This document shows, in pieces, positions 1 to 64,000 of a stretch of DNA of 64,000 nucleotides. Positions within the stretch are counted from its first letter, which is position 1, and every line of letters begins with the position of its first letter. This DNA comes from Lingula anatina (lineage: Eukaryota; Animalia; Brachiopoda). The translations under genes were made by a program, and so were the position numbers. Where the stretch lies: the NCBI GenBank assembly GCA_051362555.1, contig CM120648.1:16736587-16800586 (forward strand), given 5' to 3'. The notes under the pieces are model-generated. The model ran no database searches. It was not told the DNA's origin and saw nothing but the letters and a program-made list of their open reading frames with translations.

Positions 1-344
1 GTATCAGTTTTGTAGGCGACATTGATGTTTGTTTAATTTAGACTTGAAATGGCAATCAGCATACATATACATTGTACAATGCTAAATATCTGCTTGGCAC
101 AAACATTTGTTGAAATGGTTTAATAACAAGTTTATTTTTGTTTTCATTTGATGGTGTTTGCATCATAACATGGTGAAATGTATCATGATACATGTATTAT
201 GTATCACTATTATGATTATTACATGAAGTTTTTTTCTTTAGTTAATAACTTATCAACCTACAAATACATATGCCATTGTACTGAATCTGCCTGACTTATA
301 GACTGTTCAGAATAAATTTTATCAACACCCATTTTTTTTTTAAT

Positions 345-2645
345 TTGGAGCAGACCAAGTACATTTGGAGCAGGGCAAGTAGATGTACAGACATATTGTA
401 CTTGCCTGATGGGCAGGTGTCTCATTCTCACTCAAAAAGAGTCATCCAACGTAGAGATATCTCGAAACTTGATCCAGTAATCCTAAATGATGCGTTTAAA
501 CATGTTTTTGAGGATGCAGAACAGACCACAGATCCAAGTACCTTAGTAGATCTGTATAATACGTCTATATCTAAGATCATGGAAGATATTGCACCAATGC
601 AGACCAGAGTCAAGTTGGTGAAACAGAGGGCTGAATGGTTTACATCTGAACTCAGCGAAGAAAGGAAAAAGATCAGGAAGCTTGAACGTCAGTGGTGCAA
701 CTCAAAATTGGAAATACACCGGGAATTATTCAAAACTGCCAGAGCTAACTATCACACCCTCCTTGAAAAGCAAAAAACTGTATACCATCGGACCTGTATT
801 GAAGGTGCTGATCAAAGGGAACTCTTTAGGATTGTGGACAAGATTTCAGAATCTAAGTCAAGCCAGCTAAGTGTGCTTCCTGACATGGAAATGTCAACAC
901 TTCCTCAAGTTTTTGCAGATTTCTTCACAAACCGGATCAAGGATATTCGTAAGGACTTAACTCAAAATGCTACCACAGGATCCTCAGAATCAGATCCATT
1001 ACCAAGTGAACTTCAAGACAGGTGTGCCAGTCAGGGTGGTGGGGCCCAACTGAGCAATTTCCTACCGGTCTCAGAGAAGGATATTATCTCTGTTATAAAG
1101 GGGATGAATTCTAAGTTTTGTGCTCTGGATCCCATGCCAACATATATAGTGAAAGAGTGTATTAGTGTGTTATCTCCAGTTCTCTTGAGATTAGTAAATC
1201 TGTCTTTCTCAACAGGTATCTTTCCATCAAACTGCAAAACTGCAATTGTTAGACCATTACTTAAAAAGCAAGGGCTGTGTAAAAATGTCCTGAAAAACTA
1301 TAGACCAATATCAAATCTACCCTTTTTAGGCAAATTTCTTGAAAAAATGGCATGTTCCCAACTAAGCAGCTATCTATCTGAAAATAAACTCTTTGGGAAA
1401 TTCCAGTCTGCCTATAGAGAAGGCCACAGCACTGAGACAGCTCTACTTCGAGTCCACAACGACATAATGCTTGCCCTGGATAAACAAAGAGATGTCATTT
1501 TAGTTCTTCTAGACCTTCCAGTGGCTTTCGATACCATAGATCATAATATTCTTCTTCACAGGATGCAGCATCGTTTTAGAGTGAATGGACTTGCACTTAG
1601 TTGGTTTACCTCTTACCTGAAAAACAGAACACAAAGGGTTTCAATAGAGTCGGTTTTATCTCAGCCAGTTAACTTGGAGTACGGTGTCCCACAAGGGTCT
1701 GTGTTAGGTCCGATCCTATTCTCATTATACATGTTACCTGTAGAAGATATCATACTAAAGCATGGTCTGAACACTGTTATTTTTGCAGATGACACACAAG
1801 TATATATTACATGCAAGAGCAGCCAGTCTGCAACAATCACTTCTATGGAGACTTGTCTTGCAGAGATTCGAGAATGGATGAAAGTGAACATGTTGGCTTT
1901 AAATGATAGTAAGACTGAGTTGATATGGTTTACATCAAGGTTCAAGGCAAATAGAAAAAATGTAGCAAATGCCAACATTTGCATAGGAGATGTTCTTATA
2001 AAACCATCTAGTTCTGTAAAAGATCTGGGAGTTACCCTCGATGAAAATGGCACTCGTGTATCTGAAGTGTGTAAATCAGCATCAAATGCACTATGGCGCA
2101 TTGGAAAAATAAGGAAAGTGTTAGATAACAAAACCACTGAAAAATTAGTACATGCATTTATATCATCAAGATTAGATTACTGCAATAGTCTCCTCTTTGG
2201 TATTTGTGACTATCAGATTAAAAAGTTACAAGTTATTCAAAACTCAGCTGCAAGACTGGTTTGTCAAATTAAGTACAATAGTACACACCATATCACTCCC
2301 ATTCTGAAAGAATTACACTGGCTGCCTGTGAAGCAGAGGATTGATTTTAAAGTACTCTGTATTATTTTTAAGGCGATTCATTCACAAGGACCATTATATT
2401 TATCTGATCTTATCTATTTTAACTTACCACGGCGGTCCACACGTTTTAATACTGAGAATGATTTTATTTTAGAACATTCTGTTTTAGAGAAGGGGTGCCT
2501 AAAAAGTTATGGAGATCGTGCTTTTATAATCTACGCCCCAAAAGTGTGGAATGGTCTACCAAATTTTATTAGGAAAACAGAAGACTTTGACAATTTTAAA
2601 TCTCTTTTAAAGACCCACTTTTTTAATTCTGTCTATATCTCTTAG
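345..2645 (+). CDS. Reverse transcriptase ORF2 of a 5'-truncated L2/CR1-group LINE (no endonuclease domain present)
   Basis: 766-aa open frame with RT motifs NYRPISNLPFLGKFLEK, QSAYREGHSTETAL, GVPQGSVLGPILF and FADDTQVY, plus an L2-type C-terminus (SRLDYCNSLL, LHWLPV, GDRAF). The TTG start is probably artefactual; homology begins near 430. Confidence 0.93.
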   Translation: MEQTKYIWSRASRCTDILYLPDGQVSHSHSKRVIQRRDISKLDPVILNDAFKHVFEDAEQTTDPSTLVDLYNTSISKIMEDIAPMQTRVKLVKQRAEWFTSELSEERKKIRKLERQWCNSKLEIHRELFKTARANYHTLLEKQKTVYHRTCIEGADQRELFRIVDKISESKSSQLSVLPDMEMSTLPQVFADFFTNRIKDIRKDLTQNATTGSSESDPLPSELQDRCASQGGGAQLSNFLPVSEKDIISVIKGMNSKFCALDPMPTYIVKECISVLSPVLLRLVNLSFSTGIFPSNCKTAIVRPLLKKQGLCKNVLKNYRPISNLPFLGKFLEKMACSQLSSYLSENKLFGKFQSAYREGHSTETALLRVHNDIMLALDKQRDVILVLLDLPVAFDTIDHNILLHRMQHRFRVNGLALSWFTSYLKNRTQRVSIESVLSQPVNLEYGVPQGSVLGPILFSLYMLPVEDIILKHGLNTVIFADDTQVYITCKSSQSATITSMETCLAEIREWMKVNMLALNDSKTELIWFTSRFKANRKNVANANICIGDVLIKPSSSVKDLGVTLDENGTRVSEVCKSASNALWRIGKIRKVLDNKTTEKLVHAFISSRLDYCNSLLFGICDYQIKKLQVIQNSAARLVCQIKYNSTHHITPILKELHWLPVKQRIDFKVLCIIFKAIHSQGPLYLSDLIYFNLPRRSTRFNTENDFILEHSVLEKGCLKSYGDRAFIIYAPKVWNGLPNFIRKTEDFDNFKSLLKTHFFNSVYIS

Positions 2646-2835
2646 ATTTTATTTTAATATATATATGTTTTTTTTAATAAGATTGATTTTTAGTAGTGTA
2701 AATTTTAAATGGTTTCCAATGAGAGTTTATGATTAAAATATTGTAGTCATTTTAATGATTTTAGTATATTAGCCATTATTGTAAGGCGCCTTGAGATAGA
2801 ATGTAAGGCGCCATATAAGAATCTTATTATTATTA
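420..2835 (+). mobile_element. L2-clade non-LTR retrotransposon, 5'-truncated, with 3' UTR and short (TAT)n tail
   Basis: RT ORF followed by an AT-rich UTR ending tgtaaggcgccttgag...aaggcgccatataagaatcttattattatta, a typical L2 3' end. Confidence 0.82.
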
Positions 2836-3675
2836 GGATTGCCCATAGGGGAATACTATTGTTTTTGGTATTATTATAGTTTTTATTATTATTATTCTTT
2901 TCGCAAAAAAATCTGAAATAATTTACATAGGTAGCCTATGGTAACAATATGCCATAGACCCAGTTTCAGTGACCTTGACCTACTTTTCAAGGTCACAGGA
3001 GCTTTTAAAGGCAAAATTTGTGAAATTTGAAATTGCCATTAGGCCTAAAGTATAAACCATATGGCTAAGGGCCTTATGGCCAATGATACTGAGCCAAATC
3101 CACAGATAATGACCTACTTATATGCAAGTAGGTCAAGGTCAAGGTCACTAATGGCCAATGGGGCTCAAAAAAGGTTTGTTTCCAAGATCTCAAAAACCGG
3201 AAGGCCCAGAGCCCTGATCATAGTGGCAAATGATGCCCTATATATTTATCTAAGGTTAGCCATACTTTGGTAGCGGCTGCTTAATTACTTTTTTTAATAT
3301 AGATTTTTAAATATTTATGACACTGCAGAAATCTTGAGTTTGGCAATTTCTCCATGAAACACTGGTTTTTTCATTTGTCATAGCATGATATAGTAAACTA
3401 CCCCAAACATATACCCAAAAACCCAAAATCAAATGTCAAATTTGACCTTGACCCTCATTTTCAAGGTCATTTGGCTATTTCATGGAGAAATATTGAAGTG
3501 GGCTGAAAGTGATGTTTTGTTGACCCCCCCCCCCCCCCCCCCAATTCGCACATGCTCTTTGAGAATATGGGGTCAAATTTAACCCATGACCTTCACATGA
3601 CCTTGTTAAAGCATTTCCACACCTATTCTGCAGGGGAATCCTCCGCCACTGGCTTTAGCCAGTTGCAGTCTAGTT
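2832..3675 (+). mobile_element. Helentron/HINE-like non-autonomous element
   Basis: Subterminal inverted motif aggattgccc / ggggaatcct, internal tgaccttga repeats, 3' hairpin actggctttagccagt followed by ctagTT, and (TTA)n-rich flanks. Confidence 0.55.
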
Positions 3676-4302
3676 ATTATTATTATTATTATTAATTCTG
3701 ATGGGTTCAGTGGAAATTGGTCAATAACAGTAAAAAGTTTCTCCACTCTACATACATTTTTACTAACACCTAGCTGTGTGCTTACTATAAAACTTAGAAA
3801 TGCATGCCCTTACAGAACGTAAAATGTTGCTGAAGTACTCCCGGAGTATAGCAGGAGTACTCCAGCAACATAAAAATGCTGCCGGAAAGTATACCCACAG
3901 GCTAGCCGCTAGCAGCTTGTCTCGGCTATATACAGTGCATGTTGCTGGAGGTAAGCGGTAGGGTTGCTGGAAGCTAGCCGCTAGTGGCTACACTCTGGCA
4001 ACATATACACACTGTACATTTGCATGTAGACATATGCTTTTCTTGTATTGTGTATGATATGACAGCATTGATGTTTATTTATGATTTGTTATTTATTCCT
4101 ATAGCAGAATGCTTTATGGTTTATTTTGGCTCTATAATCAGACAATCCAGAAGTGTCAACAGCCATAAAGTTGTTCTGTTTGAAATAAATCATACTCAGA
4201 AAATTTCACTTTCAAGCATTCTAAGAAATTGTTTTTATTTACTAGTATATGGTTTTTAAGAATAACATTTGGAATTGAACCTGTAGTGCATACATATTAG
4301 GC

Positions 4303-4345
<43 letters not shown>

Positions 4346-4491
4346 TCATCGTGATATATTCTTTCTCATCTATGTTTAGTGTGTATGACATAAATATGTG
4401 GGTCCATCAGCATGCAGTTTAAAAGTTCCAAAAAGGTGGTCAAAACCATTTCATCAACATTTTTATCCAGTATAATAATAATAATAATAAT

Positions 4492-4537
<46 letters not shown>

Positions 4538-4984
4538 CATTTAACTTTTTGTGTTACATAAAAATGTGTTTAGTTTTGTATATTTCATTATAATTTGCAT
4601 GCTGTGACAGTATGAATGCAATAGTCTAGATGACTGGTGCAAAAATTGCTCAAAAGGTGGAAAAAGCATGAAACTTGGCACAGATGTTCTTTAGACTATG
4701 CTGATCATTTTCAAGGGTAGTGCCCAAAATTTCAAAGCGTTGCTTAGCAACCGTTGCTACGGAAGTGATTTACCTTAGTAACAAGCTAATTGGACCTTTC
4801 TTGTTCAGTTTAAATGATTTAAAAAGACTTTTAATAATGTTTCAAGCCATCAGAACTATCACTATATTATTTTAAGGCATTAAAAACCCAAGTAAACCAT
4901 TGCAACAGTTGCTAGGCAGCATATTACCCTAGCAACAAGTATTTAACATTATATATTTAATAATATATATTTAATAATATATAT

Positions 4985-6400
4985 ACAGATATCTCTGTAG
5001 CATTTTACATACCCTCCAGTTCCTTCTGTTCCCAGATCTTTCTGTTCCCATTCTACATATACTAACATGTTTCTTAATTATTAAGATAGGTACATAAATA
5101 GTGTATGCTTGCACAAACCCAAATACAAATATCTCCGGAGATCTATCAATGACCACACCTAAATTATCTTTAGCGGGGCAAATGATGCACATCCAAACAT
5201 TTTTTACATGTGGACAATCCCAAAAAACGTACAGAATATTTTCCCTAGCAGTACTGCAAAATTCACAAATTCATAAGATAAGCATAAGTATTGAATATTC
5301 TACGATTTATTCTGAATTGGAGCAACTTCATTTTCTTGTGATCTATTTCTTAAATGTTAGTTCCCAATTATCAGTACTCAAGGTTTTTTTTTAAATATGT
5401 CTGCCATTCACCTACACCTTTATCTGGTGATATTTTATGGCTTTGGAGGATTTTTTGTGAAAAAATATCTGGATGGTTTGGTAACTTGTTTAATTGAGTC
5501 AATAATTTCTTGGATTGCTATGCTCAATTTACTTCCATGGGAAGAGATAGCCATTCAGATGGTAAGCTCTTCTGGATGCTGAATTAGCCTAGAAAGTTAG
5601 TGTTAAGGTTGATTTTTTGTTGAGTTCCTCTGACAGAGGGGATTTCAAATGTCATTTATAATATCATTGATGTAAAAAAAAACATTTTTACACCATCTTT
5701 TATGGAAAATAGTTTTTAAAATTTCTTTCAATTTTTGAGTTTTGACATAATGGTTGTGAAAGGATTTCATCTGGGGTTAAATTGAAATTTTCCTGAATTT
5801 CACTCAAAGAACCAATAATCTTTGCCAAAAGGGATAAGAAGTTGCTTTTAGTATTTTTAATCCACCTTTTGTTACTACCGATTCCTGACATTTCGCCAAG
5901 AAAAACGCACTCCACTTACTCTTATTTTCCTCATAAAGAAGTCTTTAAGCCATGTAAAGTTTAGGGCCTTGGTAAAATTTTTATTTGCGGTACCTTTTAC
6001 CGTCCATTTTTGTAATCAGATGCCATCCTTGCTCATTTTATTTTGTATCTTGTCCCATTCCTGATAAAGTTACATATGATATGCATATTTTTAAGTATTG
6101 AGGGAGGGGGGGGGGGGGGGGGGGGCTGGTAGGAGAGTTTATATGTGCACAACGTAAGATGAGAAATACTAAAGGTTTAACCACTGTTGACTTTCCTATT
6201 ATTGAAAGGTTTCTCAGAGACCAGATTTCCAAGATATTTTTCATTTTGTTCAATATTTTCTAAAAAGTTTTTTCACATTGTATTTTGTCAGTTTCTATTC
6301 TCTACCAAGTAACTTAAGTACACCTGCATGGTTCTATTTTAATTCTTTTTGTTAATCAATGAAGTTCAAAAGTTTCTGCTCACACCCAAAGGCCGTTAGA
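4985..6400 (-). pseudogene. Decayed L1/Tx1-type LINE ORF2 3' fragment carried inside the Academ-like element
   Basis: Minus-strand remnants KNILEIWSLRNLSIIGKSTVVK and FC-x-TARENIL-x-VFWDCPHVK (L1/Tx1 C-terminal zinc-knuckle region), with many frameshifts. Confidence 0.6.
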
Positions 6401-6791
6401 TGCTATATCTTACTTCCACCAAGGCTGCTCTACAACAATATAAGAGTATTCTTGCGAGATGAACATATCTGAATCAGCACTACGGTGCCATGTCATCAGA
6501 TACCATGTGCTCACTCTGGTTGGACTTGTGCGGAACAGTGGACACATTTGCCAGAAGCTATTCACCTGCCCATAGTTGCTCCAGTGTGCATATAGGTGCA
6601 AATGTAGAGGCTGACAATGTGCAAGGGCAAAATGCACTGTATATTGCACATACAAGGGAGAATTTAACGTCATAACTATTGCAAAGTTTTATAAAGAGTC
6701 GTAAGGTGATAAAAGCATGGAAATGGCTGGTTACTAACTTTGACCATGCTGCCTTAAGTATCTGCACTGGCAATGTTTTTGATCGGATGTG

Positions 6792-7083
6792 TATGGGCGG
6801 CGGTTTATACAAAAATGCAAAACACGATTAGTCGTCATCGTTATCAGATCAGTCGAAATGAAAACACGATTTGTCGTCGTCGTTATCAGATCAGAAGGCA
6901 AAATACGACTAGTAGTCGTCAAAACGCAACTAGTCATCAAAACGCAACTAGTCATCAAAACGCAACTAGTCATCATCAAAACACAACTAGTCATCAAAAC
7001 GCAACTAGTCATCATCAAAACGCAACTTGTCATCATCAAAACGCAACTAGTCATCAAAACGCGATTTGACGCCAGATGGCGCC
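6792..7083 (+). repeat. Left TIR with a subterminal array of 18-21 bp AAAACGCAACTAGTCATC(ATC) units
   Basis: Inverted match to 26972-27201, with one mismatch in the first ~190 bp. About 8 array units here versus about 5 on the right. Confidence 0.93.
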
Positions 7084-7130
7084 CATTGTACGAAAATCTA
7101 GGCCAAGTCACATGATCCACAGTGATCAAA

Positions 7131-10100
7131 ATGGCGGACGTTATTGAAGCAGCATTATCATTCCTCGCTCGAACTCGAGAGTTATCTCTACGCGTACAAT
7201 CTAATAATGATATTATACTAGACGACGCTTTAATCTACCAGGTAGAACATTTATACAGGTCAATCTTGGATTACACTGCTCTCGATGCTGCGGCATTACC
7301 CCTAGCAGAAGCATCAAGGATACTTAGTGAGTATACCAGCAACAGCACCACCTCAATGACAAGTTCAACCCCAACAACAATCAATAATGATGATTATAAC
7401 AGTAGGCATGTCAATAGGCCTAATGCTGGTAGTGATGGTGAGCGTGATGATGATAATGGCGGAATGAAGAAAGGAAGAAGAAGATACGAAATATCCAGGG
7501 AGCAGTTAATTTTCTTCATAGGTAGGCTTTCCTCCTCTTTCTTTTGATTGTTGAGAAGATGTTTTTAAAATAAGACAAGGCCTGTTGTTTGTGAAATTGC
7601 GTTGTGTAGGCTCTTTGTTATTTTGAATTTTTGTCAAATCTCTTGTTGGTAACTTGTGAGGTTCTTTTTTTCGGGTCGCTTTTTCTGAGGAATTACATCC
7701 ATGCTTTTTTTGTATCATTTCAGAACATGACTTTACAGTAAAAGAAATTGCAAATATGGTTGATGTATCCCCAGGAACTATCAACAACAGAAGGAAAGAA
7801 TTTGGAATTTCTATTCGTCAGAAATATAGCACTATTAGTGATGAATTATTAGATAGTAAAATCCTGTTCTTCCTCCAGCAGTTTCCCAATTCAGGTAAAG
7901 TAATATCAAAATGCTTATTTTACTGGTTATGAAAAAATATTTAATGAAACATTTGTTTTTGTGTGTCATACAAATATTCTTTGACTTCTATCACCAATCC
8001 TTGACCTAACTGCATGGGCCTTCCTTGAATTATGTACTTACCACACACAATGTGGGGGACCCCTCTAATGATTTGTGGGGGTCCCCTTAAATTATTTCTG
8101 GTGTCCCCCTTTAATGAGGATTCCAATTTCCCACATTACTTTTAAACTCCTTTTAAAATAAAATAGCCCATGATACCGAGTATTACGGGCTCTCATCTTT
8201 GGATAATTCGATCATTAAGACTGCTATGGAGATTCCCAGTTTCTCTGTCTTAAACTCTGCACACGGAAAATAATGAAACAAATCCATGTAACGTCAACAA
8301 GTTATTATTGCACTACACTTTAAGTTACATGATACATCTACAAACCCTCTCTCAATCTCTATTCTTCTCCTCCCTCACTTAGCTCAACATTGAGATTTTA
8401 TGTACAACTTTATCAGTTAAAATGTCAATGATACTATAGATAATAAACTGATTGGTTAATTTAAAACAAGCTCATCACCTCAAGATGGGCACACCCAAGT
8501 GCTCCCTATAATCCAACAATTTAAATTACTGATATTATTTAAAGCCTATTATACATGTTAAATTCTTGTCTGAATTTTGCCCTTAATTGACCTTAGTACA
8601 AAGGCTACAAGCATTTAACTTTCTTTGATTGAATTACTACTACACCATGTATGAAAATTAATAAAATATTAAATTCAAAGTATTTTCCACTGCTGTGGTT
8701 CCTGACAACAGACACCAACCATATCAACTTGTAAAAAATTGGTTTCTTCTAACGTTATTCGTGGTAGGTCTGTCCTTTAGTATGAATTCATATCATTGAA
8801 AATTGACTTGCTAACGAATTTTAGCCACTGATTACTTCTTTAATCCTCCTATCTGAACAACTGAATATTCTATGAAACTGAATTTCTTCTAGGTTATAAA
8901 AGTGTCCAAGGGTTTTTGACATCTCAAAAAATTTTGGTACAACGCAACAGAATACGAGAGTCAATGTGGCGTGTGGATCCTCATGGACGACAAATCAACT
9001 CATTGAGAAGGAGAATCAAGCGCAGGGTCTATTCTGTTCCATCCCCCTTAGCCCTCTGGCATATTGATGGAAATCATAAATTGATAAGGTGAGATTACTA
9101 CTCTCTGAATTCTCATTTTAATGTCATTAAAAACAAAATAACAAAGTGGGGGTATTTCAGGGACCCTCTCTGCCATCCACCCACAACAAAATTCTTAAAT
9201 CATTCCATTAATTTTTCTTCTAATTTCAAATTTGCTATTGGCATTGAAACACAATTATTTAGGATCTTCTTTAATTTTCAGATGGAGATTGGTTATACAT
9301 GGAGGTATAGATGGCTATAGCCGAGTGATAGTCTACCTCCACTGCAGTACTGATAACAAATCTGGGACAGTTTTGAATCTTTTCAAAGAGGCAGTTTTTA
9401 TATGGGGACTGCCCTCAAGGGTCAGAGCAGATCAAGGAGTAGAAAATAGGGATGTGGCCTATTATATGCTTAGTCATGAGAATCGTGGACCTGGCAGAGG
9501 CAGTTTTATCACTGGCCGTTCAGTCCATAATGCCAGGATAGAACGGTTATGGCGTGATGTTTATGAAGCTGTTTTATCACAATACAGGGATATATTCATG
9601 TTTCTGGAAGAGGAGGGAATGTTAGATATGGATGATGAATTGTGTATCTCTGCCTTGCATTACACGTATGTCCCACGGATAAATAAGTCACTGGACAGCT
9701 TTGGGCAGATGTGGAATCAACACAAAATGAGAACAGCCAGGAATAAAACGCCACTGCAGATGTTTCTCACTGGTATGAATGAACAATGCCGAGATAATAC
9801 ACAAGTCGGTCAGGAATATATTCAGGTAACAAAATTTAAAAAAAAATTCCAAATACTATTAATGAGCAAACATCTTTACCAAAAAGCATGGATGATTTGA
9901 TGTTATAGTCGACTCATCCTTATCTCATAATTCCACCTCAAAATATTATACACTCAAGAGATTTACACCTTAATTTGTAACCAGTACTTGTTATAAGAAG
10001 TAAATTTTCATATCAGTGCTTTAAGTTTAGTCCTACAGTGCTTATTTATTAAATGTATAACCTTTTTAATTCAGATACCTACAGATAGGGGGGGTCCTTA

Positions 10101-12524
10101 GATAACCTTTTTCCCCAAAACCATGTCAAAACCACCTAAAAAGATGCTTATACATCTTAAAAACAAACTACAAAAAACCAAATTAGTCTATCTCTATTAT
10201 CAGAGCTGCTACTTGGGTTTTAGTATTTTGGAGAAAAATCGCTAAAAATACTTAAACTCTGTATTTTGTAAAATATGATGGTTTTTCATATCAATGTTTA
10301 TGCTTACATTTTAACACAAATTTCATTGTGACTAACAATTCTGACATAAAGACGGACTAAATACATATGAAAACTTAACTGAATGTTCTAACACCTACAT
10401 AATGATCCATAATAAGTTCAAAAAGACAGGAATTCAGTAAGAATTCAATTCACTAAAAATTCAATGCTTTTTGGAACCTTAAGTCAGTTAGCGTTATGGT
10501 GGATATTTAGTTCTTTTCCCAACAACTTTTTCAAGTTCATTCCAAACTGTTCTGGAGTTAACATCCTTCTCTTCCCTCCATCAGTACTGAATATCCTGAA
10601 GACAGGACTACATTTTGGCAGTGATAAGGATGTGTCTCTAGCATATGAGACTCCCCCCTATGAAATTTTGACTCATCCTACAGAACTTTATCAATCATAT
10701 TTTATTTGAGTATATGACTTTTATCTTGTAGTATGCATAATAGGGGATGCATTGGCACTTTTTGCTAGTTTGCAGGTGAAAGTTTTCATGAGAATAGATG
10801 AAAATTAAAAATGTGTACTCTACCAAACAATGAATCCCCTATGGAAAAGCTGTTTATTTGAAATTTTCCCAATTTTTTTACCAACAAACTTTCAAATACT
10901 AACAAAATATATGTCACAATGCAAACTATGTGGAAAATAATGGTATGGTGAATAAATATGAAATGGGACTTTTTCTTCATGTGAATCCAAATACCATAGA
11001 AAATGGAGATTTTTCAAGATTTTTTTTTCATTTTTTTCACCCAATATTTTACAATCAAACTTTCTAATATTTCCAATATATTCTGAATAAAGTATACTTA
11101 AAGGAAAGATGATGAAATGATCATCAAATACCAAATAAATAGCTTTTTCATAGGGGAATCTTTGGGTTGTAGAGGTCATACATGTATACTCAAATAAGAT
11201 TTATAAAGGTTTGTAGGGGGGAGTCAGATATTCATTATGAAATTTTGACTGGGGAAGTCAGATTTTCATGTTACACTGGTGTTCAGTAGAAACAGTTTTC
11301 CTTAATCTGCTAGTTTCTTTCAGCTCAGTCCCTCGGGCCACAGCCTCTAGTTTTGGTTTCTTCCTCAATCTTTGATCGGTGTCACCTCACTGCCGTTCCA
11401 TTTGAAGGTTGTGGACAGGATCTCATCTATGTTTTCACACTGATCAAACACAGGATATTTAACTGGATATTCAATAATTCCATAGTATTTTCTGCATTGC
11501 ATAGCCAGACCCTTTGCCATTTCTGGCAATATCTTCTTTGTCAAAGCTATGCACTCATTCAGATGTGCACTAGCACATCGTTTCACACTCTCAACTACAT
11601 GTCTTCAGTAGGCCATAGTTATCTTTCACTTCCTGGAATAATTCTTGGTTGAAACAGGAAAACTCAGGAGCATCTAGCTGAAAGAAATTCTCATTTACCT
11701 CATTTCTACTCAGCTCTAGATGTAATGATTGAAACTTTTCTTTCAGTTTGCTGTGTGTTGCACCCCTGGATATTGTTATGGCATGAAACTAATTGAATGC
11801 TACAACAGCAGCAACTATTCTGATATATCCCAATGCCAGAACACCTCTTACAAGACAAGCTAGATGCCATCATTGTCTAGTTAGTTATTCAGTAATACAG
11901 TATAGATTCCCTCAAAAGATAATGAAATCATGAGAATTCTAAAAGGAAAAATGCCATCAAAACTATTAATGATGAATTACCATGTTAATGTAATTGATAT
12001 AAGGTGTCAATGCCACCATGATTTTGAATATTTCGCTACCTTTTTACACAAATTCCCTAAAAACCAAATAAGAAACCCATCTATTTGGTTTTGGTGAGTC
12101 TGAAATAACTTGCCAGGCCTATATAACTTTCATTCATGTTGTAGGAAGACAGTCCCGAAACAGTAGAAAATCGTGCTAAAATGCTAAAAATCGCGTAATC
12201 ATAAAATGCAAGTAGCAGCTGTGTTAACAATGATCTTTCAAAAAGAACATTTGAAATATTGTTTTTAGGTGTGTAAGGAACTTTTTAGCTGGTTTTGACA
12301 TATTTTTGGAATTATGGACCCCCCCTACTACAGATTTTGGAGTTGATCCAGATGCACCAGTTCCTAGTGAAGTTGAAGAAGATGGTATTGTGGTACCTGA
12401 CAATTTGTTTCCAGTAGGTTATGTGGACATTGACCCATTGAATACAGAAGATAGATGGGGGATTGATACATACAGACAGGTCCTCACAGAACTACAGAGA
12501 CAACATGAGACTAATGGAAGTTAA
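7131..12524 (+). CDS. IS3/integrase-like DD(36)E transposase, 5 exons, ~500 aa; last exon interrupted by an insertion
   Basis: GT-AG exons 7131-7521, 7724-7894, 8893-9088, 9282-9825 and 10075-10085+12335-12524 join in frame (1503 nt). [29 protein letters not shown]; catalytic motifs [19 protein letters not shown] and [11 protein letters not shown]. Confidence 0.88.
10086..12327. mobile_element. TIR element (TAGGGGGGGTCC ends, possibly hAT-like) inserted into transposase exon 5
   Basis: TIR tagggggggtcc / ggacccccccta with degenerate extension. Duplication CTACAGA at 10079-10085 and 12328-12334. Removing it restores the frame [11 protein letters not shown] decayed ORF lies on the minus strand at ~11350-11890. 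Confidence 0.8.
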
Positions 12525-12848
12525 AACTGTAATGTCTTTTTATTAACTGATGAAGAATAAAATAGTTACAGATAACACATAAAGTGTAAAAACGGGTTGA
12601 CCTATTGTCTTCAAACTTTAAGGGGTGATCAATGTGACTAATTCAGCTCAAGTTTGAGAAAAAAGCCCGATTAGATTATTAATACCTTTGTTGTCATGCA
12701 TTTTTTTAATGTTCACTTTTTACATATTGGCAATTTTAAGAATTCCATGTGTCTGAACACCTTTGCTGATCACATATTCCATTTATCTGTGTTACCTGCA
12801 GTGCATAATTAAAATTTGCTTGTGATTATGGTGGTATAAGCACTATGT

Positions 12849-13805
12849 ACAAAGCAGCAAAGCTGTCAAATGTACAGATAAAATACAGAACTTAACAATG
12901 CACAAAATAGGCTACTGTCAATTCTGATGCAAAAGTACATTACATTTATCTGTAAATTCAACATCAAATTTTAATTATGCTCAACAGGTAATACCTATGT
13001 AAGTAAAATGTGGGGTTCGAGTAAAATATGGGGGTTCAAGTTAATACTTTGAAAATGCCAGAATGAGAAAAATGAAAATTTCATAAATAAATTGCATAAA
13101 TTCAATAATAAATGATAACCCAATTGAGTTGGCTTCCTAATTTGAATTGCATGCCAATCCTAAAAAATCATACTTTTAAGTTAAAAATAATAAAAAGTAA
13201 CACAGTTTTCTTTTCATAATGTTTGTAGTAGCAGTGCAAAAAGATTTCATCAATTTTGATGTAACATTACATTATAAATTACAGAATAATTATCACCAAT
13301 TTTTGATTATTGACTATAAATAGCATGAACATGTAGAAAATTTGATTACCATCCGGCTTCATGTCCATGAGAGCTCCGAGTCAAAACGATAACGATAGAA
13401 ATATGCCAAAACAATAAAAATGAATATTTCACTAAAATGTATAACTTCCAGAAAAAGAAGCCAATTAGACCAGTTTTTCGAATTCGTCTGCAAACCTTTT
13501 TGAAAGTTTGACAGTTATAAGTAACAGGGTTTTCCCATAATGATCATCATGGCAGCAGCACCCAATATTGTGTTTTCTTCTATTTTGATACAATATTACA
13601 TAATGCTTAACAGCAAAATGACCATCAATTTTTAATAATAAAATATTAGTATCAATGGATAATAAGAAAATGTGACTAGCAAAGGTTTTCAGGCCCATGG
13701 AGCTTCAAAGTTACACCTTGAAAATGCCAAAATGTAAACATAACAGCACTGTTCTGAAATGGTTTTTTCCCATTTTTAACAATTTTTTAACAAAAAACAA
13801 TTTAC
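12849..13805. mobile_element. Helentron-type repeat family A, partial copy
   Basis: Starts acaaagcagcaaagctgtcaaatgtacag, shared with the copies at 44572, 45433 and 60080. Confidence 0.6.
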
Positions 13806-14828
13806 AACTAGAGGACCAGAGAGGCGATACCACCTCCGGATATTGTACCACCAGATGTAGTAAGCGCATACATATGGACCCCCCCCCCCTCCAAAAAGGG
13901 GCACCATCACCAGTCTTGTGCTTGACAAGCTCTATAAAATGCAATCAACAAGAGTTCTCAAAATATGCAATATATATATATATATATAACTAAAAATGGT
14001 ACAATCAAGCAGATTTTTGAATTGACTTGCATTTTTCTACCATTGATCACTCCTGTGATTCTCTAGACAAAAGGCCTATTGGTTTTTCTTGAAATGTGTT
14101 GTCAGTGGTGCATATATGCTGACAAAAGAGAAAACCTGGGGGCAACAATGGGCACATCTCTGCAAGTTTAGAAGATATGGAGCAAGAAAATATGCAAAGC
14201 TCAGTTCATGGTGAAAAAGTAGGTCAAAGGTCAATACCAATATCATAGTATATGAATTTCTATTCAAGTTCAATAGTAACTATGGACCTATCTCTGCCAG
14301 TTTTGGAGATAAAAGGGACTAAATGTTATAATTTTGGAGTTACAATAATGTGCCATAAATTTACTACAGAAAAAATTAATTAAAATAAAGAAAAGGTCAT
14401 TTTGGTCAAAATTCTTGAAATGGGAGGTGCTCTGTAGTTCCAGATGTTCAAATTTGATGAAATAATGTCATTTTTGACCACAAGTTGTCTGCTTTACCAA
14501 TCTTTATGTATTATTTTTCCAGGGTTCAAAATTTATTATCCATTACCGTACTGAACATTTTGCTTTCACCACCAATATGTACTTTTTGATACAGCGTAAC
14601 TTGAAAACCGTATTGAATACAAAAAAAACGGAGACCACAATCAGTGTTGGGCTCTACATGCTCTACAAAATTCAAGAAAGAATGGGTCTCTAGCATTACC
14701 GGTTCCCGAATTAGAGACAATTTTCAGATTCGGTATCTTATGGACACTTCTCCCGTGAAAATGCACCAATTGACCTCAAATTCACGGAGATGAAATATGA
14801 CCCCAAGGGTAACACTTTCCAATAATAT
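13806..14828. mobile_element. Helentron-type repeat family B, truncated copy ending ~20 bp from the HECT stop codon
   Basis: Starts aactagaggaccagagaggcgat and is collinear with 55273-57990 once the RTEX insertion there is removed. Confidence 0.6.
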
Positions 14829-14847
14829 TTTGATTCGTTCAAAAATC

Positions 14848-17800
14848 CTAGTTCATGCCAAAATAGGCCGAACAAAAAGCCATGTCAAACTTTCTGTATA
14901 GATAGGTAGCTTCATATGGCATTTTGACCCTTGGTAATATAAGCTTGTTGAGACATGTATGGGCAGTTGGAAAATCCCCTGGACAATCTCCAAACGTAAT
15001 TTCTGGCTTTAGATGGAATCCAGTTGCAGGTATATGTGAAGAACCTGTTGTAAATTTCAAGATGCTCTCCATTGTAATGTACACTTCGTCCACTTTTCTT
15101 GGTGCACCTAGAAGATAAATTAAAAAATACCAAAAAGTGTGCTTTATGTAATCTCCTTAATGGCCTATCAATTAGGCAAATTACTTTATAAATCAGAAAT
15201 TAGCTAAGTGATACCCAAGGGATATTAACAGACTGACATTCTCAAAGGTCTTTCAGGCCCATAAGTCACATCTTAAGAAAAGCACAAAACAATAATGCAC
15301 AAAATAGGAGACTACCAATTCTGATGCAATAATACATTGTTTTACTGCACAGTCAACATGAAATTTTAATTATGCACAACAGGTAACAACGACGAAAGTA
15401 AAAGCATAAGGCTTCAGGCCCATCAGAGTTCAAGTTTATACTAAGAAAGTGCTAGAATGAGAAAAATGAAAATTTCACACAAAATTGCATAAATTCAATA
15501 ATAAATGATAACCCAATTGAGTTGCCTTCCTAATTTGAACTGCATGCCAATCCTAAAAATCATACTTGTAAGTTAAAAATAATAATAAGTAACACATTTT
15601 TCTTTTCATAATGTTTGCAGTAGCAATGCAAAAATATTGTTGTCAATTTTGATGTAACATTACATAATAAATTATAGAACAATTATCACCAATTTTTGAT
15701 TATTGACAATAAATAGCACGGACATGTAGAAAATTTGATTACCATTCAGCTACATGTCCATGGGAGCTCCAAGTCCCACAGTGAATATGCCAAAAGGCTA
15801 ATGAATATTTCACTAAAATGTATAACTTCCAGAAAAAGAAGCCAATTAGACTGCTTTTCCAACTCATTCTGCATTTTAGTCCTGTTTTTCCTTTTTAAAG
15901 GTTTGACAGTCATAACGCGGTTTTCCAATTATGGTCATCATGGCAGCAGTACCAAAAATGTGTTTTCTTCTATTTTGATGCAACATTACATAATGCTTAA
16001 CAGCATAATGACCATCAATTTTTAATAATAGAATAGGGGAGAGCGGGGTTGGTTGGAACAGTTTTCACCTTTTTTGCGATATCTCAGCAGTCAAAGCTTT
16101 GGGGACAAAAATAAAAAATCTGATAGGGGAAAATTATATGCCGCACTCATCTATGAAATAAAACATCAAGTAGGTCTTTTTATTTTAGAGTAATAAATGC
16201 TCAAAGTTGCCTCCTAAAACGTTCCATCTCACCCCACCTGCGGGGTAAGTTGGAACAGGCAGTGGGGTGAGTTGGAACAAGAGGGCGAGTTGGAACGCTT
16301 GCATATAAATTCAAAGTATAATTCATTTTAAGAGTAGGTTTATCTATATTAATTTCCCAACAAGTGCGTGTTACTTTGTATTCGTATCTACATAGTTTGT
16401 TAGCATTTTTTACGTTTACAATTCCCTTTTAAATAGTCTTTTCGATGTATAAACCATATCCAGGTACACGTCATTTCATAATGATAACAAAAGTGGTGTA
16501 GTTTAAGAGAAAAGAAATTGAACTCACATAACTCAACCTATCAACAACAGTATGTTAGACCTACAAATGAAAACTGTATCTCTTTCAACTCAACAACTCA
16601 GAATCAAAATCGCAGTTCTGACATACTCAGTATGTACACTTGGTCAACCTTAGTACAGTCTTCATGTGACCACTTTAGACAAACAATGCATTTAACCCAT
16701 TTCTCTTTTGGTCGGCTGTTAATGAACGGCTCCCCACAAACCAGAGATGGCCACTCTTCTTCTGACTCAGAATCGTTGGTCATCTTTAATTTCCTTTTTC
16801 TTGATTTTCTCTATCGACTAGAAATCTTTAACTGTTTTTTATTTTTGTTGCGCTTGTCCTTTTTAATTTTGTTGGGCTTGGCCTTTTCTTTTTCGAGTAG
16901 CTCATTTTCAGGTGTGTCAGTTAGTACTGCACTGCATCGTTTTCTTCTTTTAATCTTTGGACTGCGACGGTGAGCCTTTGGAACCAGTCTAATTATTGCT
17001 GGACTTGAGCTGTTTTGGGCTTTTCTTAAGTGCGCTTTAGACCCCATTTCCAGAGATTAGATCGATCTACTTTAGATCGACCTAACTCCCTGGGGGTTCA
17101 CGCTAAATAGCTGTCAGCCGAGCGGACACCAAAGTTAATTACCCCCTTACAGCTTGTAGTAGGCGGGACGGACATTTAAGCCGGATTATCTGACAGTAAT
17201 CTAGTGACAGTAATCTAGATCGATCTAAAAGCCTTAGTGTGCTGTAGCACCTCTTCCGGTGAGGGCAACTGAGATTTCAACTGAATCTATGCCTAAGTTA
17301 CGAGGTGAATGTTTGTCTTTTCTGGCGGATTTTGTGCCCTCGTTCACTAAACATTAACAGCAACCCCCAACCCATTACACAAAGCATCTAAAACAATATC
17401 GGCAGAATTGGTGTTGTATAGTTTATCCATAACATAGGCTCTCAGCTAGAATATTTTCATTTTGCCGCGAAAAGCAGAGTAATAATCGACATTTCCTTCC
17501 ACATCTTAAAGCAATTTATCGCAAAAAGCAACAGTGGGCATGCAGACAATTTTCGACCAAACAGCTAGCAACTGCATGTAACAAGCAGTGACCATCCCCC
17601 CTTGTATCTTCTACACGCATGTACATTCCGGCATCTTGGAGATGTTCTATCAGCTAGATTTCGTCTCCAGTTGGAGTTGTACTGGGTTACTACGTTACTA
17701 CTCTCTTCAAAGTTGAAATTAAAACATTTAGAGAGGTTTAAAAAAATGAAAAACACCGTGCGGGGTGGGTTGGAACACCCCTGACAGTGTTCCAACTGGC

Positions 17801-20800
17801 CCCATGTCAAATGTTCCGACCAGCCCCCATGACGTCATGGCCTACTTATGACACTGTATTTCTTGAACACGTGGGAAGTGATTAAAAAAAACAACAGCTT
17901 TTTGAACATCAAGGTGGTCCTAAACGCTTTGCACAATTTCAGTGATATAATCCTTATACTTTAGTTTACAGCACGATGAATGTCAAAAATATGAAAACTT
18001 ACTTCGAGTAGCGAAAATAAGTTTTTTTCGCATAAAACTTTTAATGCATTTTCGAAACTTCCACAAGTTTACCAGATGAATGACCATGCCACGTGACATT
18101 TTTATGCTGAAGGAGCACATGATCGGTCTTGTGATTTAAGAAATAAAGCCAATGTTCCAACTTACCCGCGTTCCAACCCACCCCGCTCTCCCCTATTAGT
18201 AACATGGACATTCAGAAAACGTGACAAGCAAAGGTCTTCAGGATCATGGAACTTCAAAGTAACACCTTGAAAATGCCAATATGTGAAAAATTAAATTTTC
18301 ACAAAAAACTGTTTAACTGCCAGAAAAAATTACCAAACAGACTGCATTGCCTGATGAAGCTGTATTTTAGCCCCATGTTTCTTTCCTGTAAGTTTGAAAA
18401 CATTAAGTGACATGGTTTTTCTTAAATGGTCATCATGGGAGCAGTGTCCAAAATAGGGGTTTCTTCAAATTTTGATGCAATATTACATAATGTTTAACAG
18501 CATAATGGCCATCAATTTTTAATCATAAAATATTTGTATCATGGATATTCAGAAAATGTGACTAGCAAAGGTCTGCAGGCTCATGGAACTTCAAAGTCAC
18601 ATCTTAAAAATGCGAAAATGTAAACTAGACAGCACTGTTCTGAAATGGGTTTATTTCCATTTTTAACATTTTTTAACATAAAACAAAATAAACAGTTTGT
18701 TGCCATTTTTATATAGCCAACTAAGAAAATTGATGAGATGGGAAAATATCAATAGAACAGTGTTAAATGTCCAATTTCCCCCATTCTGAGATTCTGAACA
18801 TAGTGGATGATTGAATCTGACAAACTGCAATGATATGAGTTTATTTCCATATTTGACACTTTATTACACAATACACGATAACAAGTTTACCATCATTTTT
18901 ACATAATCAATTAACAATGTTGTAAAGATGCAGGAAATATCAAACAAACACTTTTACGTATCTTATTACTTAAATAATGAGACTGTTAACATGCGTAAGA
19001 ATTGAATCTGAGGAAATGTGAAAAACAGCATAACTTCTAAAATAAAGGCCCGATTATGCTGATTTTCAAACTCAACCTGGGTTTTGGTTAGTTAGACTAC
19101 TCCTGTGAGTATAATGACAATTGGCCTATCTGTTTTTCTTATATTGTGTTATCAGTGTTGCATATATGTTGCAAAAAAGTGAAAAAACAGCATAACTTCC
19201 CTAAAAATGGCCCGATCATGCTGATTTTTGAACTTGACCTGCGTATTATGAATATTCATCAGTTATCGCTGAGTGCACAGCGACGACGGCAACGAAAGAC
19301 GCAGGTGATGGCTATATGTACAGATACATCTGTGTCTGTACATAAAAAGTGACACGTTAGGCTACAGAGCAACTGATTTGGTTTAACAAGCCTTGAATGT
19401 ATCCGACCACTAGAAAAAGCACTGCTATAAAGTAACATGTATGTACACCTAGACTGAATAATTTGCAATTTACCCATAATTTAACTAGAGGGCACATTAT
19501 AATAATTTAAAGAATTCAAAGTTTTATCTTATAATAGCCCTGTTGAGGTGTACATAAAATCAAACTATTACAGATCCTTTATCACTTTCATAATCATGAA
19601 GTTTGCTTAAACTTGTCCATTTGCTTTTATTGGTTGTTTCTCATTTATTGCCACAGGACACTAATGTCTCATATCACCAAGTTTTTTCTATAAATAGACA
19701 GAGGTCAATTTATATGATAATGATTACAGAGGTGACACCACTGGGTGTCATGTACATTCAGTAAGAGGATTTTTGAAACATGTTTATATCTTTCCTTTTC
19801 ACCGTACCTTGAATGAGTTTCAGATAGTCTGTAAAGTGACGAATCACAAGTAATTCACCATCTTTTTTCTCCGTGTCTTCACTATATGTAGTCCTGAATA
19901 CTGACATCATTTTTCCAGCAGTGAATTTAAATTCAGCTCTATGCAACAAGTGTCGAATACATGGCCTTGCGGCAATCAACTGAAATTTTAAAACGATAAA
20001 TTTACCACAAATAAATATCAATGCATGTATATAAATTGTGGGAGACAGTGGTCTGTATCAAAGGCATCAAACTCCTCAGTATGAAAATATGGCAAAGCTT
20101 ATGATGATGTAAACTGCAATTTGGGACAGAAAGGTATAATTTGAATAACAGCCTTAGAATTATAATCACCTGTATTATCCCACACATTTTTAACCCAACA
20201 AGGACCTCCTTAAGTGAGTCATCTGAACAGTCTTCTGTTGCTAGATTAAACACCACGTCTTCACTGAGGAAATCTGGTGATGGTCCTCCCTGTAGAATGG
20301 AAAGTCCTAAAAGAAAAATTAATGAGATCAGGTTTCATGTTTTAATGAATAAGGCTTAGGATTATTAAATAATTGTGAGCAGTTTGGACTCTTTTTCTCA
20401 AATACCACTTGTCAATTATGAAATAATTTTATGCCACTGACTTACCTATAAGAATACCTACTGCACGAAAGATTGATGGTTGTACAACAGTAGAATCTCT
20501 AATTGGTTCACCATTATTAAACAATTTCTTTCCAACTTCATTGAGAAGCAATTCGAAGAATTCCCTCCTCGGTCCCCCAAAATCTAAAGCCTCTTCACCA
20601 AGGAAAGTGACATTGAGTGGCAGCCGAGTTGGATAACCAGGCAGGCAGAAGTCTCTCAAACCATCATCAAAGATATGATTTCGCCTGATAAATAAATCTT
20701 GAGTATCTCCTTCAACAGTATCTGATTCTGAAGCAAGATCTAGGGGTCTACCTATAATGAAATGCTCCTTGAACACTGCCAAAATTGACTTTGTGTCATC

Positions 20801-23800
20801 AGTATCAGGTCTGAAATTATACATGAGGGCAATGTGATAGATTTTTACAGAATAAATGACTGAGACTTTTCTGTCTCGGTGATTGCATATGTTGATAGCT
20901 TAAAGCTAACCATGATAAATAGCAGACATATACATAACAAGAAGAATTTACTGCATAAAACAAAAAACAACCTATCACTGATGATTACTGATGCAGACAC
21001 AAGTGCTTCATTTGAATTTTATAGGCACATGCTACCAGAAAATAAATAAATGCTTATGTTTTACTTACAGGAGAGGCTTGATGTTGGAAGTTATCTCATC
21101 TGCTATTGCAATTGTATTTCTAATATCTTCATGCTGCTCAAAGTCTATTTCTTCTGAGTTAATATTTCTACCAACATCATGTATTTCCTACAATGTAATG
21201 ATATTGATAAGATATTACCAGGAAACTTGATACAATATCAAAACCACATACCAGAAGAAGAGCAGGGTCTTGAAATTTATCTTACAACTAAAAGATTCTT
21301 TAAATTCCTAAATTACATTCTGTAGTAATAATTGATGTTACACATATTTTTATGGAATGAAAAATTAAACCAAATTTCTTTTCGAATTTAGTCGAAATTG
21401 ATGAATTTACAAATTACATGAAGAAACCAGACATTGGCAACAATAAAAGCATAAAAATTGTTTCTTTGCTTTTCACTGAAAACATTATAACATATTAAAT
21501 ATATAGAGATTGTTTTTTTTTTCACTCATTTTCTAATGTAGAATAAGTTCACAGAAGCCATCTTACCAAATCTGGTAGACTATCACTAACAGCATCAGAT
21601 ACATCATTTCCTACCTGAAATTAATTTGAAGACAACAAACTGTCATTCATGTTACAATTTTATAAGTCATGGTAAAAATTATATATTGAATGCTTAGCCC
21701 AAATATGTCTGCATGGTGAAAAATTATATAATTAATGCTTACCCCAAATATGTCTGGTTCATCATCTTCATCAGAACTAACAGTGACAGGTGTCTCCTTA
21801 ACAAAGAGAAAGGAAAAAAGGTGTACATAGATGACATATATTATACAGGTATATCAGGAATAATAATAATAATAATAATTGAAATGGCCTACAAAACCAC
21901 AACAATAGGACTCAATGCTTACTTGGAGATGACTCAAGACGATCTGTTGAAACCGGTTCTCCAGCATTAGAGAAGCAAGAAACTCTACTCTGTGTCATGG
22001 GAGGCTCAGAAGTTCATACAAGAATTAAACTACTATGAAAGACCAGGAACAAGCCACAAACTTTGCAAAGAGAACCAAACAAGCAGCAAAAGAATGTGGT
22101 CTGAAGAAAATGACAGAAAAATGGGAAGAAAAAACGATGCATGGACAATGCCCCAACAGAATCAAGAAAGCCGATGTGGAACAAGAACAGACACATCAGT
22201 GGCTACAAAGTGCTGGCTTGAAGGCTGAGACTGAAGGAATGATGATCGCTGCACAAGATCAGAGTCTAGCAACACGATCCTACCATCACCGCATCATTAA
22301 CGATGAAACAGACCATAACTGTCGCATCTGTAATTAATTCAAGGAGACTATCGATCATATAGTCTCAGGCTGCCTGTCCCTTGCAAGATCAGAATACATC
22401 CAACGACACGACAAGGCGGCAAGCGATACCCACTGTAAAATATTCAAGCATCACCAACTCCCAGCAGCAGAAAAGTGGTATGATCATCAACCACAGACAG
22501 TGACAGAGAATAAAAACATCACAGTACTCTGGGACATGCCTGTGAACACAGACAGAGAAATTCTTGCAAATAGGCCAGACATCATCATTAAAAACAAACA
22601 AGAAAAGTCATGCATCATGATTGACATGACAGTCCCATCTGAACGAAACGTATCCATCAAGGAAGAAGAGAAGCTCTCTAAATATAAAGATCTGGAAACT
22701 GAGGTGTCTAGAATGTGGGGTATGAAGACGACCACAGTACCTGTTGTAGTTGGAGCACTGGGCCTTATCAAGAAAGGACTGGATAGGCAGGTCCAGCAAA
22801 TACCAGGAAGCCCAAATGTCCGAGAGCTGCAGAAAATAGTCTTGCTTGGTAGTGCGCATATCATCTCATGAACACTAAAATCGCCTCAGAGTCATGGTAT
22901 GACTCCGGCATCTTAGTAATTGCCAAAGGTTACAGGAATCATCACATAATAATAATATTTGTTAAGATAACAACCAAAAGGTTGAGGATAGCATAAAATG
23001 TACAAAATCCATGTTACAATATTTATGTAAGATATAAATTATGCAATAAGATAATGTATCCACATATAAATAAAAATTAAAATAAGAAGCACAGACATCT
23101 AAAAGTTTGGATAAGAGTAACTGAATAAAGTGAAGTACAATTTAATAAAAACCAAAATGAGTTCAGGTTTCTCATTTTTTTCATATTGAATTGTCAGAAT
23201 GATTTTCACAGATTTTTACCTCTTTTCTTGGACACCTTGCAGCATGTGATCTTATTGTACCAGCTGGAAACATCTTGAAACAATGCAGACATTTTATTTC
23301 TTGTTTATTTTCCATCCCCAAATTGTCAACCTTCAGAGGTAGGCTTTTCTGCATGGGTCTAACATAGATTCTTCCAGACGTGGTAAGGCCTGCTAAAAAT
23401 GAGACATCACAGGACCCAGTACACTTAACACTCAGAGATCCCCTACTCCCTCCAACACTGGTGAGAATATCAAACCCACCACAATCTTCTAATAAAGGAT
23501 ATGCTCTGAAAGAGGAAAGAGACAGAAATTATGAGACAATAAATAATAATTGCTTAAAATCACTGAGATTGTTCTATCTTCAAAGATGTACATTGGCTCT
23601 CTAGTTTATCATGGTCCAATATAACCTTTTTAGGTTTTTCTATGTTAATTTGAACTGACTTCAAGGCCCTGTATTGTTTGAGTGAACTACTTTCAGCTAC
23701 AGCAGCTATCACCTTTTACATTGGCAGAAGTAAATATTGATTCAAGACTTTTTAGAAAAAAATTTAGGCCTATTTCATTACCTATATATTACTTCTGATA

Positions 23801-26800
23801 CATGGTCAGATAGACCCGACTTCCTGAATTCTAACTTTTTGACCCCCAAACCATTTAATTCTAAAATTCGCCTCTCTTCAGCATCTGGAGCACCCTCTTG
23901 ATCCTTGTCAGCCAAGGCACAGATATTCTTTTTAATATACTTCTCATGGCTTTGAGCTGAAAGATTAAGAAACATGCTAATCTCTAATGTAAGACCCTAT
24001 TTCCAGAGATTAGATCAATCTACTTTAGATCGACCAAACTCCCTGGGGGTTCACGCTAAATAGCTGTCAGCCGGTCGGACACGAAAGTTAATTACCCCCT
24101 TTCAGCTTGTAGTAGGTGAGACGGACATTTAAGCCGGATTATCTAACAGTAATCTGGTGAGACTCCCCACGGGGATAGATCTATCTAAAAGCTCTGGGAA
24201 TACAGCCTAAAAGAAGGTAATTATGTCTAGTAATTTTTTGTATAAGTCATTTTATTAGCAAAATCAAGTTAGCTGAAAAAATAATTAAAAGAAAAAATTT
24301 CTAGGTCTCAAAAAGAAATATTTCAATAGAAGTGTGTATAATTATTTGAGAAGAATCTAAAGAACCATCTCCTCAAAATGTTGGTGAAGAATTTCATGTA
24401 GGCTTACTCTAGGGTACTACATACCTAGGCCTACATACATAGTGTTTTTCTATAAAGTTTTGCCAGACAACTACATGTAGGTAATAGCTGAACTAATAAT
24501 AGATTATATTTTACTTACATGCACTCTTAGGTAGTTTTTTGGAATGACGTGCGTAGGGGTGAAACCTCGGAAATGTTCTGTCTATAGCCTATATTAAAAA
24601 TGAAAAGACCACATTATAACACTGAAGACTGATTGATAAAAGTGAGAGCAGCATTTACTTTTTATCCTCATTAGGCCCCTAGTCGAAATCGAAACTGTTT
24701 TTGAAAACTCAATACTATATTTACCTAATAAATAAAGACAAAGCAAACATGAAAAGGGAGGCAATAAAATTAATGTCAAGTGGCTGGCGTGGGCCATGGC
24801 TAAGGGTAGGGCTAAACAAAATAATAATAATGAGCCTAAACTTAAAATAAACAGGTAAATAAAAAGCAAAGGCCCTTAATTATTATGCAAATTATAGCCA
24901 AAATTTAAAATGCCAAATCAGCAACAGCTACTTTATATCATCGTGAATATTAGGCCTATTAATATCATAGATGTTAATAATATACACCATTTATCATCAT
25001 GTCTGATTATTATTATTATTATATATTCAGGGCTCGACATTAGCGCCTGTCCAGGACAGGTAAAAATTCAGTTCGGACAGGTGAAGTTGCAGGGTTGGCT
25101 GTCCAACGGACAGGTCATGATTTATGACAAATTTGGAGCAAAAAGTCTTTTTTAAATTCATTCTTACATGCATACTGACGTCTTTTTGTCTCTTCCTATA
25201 CGGTGCTGAAAATAAGTGACCTACTTTTGGAACAAAACACATGAAGTCGGAAAACGAAGTCTGAGCAAACTTACCGCCAAATTATAAAAGTGAACACCCT
25301 CCAGAACTTCACAAGACAAAATTTATTCACATAACAGGCTCACTACTGAATATTTATTTGGTTATAAATCCACGTGCTCCAGAGATAAATACCGCTCCAA
25401 AAACGGAAACTACACAAGTACTGTGCTGGGTACAACAGCTAGATTGAACTGGATAAACCAGATATATCTAGTTTGTTGTCAAGGCAACATACTACCTGTC
25501 AATCAAATACATTGTGTGCTATCTACTCACTATAGAATGTGAAGTCTTTGGGACTGAAGATCTTGTTCAAATATTGTTTATTTGCCAAAATATAACCTCA
25601 AGTTTTGTATGATGTTTTTTATTTAATGACTTTAACATCACCTATACCATTTACAGTTAAAAATTAGTGCTGGAATATGATAAATTCACACTGCTGTCAT
25701 ATACCAGTGTGATATTGATGTAAGGAGAAAATGAGAAACAACAAATATGAGAATTTAAATAAAAAGGGGAACTTTTTTATACTGATTTTATTTAACTCGT
25801 ATATTTAAAAAACACATGATAACCCCTAAAAAGTTGAATTGTTAACATAAATGTAAGTTAAGTATTTTAAAATGAATATTCTTTCATTTTTCATTGAACT
25901 TTATTCAAATATTATAAATTTTAAATATTTTAATAAAATTGATCTAACAGTACCCCCCCCCCCCCCCTACCTGCTGCTCAGGGTATTTTTTAAGCTTTGG
26001 TTAAACTTCATGTGAATTTGTTATCAAATTGAAGATTTACAATTAGTAGACCCTGTACCCAAAATCCTAGGAGAAGCCCTGCTTGAAACTATGTTAAATC
26101 AGACTTATATGCAAGATTAAGTCTTCAGGAGTTCACAAGTATGAAATAACAGCTTTTTATCTGAAAATAAATCCACTTTAAGGTGCATTTTCCAGCTCAT
26201 ATGATTGAATGTCTTGGTAATAAATGCATTGAATGTATGACTACACATATTTATTTACAAAGTTCAGTGGTATGAATAGAAAATAAATTATTGGTTTTGT
26301 TGGACAGGTTGGATTGAAATCGGACAGGTAAAATTTATGAGCGCCTGTCCGAAGTTAGTGTCTAACCCTACATGACCATGTCTATGTACACTGATACTGC
26401 CTTAGCTATTAGTCCTATATATGCCTATATCTATAACCTAAAATATATAGGCCTAATAATATAATAATTAATTAATCTAATCTAATTATTAGGGTCGATG
26501 ATAATAAAAACAGAAGGCCAAACCCAGGCCTAGTGGGCTACTTACCATAGCACTACTTGTAGGAGTTGGCCTGTTATCAGACACAGCAGTAGATGTAAAG
26601 GGTCGCCGTTGGCATTGTTGGTCAGCTGGCAGTGGCAGGGTCGAGGCGGGGGTGTTCTCCGAACAAGATCGAGGAGGGGGTGTCCTCCGAGTCTGGCTCT
26701 GCGTCTGAAAAATGCGTCGGTGCTCTGCTAAAATCACCCCTGGCGTCGATTGTTGAGCACCGTTGGTGTTGTTATCGTCGGCTCTGACAAAGTCACCCAA

Positions 26801-26884
26801 TAATTCTGAAGTCTCCGCAAAAAGGTGTAATAATCTTCTGGAGATTTCTTCTCTACTTTGCGCACTCTGACTGTTGTTAGCCAT
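14848..26884 (-). CDS. Transposon-borne G2E3-like HECT E3 ubiquitin ligase with UBZ-like CCHC finger, 11 exons, ~674 aa
   Basis: GT-AG exons 26884-26546, 24588-24519, 23956-23782, 23505-23220, 21796-21743, 21614-21567, 21187-21069, 20810-20446, 20306-20170, 19979-19808 and 15107-14848 join in frame without stops (2025 nt). Motifs: CLHC-x11-H-x3-C, VTFLGEEALDFGGPRREFF, LKFTTGS, catalytic FPTAHTC, and a -4 Phe in the terminal FGMN. Confidence 0.88.
16036..18193 (-). mobile_element. pogo/Tc1-mariner-type deletion derivative with a C-terminal PHD-finger remnant
   Basis: TIR ggggagagcggggttggttggaac / gttccaacccaccccgctctcccc flanked by TA. Other family A copies show the uninterrupted aaatattagt site. 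Minus-strand remnant SAVLTDTPENE...KWVKCIVCLKWSHEDC. Confidence 0.75.
17040..17235 (+). mobile_element. ~215-bp Harbinger-like MITE, copy inside the pogo element
   Basis: Near-identical to 23993-24207 and 36174-36387; the right end is degraded. Confidence 0.7.
21881..22950 (+). pseudogene. 5'-truncated R4/Dong-like non-LTR retrotransposon (CCHC knuckle plus restriction-like endonuclease) in HECT intron 4
   Basis: CRICN*FKETIDHIVSGC, then RPDIIIKNK...IDMTVP...EEEKLSKYKDL and VPVVVGALG. In-frame stops at ~21968 and ~22335 plus a frameshift. Flanked on both sides by (TAA)n. Confidence 0.82.
23993..24207 (+). mobile_element. ~215-bp Harbinger-like MITE in HECT intron 2
   Basis: Imperfect TIR gaccctatttccagag / ctctgggaatacagcc with TAA on both sides. 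Confidence 0.75.
25028..26370. mobile_element. hAT-like non-autonomous element in HECT intron 1
   Basis: Ends cagggctcgacatta / tagtgtctaacccta, with subterminal ggacaggt repeats at both ends. No clear TSD. Confidence 0.55.
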
Positions 26885-26971
26885 TAAATCTGATAAACGC
26901 AAGCACTGCACTGCACTACACTCAGAATTTCGCGGGTATTGACTGTGACGTCACCGCAAGATTGACATGAG

Positions 26972-27201
26972 CGCCATCTGGCGTCAAATCGCGTTTTGAT
27001 GACAAGTTGCGTTTTGATGATGACTAGTTGCGTTTTGATGACTAGTTGCGTTTTGATGACTAGTTGCGTTTTGACGACTACTAGTCGTATTTTGCCTTCT
27101 GATCTGATAACGACGACGACAAATCGTGTTTTCATTTTGACTGATCTGATAACGATGACGACTAATCGTGTTTTGCATTTTTGTATAAACCGCCGCCCAT
27201 A
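26972..27201 (-). repeat. Right TIR of the IS3EU-like element
   Basis: Reverse complement of 6792-7083 with fewer array units. Confidence 0.93.
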
Positions 27202-28384
27202 GATGTGTGTAAACATCACACAATTGTTTCAACTTACTGGATTAAAAGTATGAACATCTTGCTCGAAAGTGTAGTTCTTAGCTAGTATTATAGATTTGCC
27301 TTACTTAATAGACTAACGCAACTTTAAATGCTTGTTGCTAGGGTAATATGCTGCCTAGCAATCGTAGCTAAGGTTAATTTGGGTTTTAATTGCCTTAAAA
27401 TAGTCAAGTGACAGTTCTGATGCCATGAAACATAGTTATTAGCATTTCTAAACAATTTAAACTGGACAAGAAAGGTCTTATTAGCTTGTTACTAAGGAAA
27501 TTCACTTCCATAGCAACGGTTGCTAAGCAACGCTTTGAAATTTTGGGCACTGCCCTTGAAAATGATCAGTATAGACCAAAGAACAATTGTGCCAAGTTTC
27601 ATGCTTTTTCCACATTTTGAGCAATTTGTCCAAAATATAGCACCAGTCATCCAGACTACAAGTACTATTTTTTTGTATTCCAAACCCAAGGTCACTGTTG
27701 TGTATGAATACACTACTTCCTGTGAAAAGTAGTTCCATTTCATGAAAAATGGTCGTCTGCTAGTTTTATTTGCAAACAACAATCCACAAAGTCAGGAAAA
27801 TAAGGTATTATCCAAAGTACTTCAACATTTAATTTATTTGTGTGTGTTAACAACAAACTGGTGATGAAATGTCTTTGAATCTAGAAGTGGTAAGACATCG
27901 AGAAACTTGACAAAGTACATTTGAGAATTTAGGTATATCTAAGCTTTCATGAACAGCTACAAGATGAAGAATATGAAGAACTGGACTGTTCTGTTGTGAG
28001 ACTTGAGTTGTTCTTCACTGACAAATGGACAAGAAGTTCAGGGATTAAACAATGTAAGATGTTTTTCTTGTGACTTAATAAAAATACAAATAAAGCATAC
28101 TATAAATTCCATTAAAAAGAGTTCTTCATCCTTATTCAAAATCCTAATCACTAATGGGTTCATAGAAATTTGTCAGTAACAGTAAAGTATTAACTATAGA
28201 AAATGTCTCCACTCTACATACATTTTTACTAAAGCACAGCTGTGTGCTCACTGAATTTAAATATATGCTTAAAAGTTTTTTTATTGAAATTAAGGCAAAC
28301 ATATTTATGGATAAAAACATTGTAAGACTAATTAACTTTCAAATATTTTACATAATAATCATGTCTATCCACAGTTAATACATG

Positions 28385-29326
28385 TTACTTACCTTGTTTC
28401 AGTTCAATGTACGTGAATGTATGAACATTGCCGTCATCCTCTCCCACCACCAGTTGACCAGCAGGGTTGATGACTACTGCCTGGGGAAACTCCAACCCAT
28501 CATCCTCAGTGACAATGTATCTGATAAACTGTCCCTGTGGACTCAGTGCCACTATCCTGTTGTTATCCCAGTCAGCAATGAAGATGTGACCATAGCTGTC
28601 TGTGCACACTCCATGTGGTATACTCAGTTTACTGTCTTCTCTGCTGCCGTCATACTTGTACAGATGATCACCAGTAGGTGACAGCACATGTACACAGTGT
28701 CCCCCCATGTCTGATATCACAATGTTATCATTCACACTGTTCACTGTGATGTACACTGGGTATCCACACATACTGAGTGGAATAGTGTTCAGGAGCTGTC
28801 CACTGTCTGCATGGAATGTGAAGATGGACTTCTTTAAACTGTCACAAACCATCACATGACCTTGTCTGTTCAGTGTAATACCCTGTGGTACCTCCAGTAG
28901 ACCCTGACCCATGGTTGTCACCTGCTGACCTCTGGTGGAGTACACTTGGACACATTTGTCACCCTCTGATGTTATATACAGGTGACCAGTCTGTGACACA
29001 GCCACATCACATGGATAGTTTACTTTAATATCAAACTTAAATTGTCCTTCATGTGTGAATACTTTTGTTCTGTTGTTCCACTTATCCACAACAAACATGT
29101 GTTCCTTATCTATGGCTAACCCAGTTATGTCAGTTATTTCTCTATCATCATCTTCCAGTTTAGTACTGAAGGAACGCACACATTCTGCCTTGTCTAAGAA
29201 AACAGGAGGATGTGTAGCTAATGTTGTATTTGTTTCCTGTTCAGCTAATGGAGGTTGTGTCTGTACTGTCACCTGTCCTGATCTTGGATTTACACCTCGT
29301 CTAGACTGCCCTAACATGGCTTCCAT
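28385..29326 (-). CDS. NHL-repeat beta-propeller protein (TRIM2/3/71-like C-terminal domain)
   Basis: 313-aa intact ORF with six NHL-like repeats (PCDVAVSQTGHLYIT, PQGITLNRQGHVMVCD, PHGVCTDSYGHIFIADWDNNRI, PQAVVINPAGQLVVGE). A splice acceptor at 29341-29342 lies just upstream of the ATG. Confidence 0.87.
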   Translation of the reverse strand: MEAMLGQSRRGVNPRSGQVTVQTQPPLAEQETNTTLATHPPVFLDKAECVRSFSTKLEDDDREITDITGLAIDKEHMFVVDKWNNRTKVFTHEGQFKFDIKVNYPCDVAVSQTGHLYITSEGDKCVQVYSTRGQQVTTMGQGLLEVPQGITLNRQGHVMVCDSLKKSIFTFHADSGQLLNTIPLSMCGYPVYITVNSVNDNIVISDMGGHCVHVLSPTGDHLYKYDGSREDSKLSIPHGVCTDSYGHIFIADWDNNRIVALSPQGQFIRYIVTEDDGLEFPQAVVINPAGQLVVGEDDGNVHTFTYIELKQGK

Positions 29327-29765
29327 TCCGACAGTAGATCCTGTAATATTTCTGTCAGTGATTGCTAAACTTTATGTTCACTTCTGATGCTGCAGCTTGG
29401 AGATCACAGTAACATAAACACTTGCTCCATATACCTACAAGTCGGTCAGATCATATCTCTTTCTTTGTCAAATATGTTCAACATTATCCCACAATCTCCG
29501 TCCTGTTACTTCCTGGTTGTTGAAGAAAATGGCGCCTATTTATCACGTACAGCACTGACTCGCTTAGGAGAAAGGCCAGGACAGGACACAGAATGGCGGC
29601 AACGGCATCACAGGCCACGAGAAACTAAACGGCATCACAGAGCAGTGGATAATAGATGACACAGCGAGTTCAGGTGCCAGTAGAATGTCAATTTTAAAAC
29701 AGGTATCTGCAAGGAATAAGGATTGTTCTATAATAATAATAATAATAATGAGAAGAAGAAGAAGA

Positions 29766-29842
29766 ATCATGGTATGACTCCGACATCTTAGTAATTACCA
29801 AAGGTCACAAGAATCATCACATAAAAAATAAAATATAATAAA

Positions 29843-29898
<56 letters not shown>
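29766..29898 (+). mobile_element. Extremely 5'-truncated Dong-like LINE 3' end in a (TAA)n tract
   Basis: tcatggtatgactccgacatcttagtaatt...aatcatcacat matches the 3' UTR at 22892-22947 and is flanked by (TAA)n. Confidence 0.7.
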
Positions 29899-29899
<1 letters not shown>

Positions 29900-29959
29900 T
29901 TTGAGATTGCAGACTAACTGGCTAGGGGACATAAGATTAAAAGTATTCGCGTCTGTCTT

Positions 29960-30646
29960 CAGGGCCGTAGCCTGAGCAAAATGCCAGGGGGGGGGGGGGG
30001 AATTTTTAAAAACTGTATGTATAGGCCCTAATAGGCCTACTGCATTCTGGTGCATTTTAACTGTTATTTATTGCTCAATTAGAAGTCAGAAATTGTGGGT
30101 TCAATTTGCTATAGGCCCTAAGTAGGCCTACAGTCATTTTTTCAACACAACACGCCAATTGGACTTCATTTCGTAGATTGTCTCAGGATCAGGAATAACG
30201 TTTCTTCCTCTGTGGACAAGCAAGAGAGCCAATCTGCTAAGTACACACAAGTAAACAGAACACCTTTGTAAACATATTGTTGAATGATTGTCTAGTGGCC
30301 ATGAGTGCATTTTCTCACAGAATTGATACCAACTTAGCAATTATTTATTTATTTATTTTTTTTATCTTTGCGATTATTATTATTATTTTTTTTTTTTTGC
30401 ACATCAAATCCCAGGGGGGGGGGGGGGGGCAGCTGCCCTCCCCCCTGCCCCCCCCCCCCCAAGTAAACAGAACACCTTTGTAAACATATTGTTGAATGAT
30501 TGTCTAGTGGCCATGAGTGCATTTTCTCACAGAATTGATACCAACTTAGCAACTATTTATTTATTTATTTTTTTTATCTTTGCGATTATTATTATTTTTT
30601 TTTTTTGCACATCAAATCCCAGGGGGGGGGGCAGCTGCCCTCCCCC

Positions 30647-30681
<35 letters not shown>

Positions 30682-30695
30682 AGGCTACGGCCCTG
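29960..30695. mobile_element. hAT-type MITE with apparent 5-bp TSD and an internal ~212-bp tandem duplication
   Basis: TIR cagggccgtagcc / ggctacggccctg. GTCTT lies before 29960 and again at 32014 after removing the Harbinger. Segments 30250-30460 and 30462-30680 are duplicated. A partial copy starts at 33494. Confidence 0.7.
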
Positions 30696-31020
30696 GGCCC
30701 GGTTGCACCAACCGGTCGTAAGTGAGGCGTAGCAGTTGCGCCGGCGTAAACCGGGCGCAAAATGCTACGCCCGAGAAAAGCCAGTTGCACCAAATTGGAG
30801 TAGTGTTTACGTCGGTCTTAACTTAGTCGTAAATTTACGCCTGCTAGTTAGGTGGAGTAAGTCGGTCGTAGCTCGTTTTCCACTATGGCTAGGCTGGCAC
30901 AGAGAGAGTTTGATGACAATTATCGTAGTTGACGTAGATTATGTGGGTTGTTTTTTGTTTATTTCTTACACAAAACTTCCGTCTGTATAGCTTGGTTTTT
31001 AAAAAAACTAATTTTATACA

Positions 31021-31094
<74 letters not shown>

Positions 31095-32010
31095 ATTATT
31101 AAATACATTATGTGTGTAGCCATGTACATGTACATGCATGTGTTCAAATTAAATCTTACCACTCATGTCGACACGCCTGGGCTCTCAGCAGTACGGTGTC
31201 TTTAATTCTTTTCACGATTTTTGACAAACCATAACTAACCATAGTCATTTTTTATTCACATTTTATATCATTCATATTTTACTATATATAAACATAGAGA
31301 CGAAAGCTTAAAATATCAACATTTTAAGGCTCATATAATATGTGTTAGGTCTCTTGTATTTCTCAATCTCCAAGATGTAAGCTCGATTGAATTAAATGAT
31401 ACCTCACGGTGTAACCATAGATAAAAAAGGTCATGAAATTGGAGTAAAATTATAAAAAGAAAGCAATGCTGGCTTTTTTTGATTATTTTCAGACTCAAAT
31501 GTTCCAATAACAAATGTGAAAGTGTTCAAATCCATTAATAGAAATACGTACTGCCTCCAACGCGTTTTTCTCATTTACAACAGCATACTATAATAGCATA
31601 CATAGCATACTATAATAATATTTTGATTCGGAATATATTTACGATTTTATTGCTATATATCCAAGGCAACAGCAAAGTTAATGTATTTAAAACGTTCTTA
31701 TTTCTAAATCAAAATGGAATAATGTAGCTCATGAATTTCTCCGTCACTGAAATGCTCCTTTTGTGTTTATATATGTCATCATTCCATTATGACTGCAGCT
31801 GAGAACTCCTCATTTGCCCAATTATACCATCCACGTATTGTTGGCCAGTGGCGCAACGGAGCGTTACTCGGGCGTAGTTACGACGATCAGTTTTTGTCTT
31901 GGTGCAACGGGCGTAAGCAGGGAGAGTAAACCTGGCGCACGGACGCCAGGCGTTGCTGTTTACGACAGTCGTAGCCGAGTAAATTTACGCCCTGTTGGTG
32001 CAACCGGGCC
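30696..32010. mobile_element. PIF/Harbinger non-autonomous element
   Basis: TIR ggcccggttgcaccaac / gttggtgcaaccgggcc, flanked by CTG and CAG (CWG target). Confidence 0.78.
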
Positions 32011-32502
32011 CAGGTCTTTAAGGTGTCATTTTTGCAAATCTACCAGTACATGTACAACAGTATGTTGGGAGGGGGGGAATGTCATCTGTACGCTTTTAGA
32101 AAAATAATTTCAAGAAATCATGATCTTCCCTACCCACAGGAAGGCGAAGGTAACCGTGATTAGCTTTTCAGTATCAGACTGGAGAGGGGGGGTCTGGAAA
32201 GAGTCTTCTCTTTTAATCTGGTGAAATGATAATAGAATCTATGGCATCTAAGACCAACCCTGAATTTATAATAAGCGTAGGCCTGTTTCTGGAATTATCT
32301 GTATGAGCAGATCATTATGAAAAAGTTCCGTTTTTTTTAAATTTATTTGTAAAAGGTAAAAAAGGGATACAAAAAATAGGGTAACCGATTTCTGGGTGGC
32401 TTGTCGTTTTGCTTGAAAACTTTGAGTAAACGTGATAGAAATAAGATCTAGAGAGTGACAAGGCGCGCGCGAATGGCAACATATAAGGCTTCCCGCCTCC
32501 CT

Positions 32503-32540
<38 letters not shown>

Positions 32541-32631
32541 CTTTCATCAATGTACCTGCTCTAACTTGATAGAAACAAGATCTAGAGAGTGACAAGGCGT
32601 GCGCATGTCAACATATAAGGCTTCCCTCCTC

Positions 32632-32665
<34 letters not shown>

Positions 32666-33493
32666 TGTTTTAATAAGTTATCTGTTGTGCATTGAGGGAG
32701 TTAGAACTGTATAAAAAATAATTAGCTGTGTTCAATAATTATTCTGTGTGGCTAAATCGGGAGTCACCCTTTCTTGATAGAATAAAGTAAGACAAGGTAC
32801 AAAAATGATATCAAAGTGAAGGATAATTGTTGTACTAAATCTACTTGTCACTGTTTCTAGCCCCATCACGTGTTTGTCAGCAGATAAGTCCAAAGTACAA
32901 CATGACTGGACGAAGACACGAGTTAATAAGTAATGCAGCAGTGCTGTTGTGGGTTATCGTGTTATTATTAATTGTTAGCTATGACTGAACCCTAGCGTTT
33001 ATCATATCAACATAATCATTTTATTTACTTGTAATGGGCATTGAACACCCAGCCCTTCGGGCTTATAACACACCTGTTGTATACATTTTTTTCTGCCTTA
33101 TATCAAAAATCGTGACAAAAAATGTTGCTAATTGCCTCCCCCCCCCCACACACACACTTAAACCTTAAATATTTCATTCATACCATTTGTTTAGATACCC
33201 ATTTTTTTCATGAAATTTATATCTTTCCTCAATATAAGCAGTGCACCGAAGTAAGAAAGGACTATCATCTTGTAATTCCTTTTTGTATAGTTGGCATATT
33301 ATTTCATTAATAGTCGTGTTAGTGTAACGTACAGATTCTAGGTAAAGGTAAAGTGCCAACCCAAAAAGTTATAAACTAGACCAATAAAGCTGGTAAATAT
33401 ACAGACAGCAAACAGAAGAAACATCAACAAAATATACATCAACAAAATTACTTAAATATGAGGCCTAAATGGCGCAAAAAATAATTACCGTAA

Positions 33494-33825
33494 CAGGGCC
33501 GTAGCCTGAGCAAAATGCCAGGGGGGCAGTAAGCGGACACGAGGGGGCGAAGCCCCGGGGGGGGGGGGGGAGGGTGTTGGAGGGGTGTCCCCCTCCCACG
33601 GTGTGGACAATTTTAAAAACTGTATGTATAATACTGCATTCTGGTGCATTTCAACTGTTATTTATTGCTCAATCAGAAGTCAGAAAATGTGGGTTCATTT
33701 TGCCATAAGTACAGTCATTTTTTTCAACACAACACGCCAATTGGACTTCAATTCGTAGATTGTCTCAGGATCAGAAATAACGTTTCTTCCTCTGTGGACA
33801 AGCAAGAGAGCCAATCCACTAAGTT
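33494..33825 (+). mobile_element. Second, partial copy of the hAT-type MITE
   Basis: Matches 29960-30245. Confidence 0.65.
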
Positions 33826-35215
33826 CACGCTATGTATACACTTTTCAGTTTTTAGTTCTTTTTCTAAATGTCAAATATGTTCGGCGGTTAAGGGAATTTC
33901 AAATTTTCTTTTTTTTTAATAAATTAGGAATTTTTCAGAGAAGAAGTGCTAAATGTTTTCTGTATCAACAACTGATTTGTTAAAAAAGAAAAGAATTTTC
34001 ATACCACACAATCTTAGAATCTAACTTTGGAACACCATTTCCCCAATTTATAATCTTCAAGACTTTTTGCACAGACATTTAAGTCATTTTGGATGAGTAA
34101 CAAACTGTTCCAAATCTGAGTATGTTCAGCCGTTTGACAACTTTCAATGGTATCCGACCTGAGTCGTCATATAGAACATTTCCACGGTTTTCATTTTCCA
34201 ATAAACCCAAACATCTCGACCCATGCTCTAAAATTAACTAGAGTCACACGGCTGTTCAACAATTTGTGGCATGTGTACTAGTAGAATCCCATTTGATCAA
34301 GTTTTTTTCATTTTTCTGTAATTAAACACAGTGCTATATTAGAAGATTCAGACAGAAACTTTGCATTATATTGAAAATCTAAAAAATATTCTACATTAAC
34401 TCCTAGCTATTTATACTTATCAACCCACTCTATATGGTGGCCACCAAAACATACAAAACTTACTGTACGTTCTTTATGTTTGGGCCTGTAATATTCACAT
34501 ATTGCTTTCTTGTAATAAATAAGCATTGTCCATTTGTTACAACACTGGTCCACGCTTCTTTGGACGAACACAAGAAGGACTAATGCTACCAAACCGAAAG
34601 AGAGTATCTGGTAAACAGATTACATCAAGCAGAATGGAAAGCTTTACTTTCATGTTTTTTTTTCCTGCTGGGTTTTTCCTAATTCATTAAAGACTGTCAG
34701 TAAAATGCAAAAAGGCACGCTAGCAATCTACAATTGTCACTAACTCCAATGAAAAACGTAAGCGATTCACCGCAACAAAGTGCAATAATTAACACTGATT
34801 CGACCATGTGATCAATTCAATTAACGAAATGAAGACAAAAAAATTGCCCTACTACATGTATAAAACTGTACCTTCCTACTTGTAGAAAATCACATCCACA
34901 AAGGTTACCCTCCGCCATGACATGTAGAGACAAACACGACTGCTGTGTTCAAATCCCAAACTTCAAGTGTCAACCTGGCACTCGGCCTTTATTTACACAC
35001 ATATGAGGAGATAGGTGATAAAGTGTAGGTGCTATTCGGCTGTATTCACATTGTTCGGCTGCATTCACACGTTAAAGACAAATACACATTACGTCATGCT
35101 GGCGTGATCACTTTTATTTTCCTTTTTAATTCTCGAGGTGGCGTTTAAGACTATTTAACTGATTCAATGACTGCAGTTCAGCGAGAATCCCTGCAGAGAT
35201 GAATGTATCCTGCTG

Positions 35216-36173
35216 GTATGTTAACTTGAATCTGAATACTACCTAATTTATTACACTGTGTAAGACTGGGTTCCCATGTCTAGATGTATGTTAACTTGAA
35301 TCTGAATACTCCCTAATTTATTACACTGTGTAAGACTGGGTTCCCATGTCTAGATGTATGTGAACTTGAATCTGAATACTCCCTAATTTATTACACTGTG
35401 TAAGACTGGGTTCCCATGTCTAGATGTATGTTAACTTGAATCTGAATACTCCCTAATTTATTACACTGTGTAAGACTGGGTTCCCATGTCTAGATGTATG
35501 TTAACTTGAATCTGAATACTTCCTAATTTATTACACTGTGTAAGACTGGGTTCCCATGTCTAGATGTATGTTAACTTGAATCTGAATACTCCCTAATTTA
35601 TTACACTGTGTAAGACTGGGTTCCCATGTCTAGATGTATGTTAACTTGAATCTTAATACTCCCTAATTTATTACACTGTATAAGACTGGGTTCCCATGTC
35701 TAGATGTATGTTAACTTGAATCTGAATACTCCCTAATTTATTACACTGTGTAAGACTGGGTTCCCATGTCTAGATGTATGTTAACTTGAATCTGAATACT
35801 CCCTAATTTATTACACTGTGTAAGACTGGGTTCCCATGTATAGGTGTATGTTAACTTGAATGTGAATACTCCCTAATTTATTACACTGTGTAAGACTGGG
35901 TTCCCATGCCTAGATGTATGTTAACTTGAATCTGAATACTCCCTAATTTATTACACTGTGTAAGACTGGGTTCCCATGTCTAGATGTATGTTAACTTGAA
36001 TGTGAATACTCCCTAATTTATTACACTGTGTAAGACTGGGTTCCCATGTATAGATGTATGTTAACTTGAATCTGAATACTCCCTAATTTATTACACTGTG
36101 TAAGACTGGGTTCCCATGTATAGATGTATGTTAACTTTAATCTGAATACTCCCTAATTTATTACACTGTGTAA
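35216..36173. repeat. 60-bp tandem satellite, ~16 near-identical copies
   Basis: Unit gtatgttaacttgaatctgaatactccctaatttattacactgtgtaagactgggttcccatgtctagat recurs repeatedly with few substitutions. The exact period should be confirmed with Tandem Repeats Finder. Confidence 0.85.
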
Positions 36174-36387
36174 GGCCTGATTCCCAGATATTAGATCGAT
36201 CCAAACTAGATCGACCTAACTCCCTGGGGGTTCACGCTAAATAGCTGTCAGCCGAGCGGGCACGAAAGTTAATTACCCCCTTACAGGTTGTATTAGGCGG
36301 GACGGACATTTAAGCCGGATTATCTGACAGTAATCTAGTGAGACTCCCCACGGGAATAGATCAATCAAAATGTCTGGGAATACGCCC
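36174..36387 (+). mobile_element. ~215-bp Harbinger-like MITE inserted in the last satellite unit
   Basis: TIR ggcctgattcccaga / tctgggaatacgccc with TAA and TAT flanks. The satellite resumes as gactgggtt at 36391, and a diverged copy follows at ~36410-36640. Confidence 0.75.
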
Positions 36388-36869
36388 TATGACTGGGTTC
36401 ACGTGCCTAGAATGATCCAACAGGATCAGTCTAACTCCACGGGGTTCACGCTAAATTGCTATCAATTTAAGTGGCTTAGATATCTGTCACGCCTTTCGAA
36501 TCAACTAGGTGGGATATTAACTCTCGACCTCCAGTAGTTAATTTCCCCCTTACATCTTTAGTAGGTGTGACAGGCATTTAAGTCGCTTTAGTTGATAGAA
36601 ATTTAGTGAGAATCCCCTGAAGATAGATCGATCCAAAGTTAGTACGATATCTCTTGATATGGTCCCTTAGAGACCCCTGACAGCAAAGAATAGTTTTAAA
36701 AGGTGCTGTAACTCTGAAAATATCGTCGACGTTGGAAAATTATATATTTGGCAATAGCATTGCGAATAATTTCTTTTTTTTTTTTGTGGTGTAGAGTCAA
36801 TATTAATATCCCTGTTCTAATTTACTATTTTTAAAAAAAATCACTCAGTGTAAGCGACTTAAATGTTAA

Positions 36870-37365
36870 CGTTGACACAGCTAATCAAACAGATAGTTAC
36901 TCAACGGGGCTTACTAGTATATACAATAGAGCTGATTATACCGAAGACTTTAAGTGTTGACACGCCTAATTAAGCTGCTAGTTACTCAACGGGGCTTGCC
37001 AGTATAGACAATAGAGCTGATTATACCGAAGACTTAAGTGTTGACACGCCTAATTAAATTGATAGTTACTCAACGGGGCTTGCCAGTATAGACAATAGAG
37101 CTGATTATACCGAAGACATAAGTGTTGACACACCTAATTAAACTGCTAGTTACTCAACGGAGCTGGCCAGTATAGACAATAGAGCTGATTATACCGACGA
37201 CTTAAGTGTTGACACACCTAATTAAACTGCTAGTTACTCAACGGAGCTTGCCAGTATAGACAATAGAGCTGATTATACCGAAGACTTACGTGTTGACACA
37301 CCTAATTAAACTGATAGTTACTCAACGGGGCTTGTCAGTAAAGACAATAAAGCTGATTATACCGA
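36870..37365. repeat. 84-bp tandem repeat, ~6 copies
   Basis: ttgacac recurs at 36872, 36957, 37041, 37125, 37209 and 37293. Confidence 0.92.
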
Positions 37366-38199
37366 AAGTTTAGATTAATCCAGTTAGTACGATGGGAATA
37401 TATATTTAAGATGTGGAGAAATTCACTTATCTCGGCAGTCTAGAAAGCTGTTAAAATGGCAAAAAAAGTTCACAGGCAGGTAATCAGAGCATACTGGTCA
37501 ATTACTTAGATGAGAGTTATACCTGTTGTCAGTTTTGCAATCATATGGGACCCTTGCTCATCGTCTACTATCTTTGAGGACTTAGAGACGTCAAAAATCG
37601 TTTTTTTGGTAACATTTTCCGATGGCGCGATAGGATTGTCAGCGTTCTGCCATTTTGTTCGGCAATTCTGCCCAGAGACCTCGCCAAATGATACAAACTA
37701 GGGGACCAATGATATGTAGCAGGAAACACAAACAAAGTTGATTACATGTTACTGCAACAAATAGGCGCGATCGTTTTTCGGTGAATTCTGGATCATTTGG
37801 TGCCGCGTCTGGTACAGTAGTTAGGTAGGCCTGACAAAGTAATCGGATGGCATTGTTTGTAGCTGTGTTGAGAAAGGCTCGTCACTCGTGTTAATACGAG
37901 TTTTTGAAAATTAACGATGCAGGCTTGATTTCAATGATTTGACATTTGTCATGTAAACTGAATAATCCAACGATTATTTTAGGACACTCACCTTGCAAAA
38001 TGTCATCTAAGATTATAACTGGTAGTAAGGTGCTCAGCTGCACAACAATGAGTCTATTGCAGAAAAAAATGTATTTATTCATTTCTTTGTGTGTATGTAG
38101 AAGTTACGTCAATTGTTGTTAAGTCGGCATTTTTTTGTAGATTAACTGCGTCTAAAACTACATTATTTCTGTATGTATGTATGTGACAGGATACACGGC

Positions 38200-39540
38200 C
38201 ACCCTCTCAAGATAAATGCCAAAACATCTCTGATGCTCAAGGTGTTCTGGTAAATTTTGCTCTGGTGACGGTATCTTATCTCTCTCTTAAAGATACAGTG
38301 ACTGTCACAGTGCCAGCCTGCGTCCACAAGAGTAGACAGATTTAAGCTCTTCAAACAGTAATATCTCAGCACCCAGCTCTGATGTCAATAAATTCCCATG
38401 CCCTGATCAGTTTATCTTGGTTAGAGAGGTTAACTTTCTTGATATGGCCGTCTGCAGGTAAACAGAGAATGATATCATAGCTTGCATATCTTTACATACA
38501 GGTGACAGGATCAGTTAAATAAAACTAAATTTATTGTCCATTGAATATACTCTGTGGAGAAGTCTTTAGAAGACTGTCTTTGCAACGACCTTGTTGAGCT
38601 TGAGTTACACAATGACGAATTATTCAAGACGTTGTTCACAAAGTCGGCGCAATCCTGGCCATCAACAGCACTATTCATACAAATGGTGAACACTGAACTT
38701 GTGACCCCCCCCCCCCCACCGCCCGTAGTAGCACCTTTCCTTGTGTATTATGTTTATTATTATGTGGAGGGAAATAATCAAAACTATAAATATGTATGGA
38801 AGACTTATATGAAAAAAAAAAACAAAACAAAGGAATTCATACCTAATTCACAAAAAAAAAAAAAAAAAAAAAAAAAAATTAGATATTTTTTAAATAGAGC
38901 AGGCGTTGCGTCAGGAGGGGTCACCGCTTGCTAAATAAGGGATGACGTCACTATAGGACTCAGCCTGATAAGCTGCGTGCTGGTTATTAGGGATTAATAT
39001 ACTGTACTGATTAATCTTAAGGGTATTGTAAGCCTTTGTTATTATCCAGATATTGATAATGAGATATTTCCTGCATCTAATTATTAAATAATGGGTCTAT
39101 CTATGCTGTTTAAAAGCAATAAAATGCCCTCGAAAATATAAAATATCGGCGTAATATTTCTCGTTGCAATGTAAAAGCATAGGCATCTCAAAGGTTTTAT
39201 CGTCAATTTAATACCTTCCTATCTTGAGGTAAGATAGCAATCGGTTTGGGGCGTAACATTTATCCCTGAACAAGACTGCATCACGAAAATTGGCAGAGTT
39301 TACCAGGTATTATTTTGTTTCATCAATGATAAAGAAAAAACTGAAGTAAACTTAGGAGGACACTGGATCTTTTCTCTGCAATCAGGACACAAAAAAGGCC
39401 CTTCTTGGTATGGTCACATATGCAACCTTTACCATAACATAAAGTATGGTAGCTTTGCAGCACACGGGGGTCATCATACTCTCCCAGACAGATGGCACAG
39501 GTCAAAAGATTATCCGTGAAAGTTGCTGTCAGTGATTGCA
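38200..39540 (-). pseudogene. Decayed TRIM N-terminus (RING plus B-box remnants)
   Basis: TFTDNLLTCAICLGEYDDPRVLQSYHTLC (RING with a lost Cys) at ~39400-39530. Degenerate B-box-like ICMNSAVDGQDCADF...LC and further Cys/His remnants with stops at 38200-38690. Confidence 0.55.
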
Positions 39541-42500
39541 ACGCCAAAAAAAAAAAAAAAAAAAAAAAAAAAACTGAAATCCGCCAATAGTCGTAAAAAA
39601 ACTCACCCCTGTGAGAAGATAGTTTAGTCAAACAAAGAATAACAGTGTCAGTCATAACTTGATCTAGCAGTGTTTTAACTTGAGAAGTGTGCCTTTCATT
39701 TGTGGACATTTTTCTCCGTGAATTAGAGAATACAGCCACTCATTAAAAGCAGTTAAAACTGTTTAGAGGCGCCCCATTTTGTCCTTCTACCAATCAGTGT
39801 AATACATGCACGTTTGATTGGCGTTATGAGAGAGTTGGTATACAGGGGTACTTATACTGTAAGTACTGTAACAATGTCAATGGGATCATTTATCTTGACC
39901 TTGAAATGAAAATCAGTCGTGACCAAGTCTGTCTGTTTTTCTCAAAGTGCATTGACGTCTACATGGTAAGCAAATTTTCCTCCCCTCCTTGACACAAATC
40001 TGATAAAACGTGTCCACTGTTTATAACCCCACTAAACTATAATGTTTACATGGTAAGCATGGTTTCCTGTCCTCCTTGACACAAATCTGATAAAACGTGT
40101 CCGCCGTTTATAACCCCACTATATAAGTGATATGAATACAAAGTAAAATATCTCTAGACAACTAGAGCTTAAGTTATTTAGTGCTTTTATCAGTTAGGCC
40201 ACACTTTTTTTATTTTTATGGATGACATCCTGCGCGCGCACCGATTTTCGACCGTTCTCGGGAAAAAAAAAAACAACGAAGTCGGTTGTCGCAAACGTCC
40301 TTATTGAGTTTTGCCGGAAAATGAGCTTTCTGAGCATGCGTATTGTCGCCACGTGGAAACTGGCGGGGGTTTGCTGTCAAATTACACGACAATTAAAGTC
40401 ATAAAGAGAACGTAGGCCGTCGTATTGTATTGGTATGCCATTAATATTGGGTATGGAGATATCTCCTTTTAACAATTATACGAAAGGCTGGCAGGGGCCA
40501 CCGATTATCGCCCGGAAATTTTCAGTGACATTCTGTCCAAAGCAGCACATACAAGGTTTTTCTGTAGCGAAAACAGGGTCGAAAAGGGCGTCGGTGGGTT
40601 GCCACTGCCGACAGTTTGGCTGCTTCATGCGAGTCAAAGTAGACAAAACGTCATCGACCGAAATGACCTTTAATAGATTTGGTAGTATTAAGCATATCTT
40701 TGCATGTTTTTTAACATTTCTGTGAAGTGATCATAATGCTATAATATTTAATATTTAAGGGCTGCCATCACCTACAACAGTCGTAACTGTGACACTTTTC
40801 ATGGCAGGTGCTTTCCTGTCTTAATACATGAAGGTTGATTAAATGTGTTCTTAGTACTGTAGTACGACTTCCTTACCAGCATTAGGGTATTCCCTACTAG
40901 GCAAGTCAGCTACCTATTCTTATTGAAGTTAGCAGGATGCTATCGCAACATAAGTCAAAATATTTTTACTCAAAGTAATTTTGTAATGTACCTTTTTCAT
41001 TTAGTGTGGCAAATAAAAAGAGAAATATTTCTGCAAGTGGAAACTGACAAGGACTGTCTAAATACCGGTGTAATGTTGTTCTTAAAATATGTGCTTGGTT
41101 ATTTCATACAATATAAGTGTTATTACCAAATACTTATTACATTAGATCATTATAAAATACTTGTCTTAAATCCTGGGAGTAGTATAGGTGTGATAAACCC
41201 TCAACAGCCTTTTATAATAAGGATCCCTGTACAGAGCACAATGGGGTCATAGATGACCCCACTTGGTCATTTCTGTCAGTAAAATAGCTTGATCTCTTGA
41301 GGGTTCGAACCCGCTTAGAAGGGTATAGCTGTGTTTAAGACAGCAAAATTACCACGCAGCCGCAGAAGGTTCGACGGTAGATCTGAGATCACATGGAAAC
41401 TTTCTGCCTTGTCACACAGAGTGCCAGTCTGGTTGTACATGTTTACATCTACAGTTACAATCGATAGCCCGGGTGCCGTACAGATGTATTTCATCTCGCG
41501 CAACGCCAGTCTCCGAACAAGCTCTTAGAATTAGTTAAAAAATTTAGGTAGGGGTTACAGAACTTTCAGAAATTCGTTATTCTAACTCTAAAACACGATT
41601 AAAAACTTTACAAGCTAGTTTTGGTTGCTGTTTACGGTTGAGTAAACTTCTGTAACCCCTCACTCGAACGCTTGATTCATTCTCCTCATGAATATATGTC
41701 CAAATATGAGGAAATAACACCCGGGACGCCGTACGGAGCTTTTAGAAAAATGGCGCGAAACGCGCATGTTGAGCAAAATTCGTAAATAGTGGGAACCAAG
41801 CGAGGAAGTGAAATCACCGGCGATTTCTCGCCGCATTTTCGTGGCTGGAGGCTTACAGCAGAGACATGATACATTGTTACACATATTGTTCGAAAGCCCA
41901 TTTAATGCACTTTTTAAATATATTTTCATATTTATCATAGGACCCAAATCTTGGAAGTTATGATGGAAAACAAACAGCGAGGTTAGATTTCTTCCCGCTT
42001 TCGACTGCGTGAGCGGTGTGACCTGACCTCCCTACTTATCTTCAGCATTGAAGTTCACGATGTACACCAGGCCATGTTTTAGAAGACGACACGGAACGTT
42101 CTGTGTCTTCGTTTTGTGCTGAGATTTAATTTGGGGCCTGCTAAAGTGTCCCAAAGTATTTTGGTGTTTTAAGGTCAAACGGTTCCATTTGAAACGGTTA
42201 AGGAATATACAGTAAATCAGCTAGTTAAAACTCTAAATCAAGGGTGTTTTTTTTTTTTTTGAGAAACGGAAGGGGGTGGGTCATGTCCCCTCAACCCCCC
42301 CCCCCCCCCCCCCAAATCCGCCACTGTATCTTATGATGTAAGTTACAAAATATAAGTCTAGACACTTCAATAGAAGTAAAATAACAAAAACAGATTAAGA
42401 CTTCATTCAGAATAGATGATCCGAGTACTAACTTATCCGCCGACTTAATATGGCCGACCACACTTCAAAAAAGATGTCGCTGATTCTCGATGATCTCCCC

Positions 42501-44664
42501 GCCTCTACACGCGCCGTCGTTGCAGGGGCCTAGCAATTAAACCTCGGAGCAGAGTTTTAACCCGTTTAATGAAGGTTAGGAGTTGGACACTTCACTTAGC
42601 TATATAGATAACGAGCGTCGACAAATAAATCGTTTAACTGATCATTATGTGGACTTGGGGGTTTCTTTGTACGACCTTACGTAAATCTGACACGAACCGT
42701 GGAATCTTTAGATTGCCTTATCCGGTAAGTAAGTCGAAAACGTAATGGCCTATTTCAAACCCACGCTTGAATTAAGCGTACACAATTAGGACATTCATTC
42801 CATATGTATGAAAAGGTTCATTACAAGCTATGTCACTGGGTACAGTAACAGTACTGAATAGAGTTTACTTAAGTGTTTTATAAATGCTGTTGTTTGGAGG
42901 TTCGTAAGATGGATGTTTATGTTACATTTTAAAGTGCTGCTCACAGTAAGGAATGATAAGTGTAATGGTATGGCTTTGGTGGGGAGGGGGGGGGAGAGAC
43001 CATATCTCATACTGGAAGATTGCCTATTTTTCTATACTAAAGCAAAGAAATTCTTATTTTTTAAATATTTATCTTATTTTCTGCAGGTCCATTATTACTT
43101 GACACCCTATTTGTATATTTATGCAAGAATAAAAATTCTTGAAATATTACAATGTGTTTTGACCATTATATAAAATAATAAAGATAATAATAAGTATAAA
43201 GATATTAATAAATCAATCAATTGATGAATAATAATAAAAAAGAAAACAAGAAAAGTGACGGGCCGAGTTACCGTCGCTGGTGGGCCAACGTTGGACGGGC
43301 GGTCAGGCCAACGCAATAGCTGTGGGGCGCAGACGGTGGCCCAACGTCGGCCCACTAGCAACATGCTACCTGGGTCAGAACGCAAATTGAAGTAGATGAA
43401 ACGAGTAGCTCGTGTTGTAATGAAACGTGTGTCCTTTCATGTGTAAATTCATTGTATATAAGAGCGTCTATTTTTGGTAACAGTATATTTGATTATATAA
43501 CTAGACCTGCTTCTGTATTCACCTCTGTAGAATTCATATACTTACTCAGGAGTAAGGTAACATTGAACCAGCGACAGCTTGGACCCCCTCCCCCCTTACT
43601 AACACTGACAGTACAGATTTCATGAAGACGTGAGAAAATTTCCAGTCTAGAATTATAAAGTTCCCAGCACCTGTTCCCATTGAGGTAACCACCTCACATT
43701 GGCCACCCCCCCACCCCCCCCCCCCACCCCCCAGGGCAAACTCCAGGGTCGCGTATTTTTTTTTTATCTCTGAAGTTTGCAAAAATAGGAAGTTTACATA
43801 ATTGCGCTAGCTTTTCTAGTGGTAAAGGGATCACACTGGCTTGTTTTTAAAGAGAAAATTTTCACAAAGAGAAATGTAGAACATATATCAAGATATGGAA
43901 ATTCTTTTGATATGTGATCATGTGTTGAGACTAACCCTGATGTCTTTGATAGTAAAGCCAGTAAATATGAGATATTGAAACTATAGTGCCTTAGTTGCTG
44001 TAAGAATTTTGCTTAACACCCGTCTATAAAACAGTTGAGATCCAACTTTAAGATTATCTCTATTCCTTTGGAGGTCGAGCACTGAAATAATGGGCTGAGA
44101 ACTATGACACCCCCCAAATCACCTTATTGTACTTGAGTACATGTATAGGCCTACATACATACATCAGACCTAATCATGAATGAACAAAATATCACCTTTG
44201 ACAGACTTGTGAGAAAACCTCGTCACTCTTGCAACCTTTAGGTCTGTCGTTTATACATTTAACATTGTCAGTTGTTAGTTATGTGGGGTTAACCCCAGCC
44301 CTTTCTTAAGGGGTGCCCCCTTACCCCACCCCCACTATCTATCTTTGTATATAAAACATTCAGAGATTGTTTATAAAAAGGCACTTGTTGTTTAATGAGT
44401 GGTGTCATAACTGTCCAAGTTGTAGATGTTAAAAAAGAGGTTGGCAGTCATGACATAATTAAGACAATTAACTTTGTGAATGAATAAAAGTCACTTGATG
44501 TGTTGTGTGGTCTGTTGTCGGTGGCTCGTGCCATGCCCATTGCTCTTATTGTTTTAAAAAAATATTCATGAAACAAGGCAGCAAAGCTGTCAAATGTAAA
44601 GACAAAAAGCAGAAAATAATGCACAAAATAGGCTACTGTCACTTCTGATGCAAATGTACATTAT

Positions 44665-45214
44665 TATGGGCGGCGGTTTATACCAAAATTACAAACACAA
44701 TTAGACGTTGTAGTTATCAGATCAGACAAAAACAATTAGATGCCGTAGTTATCAGATCAGATGGCAAAATACGACTATTGAAAACACAACTAGAAGCCAA
44801 AACTCGATGTGACGCTAGATGGCGCTCATGTCAATGGTCTTGGCTACCCTTGCGCCGACGTCCCAGTCAATACCGTGAAATTCTAACACTGACAAGTGCT
44901 TGCGATTGACAGATTGAGGAGAGTCGACAGGTGTACCAGTACTATAGTAGGCTAGTATAGAGAATTACAATAATGGCTAACAACAGTCAGAGTATTCGAG
45001 CCAGGAATGTTGAAGCTGCTTCAATAACGTTTGCCATTTTGATCACTGTGGATCATTTGACTTGGCCTTGATTTTCGTACATGAGCGCTATCTAGTGTCA
45101 AATCGAGTTTTGACTGCTAGTTGTGTTTTCACGACTTGTCCACGACTTTACCATCTGATCTGATAACTACAACGTCTAATCGTGTTTTTAATTTTTGTAT
45201 AAACCGTCCCCATA
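44665..45214 (-). mobile_element. 550-bp non-autonomous MITE of the IS3EU-like family
   Basis: Ends tatgggcggcggtttatac / gtataaaccgtccccata with 6-bp TSD CATTAT (44659-44664 and 45215-45220). The interior retains the first codons of both genes of the large element. Confidence 0.9.
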
Positions 45215-46155
45215 CATTATGCTTAACTGCAAATTCAACATCAAATTTTAATTATGCTCAACAGGTAATACCAAAGTAAGCAAAATGTGTAACAAGCATA
45301 AGGCTTCAGGCCCATGGGAGTTCAAGTTCACACTTTGAAAACGAGAAAAATTTCACTCAAAGTTGCATAAATTCAATAATAAATGATAACCCAATTGAGC
45401 TGGCTTTCTAATTTGAACTGCACGCCAATCCTAACAAGGCAGCAAAGCTGTCAAATGTACATACAAAAATCAGGAAATAATGCATAAAATATGCTACTGT
45501 CAATGCTGATGCAAAAGTGCATTATGGGTAACTGCAAATTTAACATCAAATTTTAACTAAGCTCAACAGGTATTACTGACGTAAGTAAAATGTGTAACAA
45601 TCATAAGGTTTCAGGCCTATGAGAGACAAGTACATACTTTGAAAATTGTCAGAATGAGAGAAATGAAAATTTATGAAATTGCATTAATGCACAATAAATG
45701 ATAAATCAATTCAGCTGGTTTTCTAATTTGAGCTTCATGTCAAGCTTAAAATTGTTCTTGTAAGTTTAAAATAATAAGTAACAGTTTTCTTTTAATAACA
45801 ATTGCAGTATCAGTGGACAGAGAAGATTTGTCAATTTTGATGTAAAATTATATAATAAATTACAGAATAATTATGAGCAAGTTTAATTATTGACTTTAAA
45901 TAACATGAACATGTAGGAAATTAGATTACTTTTTAGCATTATTGCCCATGGGAGTTCTGAGTTCCACATTGAATATGCCAATACGATAAAAAAGAATATT
46001 TGACCACAATGTATAAGTTGCGGTAAAAGAAGTCAATTAGACTGTTTCCCAGCTGAAGCTGCATTTTAGTCCTGAGTTTCTTTCATGTAAGTTTGAGAAC
46101 AGCAAGTGACATGGTTTTCCTTAAATGGTCATCATGGAAGCAGTGCCCAAAATAA

Positions 46156-46400
46156 GGCTTCGTTCACATGCAATGTCTATTTTCTATTTTCTATTTTCGG
46201 TATGTCTTATGATCACGGTCTGTGCACTGAATATCCCGCGGCGTAATTACTGGCAGCGCGAACCAGTTACTATAAGTTACTATAAGTAACTGGCTCGCGC
46301 TGCCAGTAATTACGCGGCGGGATATTCAGTGCACAGACCGTGATCATAAGACATACCGAAAATAGAAAATAGAAAATAGACATTGCATGTGAACGAAGCC
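46156..46400. mobile_element. 245-bp fold-back (almost fully palindromic) Harbinger-like MITE
   Basis: Arms of ~115 bp with two mismatches, GGC...GCC ends and a TAA TSD. Confidence 0.85.
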
Positions 46401-48159
46401 TAAGGGTTTCTTCAACTTTTGATGCAATATTACATAATGTTTAACAGCATAATGACCATCAATTTTTAATAATGAAATATTAGTATCATGGATATTCAGG
46501 CAATGTGACTAGCATAGGTCTTCAGGCCCATGGAACTTCAAAGTCACACCTTAAAAATGCCAAAATGTAAGCAAGACAGCACTGTTCTGAAATTTTCTTT
46601 TTTTTTTTTCATTTTTAACAATTTTTTAACATAACACAAAATTAACAGTTTTCTGCCATTTTTTATATGATCAACTAAGAAAATTGTTGAGATGGGAAAA
46701 ATATCAATACAACAGTGTTAAATGTCCAATTTCCTCCATTCTGAGATTCTGAACATACTGAATGATTGAATCTGACAAACTGCAACGATATGAGTTTATT
46801 TCCATTTTTGAAACTTTATTACACAATACACGATAACAAGTTTACCATCATTTTTACATAATCAACTAACAATGTTGTTAAGATACAGGAAATGTCAAAC
46901 AAACACTTTTACGTACCTTATTAGTTAAATAATGAGACTGTTAACATGCCTTAGAATTGAATCTGAGGAAAATGTGAAAAAACAGCATAACTTCTAAAAT
47001 AATGGCCTGATTCTGCTAAATTTTGAACTCAACCTGCATTTTAGTAAGTTTGACCACTCCTGTGGGTTTAATGACAATTGGCCTTTCTTTTTTTTTTATA
47101 TTGTGCTAAGTGCTGCATATATGCTGAAAAATGAAAAAAAAACAAAACAGTATAACTACTAAAATAGTAGCCTAATCATGCCGATTTTCGAACTTGACCT
47201 GCGTTTTTGTAAGATTGATTACTCCTGTGAGTTACATGACAACAGGCCTATCGGTTTTCCTTGAAATGTGTTTACAGTGTTGCATATATGCTGAAAAGTG
47301 AAAAAACTTCTACAATAAAGGTCTGTTCATGCTGAGTTTTGAACTTGACCCGTCTTTTATGAATATTCATCAGCTCTAAATATAAAGCCAAAAGGTAAAA
47401 CAGTCTTCCACTTATTGTGTTTACACTGAAAGTACACGGCAACGGCGACGACAGACTTAAGGTGATGGCAATATTTACAGACACATCTGTACGTAAAAAT
47501 GATGCCTGTTCATGGAAGGGTATAAAAAACAGGTGATTTTTTTCCAACTTTTTATTTGTACTGAAATGAACATACAACAAGATCAAAGATTTTACACGAT
47601 GAATATGATGAAATTTTTCATATATATATATATGTATGTATAGGTCATGTAAAAAAATAACCCACAAATATAAGTTTTTGAAAGACGGATGTTCATTTCA
47701 TTAAGTATACAGTATTGTCAGTTTTTCAGTTCGTTGTTTACAAATTGACCTTGTTGTGATACTTCAGATAATTAACAAACAGCTCACAATTCTTTTCACT
47801 GTGGTTAAATTCAATCTGCACTAACATCTGAAGGAACTTTGAATTCCCCGTGTATTTATAATGTAAATGAAGAAAGTGCAGCAAGGCAACACTAAATAGC
47901 AGCAGCAAATACAGGTGATGCCTAAATATCCAGACAGTGTCTGTACATAAAAAGGAAAAGGAGACATACACTGGTGTACTATTTATATATTGAAATAAGC
48001 ACGCATGTCAAAAGATATGAATGTGAAGGTGATTAATGTAATAACTGGACTATTTACCCAGATTAAATCAGTTATTTAGAGAGGTATATATATTGAACTA
48101 TCTGTTGTCAGTATTTTACAATCCAATATTTACTGGTACTTTACGAGTACTTTACAGGA

Positions 48160-48890
48160 GTGTCTTATTTAAGTATTGTTGGTATTTTCAGCTAAATTTT
48201 ACTAGAAGCTCACAATAAGTATTATCAGTATTTTCAGCTAAATATTTACTAGAAGCTCACAATAAGTATTATCAGTATTTTCAACTAAATATTTACTAGA
48301 AGCTCTCAATAAGTATTATCAGTATTTTCAACTAAATATTTACTAGAAGCTCTCAATAAGTATTATCAGTATTTTCAGCTAAATATTTACTAGAAGCTTT
48401 CTGCAATTACTAGAGAGCCATAAGTACTGTCAGTATTTTCAAATCAATATTACAACTACTTAACATGTACTATAGCACTGTCTTAGACCCTATTCCCAGA
48501 GATAAGATCGATCCAAACTAGATCAACCTAACTCCCTGGGGGTTCACGCTAAATAGCTGTCAGCCGAGTGGGCACGAAATTGTCTCGTTTAATATATGAC
48601 ATTTTTGTCAGCTAAATATAAACAAGTACTTTACAACTACTAGATTGTCTTGTTTAATATATGTCATTATTGTCAGCTAAATAAATACAAGTACTTTACA
48701 ACTACTAGATTGTCTTGGTGAAGTATGTGTCATTGTTTTCAGCTAAATATATACAAGTACTTTACAACTAATAGATTGTCTGAATTAAGTATGTATCATT
48801 GTTTTCAGCTAAATATATACAAGTACTTTACAACTACTAGATTGTCTTAATTAAGTATGTGTCATTGTTTTCAGCAAAATATTTACAAGT
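48160..48890. repeat. Two adjacent related minisatellites (47-bp and 66-bp units) separated by a half MITE
   Basis: 47-bp unit at ~48180-48400, 66-bp unit at ~48580-48890, both containing ttttcagctaaatat. The 5' half of the 215-bp MITE lies at 48486-48580. Confidence 0.8.
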
Positions 48891-49104
48891 GCTGGAATGT
48901 CTACACTTGCTCTGATGATGGTAAACAGCAGCAGATACTTCTTTGAGGACACCTCTACACATGGCATTATGTGTTTTAGTACAGATGAGTATCACAGCAC
49001 AAATAATGATCTTAGTAAAAAATGTGGGAAATATCTATATTGCATCATGGACTGTGCCATTGTAGATTTTCAGCAGGTTTGTTCAATATCACTAGAAATA
49101 GAAA

Positions 49105-49717
49105 TAGTCCAAGAATTTGGTGCAGAAAAAAGAGTGAATTGTGGGTTTTTTACCTACAAGCATGAAATTTGCCACAGTTGTAGATAATGGAATTCTAAGC
49201 CTTTTTGGATATATGGGCATGTCTAAATATTCCAGTATGGCTGCCAAATCCAATATGGCCACCACAAATACTCTTTTAAATTAAAAAATCTAATATATAG
49301 TCCTATAATGGTTTAAAATATCATTTTATAGCTGGAAAATATCATGCTATGAATGAATTATCAATATCCGCTTCTACAGGTGTATAGAATTCCAAAATGG
49401 CCTCCAAAAGTAAAATAAGCAGTCTACTTACTCAAAATATGCAGCAGTTTGGTGAAATCATCAATCACTTACAATTACAAGCATAAAAATTGGCACAGTT
49501 GTGGAGAACATGATTCTAAGCAACGTTGGATATAGGGGCATGTCTGAAAATTCCAATATGGCAGTCAATTTCCTTTTTTTTTATTGAAAAATTTCAGTAT
49601 AAGAAAGCACATATACCCAAGTATGGTAAATGCACACTGCACACTCACTCTCTCTCTTACACACACTCTCTCTCTCACACACACGAATATAAGTTTATAA
49701 TCTCATGAGCAATAGGT

Positions 49718-49752
<35 letters not shown>

Positions 49753-52700
49753 GATCGATACTACAATGTATTCATCCATAACTACAACATATTATTAAAC
49801 AAGAAAAAAGTGCAAAATATTATTTTGCTGAAGCTAATTAAATTCAAACATGTCTGACCAATTTTCCCATTTTTTTTCAAAGTTTGTTAAATTTAGCTTT
49901 TTTAATGCATTGAATTTTTCTATTATAAATTGATCCTTTATGTAATTTATGAGTGAAGAAAGACGCATACATTCAGTCAATTTCAATATGGCCCCCAAAA
50001 TACCCTTTCAAGTTGAAAGTTATTTGTATAGTCTTTTATAAAAATATCATCTAATGGTTAGAAAATACCATAGTATGTATGCAGTATCAGTATCTGCCAC
50101 TTTAGGTCTTAAATTTCCAAAATGGCCTCCAAAAGTCAGCAGACCACAAGTATTGAATTGTAATCACTCGTGAATAGGCATGTGGGCTTTGCAACTACCT
50201 GTATAATCAGCATATTCCTACCTGTGCAGGAGCTATTCTACAGAGTTTTAAAAAAAACCATCAAGCATGATACATTTATTATGTACTGAAAACAGTCCTT
50301 CTTTTGATAAACCAACATAAGTAGTTTGTTTTTTTTTGCTCTGGATTCTCATTTAGATCAATTCCCAGTTAGCGATCTACTTATATAGCACTCATGAGTG
50401 ACTCCCCCTTTCTAAGAAAAAAAGTATTGTGCAAAATCCATAAAATGTGAAAGAAACACCAGAATAACTTAGCCTTAAAGAGGCAAATATAAAAAAGCTT
50501 GGGGTGTACCAATTTTGTCTTTTGGTTATGATTCTTCAGCTAGATCAGTGCATGGCGCTTCATCAAATGCTCACAAATATAACAAAAATGACAGCTAATC
50601 AAACACACAGGTCTCAAAAATTTGGTGTTTTGCATTGGTAAAGTACTAAAAGCAGGGGCACATTTGCACTCGGTAATCTTATGATGTTATCTTGTGCTTC
50701 AAAAGTAAATTAGAAAAGCTTCTTATTTCAAGAAATGGATTTAGTACATTCGCAGTAATGGCTACCGAGAATTTAGTGAAAATTTATAAGCAAAGAAATA
50801 CCCCAAACAGAGGGCAGGTGTTGATACGTGCTGTATCCAAGAGTTGCATTGCAGGCTTCACACTTCGTGCACTAAAAAAGAAGCACTGATAGGCGCCAAA
50901 CTTTGGTTTTCATTTGATCATTTGGCAACTTGTTTAGTTACAAACTTATACTTTCAAATAACTGAACATGAAAATAAAAGAATTAAAATCCTCCAGAAAG
51001 TTAATACATACAAAGCTTCAAAAATTCACAGTGTATTCCGAGGATTAAACCAAGAAATTAATGCAATATGGACTTTGAAAGGTAAAAATTCATCAGATTT
51101 CCGGCATCATTGTTTCTGTGGGACAATCCAGAATGAAGCCATGAGGAGTATTCACTTACCCAGCTTACAAAATCTACCAGGTAGCTCCTACCACATCTGT
51201 TTGTAGTTATGTGTGCAATTGCTAACTGTGGTGAGGGGAGTCAGAAGCATTGGAACACTGGTCTTATAAGGGTTCACACCAGTAACCTACATCTACTAAT
51301 ATGCCCTACCAAACTTTCATATTCCTATTGACCCTCATGCATGTAAACTGATGCTCTCTGGTGTTAAAAATGACCAATGCCTCTTGGTATTTTGTTGGGG
51401 AAAGTGGATTACATGTAGAAGCTATAGTTTTGGCAAATTCTGGGAAAGCTGAGGGAAAAACAACTTAAGCTAGGCACACATTAATGAATGAAAATTATTT
51501 AACCAAATAAGTAGAAATTTCAGTGTAGCTAGCTGTTATCCTCTGTTGAGATATTGTCCATTTACTAAAGTAATAGGTTGATCGTCCATAAAATGTGCAA
51601 CACCTACTTGATAAAATAACTTTCGCTAATTTGAAACTTATTTGTGAAAATAAATTGACATTTTCATATCCTTGACATTTATAGAATTGCTGCATGTGGT
51701 GTCACAACTGGACCAAAAGGAGTCCTGTTCCACTTTTTATGGTCATTTGGATCTTAATGTAACTAAAGGAGCGAAAAACCAAAAAAGAGTAAAGATTGTT
51801 GTAATTAAGTCAGCTAGATTATGAAGTAGACTTTTTACTTTAAAAGGGTTTTAGTGGCATATTAGAATTTTCAGACATGTCCCTATATAAAAAATTGCTT
51901 AGAATCCTGTTCTGTACAATTGTGCCAATTTTCATGCTTGTAGTTTTAAGTGCATGATGAATTCACCATACTGCTGCTGTGAGTGGCCTGTTTTTCTTAT
52001 TTTGGAGGCCATTTTGGATTTCTATACACCTAAAGAAGCAAATATTGATACCTCACGCATACCATAGTCTTGTCTAACCATAAAATTTTATCTTAAGCTA
52101 TTATAGGATTATATACTTGAAGTTTTAATTTGAACGGGTATTTGTGTCGGCCATATTGGATTTGGGGGCCATATATTGGAATTTTTAGACATGCCCATAC
52201 ATCCAAAAGTGCTTGGAATCCTGTTTTACAACTGTACCAAATGCCATGCTTGTAGTTTTTGATGAATTCACCACTCTGCTGGATATCTTGGATTAGTAGA
52301 GTGCTTTTTACTATTGGCGGCCATTTTGGATTTAATACACCTAAAGAAGCAGATATTGATTCTGAATTCATACTTTGGTGTTTTTTAACCTTTGTATGAT
52401 ATTTAAGCCCTTAAAAGACTATATATTTGAAGTTTTAATTAGAAGCCGTATTTTTTGGAGGCCATCTTGGATTTGGGGGCCACTTTTAAATTTTCGGATA
52501 TGCCCATACATCCAAACTTGCTCAGAATTTCATTTTCCACAAACGTGCCAAATTTTATGCTTGTAGTTTTAAGTGCTTGATGAATTCACCATTCTAATGG
52601 ATATCTCGAATAAATGGTCTGCTTTTTTACTTTTGGCGGCCATTTTGGATTTTATACACCTAAAGGATTCATACCATGGTGATTTCTAACCTTTATATGA

Positions 52701-52903
52701 TATTTTAAGTCATTAGAAGACTATGTACTTGAAGTTTTAATTTGAAAAGGTATTTTGGTAGCCATCTTGGATTTGACTGCCATTTTGGAATTTTCAGACA
52801 TGCCCATATATCCAAATTTGTTAGAATTTCATTGTCCATAAGTGTGCCAAATTTCATGCTTGTAGGTAAAAAATGCACAATTTTTCACCAAATTCCTGGA
52901 CTA
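49105..52903. mobile_element. Second Academ-like non-autonomous family (TAG...CTA ends, AAA TSD)
   Basis: Ends tagtccaagaatttggtg / caccaaattcctggacta flanked by AAA, with internally repeated ccaaaatggc / gccattttgg subterminal blocks in inverted orientation. Confidence 0.62.
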
Positions 52904-53084
52904 AAAGTCACATTATTTATCTGATAACAATATCTAAAGCATGCAAGTAATATGGCGGAAATACACCATAGATTCCTAGTCAACGGTGACCCAAACAGCA
53001 TAAAAATCATACTGTCAAACACTGTACACATGTAGTTTTAATGTTCTCCAATACGGTTTTCACCTGTAACAGGTGTGGGAGAGC

Positions 53085-55169
53085 TTAAATTCCTATCGCC
53101 GACGGCTCTTCACAAGTAGCCCGACCACCTCCAACTTCATATTTCTGTAATTCATCCTCTACATCCTGGTGGCTAACTTCTAGTACATCTGCCAGATGCC
53201 AATGTTGGCACTTTCTGAGGACATCTTTCAAATATTTGATTGGTTGTTTTTCAGGGTTACTTGCAATTAGTCTTTCAAACAGCTTTCTACAGGCATCTCG
53301 TGGATTTTCCTTGGCAGCATTTTTAAGCACTGTAATCTCCTCATCTGGTACCATGTCGTCTTGATAACAGTAATCTAAAATACTTCCAATGTCAATATAA
53401 AGTTCCTCAGCAAAGTGAATCTTATTCTGTCTAAGTTTCTTATACTCCATTTCACTCTTAAGTCCATCCTAGGAAAGAAATATAAGAAGTCAAGTAAGTA
53501 GTTTGGGTAGACATGTGCATTTTTACACCTTATCATAAACTTCAATTTTGAAAGAGCGCCCTGCTGGAAGCAAGCAGATCTTTGCATTTTAAAAATTTTT
53601 AATTGTTTAAAAATATATAAATTATATAGATTAAGTTTTCCTTTTTATACATTTTAACGATATTTCACTTGGATTTTGACGATATAGATTTGCTGAGGAG
53701 CATCTTAATAAATACTACAGAGGTTTGCAAATATATAAAATCTCTAAAGCCAAAACATGATATCATACTGTATGCTTGTGTGTAAAATTTGAAAAAAAAA
53801 AAAAAACTAATTCTTTCATTTGACCAAATTGTCAGTTACCTTGACTTCATCAATCAAATTTTGTGGAATGTCTTGCTGTCCTTTTCTGTGGCATTCTTTG
53901 AACTTTAACAACACACTGATGAAAGATGCAATAGAACCCTTTACTTGAGACAACAAAGAAGACACAATATCGGGAGGACTTGGGGTTTCATCTGGAATTC
54001 CATACATCTTCTTCACTTGGTCCCATACTTCATCTTGAGAAAGTGTCTCATTCAGTTGTTTTTTCAAACGTGGAGGAATATGTTTATGAAAAGATGTTGT
54101 CACATCGTTCTCTTTCATGTGTGGCATTGATGCCTTTTCTGAGTTATAATATTGATTAACCAGCTGCAAATTGAGGGTAACATTTGTGTTGCCTGCATTA
54201 GCGGGGATCTGCCTTAGAACCCCAGCAATCTCATGTGTCACTGCCATAGGTAAACTTTCTAACTGATTATCCCCATGGGCCTGGTTAAGAGCTTGGCTTC
54301 CCGTTCTTCTGATGGTCTGAGGGTCAGTAACACCATGGTCTTGATCCCCAGGAGCCACAGGGTCCTGTTGTGGGGGTAAAGATGGGAAGTCAAGGCCTGA
54401 TTTCCTCCTTGTTTCAAAGTGGACGCCAGCTTGTTCCTCCAGGCGGTGGTCAGTGACTGGTAAAGGTGAGGATTCATGAACTAAATTGTCACTTGTTTGG
54501 TAGTTGGCGTCACCTTGCTTCTCCCATACCTGGCCAGAGACTGGTCCCCGTCTTAGTTGGTCCTGAAATAATGGTATTAATAATAAACAATAATAAATAC
54601 AGAAAAAAGAAGAAGAACACGAGTTAAAGACAAACAAAACTGCAACACTGTCAAATGAACAAATCTAGACAAAAAGCGGAAAATATTGATGTACATAGTT
54701 CGGTGCAATATTATTTATAAGAGAAAAAATAGGTAACACAGCTTTCCTTGAACATTGTTGGTAATAGAAGTGCACAAATTATAGGTTCTCAATATACATA
54801 ACACTTACTGATTCCATTTGTAAAATATGAAATCATCAGATTGTGAAAAAATATTTAAAATAATTCTTTACTGTCCTTAAGAAAAGTCCCTACAAATACA
54901 TGTAACTCAAAGGAGCGTACATCTTCATTATCTGAAGTCTTCCATTTTTTAGCTGATGTAACAGCTTTTCTTTTAGCAGGGGATGTATTGCTGGGTGTCA
55001 ACTTGATCTGTTTTGAGGTTGAAGGGTTGCCATGATGGTAACTGCTGTCATCATCATCGTCGTCATTGCTGTATTTCATTTTCTTCTGTGTGGTCTTAAC
55101 AAGGGACTTGCCACCCATAAGGCTGGACTCACCAAAGTCAGAGGTTTCTCTGGATGTTTTAAACAGATG
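53085..55169 (-). CDS. 3' exons of a death-fold signalling protein (Death-like domain plus C-terminal CARD)
   Basis: Phase-0 GT-AG exons 55169-54921, 54562-53840 and 53468-53085 join in frame. The last exon is CARD-like (KLRQNKIHFAEEL...ILDYCYQDDMV...CRKLFERL...LKDVLRKCQHWHLADVL). The middle exon ends in a Death-domain-like segment. The 5' exons were not located. Confidence 0.68.
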
Positions 55170-55407
55170 CTGTAAGAACAAATAATAAAATAAATAAATA
55201 AATATATTGGCATCATTAGTCTTCAGACAACTGGTGGTGACTATGATGATCAACATAAAAACCAACAATTATAACTAGAGGTTCAGAGAGGCGATAATGC
55301 CTCCGAATATTGTACCACCAGCTGGAGTAAGCGTGAGCGTATAGACCCCCACACACACAAAAAAAGGGACACCACCACCAATCTTGTGCTTGACAAGCTG
55401 TAAAGAA

Positions 55408-57350
55408 AATGTACACTGTACTGTACTTAAGCCGCTGTGAGTTGACACTGGATTTTGCAAAATATCTACTGAAATGGATATGTGTTTTTAGAACTGTGCG
55501 TTTTCTTAAGGAAATGTAAATGTGGCAACAAATTATAGAGGAATTGCGCTTTTGAATGTCACGGGAAAAATATTTATGAAAATTTTGAGTAACAGATTTA
55601 ATAATTGGGCAGTGGAAAATAATACAACGATCGAAGCTCAGGCTGCCTATAAAATTGGTTACTCCACTGTCGATCACATTTTTACATTGCAAGGCTGTGT
55701 ACAAAAATACTTAAGTCAAAGAAAAGGCAGATGCTACTGTATTTTATAGATTTCTCAGCCGCTTTCGATAGTGTTCAACATAAATTATTATGGTATGTAC
55801 TTGCAAAAAACTGTGTAAATGGACATGTCGTCACAGTTTTACGCTCTATGTATTCCCAACTGCAATCATGTGTTCTAACAAATTTAGGCCTTACTGAGTA
55901 TTTTAAATGTAACATGGGCACTCGACAAGGATGCATGTTAAGTCCTTTTCTATTTACATTATTCATAAATGAATTTTATCATAGTTTGGACAAGGCTGGA
56001 TGTCAGGGTATTTACATAAATGAGGCGCTTCCAAATCTCATGTCTTTGCTTTATGCTGATGACATTGTATGTATTTCAGACACTGTTGGGGGGTTACAGA
56101 AACAAATCCATCAATTAGAAAAATATTGCAGCCAGTATGGTATGCTAGTAAATGTCCAAAAGACAAAAATAGTAGTATTTAGGAGAGGTGGTAAAATAAA
56201 GAAAAATGAAAGGTGGTTTTTCAAGGGCAAACAATTAGAAGCAGTACCTGCATATAAATACTTAGGAACATTTTTTGGTGCTTTCCTTGGTTGGGGTAAA
56301 ACTATCCAACATCAAATCAACCAAGCCAATAAAGCATTATTTGTTATTAAGTTATATTTGAAAAAACAAGCATGTATTTCCTTTAAGGAAGCTTTCTTTC
56401 TTTTTGATAGAATGATAACACCCATTCTTTTCTATGGTGCTGAGATATGGGGTCATAAACCAGTAGAAAGGATTGAAGTCTTCCAAGCAAAATTTTGTAG
56501 ATATTTACTAGGTGTTAGTTCAAATACTGTGACGGAAGCTGTACTAGGCGAATGCGGAAGATATCCATTGTATACCAACTATATGGTAAATAGCATTAAA
56601 TATTGGTTAAAGCTTGTACATATGAATGAAGATCGCTATCCTGCTCATGTATATGATATGCTATTCAAATTAGATTCAAGTGGAAGGCACACTTGGGCCA
56701 CAGATGTTAAAATGTTGTTATATAGATATGGATTTGGATATGTCTGGGAGGCTCAGGGTGTGGGAAATTCTGTTTTATTTATTAAAGTTTTCAGAGAAAG
56801 ATTACTAGATAATGCTGGCCAAATATGGCACAGTAACATATGTAAGAGCAGCAAACTGGATACTTATTCATTATTTAAGAGTACGTTAACACTGGAGTGT
56901 TACTTATTAAGCATTAAAAATGTAAAACATAGAACCTCACTAGCAAGATTCAGATGCGCAAATCACCTACTAAATATTGAGAGCGGTAGATGGAAAGGTA
57001 TAGAAAGATGCAATAGACTCTGTTTAATCTGTAACATAACATTTATGATGTTGAAGACGAATACCATTTTTTAATGACATGTGTAGCATATACAGAATTA
57101 AGAGAAAAATATTTGCCAGTGAATAACCCTACTAAAGAAAGTTTTTTAAGATTAATGAACACAAAAAACACAAATTTAATATCTAGTTTAGCTGTTTATA
57201 TATTTAATGCTTTTTTATTAAGAAAAGAAATTTTAGATCACTGACAAAAAATTAATAATCTTTAATACTTCTCACGGACTTTATTATTATTATTATTATC
57301 ACTATGGGCCGGAGGCCTTGAAAAACTGAATAAATTATCTATCTATCTAT
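55408..57350 (+). mobile_element. 5'-truncated RTEX-like non-LTR retrotransposon
   Basis: 14-bp TSD caagctgtaaagaa (55394-55407 and 57351-57364) and a (TATC)n tail; RT remnant inside. Confidence 0.8.
55522..57243 (+). pseudogene. Reverse transcriptase ORF (RTEX-like), frameshifted near 55745 and 57045
   Basis: NYRGIALLNVTGKIF, FIDFSAAFDSV, GTRQGCMLSPFLF, LLYADD, LGECGRYPL and RFRCANHLLNIESGR...CLIC. Confidence 0.87.
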
Positions 57351-58884
57351 CAAGCTGTAAAGAATGCAATCAACAAGAATTCTCAAAATATGCAAAAAAT
57401 ATATATATAACTAAAAATGGTACAATTAAAGTTCAGTTCATAGTGAGGTAGGTCAAGGGTCAATTAAAGGTCACAGTAAATTTCCGGTATATGACTTCCT
57501 TTTCAAGTTCAATAGCAACTATGGGCCTATCTCTGACAGTTTTGGAGATAAAAGGGAACCAAAATTTGCAAAGTTCAATTCATGATGAAAAGTAGGTCAA
57601 AGGCCAATTTCAAGGTCACATTTAGATTGCCAGTATATGACCACAAGTTGTCTGCCTCGCCAATCCTTATGTTTTATTTTTCCGGGGTTCAAAATTTATT
57701 ATCCATTACCGTACTGCACATTTTGCTTTCACCACCAATATGTACTTTTTGATACAGCGCAACTCGAAAACCGTATGGAATACAAAAAAACGGAGACCAC
57801 TTTCAGTGTTGGGCTTTACATGCTCTAAAAAATGCAAAAAAGGATGGGTCTCTAGCATTAACGGTTCCCGAATAAGAGACAGTTTTCAGTTTTGGTATCT
57901 TATGGCCGCTACTCCCGTGAAAATGCACCGACTGACCCCAAATTCACGGAGATGAAAGATGACCCAAAGGGAAACACTTTCCAATAATATTATTGGTTAA
58001 GTCTCTGTGGTGTCTGAATAACGGTGCAAATAATTTTTTTTTCATAAAAAATTGAGTTTTTTTGAAATTTTTGGCTCGTTTGACCTTGAAATAAAGGTCA
58101 AAGGTGAAATCCAAGGGCATTTTTGAAATCTACACATATGACTTTTGGAAAGCCGTCTGTAGAAAATTTTCCCATAATTCATTCCGTAGGGTAGATAATT
58201 AACATTTAATTTTGCCATTTTTGGACAAGGGTGCATTGCAATGAGTGCCACACCTAGACCCCAGTCCGTACCAACAAAGCCCAAATTTTACATGGAACGA
58301 GTTGAGATTATAGGTGACCTAAATCCAAGAGGTGGTACGGAGGCCCTTAACGTCTAGGAGGAGAAGCGGTAATGATGACTTGTCGGCGGAGCCGGCGGAA
58401 CGATCTGGACGGGACTAAAACCATGTGTACCGCCAACGCTAACGCTGGTGGTACAATAATATCTCTATGTATCTCTTTGTATAGGGATATTCAGAAAACT
58501 TAGTTAGTAAATGGCTTCAGGCTGATTGCAGTAGAAATTCACACATTAAAGTGATAATAACTCTTCATTTCGGCCAAAAAATGAATTTTCCTGGAGTGAA
58601 CAACAATTTTCTCATACTAACCAATGGTTAATGAATCCATTTTTACATTCAAAGTTAGTCCCTGTTTTTTTCTAAAAAGCTTCTCCCATGAAAACGCACC
58701 GATTGACCCCAAACTTACGAAGATTAAAGATAACTCTAAGTGTAACACCTGCCCATAATATTATAGGCTAGATCTGTAGTTTCTGAAAATCACCACAAAA
58801 AATAAACTTATGCAAAAAATTCCCACATTTAGAAAATTTTGACCCATTTGACCTTGAAATAAAGGTTAAAAATCATATCCAAGG

Positions 58885-61800
58885 TAGTCTGGATGATTGG
58901 TGCTATATTTTGGCCAAATTGCTCAAAATGTGGAAAAAGCATGAAACTTGGCACAAATGTTCTTTGGTCTATACTGATCATTTTCAAGGGCAGTGCCCAA
59001 AATTTCAAAGCGTTGCTTAGCAACCGTTGCTATGGAAGTGAATTTCCTTAGTAACAAGCTTATTAGACCTTTCTTGTCCAGTTTAAATTGTTTAGAAATG
59101 CTAATAACTATGTTCCAGGGCATCAGAACTGTCACTTGACTATTTTAAGGCAATTACAACCCAAATTTACCTTAGCTACGATTGCTAGGCAGCATATTAC
59201 CCTAGCAACAAGCATTTAAAGTTGCGTTAGTCTATTAAGTAAGGCAAATCTATAATACTAGCTAAGAACTACACTTTTGAGCAAGATGTTCATACTTTTA
59301 ATCCAGTCAGTTGAAACAATTGTGTGATGTTTACACACATCCGATCAAAAACATTGCCATTGCAGATACTTAAGGCAGCATGTTCAAAGTTAGTAACCAG
59401 CCATTTCCATGCTTTTATCACCTTACGAATCTTTATAAAACTTTGCAATAGTTAAGACGTTAATTTCTCCCTTGTATGTGCAATATACAGTGCATTTTGC
59501 CCTTGCACATTGTCAGCCTCTACATTTGCACCTACATGGACACTGGAGCAACTTTGGGCAGGTGAATAGCTTCTGGCAAATGTGTCCACAAGGGTCCACT
59601 GTTCCGCACAAGTCCAACCAGAGTGAGCACATGGTATTTGATGACATGGCACCGTAGTGCTGATTCAGATATGTTTATCTCGCAAGAATACTCTTATATT
59701 GTTGTGGAGCAGCCTTGGTGGAAGTAAGATATGGCATCTAACGGCCTTTGGGTGTGAACAGAAACTTTTGAACTTCAATGATTAACAAAAAGAATTAGAA
59801 TAGAACCATGCAGGTGTACTTAAGTTACTTGGTAGAGAATAGAAACTGACAAAATACAATGTGAAAAATAGTGAAATATTGAACAAAATGAAAAATATCT
59901 TGGAAATCTGGTCTCTGAGAAACCTTTCAATAATAGGAAAGTCAACAGTGGTTTAGTATTTCTCATCTTACGTTGTGCACGTATAAACTCTCCTACCAGC
60001 CCCCCCCCCCTCCCTCAATACTTAAAAATATGCATATCATATGTAACTTTATCAGGAATGGGACAAGATACAAAATAAAACAAGGCAGCAAAGCTGTCAA
60101 ATGTACAGACAAAAATCAGGAAATAACTATGCACAAAATAGGCTACTGTCAATTCTGATGCAAAAGTACATTATGTTAAACTGCAAATTCAACATCAAAT
60201 TTTAATTATGCTCAACAGGTAATACCAATGTAAGTAAAATGTGTAACAAGCATAAGGCTTCAGGTCCATGGCAGTTCAAGTTCACACTTTGAAAATGTAT
60301 AACTTCCAGAAAAAGAAGCCAATTAGACTGCTTTTCCAACTCAGGCTGCATTTTAGTCCTGTATTTCTTTTCTGAACGTTTGGCAATCATCAGTAACATG
60401 GTTTTCCCATAATGGTCATCATGGCAGCAGCACCCAAAATTGTGTTTTCTTCTATTCTGATGCAATATTACAAAGTGGTTAACAGCATAATGACCGTCAA
60501 TTTTTAATAATAAAATATACGTATCATGGATTTTCAGAAAATGTGACTAGCATGGGTCTTCAAGCCCATGGAACTTCAAAGTCACACCTTGAAAATGCCA
60601 ATATGTGAAAAATTAAATTTTCACAAAAAAAAAAAACTGTTTAACTAGCAGAAAGAATTACCAAACAGACTGCATTGCCTACTGAAGCTGTATTTTAGTC
60701 CCATGTTTCTTTCCTGTAAGTTTGAGAACAGTAAGTGACATGATTTTTCTTAAATGGTCATCATGGGAGCAGTGCCCAAAATATTTTTTTTCCAAATTTT
60801 GATGCAATATTACATAATGTTTAACAGCATAATGACCATCAATTTTTAATAATAAAATATTAGTATTATGGATATTCAGAAAATGTGACTAGCAAAGGTC
60901 TTCAGGCCCATGGAACTTCAAAGTCACAACTTGAAAATGCCAAAATGTAAACAAGACAGCACTGTTCTGAAATGTTTTTTTTTTCCATTTTTAACACTTT
61001 TTTAACATAAAACAAAATTAACAGTTTACTGCCATTTTTATATGATCAACTAAGAAAATTGATGAGATGTGAAAAATATCAATAAAACGGTGTCATATGT
61101 CCAATTTCCTCCATTCTGAGTTTCTGAACATAGTGAATGATTGAATCTTACAAACTGCAATGATATTAGTTTATTTCCATTTTTGAAACTTTATTACACA
61201 ATACACGATAACAAGTTTACCATCATTTTTACAAAATCAACTAACAATGTTGTAAAGATGCAGGAAATGTCAAACAAACACTTTTACTTATCTTATTAAT
61301 TAAATAATGAAACTGTTAACATGCCTAAAAATTGAATCTGAGGAAATGTGAAAAAACAGCATAACTTATAAAATAATGGTCCGATTATGCTGATTTTCAA
61401 ACTTAACCTGCGTTTTAGTAAGATTGATTACTCCTGTGAGTTTCATGACAACAGGCCTATGGGTTTTCCTTGAAATGTGTTCACAGTGTTGCATATATGC
61501 TGAAAAGTGAAAAAACAGCATAACTACTAAAATAGTGGCCCGATCATGCCGATTTTCGAACTTGATCTGCGTTTTAGTAAGACTGATTACTCCTGTAAGT
61601 TTCATGACAACAGTCCTATCAGTTTTCCTTGAAATGTGTTAACAGTGTTGCATATATGCTGAAAAGTGAAAAAACAGCATAAATTCTACAATAATGGCCT
61701 GATCATGCTGATTTTCGAACTTGACCTGTGTTTTATGAATATTCATCAGCTCTGTAAATATAAAGCCAAAAAGTAAAACTGTCTTCCACTTATGGTGTTA

Positions 61801-63073
61801 ACGCTGAAAGTGCATGGCGACGGCAACGACAGACGCAGGTGATGGCAATATGTACAGACACATCTGTGTCTGTACATAATGAGCAAGGATGGCATCTGAT
61901 TACAAAAATAGACGGTAAAAGGTACCGCAAATTAAAATTTTACCAAGGCCCTAAACTTTACATGGCTTAAAGACTTCTTTATGAAGAAAATAAGAGTAAG
62001 TGGAGAGCGTTTTTCTCGGCGAAATGTCAGGAATCGGTAGTAACAAAAGGTGGATTAAAAATACTAAAAGCAACTTCTTATCCCTTTTGGCAAAGATTAT
62101 TGGTTCTATGAGTGAAATTCAGGAAAAATTTCAATTTAACCCCAGATGAAATTCTTTCACAACCATTATGTCAAAACTCAAAATTGAAAGAAATTGCAAA
62201 AACTATTTTCCATAAAAGATGGTGTAAAAATGTTTTTTTTTTACATCAATGATATTATAAATGACATTTGAAATCCCCTGTCTAGAGGAACTCAACAAAA
62301 AATCAACTTTAACACTAACTTTCTAGGCTAATTCAGCATCCAGAAGAGCTTACCATCTGAATGGCTATCTCTTCCCATGGAAGTAAATTGAGCATAGCTA
62401 TCCAAGAAATAATTGACTCAATTAAACAAGTTACCAAACCATCCAGATATTTTTTCACAAAAAATCCTCCAAAGCCATAAAATATAACCAGATAAAGGTG
62501 TAGGTGAATGGCAGACATATTTTTAAAAACCTTGAGTACTGATAATCGGGAACTAACATTTAAGAAACAGATCACAAGAAAATGAAGTTGCTCCAATTCA
62601 GATTAAATCATAGAATATTCAATACTTATGCTTATCTTATGAATTTGAGAATTTTGCAATACTGCTAGGGAAAATATTCTGAACGTTTTTTGGGATTGTC
62701 CACATGTAAAATATGTTTGGATGTGCATCATTTGCCCCGCTAAAGATAATTTAGGTGTGGTCATTGATAGATCTCCGGAGATATTTGTATTTGGGTTTGT
62801 GCAAGCATACACTATTTATGTACCTATTTTAATAATTAAGAAACATGTTAGTATATGTAGAATGGGAACAGAAAGATCTGGGAACAGAAGGAACTGGAGG
62901 GTATGTAAAATGCTACAGAGATATCTGTATATATATTATTAAATATATTTAATGTTAAATACTTGTTTCTGGGGTAATATGCTGCCAAGCAACTGTTGCA
63001 ATGGTTTACTTGGGTTTTTAATGCCTTAAAATAGTATAGTGATAGTTCTGATGGCTTGAAACATTATTAAAAG
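58885..63073 (-). mobile_element. Inverted second copy of the Academ-like host element lacking the IS3EU insertion
   Basis: Reverse complement of 27658-27202 joined directly to 6791-4826, with a family A insertion at ~60080-61879. Homology stops at ~63073. Confidence 0.87.
60080..61879. mobile_element. Helentron-type family A, complete copy with defined ends
   Basis: Absent from the paralogous site at ~6035. Runs from aacaaggcagc to the terminal hairpin tgtacagacacatctgtgtctgtaca, inserted in an A/T run without an obvious TSD. Confidence 0.75.
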
Positions 63074-64000
63074 TTTGACGATTTGCGCAATTTCAGCGCA
63101 TCGTCAATCGTCTCTAACGACACTTCAGTCTGTTTTATCAATTTGAGGAAATAAAATAATTGTCTATAAGATAAACACACATTATCAACTTGTCTGTAAC
63201 TCTGTATGATCGATACAGATTTTCGACAACATTTGTCGACTATGATTCCATACGACAACTGTAGCACGTTCATAGACTTGCCCTTCAAGAAATCGTCGGA
63301 ATAGCTCCTTTTCCAATTTGAATTGGCACTAGAAAAAGTATGACAGCTAAAGCTCACAAATTATGCACATAGGTACTATGTCATGTAAAGAATAAGTGTT
63401 GTAAATTCCAATCAAAGCGGCTGCGTACGTTTTAAGGTAGAACGCCCTGAATGCGCAGCTTAGATTTCGACGAAAACCGGAAGTGCGTAGTAACGCCACT
63501 CATTTGGACTTAGAGAAATTTGGACTGAGAAATATTTTGTAGCTTATACAAATGTTCAGAAAATGGCCATACAGCTTGAAGAAAATTCACTAATCAAAAT
63601 TGAAACTGTGTTATATTATACAGAAAAAATTGTGCACTTCTGACCTCGACTTGTCAGTGTCAGTGTAAACAAAGTGTACTGAACGCACCGCAAGCAGCAC
63701 GTGAATGCCGTATTTGATACTTTGTATCAGACGCTTCATTTTACTTGACAACACGGTGTTTTACGATGTCACGTTCATGTTATATTCATAAATAAATAAC
63801 AACGCCAATAAACTATTTTCAACAACAACAACAACAACAATTTAGTGCAAAAACACCGATTTTCCCATTGATTTGAATGGGGACTTCCGATTAGTGCGTC
63901 ACGCAGGGTGTGACGCACTTCAAGTTGGCGTAGTTCTCTTATTTGGTCGGTGACCCCCAATTTTTTTGGCAAAATTTAAATGTACTTGGAGGCCTCTTTA

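What the first reader, a model, noticed from the sequence alone, without database searches (positions are those of the whole stretch)
6792..27201. Complete IS3EU-like DNA transposon carrying its own intact, spliced HECT E3 ubiquitin ligase
Seen: near-identical TIRs, a perfect GATGTG TSD, a DD(36)E integrase-type transposase starting ~50 bp inside the left TIR, and an 11-exon 674-aa HECT ligase starting ~90 bp inside the right TIR. The ligase has all splice sites in phase, no stops, and retains the catalytic Cys (PTAHTC) and the -4 Phe. Known: eukaryotic IS3EU elements are characterised by TAY..RTA termini and 6-bp TSDs; HECT ligases transfer ubiquitin through that Cys. Inference: the ligase is a dedicated second gene of the transposon rather than random cargo. 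It could degrade or modify host silencing or repair proteins, or turn over the transpososome. This may also explain lineage expansions of G2E3-like genes. I cannot verify whether this pairing has been described.
Basis: partly seen in the sequence, partly recalled or inferred. Interest (0 to 1): 0.95.

Follow-up and report, generated by a model that had tools for sequence, protein, structure and literature searches.

The report
Jumping gene with shortened ubiquitin ligase
This 20-kb jumping gene (IS3EU type) carries, opposite a transposase gene that is interrupted in this copy, its own spliced and weakly expressed HECT-type gene, which keeps the catalytic cysteine but lacks the segment that normally docks the E2 enzyme, so it likely passes on ubiquitin by an unusual route.

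Summary
Mostly confirmed. The element spans 6792-27201, with TAT..ATA ends, 99% TIRs and a GATGTG duplication; the empty target site lies elsewhere in the window. The 11-exon, 674-aa HECT gene is open and weakly transcribed, and reads support one splice junction.

Two corrections. (1) A nested 2.2-kb element splits the transposase's last exon, so this copy may not be autonomous. (2) The HECT domain is not canonical: about 76 residues matching the E2-binding small subdomain are missing. The same gap marks a conserved clade (58 of 68 representatives; cysteine kept in 45 of 46).

The HECT gene is a standing second gene of animal IS3EU elements. A HECT C-lobe lies downstream and convergent in 37 of 101 related transposase loci (28 of 50 with at least 2 kb of downstream DNA). 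Seven of 8 elements with TIRs and a perfect 6-bp TSD carry it, under purifying selection.

I found no paper on the pairing, but could not see Repbase. Substrate and activity are untested.

The parts
6786..6791 (+). Left copy of the 6-bp target-site duplication GATGTG
   Evidence: single copy at the empty site
6792..7085 (+). Left TIR (TATGG start), with 42-bp and 18/21-bp subrepeats
7131..9825 (+). Transposase exons 1-4 (7131-7521, 7724-7894, 8893-9088, 9282-9825): helix-turn-helix, then DD(36)E core (D246, D303, E340); open frame
   Evidence: Pfam HTH_24 E=1e-4 and rva_4 E=2.8e-69
10075..10085 (+). Start of the native transposase exon 5, behind a polypyrimidine-AG acceptor
10086..12327 (.). 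Nested 2242-bp inverted-repeat element with a 7-bp CTACAGA duplication; interrupts transposase exon 5 (stop at aa 442 if read through)
12328..12524 (+). Rest of transposase exon 5 (conserved C-terminal 63 aa); the duplicated target supplies an AG acceptor before 12334
14848..15107 (-). HECT exon 11: C-lobe with Cys640 and Phe671, and the stop codon
   Evidence: the exon 10-11 splice is seen in 4 RNA reads
19808..20810 (-). HECT exons 8-10 (20446-20810, 20170-20306, 19808-19979): large N-lobe subdomain; the ~76-residue gap matching the E2-binding small subdomain lies inside exon 9
21069..21796 (-). HECT-gene exons 5-7 (21743-21796, 21567-21614, 21069-21187): acidic linker
   Evidence: RNA depth in these bins
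23220..23956 (-). HECT-gene exons 3-4 (23782-23956, 23220-23505): beta-grasp ubiquitin-like domain (about aa 140-252) and a C2HC zinc finger (aa 267-287)
   Evidence: model of the homologous domain from L087; weak finger match
24519..26884 (-). HECT-gene exons 1-2 (26546-26884, 24519-24588); ATG about 84 bp inside the right TIR
26968..27201 (-). Right TIR
27202..27207 (+). Right copy of the target-site duplication GATGTG
44665..45214 (.). 550-bp non-autonomous derivative of the same family with its own 6-bp TSD (CATTAT); keeps the first 21 nt of the HECT ORF back to back with the transposase start
58884..59587 (-). Uninterrupted copy of the host repeat (empty site, one GATGTG)

Best explanation
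This is a two-gene IS3EU DNA transposon whose second gene encodes a short HECT-type protein that keeps the catalytic cysteine, lacks the normal E2-docking subdomain, and likely ubiquitinates proteins at the element's own transposition complex. Shown: the element, its insertion, both gene models, low-level spliced transcription of the HECT gene, the family-wide pairing, purifying selection, and the clade-wide gap. Inferred: (1) both genes are transcribed inward from the TIRs; (2) the DDE transposase excises and inserts the element, making a 6-bp duplication; (3) the HECT protein still forms a ubiquitin thioester on Cys640, but gets E2~ubiquitin through its ubiquitin-like domain and zinc finger or through a partner; (4) it most likely marks the transposase, or proteins bound at the insertion site, so that the post-integration complex is cleared and the gaps are repaired. 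This copy's transposase is cut at aa 442 unless a weak in-frame splice bypasses the nested insertion. Odds: dedicated second gene 0.95; still a ubiquitin-transfer enzyme 0.7; target at the transposition complex rather than host silencing about 0.5.
For: Insertion. Gene models. Expression: 27 reads in three stranded RNA runs, all on the strand expected for the HECT gene and nearly all in exon bins; 4 reads join exon 10 to exon 11. Pairing: C-lobe downstream on the opposite strand in 37 of 101 loci, against 1 downstream same-strand, 3 upstream and 0 upstream same-strand; Pfam confirms 31 of the 37; 7 of 8 TIR+perfect-TSD elements carry it; 27 loci remain distinct at <90% transposase identity. 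Selection: in 16 HECT/Ubl exon pairs dN is 0.01-0.63 and always below dS, which is above 1.1 or saturated in 14. Short clade: 99/98 support on C-lobe columns alone, holding the window, 14 short proteins and 4 transposase-linked loci; Cys in 45 of 46, Phe/Tyr at -4 in 42 of 58. Model of relative P0001 (pLDDT 83) has a HECT fold (Z 15.3, rmsd 6.1, 264 aligned; model 3-302 spans Smurf2 369-742) and no strand between residues 71 and 259. The N-domain is a beta-grasp fold (Z up to 7.3). Fungal IS3EU carry an alpha-kinase in the opposite orientation to the transposase (PMC12730594, passages).
Against: No activity or substrate evidence exists. Co-inheritance is loose: Mantel r=0.23, p=0.02, rows not independent; the HECTs of L052 and L077 group with the window's while their transposases do not. 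That fits a host target as well as a private transposase partner. Twenty-one of 50 loci with at least 2 kb downstream show no convergent HECT part, and three loci have a divergent layout. Expression is very low (8-10 reads per ~12 million); only 1 of 10 introns has read support, and no read spans the gap in exon 9. The zinc-finger match to the WRNIP1 UBZ is weak (E=0.43) and lacks the Asp seen in that alignment. The fold evidence comes from relatives (P0001, L087), not from the window's own spliced protein.
Confidence: 0.5

Rival explanations
1. The HECT protein is an element-encoded counter-defence enzyme that ubiquitinates host silencing or surveillance proteins (piRNA, KRAB-like or chromatin factors), so that the element stays expressed.
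For: Loose co-phylogeny and apparent HECT swapping between transposase lineages. Fungal IS3EU also carry TET/JBP genes proposed to counter silencing (PMC12730594, passages). Helitrons carry active deubiquitinases (PMC9741609, passages). Variable N-terminal additions, such as SAM and Neuralized domains, in relatives.
Against: The gene keeps a fixed slot beside one transposase type across very distant lineages, unlike the TET genes that move between superfamilies. No host substrate is indicated by any search.
Confidence: 0.3
2. The short form is not a ligase. Having lost E2 docking, it acts as a ubiquitin-binding decoy or scaffold, or accepts ubiquitin from another E3 without passing it on.
For: The missing segment aligns with the helix, hairpin and helix that follow the first N-lobe block in WWP1 and AREL1; PMC3077247 (passages) says the small subdomain hosts the E2-binding site. 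[quoted passage not shown]
Against: The cysteine (45 of 46), the DxGGP motif (58, 58, 58, 57 of 58) and the C-terminal aromatic residue are conserved across clusters under 50% identical, which is expected of retained chemistry. One passage of PMC3077247 places the E2 surface on the large subdomain, so part of the interface may remain.
Confidence: 0.15
3. The HECT gene is a host gene captured by chance in this copy (Pack-type cargo) and has no role for the element.
For: GingerRoot elements in Selaginella carry host gene fragments (PMC6839031, passages). This copy is full of nested repeats (3529 of 20410 bp coding). Six of 15 HECT matches in five records have no transposase match within 10 kb.
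Against: Same gene, same place and same orientation in 37 loci and 7 bounded elements; a diverged 550-bp derivative keeps the HECT start; purifying selection.
Confidence: 0.03

Closest known systems
IS3EU/GingerRoot superfamily (Repbase; PMC10045372 passages and supplement alignment rows; PMC6839031 passages)
   Same: TA..TA termini, 6-bp TSD, integrase-like DDE core without HHCC. By eye, the core matches the IS3EU-1_CVi and IS3EU-1_SK rows of the supplement, including an identical 12-residue stretch round the first Asp in the CVi row.
   Different: Neither paper's main text mentions HECT (0 occurrences). This copy is 20 kb because of nested repeats, against 6.8-9.8 kb for the seven bounded relatives.
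Fungal IS3EU with alpha-kinase and TET/JBP genes (PMC12730594, passages and Table S1 search)
   Same: TAYGG..CCRTA ends, 6-bp TSD, and a protein-modifying second gene in the opposite orientation to the transposase.
   Different: The second gene here is HECT-type; 'HECT' and 'ubiquitin' have 0 occurrences in that paper's text and held supplement.
Canonical HECT E3 ligases (Smurf2, WWP1, NEDD4, AREL1, UBR5, E6AP)
   Same: Bilobal fold, DxGGxxRE motif, catalytic Cys and -4 Phe.
   Different: About 76 residues matching the small E2-binding subdomain are absent (motif-to-Cys span 200 aa against 271-287 in long relatives). The N-terminus has a beta-grasp domain and a C2HC finger.
Class IV HECTs G2E3 / GL-Metazoa (PMC3673628, passages)
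   Same: Divergent, fast-evolving animal HECT domains; likely the same broad group (recalled resemblance, no tree with G2E3 run).
   Different: No G2E3-type RING/PHD fingers here; the Cys is kept; the paper makes no transposon link (0 occurrences of 'transpos').
Helitron-encoded VTD/OTU deubiquitinases (PMC9741609, passages)
   Same: Precedent for ubiquitin-pathway enzymes encoded by animal DNA transposons.
   Different: Opposite chemistry, different transposon class, and shown active; the HECT here is untested.

Membership tests
IS3EU/GingerRoot | TA..TA termini with terminal inverted repeats | tested here: met
   TATGG..CCATA, 99% over 211 nt; definition from PMC10045372 passages
IS3EU/GingerRoot | 6-bp target-site duplication | tested here: met
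   GATGTG on both sides and a single copy at the empty site
IS3EU/GingerRoot | DDE transposase of the IS3EU lineage, no HHCC motif, first Asp 100-300 aa from the N-terminus | tested here: met
   D246/D303/E340; Pfam rva_4 and HTH; motif blocks match the Repbase IS3EU rows in the supplement, by eye only. No tree with Repbase sequences was run.
IS3EU/GingerRoot (autonomous copy) | Uninterrupted full-length transposase | tested here: inconclusive
   Exon 5 is split by a nested element; three in-frame bypass splices are possible on paper; no junction was listed in the RNA lay
Canonical HECT E3 ligase | C-lobe with catalytic Cys and -4 Phe | tested here: met
   Cys640 and Phe671; Pfam PF00632 E=4.6e-10
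Canonical HECT E3 ligase | Bilobal HECT fold with large N-lobe subdomain | tested here: met
   On relative P0001 (36% identical over 310 aa): Z 15.3, rmsd 6.1, 264 aligned to Smurf2
Canonical HECT E3 ligase | Small N-lobe subdomain hosting the E2-binding site | tested here: not met
   About 76 profile positions are missing within one exon; segment length 32 against 102-106; no strands in that part of the model. Filed as a HECT-derived short variant, not a canonical HECT.
Canonical HECT E3 ligase | E2-to-E3 transthiolation and substrate ubiquitination | not testable with these tools
   Needs biochemistry
G2E3 orthologues | N-terminal RING/PHD-like fingers as the active ligase, with a non-functional HECT | tested here: not met
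   No such fingers in the translation or in the exons scanned; one C2HC finger only
Class IV GL-Metazoa HECTs | Phylogenetic placement with G2E3/GL-Metazoa | not tested
   No reference sequences were in hand

The most novel reading that the evidence does not exclude
Animal IS3EU transposons carry their own ubiquitin ligase as an obligate accessory gene, and one widespread lineage (corals, bivalves, brachiopod, echinoderms) has evolved a minimal HECT that is active without the E2-docking subdomain. It would load ubiquitin by a new route, through its own ubiquitin-like and zinc-finger domains or a partner, and act on the transposition complex. These elements would also be the source of the expanded G2E3-like HECT genes in animal genomes.
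Probability: 0.35. Interest if true: 0.85.

Novelty: new variant of a known kind. Interest (0 to 1): 0.65.

Why it matters
IS3EU is barely studied, and I found no paper giving it a ubiquitin ligase. If the pairing is general, many 'uncharacterized HECT' genes in coral, mollusc, echinoderm and fish annotations are transposon genes, which changes counts of HECT family expansion. A natural HECT clade that keeps its catalytic cysteine but has lost the E2-docking subdomain is a direct test of what HECT catalysis needs. It also points to a ubiquitin-dependent step in eukaryotic transposition that can be tested with one point mutant.

Tried and rejected
No whole genome is held for this window, so copy number in the host genome was not counted. 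Viral contigs held no relative of the transposase. The run search listed no RNA holder; this is no evidence on expression. The first read lay over 20 kb was swamped by nested repeats: 15 joints were shown and 709 hidden, none of the shown ones a predicted intron. DNA run X2 matches the element with no differences in its long pieces and may be the source sample, so I do not count it as independent. Complex prediction (L030 transposase with its HECT N-terminal region) was not available, so binding is untested. The protein atlas did not answer. The Kojima 2019 review is not held, and Repbase entries could not be seen. Rejected: a missed exon as the cause of the HECT gap (the gap lies inside a 137-bp exon; the flanking introns are 139 and 190 bp, too short for 76 codons); a private lesion (clade-wide); chance cargo (see rivals). 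hmmalign placed only the C-terminal half of the short proteins on the long profile, so the left edge of the gap was read by eye from the MAFFT alignment. Foldseek gave no match at E<=0.001 for the N-domain; the beta-grasp call rests on consistent Z 5.6-7.3 hits, a range that can reflect a common arrangement. Rows dropped: the trees used 31 of the 37 convergent loci (C-lobe >=65 aa, core >=140 aa), reduced to 27; one search used 68 of 150 listed representatives; L050's HECT hit is 9.5 kb away and may belong to another element.
Full report
1. The element is real. The arms 6792-7002 and 26991-27201 are 99% complementary. The full TIRs run to about 7085 and 26968, with 2 mismatches in 234 aligned bases and 60 bp of extra subrepeats on the left. 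The ends read TATGG..CCATA and GATGTG flanks both. The element sits in a host repeat whose uninterrupted copy lies at 58884-59587 on the minus strand with one GATGTG; 685 of 704 columns match the joined flanks. This shows insertion with a 6-bp duplication, and the near-identical TIRs suggest that it is recent. No genome is held. The closest named relatives are from marine invertebrates.

2. The transposase. Exons 7131-7521, 7724-7894, 8893-9088 and 9282-9825 give an open frame with a helix-turn-helix and D246, D303, E340 (rva_4 E=2.8e-69). By eye the core matches the IS3EU-1_CVi and IS3EU-1_SK rows in the supplement of PMC10045372. Read through, the protein stops at aa 442. The separated 63 residues are a conserved tail (8 of 120 homologues hit). 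Donors at 9773, 9809 or 10094 could splice in frame to 12334. RNA depth here was at most 1.5 in one of three runs, and no such joint was among the 15 shown. Autonomy of this copy is open.

3. The HECT gene. Eleven minus-strand exons give 674 aa with no stop, ten GT-AG introns, Cys640 and Phe671. In three stranded RNA runs, 9, 10 and 8 reads of about 12 million each were laid on 19730-23700. All had the orientation expected for a minus-strand RNA and nearly all fell in exon bins; a fourth run gave 4 reads. The joint table was empty, but four reads in X13 leave exon 10 with letters that match the start of exon 11 at 15076-15105, so the 4.7-kb intron is spliced. Expression is very low, nine introns lack read support, and no read spans exon 9. 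Domain order: N-terminal helix and low-complexity region; a domain at about aa 140-252 shared with relatives, whose L087 homologue folds at pLDDT 92 into a beta-grasp (best Z 7.3, rmsd 2.5, 77 aligned); a C2HC finger weakly like the WRNIP1 UBZ (E=0.43); an acidic linker; then HECT.

4. The HECT domain is short. Against long relatives, the window protein, scallop P0001 and P0123-P0126 share a clean gap. On a profile of 12 long relatives, which aligns end to end with WWP1, AREL1 and NEDD4, the gap covers about positions 163-238. In WWP1 this is the helix, hairpin and helix after the first N-lobe block. PMC3077247 (passages) says the small subdomain, helices 6-8 and strands 5-6, hosts the E2-binding site; assigning those labels to the WWP1 residues is my own knowledge, and another passage there places the E2 surface on the large subdomain. 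The model of P0001 (pLDDT 83) spans the whole Smurf2 HECT (369-742) with 300 residues and has no strand between residues 71 and 259. The search of 1.84 billion representatives gave 1040 hits at E<=0.001. Of the 150 listed, 68 held the N-lobe anchor with enough sequence behind it; 58 are short (mode 32 residues) and 10 long (eight at 102-106). Of the short ones, 45 of 46 that reach the site keep the cysteine. On C-lobe columns alone the short forms are one clade (99/98) that includes four transposase-linked loci (L002, L005, L052, L077) whose N-lobes I could not read. Named members come from Lingula, Antedon, Lytechinus, several bivalves and the coral Paramuricea.

5. The pairing is a family trait. 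A transposase alignment fetched 80 metagenome loci (the best 80 of 502 confirmed, in a scan that stopped early) and 21 loci from genome records. An iterated local profile found a HECT C-lobe downstream on the opposite strand in 37 of 101, downstream on the same strand in 1, upstream in 3 (298 kb upstream and 406 kb downstream scanned). With at least 2 kb downstream it is 28 of 50; 21 of the 50 have neither lobe. Pfam confirms 31 of the 37. The cysteine is present in 32 by pattern and in 35 by eye. Eight loci have TATGG..CCATA ends with a perfect 6-bp TSD: L030, L033, L034, L036, L043, L073 and L087 contain the convergent HECT, and L100 is a 1.66-kb deletion derivative. Exons for the small subdomain are visible in L030, L033, L034 and L087, so long and short forms both ride on IS3EU. 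In this window a 550-bp derivative with its own TSD keeps the first 21 nt of the HECT ORF back to back with the transposase start, so the gene predates this copy. In 16 hand-picked HECT or Ubl exon pairs dN is below dS in all; dS is above 1.1 or saturated in 14, as for 3 transposase pairs. Co-inheritance is partial: the window groups with L002 and L005 in both trees, but L052 and L077 join only in the HECT tree; Mantel r=0.23, p=0.02, rows not independent. In the reverse test, 9 of 15 Pfam HECT matches in five records lie within 10 kb of an rva_4 match (3 clearly convergent, 1 weakly, 3 divergent, 2 same-strand) and 6 do not; 4 of the 9 were already known from the transposase search.

6. How it likely works. 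The transposase moves the element by DDE chemistry (established for the family). The second gene is kept by selection and retains the thioester cysteine, so I infer that it still transfers ubiquitin (0.7). Lacking the usual docking site, it would have to recruit E2~ubiquitin through its beta-grasp domain, zinc finger or a partner. The fixed slot beside one transposase type makes the transposition complex my first choice of target. The loose co-phylogeny keeps a host silencing target nearly as likely, and a non-catalytic decoy is possible.

7. What is known. I read passages (term searches, not whole texts) of PMC10045372, PMC12730594, PMC6839031, PMC11934779, PMC3673628, PMC2837046, PMC3077247, PMC9741609 and PMC5751038, and searched the held supplements of the first two. 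None links HECT to IS3EU. Nine full-text searches listed no such paper; I saw listings only for the papers not named. PMC11934779 calls IS3EU structure and function largely unexplored. Repbase entries and the Kojima 2019 review were not visible; protein names such as IS3EU-1_CGi_2p imply multi-protein entries that may already note a HECT. This scan has noted the pairing in 12 findings from at least 6 other genomes; two word searches and one sequence search found no note of the missing subdomain.

8. Verdict. A real IS3EU element and a real family-level HECT partner; not a clean autonomous copy and not a canonical HECT. New variant of a known kind; interest 0.65.

Noticed in passing
window 44665-45214: 550-bp non-autonomous derivative of this family with a CATTAT duplication; it keeps both start codons back to back. 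DNA read depth at the TIR ends is far above that of the interior, which suggests many such short copies.
   Followed up: yes
window 10086-12327: Nested inverted-repeat element with a 7-bp duplication. A GT at 10094 in its left end and the duplicated AG at its right end would allow in-frame removal as an intron, like an Introner; untested.
   Followed up: partly
L102 (G004:C39), L103, L104: Three loci from one record have HECT and transposase head to head (divergent) instead of convergent; L104 is TIR-bounded with both 5' parts deleted.
   Followed up: partly
L081-L101: Contigs in records titled as bacterial or archaeal MAGs carry intron-split IS3EU and HECT genes; probably animal host DNA binned into those genomes (inferred).
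   Followed up: no
window 7060-7085 and 26968-26990: Both TIRs end internally in the same GC-rich motif, also kept in the 550-bp derivative. It resembles CTCF/YY1-type sites (recalled, no call) and could serve as the promoter of both genes.
   Followed up: no
window 28388-29371 (-) and 39326-39739 (-): NHL-repeat exon (Pfam NHL E=1.6e-19) and an upstream exon with a RING-like CxxC start; probably a TRIM-NHL gene ending about 1.2 kb from the element.
   Followed up: no
window 285-2642 (+), 55653-57071 (+), about 21900-22900 (+): Two non-LTR reverse transcriptase ORFs (RVT_1) and a decayed retroelement-like fragment in HECT intron 4 (no Pfam hit).
   Followed up: no
P0177, P0182, P0184, P0193; P0002, P0127-P0129: Short-HECT relatives in bivalves carry N-terminal SAM domains; long fish relatives carry a Neuralized domain. 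These may be fusions to host genes or domestications.
   Followed up: no
window 35216-36196 and 36871-37366: Tandem arrays of 70-bp (13.7 copies, 97%) and 84-bp (5.9 copies) units.
   Followed up: no

Follow-up and report, generated by a model that had tools for sequence, protein, structure and literature searches.

The gene described here encodes a HECT-type E3 that lacks the E2-binding small subdomain of its N-lobe (hereafter mini-HECT), and an IS3EU transposon carries it as a second gene, convergent with the transposase. It was found in the window, by which we mean the whole 64,000-nucleotide stretch of Lingula anatina DNA that was analyzed, and its features are collected in Table 1. Since the loss is common to about 100 distant relatives from six animal phyla, whose complete copies nearly always keep the catalytic Cys, ubiquitin probably reaches these proteins by a different route.

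The 674-aa gene model, whose exon junctions were predicted from the sequence, ends in four HECT exons (20810-20446, 20306-20170, 19979-19808 and 15107-14849) whose in-frame join gives 268 aa from RRNHIF to the stop, close to the ~270 aa originally estimated. The Pfam HECT match (E 5e-10) came from the last exon only; the other three, searched individually, matched no family. The motifs VVFNL and LKEVLVG, which flank the deletion, lie together in the second of these exons and, because a single 137-nt exon holds both, a missed exon was ruled out as the source of the gap. The original prediction had placed them about 8 residues apart within one exon; the single exon holds, the spacing is really 9 residues, and the final LI quoted with the second motif belongs to the next exon. 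With the Gly of QGG and that of GLK taken as its ends, the linker measures 31 residues in the window gene versus 107 in Rsp5 (5hpl) and 108 in WWP1 (6j1y), both counted in profile alignments, and about 75 residues are therefore absent.

Table 1. Coordinates of the transposon, its two genes and the mini-HECT domains in the window
Feature	Position	Strand	Details
IS3EU/GingerRoot DNA transposon	6792..27201	.	20,410 bp; termini TATGG...CCATA
Target-site duplication GATGTG, left copy	6786..6791	+	
Left TIR	6792..7002	+	211 nt, 99% complementary to right; more repeated units to about 7086
Right TIR	26991..27201	-	
Target-site duplication GATGTG, right copy	27202..27207	+	
Empty site, paralogous host repeat	59320..59375	-	flanks joined by single GATGTG
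Transposase exons 1-4	7131..9825	+	7131-7521, 7724-7894, 8893-9088, 9282-9825; 434 aa in frame
Transposase last exon (approximate end)	10075..12485	+	split by nested insertion; read-through stops after 8 codons
Nested element within last transposase exon	10086..12327	.	2,242 bp; inverted ends; 7-bp duplication CTACAGA
Mini-HECT E3 gene	14849..26884	-	11 predicted exons; intact 674-aa frame; AG/GT borders throughout
Predicted mini-HECT exons	26884-26546, 24588-24519, 23956-23782, 23505-23220, 21796-21743, 21614-21567, 21187-21069, 20810-20446, 20306-20170, 19979-19808, 15107-14849	-	
Putative ubiquitin-fold (beta-grasp) domain, exons 3-4, approximate borders	23330..23945	-	homology; fold of homologue L055
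C-x2-C-x11-H-x3-C zinc finger (C2HC)	23232..23291	-	sequence; Pfam zf_C2HC_14 below cut-off for first row
HECT exon, N-lobe large subdomain, first part	20446..20810	-	D-x-GGPRRE loop
HECT exon carrying the deletion	20306-20170	-	137 nt; AG/GT borders; product LSILQGGPSPDFLSEDVVFNLATEDCSDDSLKEVLVGLKMCGIIQ
9-residue remnant ATEDCSDDS	20215..20241	-	site of ~75 lost small-subdomain residues; profile alignments
HECT exon, N-lobe end, hinge region and first C-lobe helix	19808..19979	-	family SEEGSN motif altered
HECT C-lobe exon	14849..15107	-	Pfam HECT E 5e-10; HTC motif; Cys640 codon 14953-14955; Phe at -4 (FGMN-stop)

The missing residues were located by comparing profiles of short and long forms with solved HECT domains. 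A profile built from 63 short homologues aligned with chain positions 9-128 of E6AP (1c4z_A) and resumed at 289; we take the E6AP small subdomain to start at residue 622, which corresponds to chain position 128 of 1c4z. The profile from 12 long relatives aligned with 1c4z_A across 8-357 and with the entire middle of Rsp5, WWP1 and AREL1, and the interval in 13 long, G2E3-like relatives is 71-106 aa. On the basis of these alignments, the roughly 75 absent residues match the N-lobe's E2-binding small subdomain, in agreement with the absence originally predicted. As set out in excerpts of PMC3077247, this subdomain holds the E2 site (helices 6-8, strands 5-6), and its hairpin contributes to the ubiquitin exosite.

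A compact, two-lobed HECT fold is predicted for the family. The scallop homologue P0001, 36% identical to the window HECT over 310 columns, served as a stand-in, and its AlphaFold model (pLDDT 93.7) passes from helix 141-147 straight into helix 152-164 with no strands between. Its best structural match was the HUWE1 HECT 6xz1_A (Z 22.3, rmsd 3.0, 276 aligned of 384). The superposition rows are ranges only, and the gap is placed by the profile alignments; both predicted folds, HECT and ubiquitin-fold, are those of homologues rather than of the spliced window protein.

To place the deletion among relatives, a representative protein search was used, which gave 1,040 proteins at E <= 0.001, with the best 150 of the 1,040 taken forward. 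In all, 163 proteins were gathered, 117 of which cover both linker landmarks; the 46 without both were left out. Linker lengths were bimodal, with 104 of 117 short (21-35 aa, most of them 30-33 aa), none intermediate and 13 long (71-106 aa), and because the search query was itself a short form, the 104:13 ratio is not a frequency. Occurrence of the same gap in 104 of 117 scorable homologues excludes chance. Whether the deletion is common to homologues or is decay private to this copy had been posed as a check on the original prediction, and the answer is that it is shared across six animal phyla, the named short forms belonging to bivalves, a limpet, Lingula, Clavelina, a sea cucumber, a sea urchin, a crinoid, Owenia and Paramuricea.

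Short and long forms fell on opposite sides of one branch (support 100/100, found in all 200 bootstrap trees counted) in a tree of 60 short and 13 long rows from which the linker interior had been removed, which had no outside root and in which long forms are thinly sampled. Given that the small subdomain is present in solved HECTs and in the long relatives alike, a single loss is the simplest reading, and it would have occurred in the ancestor of the transposon clade. A viral origin was considered and rejected: one weak locus (L081) was seen in viral contigs, and BFVD returned only distant giant-virus HECTs at 10-14% identity.

The catalytic residues have been retained in the family. The catalytic Cys is kept in 58 of the 59 short forms that reach the C-terminus and, as originally claimed, in the window gene (Cys640). 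Phe or Tyr occupies position -4 in 53 of these 59 sequences, and the Asp of the N-lobe loop is found in all 90 rows having a residue there. Both the -4 aromatic residue and the N-lobe D-x-GG loop are tied to the ligation step. Of eight measurable comparisons between related loci (Nei-Gojobori), five gave dN/dS values of 0.16, 0.23, 0.25, 0.30 and 0.36, two pairs involving the stop-bearing locus L020 gave 0.40 and 0.85, and one pair gave 0.53 over 98 codons; two other pairs were saturated. As judged from these substitution ratios, the data show purifying selection on related copies. The window copy itself agrees with 38 of 48 family-conserved columns (median 44; lower in 5 of 59) and has lost the family motif SEEGSN, and it may be a member of a poorly sampled subfamily, or drifting.

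The window copy is barely transcribed. Four RNA runs were aligned at 90% likeness over 7100-26950, with 6-26% of each run read, and reads from intronic repeats overwhelmed this alignment; the HECT exons had a depth below 1 in all four runs. Run X6 reached depths of 0.74 and 0.59 over 20340-21663 with the mate strand expected for the E3 gene, a signal of few read pairs that possibly comes from another copy. Reads in the transposase bins were of the opposite strand to the E3 gene. None of the RNA joints listed for 7100-26950 was a HECT splice joint.

IS3EU/GingerRoot elements are defined in parts of PMC10045372 and PMC12730594 by TAYGG..CCRTA termini, TIRs longer than 30 bp and a 6-bp target-site duplication. 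By its termini, duplication and transposase, the window element fits this group, with the transposase likened by eye and not by a tree. The transposase matched Pfam rva_4 (E 9e-71), carries the integrase-type DDE residues D246, D303 and E340, and by eye closely resembles Repbase IS3EU-1_CVi_1p and IS3EU-1_SK1p as given in supplementary material of PMC10045372. Because its last exon is split by the 2,242-bp insertion, the window copy is probably no longer autonomous; the transposase is not intact in this copy, which bears on autonomy and not on IS3EU membership.

Other insertions and genes were observed in and around the element. The nested element within the last transposase exon contains broken minus-strand frames at 11340-11876, and three fragments of it gave no useful Pfam match. 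A second nested element of 2.2 kb with 28-nt inverted ends (16032-18197) lies in the last HECT intron; it contains a stretch rich in K/R together with a weak match to PHD (E 0.0013), which resemble the disrupted tail of a different transposase. HECT intron 4 holds a plus-strand fragment (21980-22900) that resembles the terminal part of an ORF from a non-LTR retrotransposon, with no Pfam match. Just beyond the right TIR is a single-exon ORF of 328 aa (28388-29371) encoding an NHL-repeat beta-propeller (Pfam NHL, E 2e-19), which together with a RING/B-box-like fragment at 39326-39739 is perhaps a TRIM-NHL gene. A death-fold domain of CARD-like type (CARD_2, E 2e-4, below cut-off) closes a series of minus-strand exons at 53088-55268. 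Two non-LTR reverse transcriptase ORFs (285-2642 and 55653-57071; RVT_1, E 3e-32 and 3e-24) and tandem arrays at 35216-36196 and 36871-37366, with periods near 70 and 85 bases, were also found in the window.

The pairing of a mini-HECT with a transposase recurs elsewhere. A metagenome search confirmed 271 stretches, the best 80 of which were used as loci (81 with L081), and a transposase match was found in 16 of the 81, convergent every time. When only loci whose sequence extends 1.5 kb or more downstream of the HECT are considered, 15 of 19 carry the transposase. These 19 group into 12 sequence clusters, of which 9 have a transposase match, and in 14 of the 15 transposase-bearing loci the linker could be read and was short. 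Locus L047 is a complete element of 5,956 bp with TIRs and a CTTTAG duplication. In L042, convergent ORF pieces past the HECT (1558-3550) look like an IS3EU-type transposase of more distant kinship, to which the query from the window gave no match.

Upstream of the HECT, exons 3-4 encode a putative ubiquitin-fold domain. The predicted fold of its L055 homologue (pLDDT 94.9) matched mostly ubiquitin-like domains, the best being the TBK1 ULD at Z 7.5 (rmsd 2.2-2.5, 75-81 aligned), a score under the tool's specificity level and a shared fold that shows no function; it also matched Rad60 SLD2 in its complex with the E2 Ubc9 (Z 6.2). The beta-grasp profile matches 27 of 31 long-enough short forms, a count that is partly circular because most of these matches helped build the profile, and one of three long forms (P0002). 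The ubiquitin-fold domain is thus not confined to the short forms. Next to it comes a C2HC finger in 14 of 31 short forms and in none of three long forms, and Pfam zf_C2HC_14 was matched in 12 of 50 rows; we take the spacing of the window finger to resemble that of UBZ4. Exons 1, 3 and 4 of the window gene gave neither a PHD nor a RING match in Pfam, and an Atlas search with the N-terminal domain returned unnamed clusters only. Within the short-HECT subfamily of P0028, P0031 and P0042, a SAM domain precedes the ubiquitin-fold domain. The start of the E3 (26546-26884) has an amphipathic helix and an EHRRIF-like motif, both seemingly recurrent in homologues; the start of the transposase (7131-7521) is also helical, and the two might make contact.

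If the mini-HECT is active with its canonical dock absent, E2~ubiquitin must reach the Cys otherwise, or, in the words of the original prediction, the enzyme must be charged differently. We tentatively favor the reading that the mini-HECT is active and that something outside the HECT domain, probably the protein's own N-terminal ubiquitin-fold domain, tethers E2~ubiquitin to it. This domain would hold E2~ubiquitin near the mobile C-lobe, with the C2HC finger, in some subfamilies, perhaps helping by gripping ubiquitin. The Cys would then accept ubiquitin as a thioester and pass it on, the target being conceivably the transposase that the element encodes or a silencing factor of the host. As the deletion also removes that half of the ubiquitin exosite which the small subdomain supplies, the products might be single ubiquitins or short chains, made with low processivity. 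Recruitment of an E2 from outside the HECT has a precedent in SMAD7, which bridges UbcH7 to SMURF according to excerpts of PMC6457168.

Although unlikely in our estimate, charging in trans comes next, with a host adaptor, a RING/PHD protein or a full-length host HECT bringing E2~ubiquitin or relaying ubiquitin to an active mini-HECT. The retained catalytic residues are consistent with this, as is the adaptor-bridged recruitment described for SMURF and SMAD7 in the same portions of PMC6457168. The loci themselves argue against a partner encoded by the element: in the gaps of the window and in 12 related loci, no third, E2-recruiting or RING-like ORF was recognized by eye between the two genes, and L005 leaves only ~370 bp between the two stop codons. 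A host protein would then be needed as the partner in six phyla.

Direct but weak docking of the E2 on the C-lobe and the remnant helix-loop-helix, which would make an extra tether needless, we consider rather improbable. The remnant is tightly held in length and is an ordered helix-turn-helix in the P0001 model, and in NEDD4L-UbcH5B~ubiquitin the C-lobe contacts both ubiquitin and the E2. Its residues are variable, however, no P0001 column from 139 to 159 reaching 75%, and the structural elements assigned to E2 binding fall in the deleted part.

We give similarly little credence to a non-ligase in which the Cys and C-lobe are kept as a ubiquitin trap, as a hydrolase, or as a decoy protecting the transposase by binding to ubiquitylated proteins. 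The loss of the canonical E2 site and the presence of a ubiquitin-like domain, often with a C2HC finger, would suit such a role, but a pure decoy needs neither the -4 aromatic residue nor the D-x-GG loop, both of which are kept alongside the Cys. The decoy that the original prediction offered as its alternative is therefore disfavored by the near-invariant Cys, the -4 aromatic residue and the low dN/dS in five of eight measurable pairs. Finally, that the deletion is the private decay of a dead transposon passenger is very improbable, and for the deletion itself is refuted by the same gap in 104 homologues of at least six phyla, the purifying selection in related copies and the 674-aa frame open across 11 exons, while decay of the window copy is possible in view of its divergence, scant transcription and interrupted last transposase exon.

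Beyond the tethered, active mini-HECT that we favor lies a broader proposal that we regard as doubtful. Animal IS3EU transposons may have spread a dock-less HECT class that is charged via a built-in ubiquitin-fold domain, recruiting E2 in the manner of the ubiquitin-fold domain of an E1, or directly from E1 or another E3. This would be a new ubiquitin-transfer route, controlling the transposase or disarming host silencing.

The family is in effect a natural deletion experiment, having long been without the dock yet keeping the Cys in all but one of the complete members. It poses the question of how a HECT is charged without a dock, and its catalytic core of ~300 aa is simple to express. Many HECT genes annotated as "uncharacterized" in invertebrates are likely transposon genes, and the family is a concrete candidate for transposon control of, or defense against, the host ubiquitin system. 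HECT ligases and IS3EU transposons are both known kinds, and the deletion of the small subdomain in an IS3EU HECT family is apparently undescribed. Within the open literature we found no report of a HECT family without the small subdomain or of a HECT in IS3EU, and Repbase entries may note the second ORF. E2 binding by the HECT domain is treated as standard in portions of PMC13015453 and of bioRxiv 10.64898/2026.02.10.700855, and the N-lobe E2 site as a defining part of HECT ligases in portions of PMC13015453 and PMC6457168.

Several known systems invite comparison. With IS3EU/GingerRoot elements, the window element shares the TAYGG..CCRTA termini, the 6-bp duplication, a DDE transposase and an oppositely oriented second gene. 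Published cargo of this group comprises alpha-kinase, TET/JBP (in fungi) and gene fragments (in Selaginella) according to excerpts of PMC10045372, PMC12730594 and PMC6839031, and the term HECT is absent from the main text of these three papers. With canonical HECTs (E6AP 1c4z, NEDD4/NEDD4L, Rsp5, WWP1 and HUWE1 6xz1), the mini-HECT has in common the two-lobed fold, the D-x-GG loop, FTTG, the T-C motif and the -4 Phe. Its nearest long relatives are the "G2/M phase-specific E3 ligase-like" HECTs of fish, crinoid and soft coral (P0157, P0137, P0163 and P0016), with which it shares GGPRRE and GGP, and the long form P0002 has a ubiquitin-fold domain, as does the window gene family; these relatives differ in their linker of 71-106 aa, for which the small subdomain is the aligned counterpart. 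PHD/RING domains belong to true G2E3 in the account given in sections of PMC6457168, and a host G2E3 orthologue was ruled out by the architecture (a ubiquitin-fold domain and one C2HC finger) and the location inside a transposon. The closest functional parallel to the tethering that we favor is SMURF2 with SMAD7, where, according to those sections of PMC6457168, the E2 is likewise brought from outside the HECT domain; SMURF2, however, keeps the small subdomain and only binds the E2 weakly, whereas in the window gene family this subdomain has been deleted.
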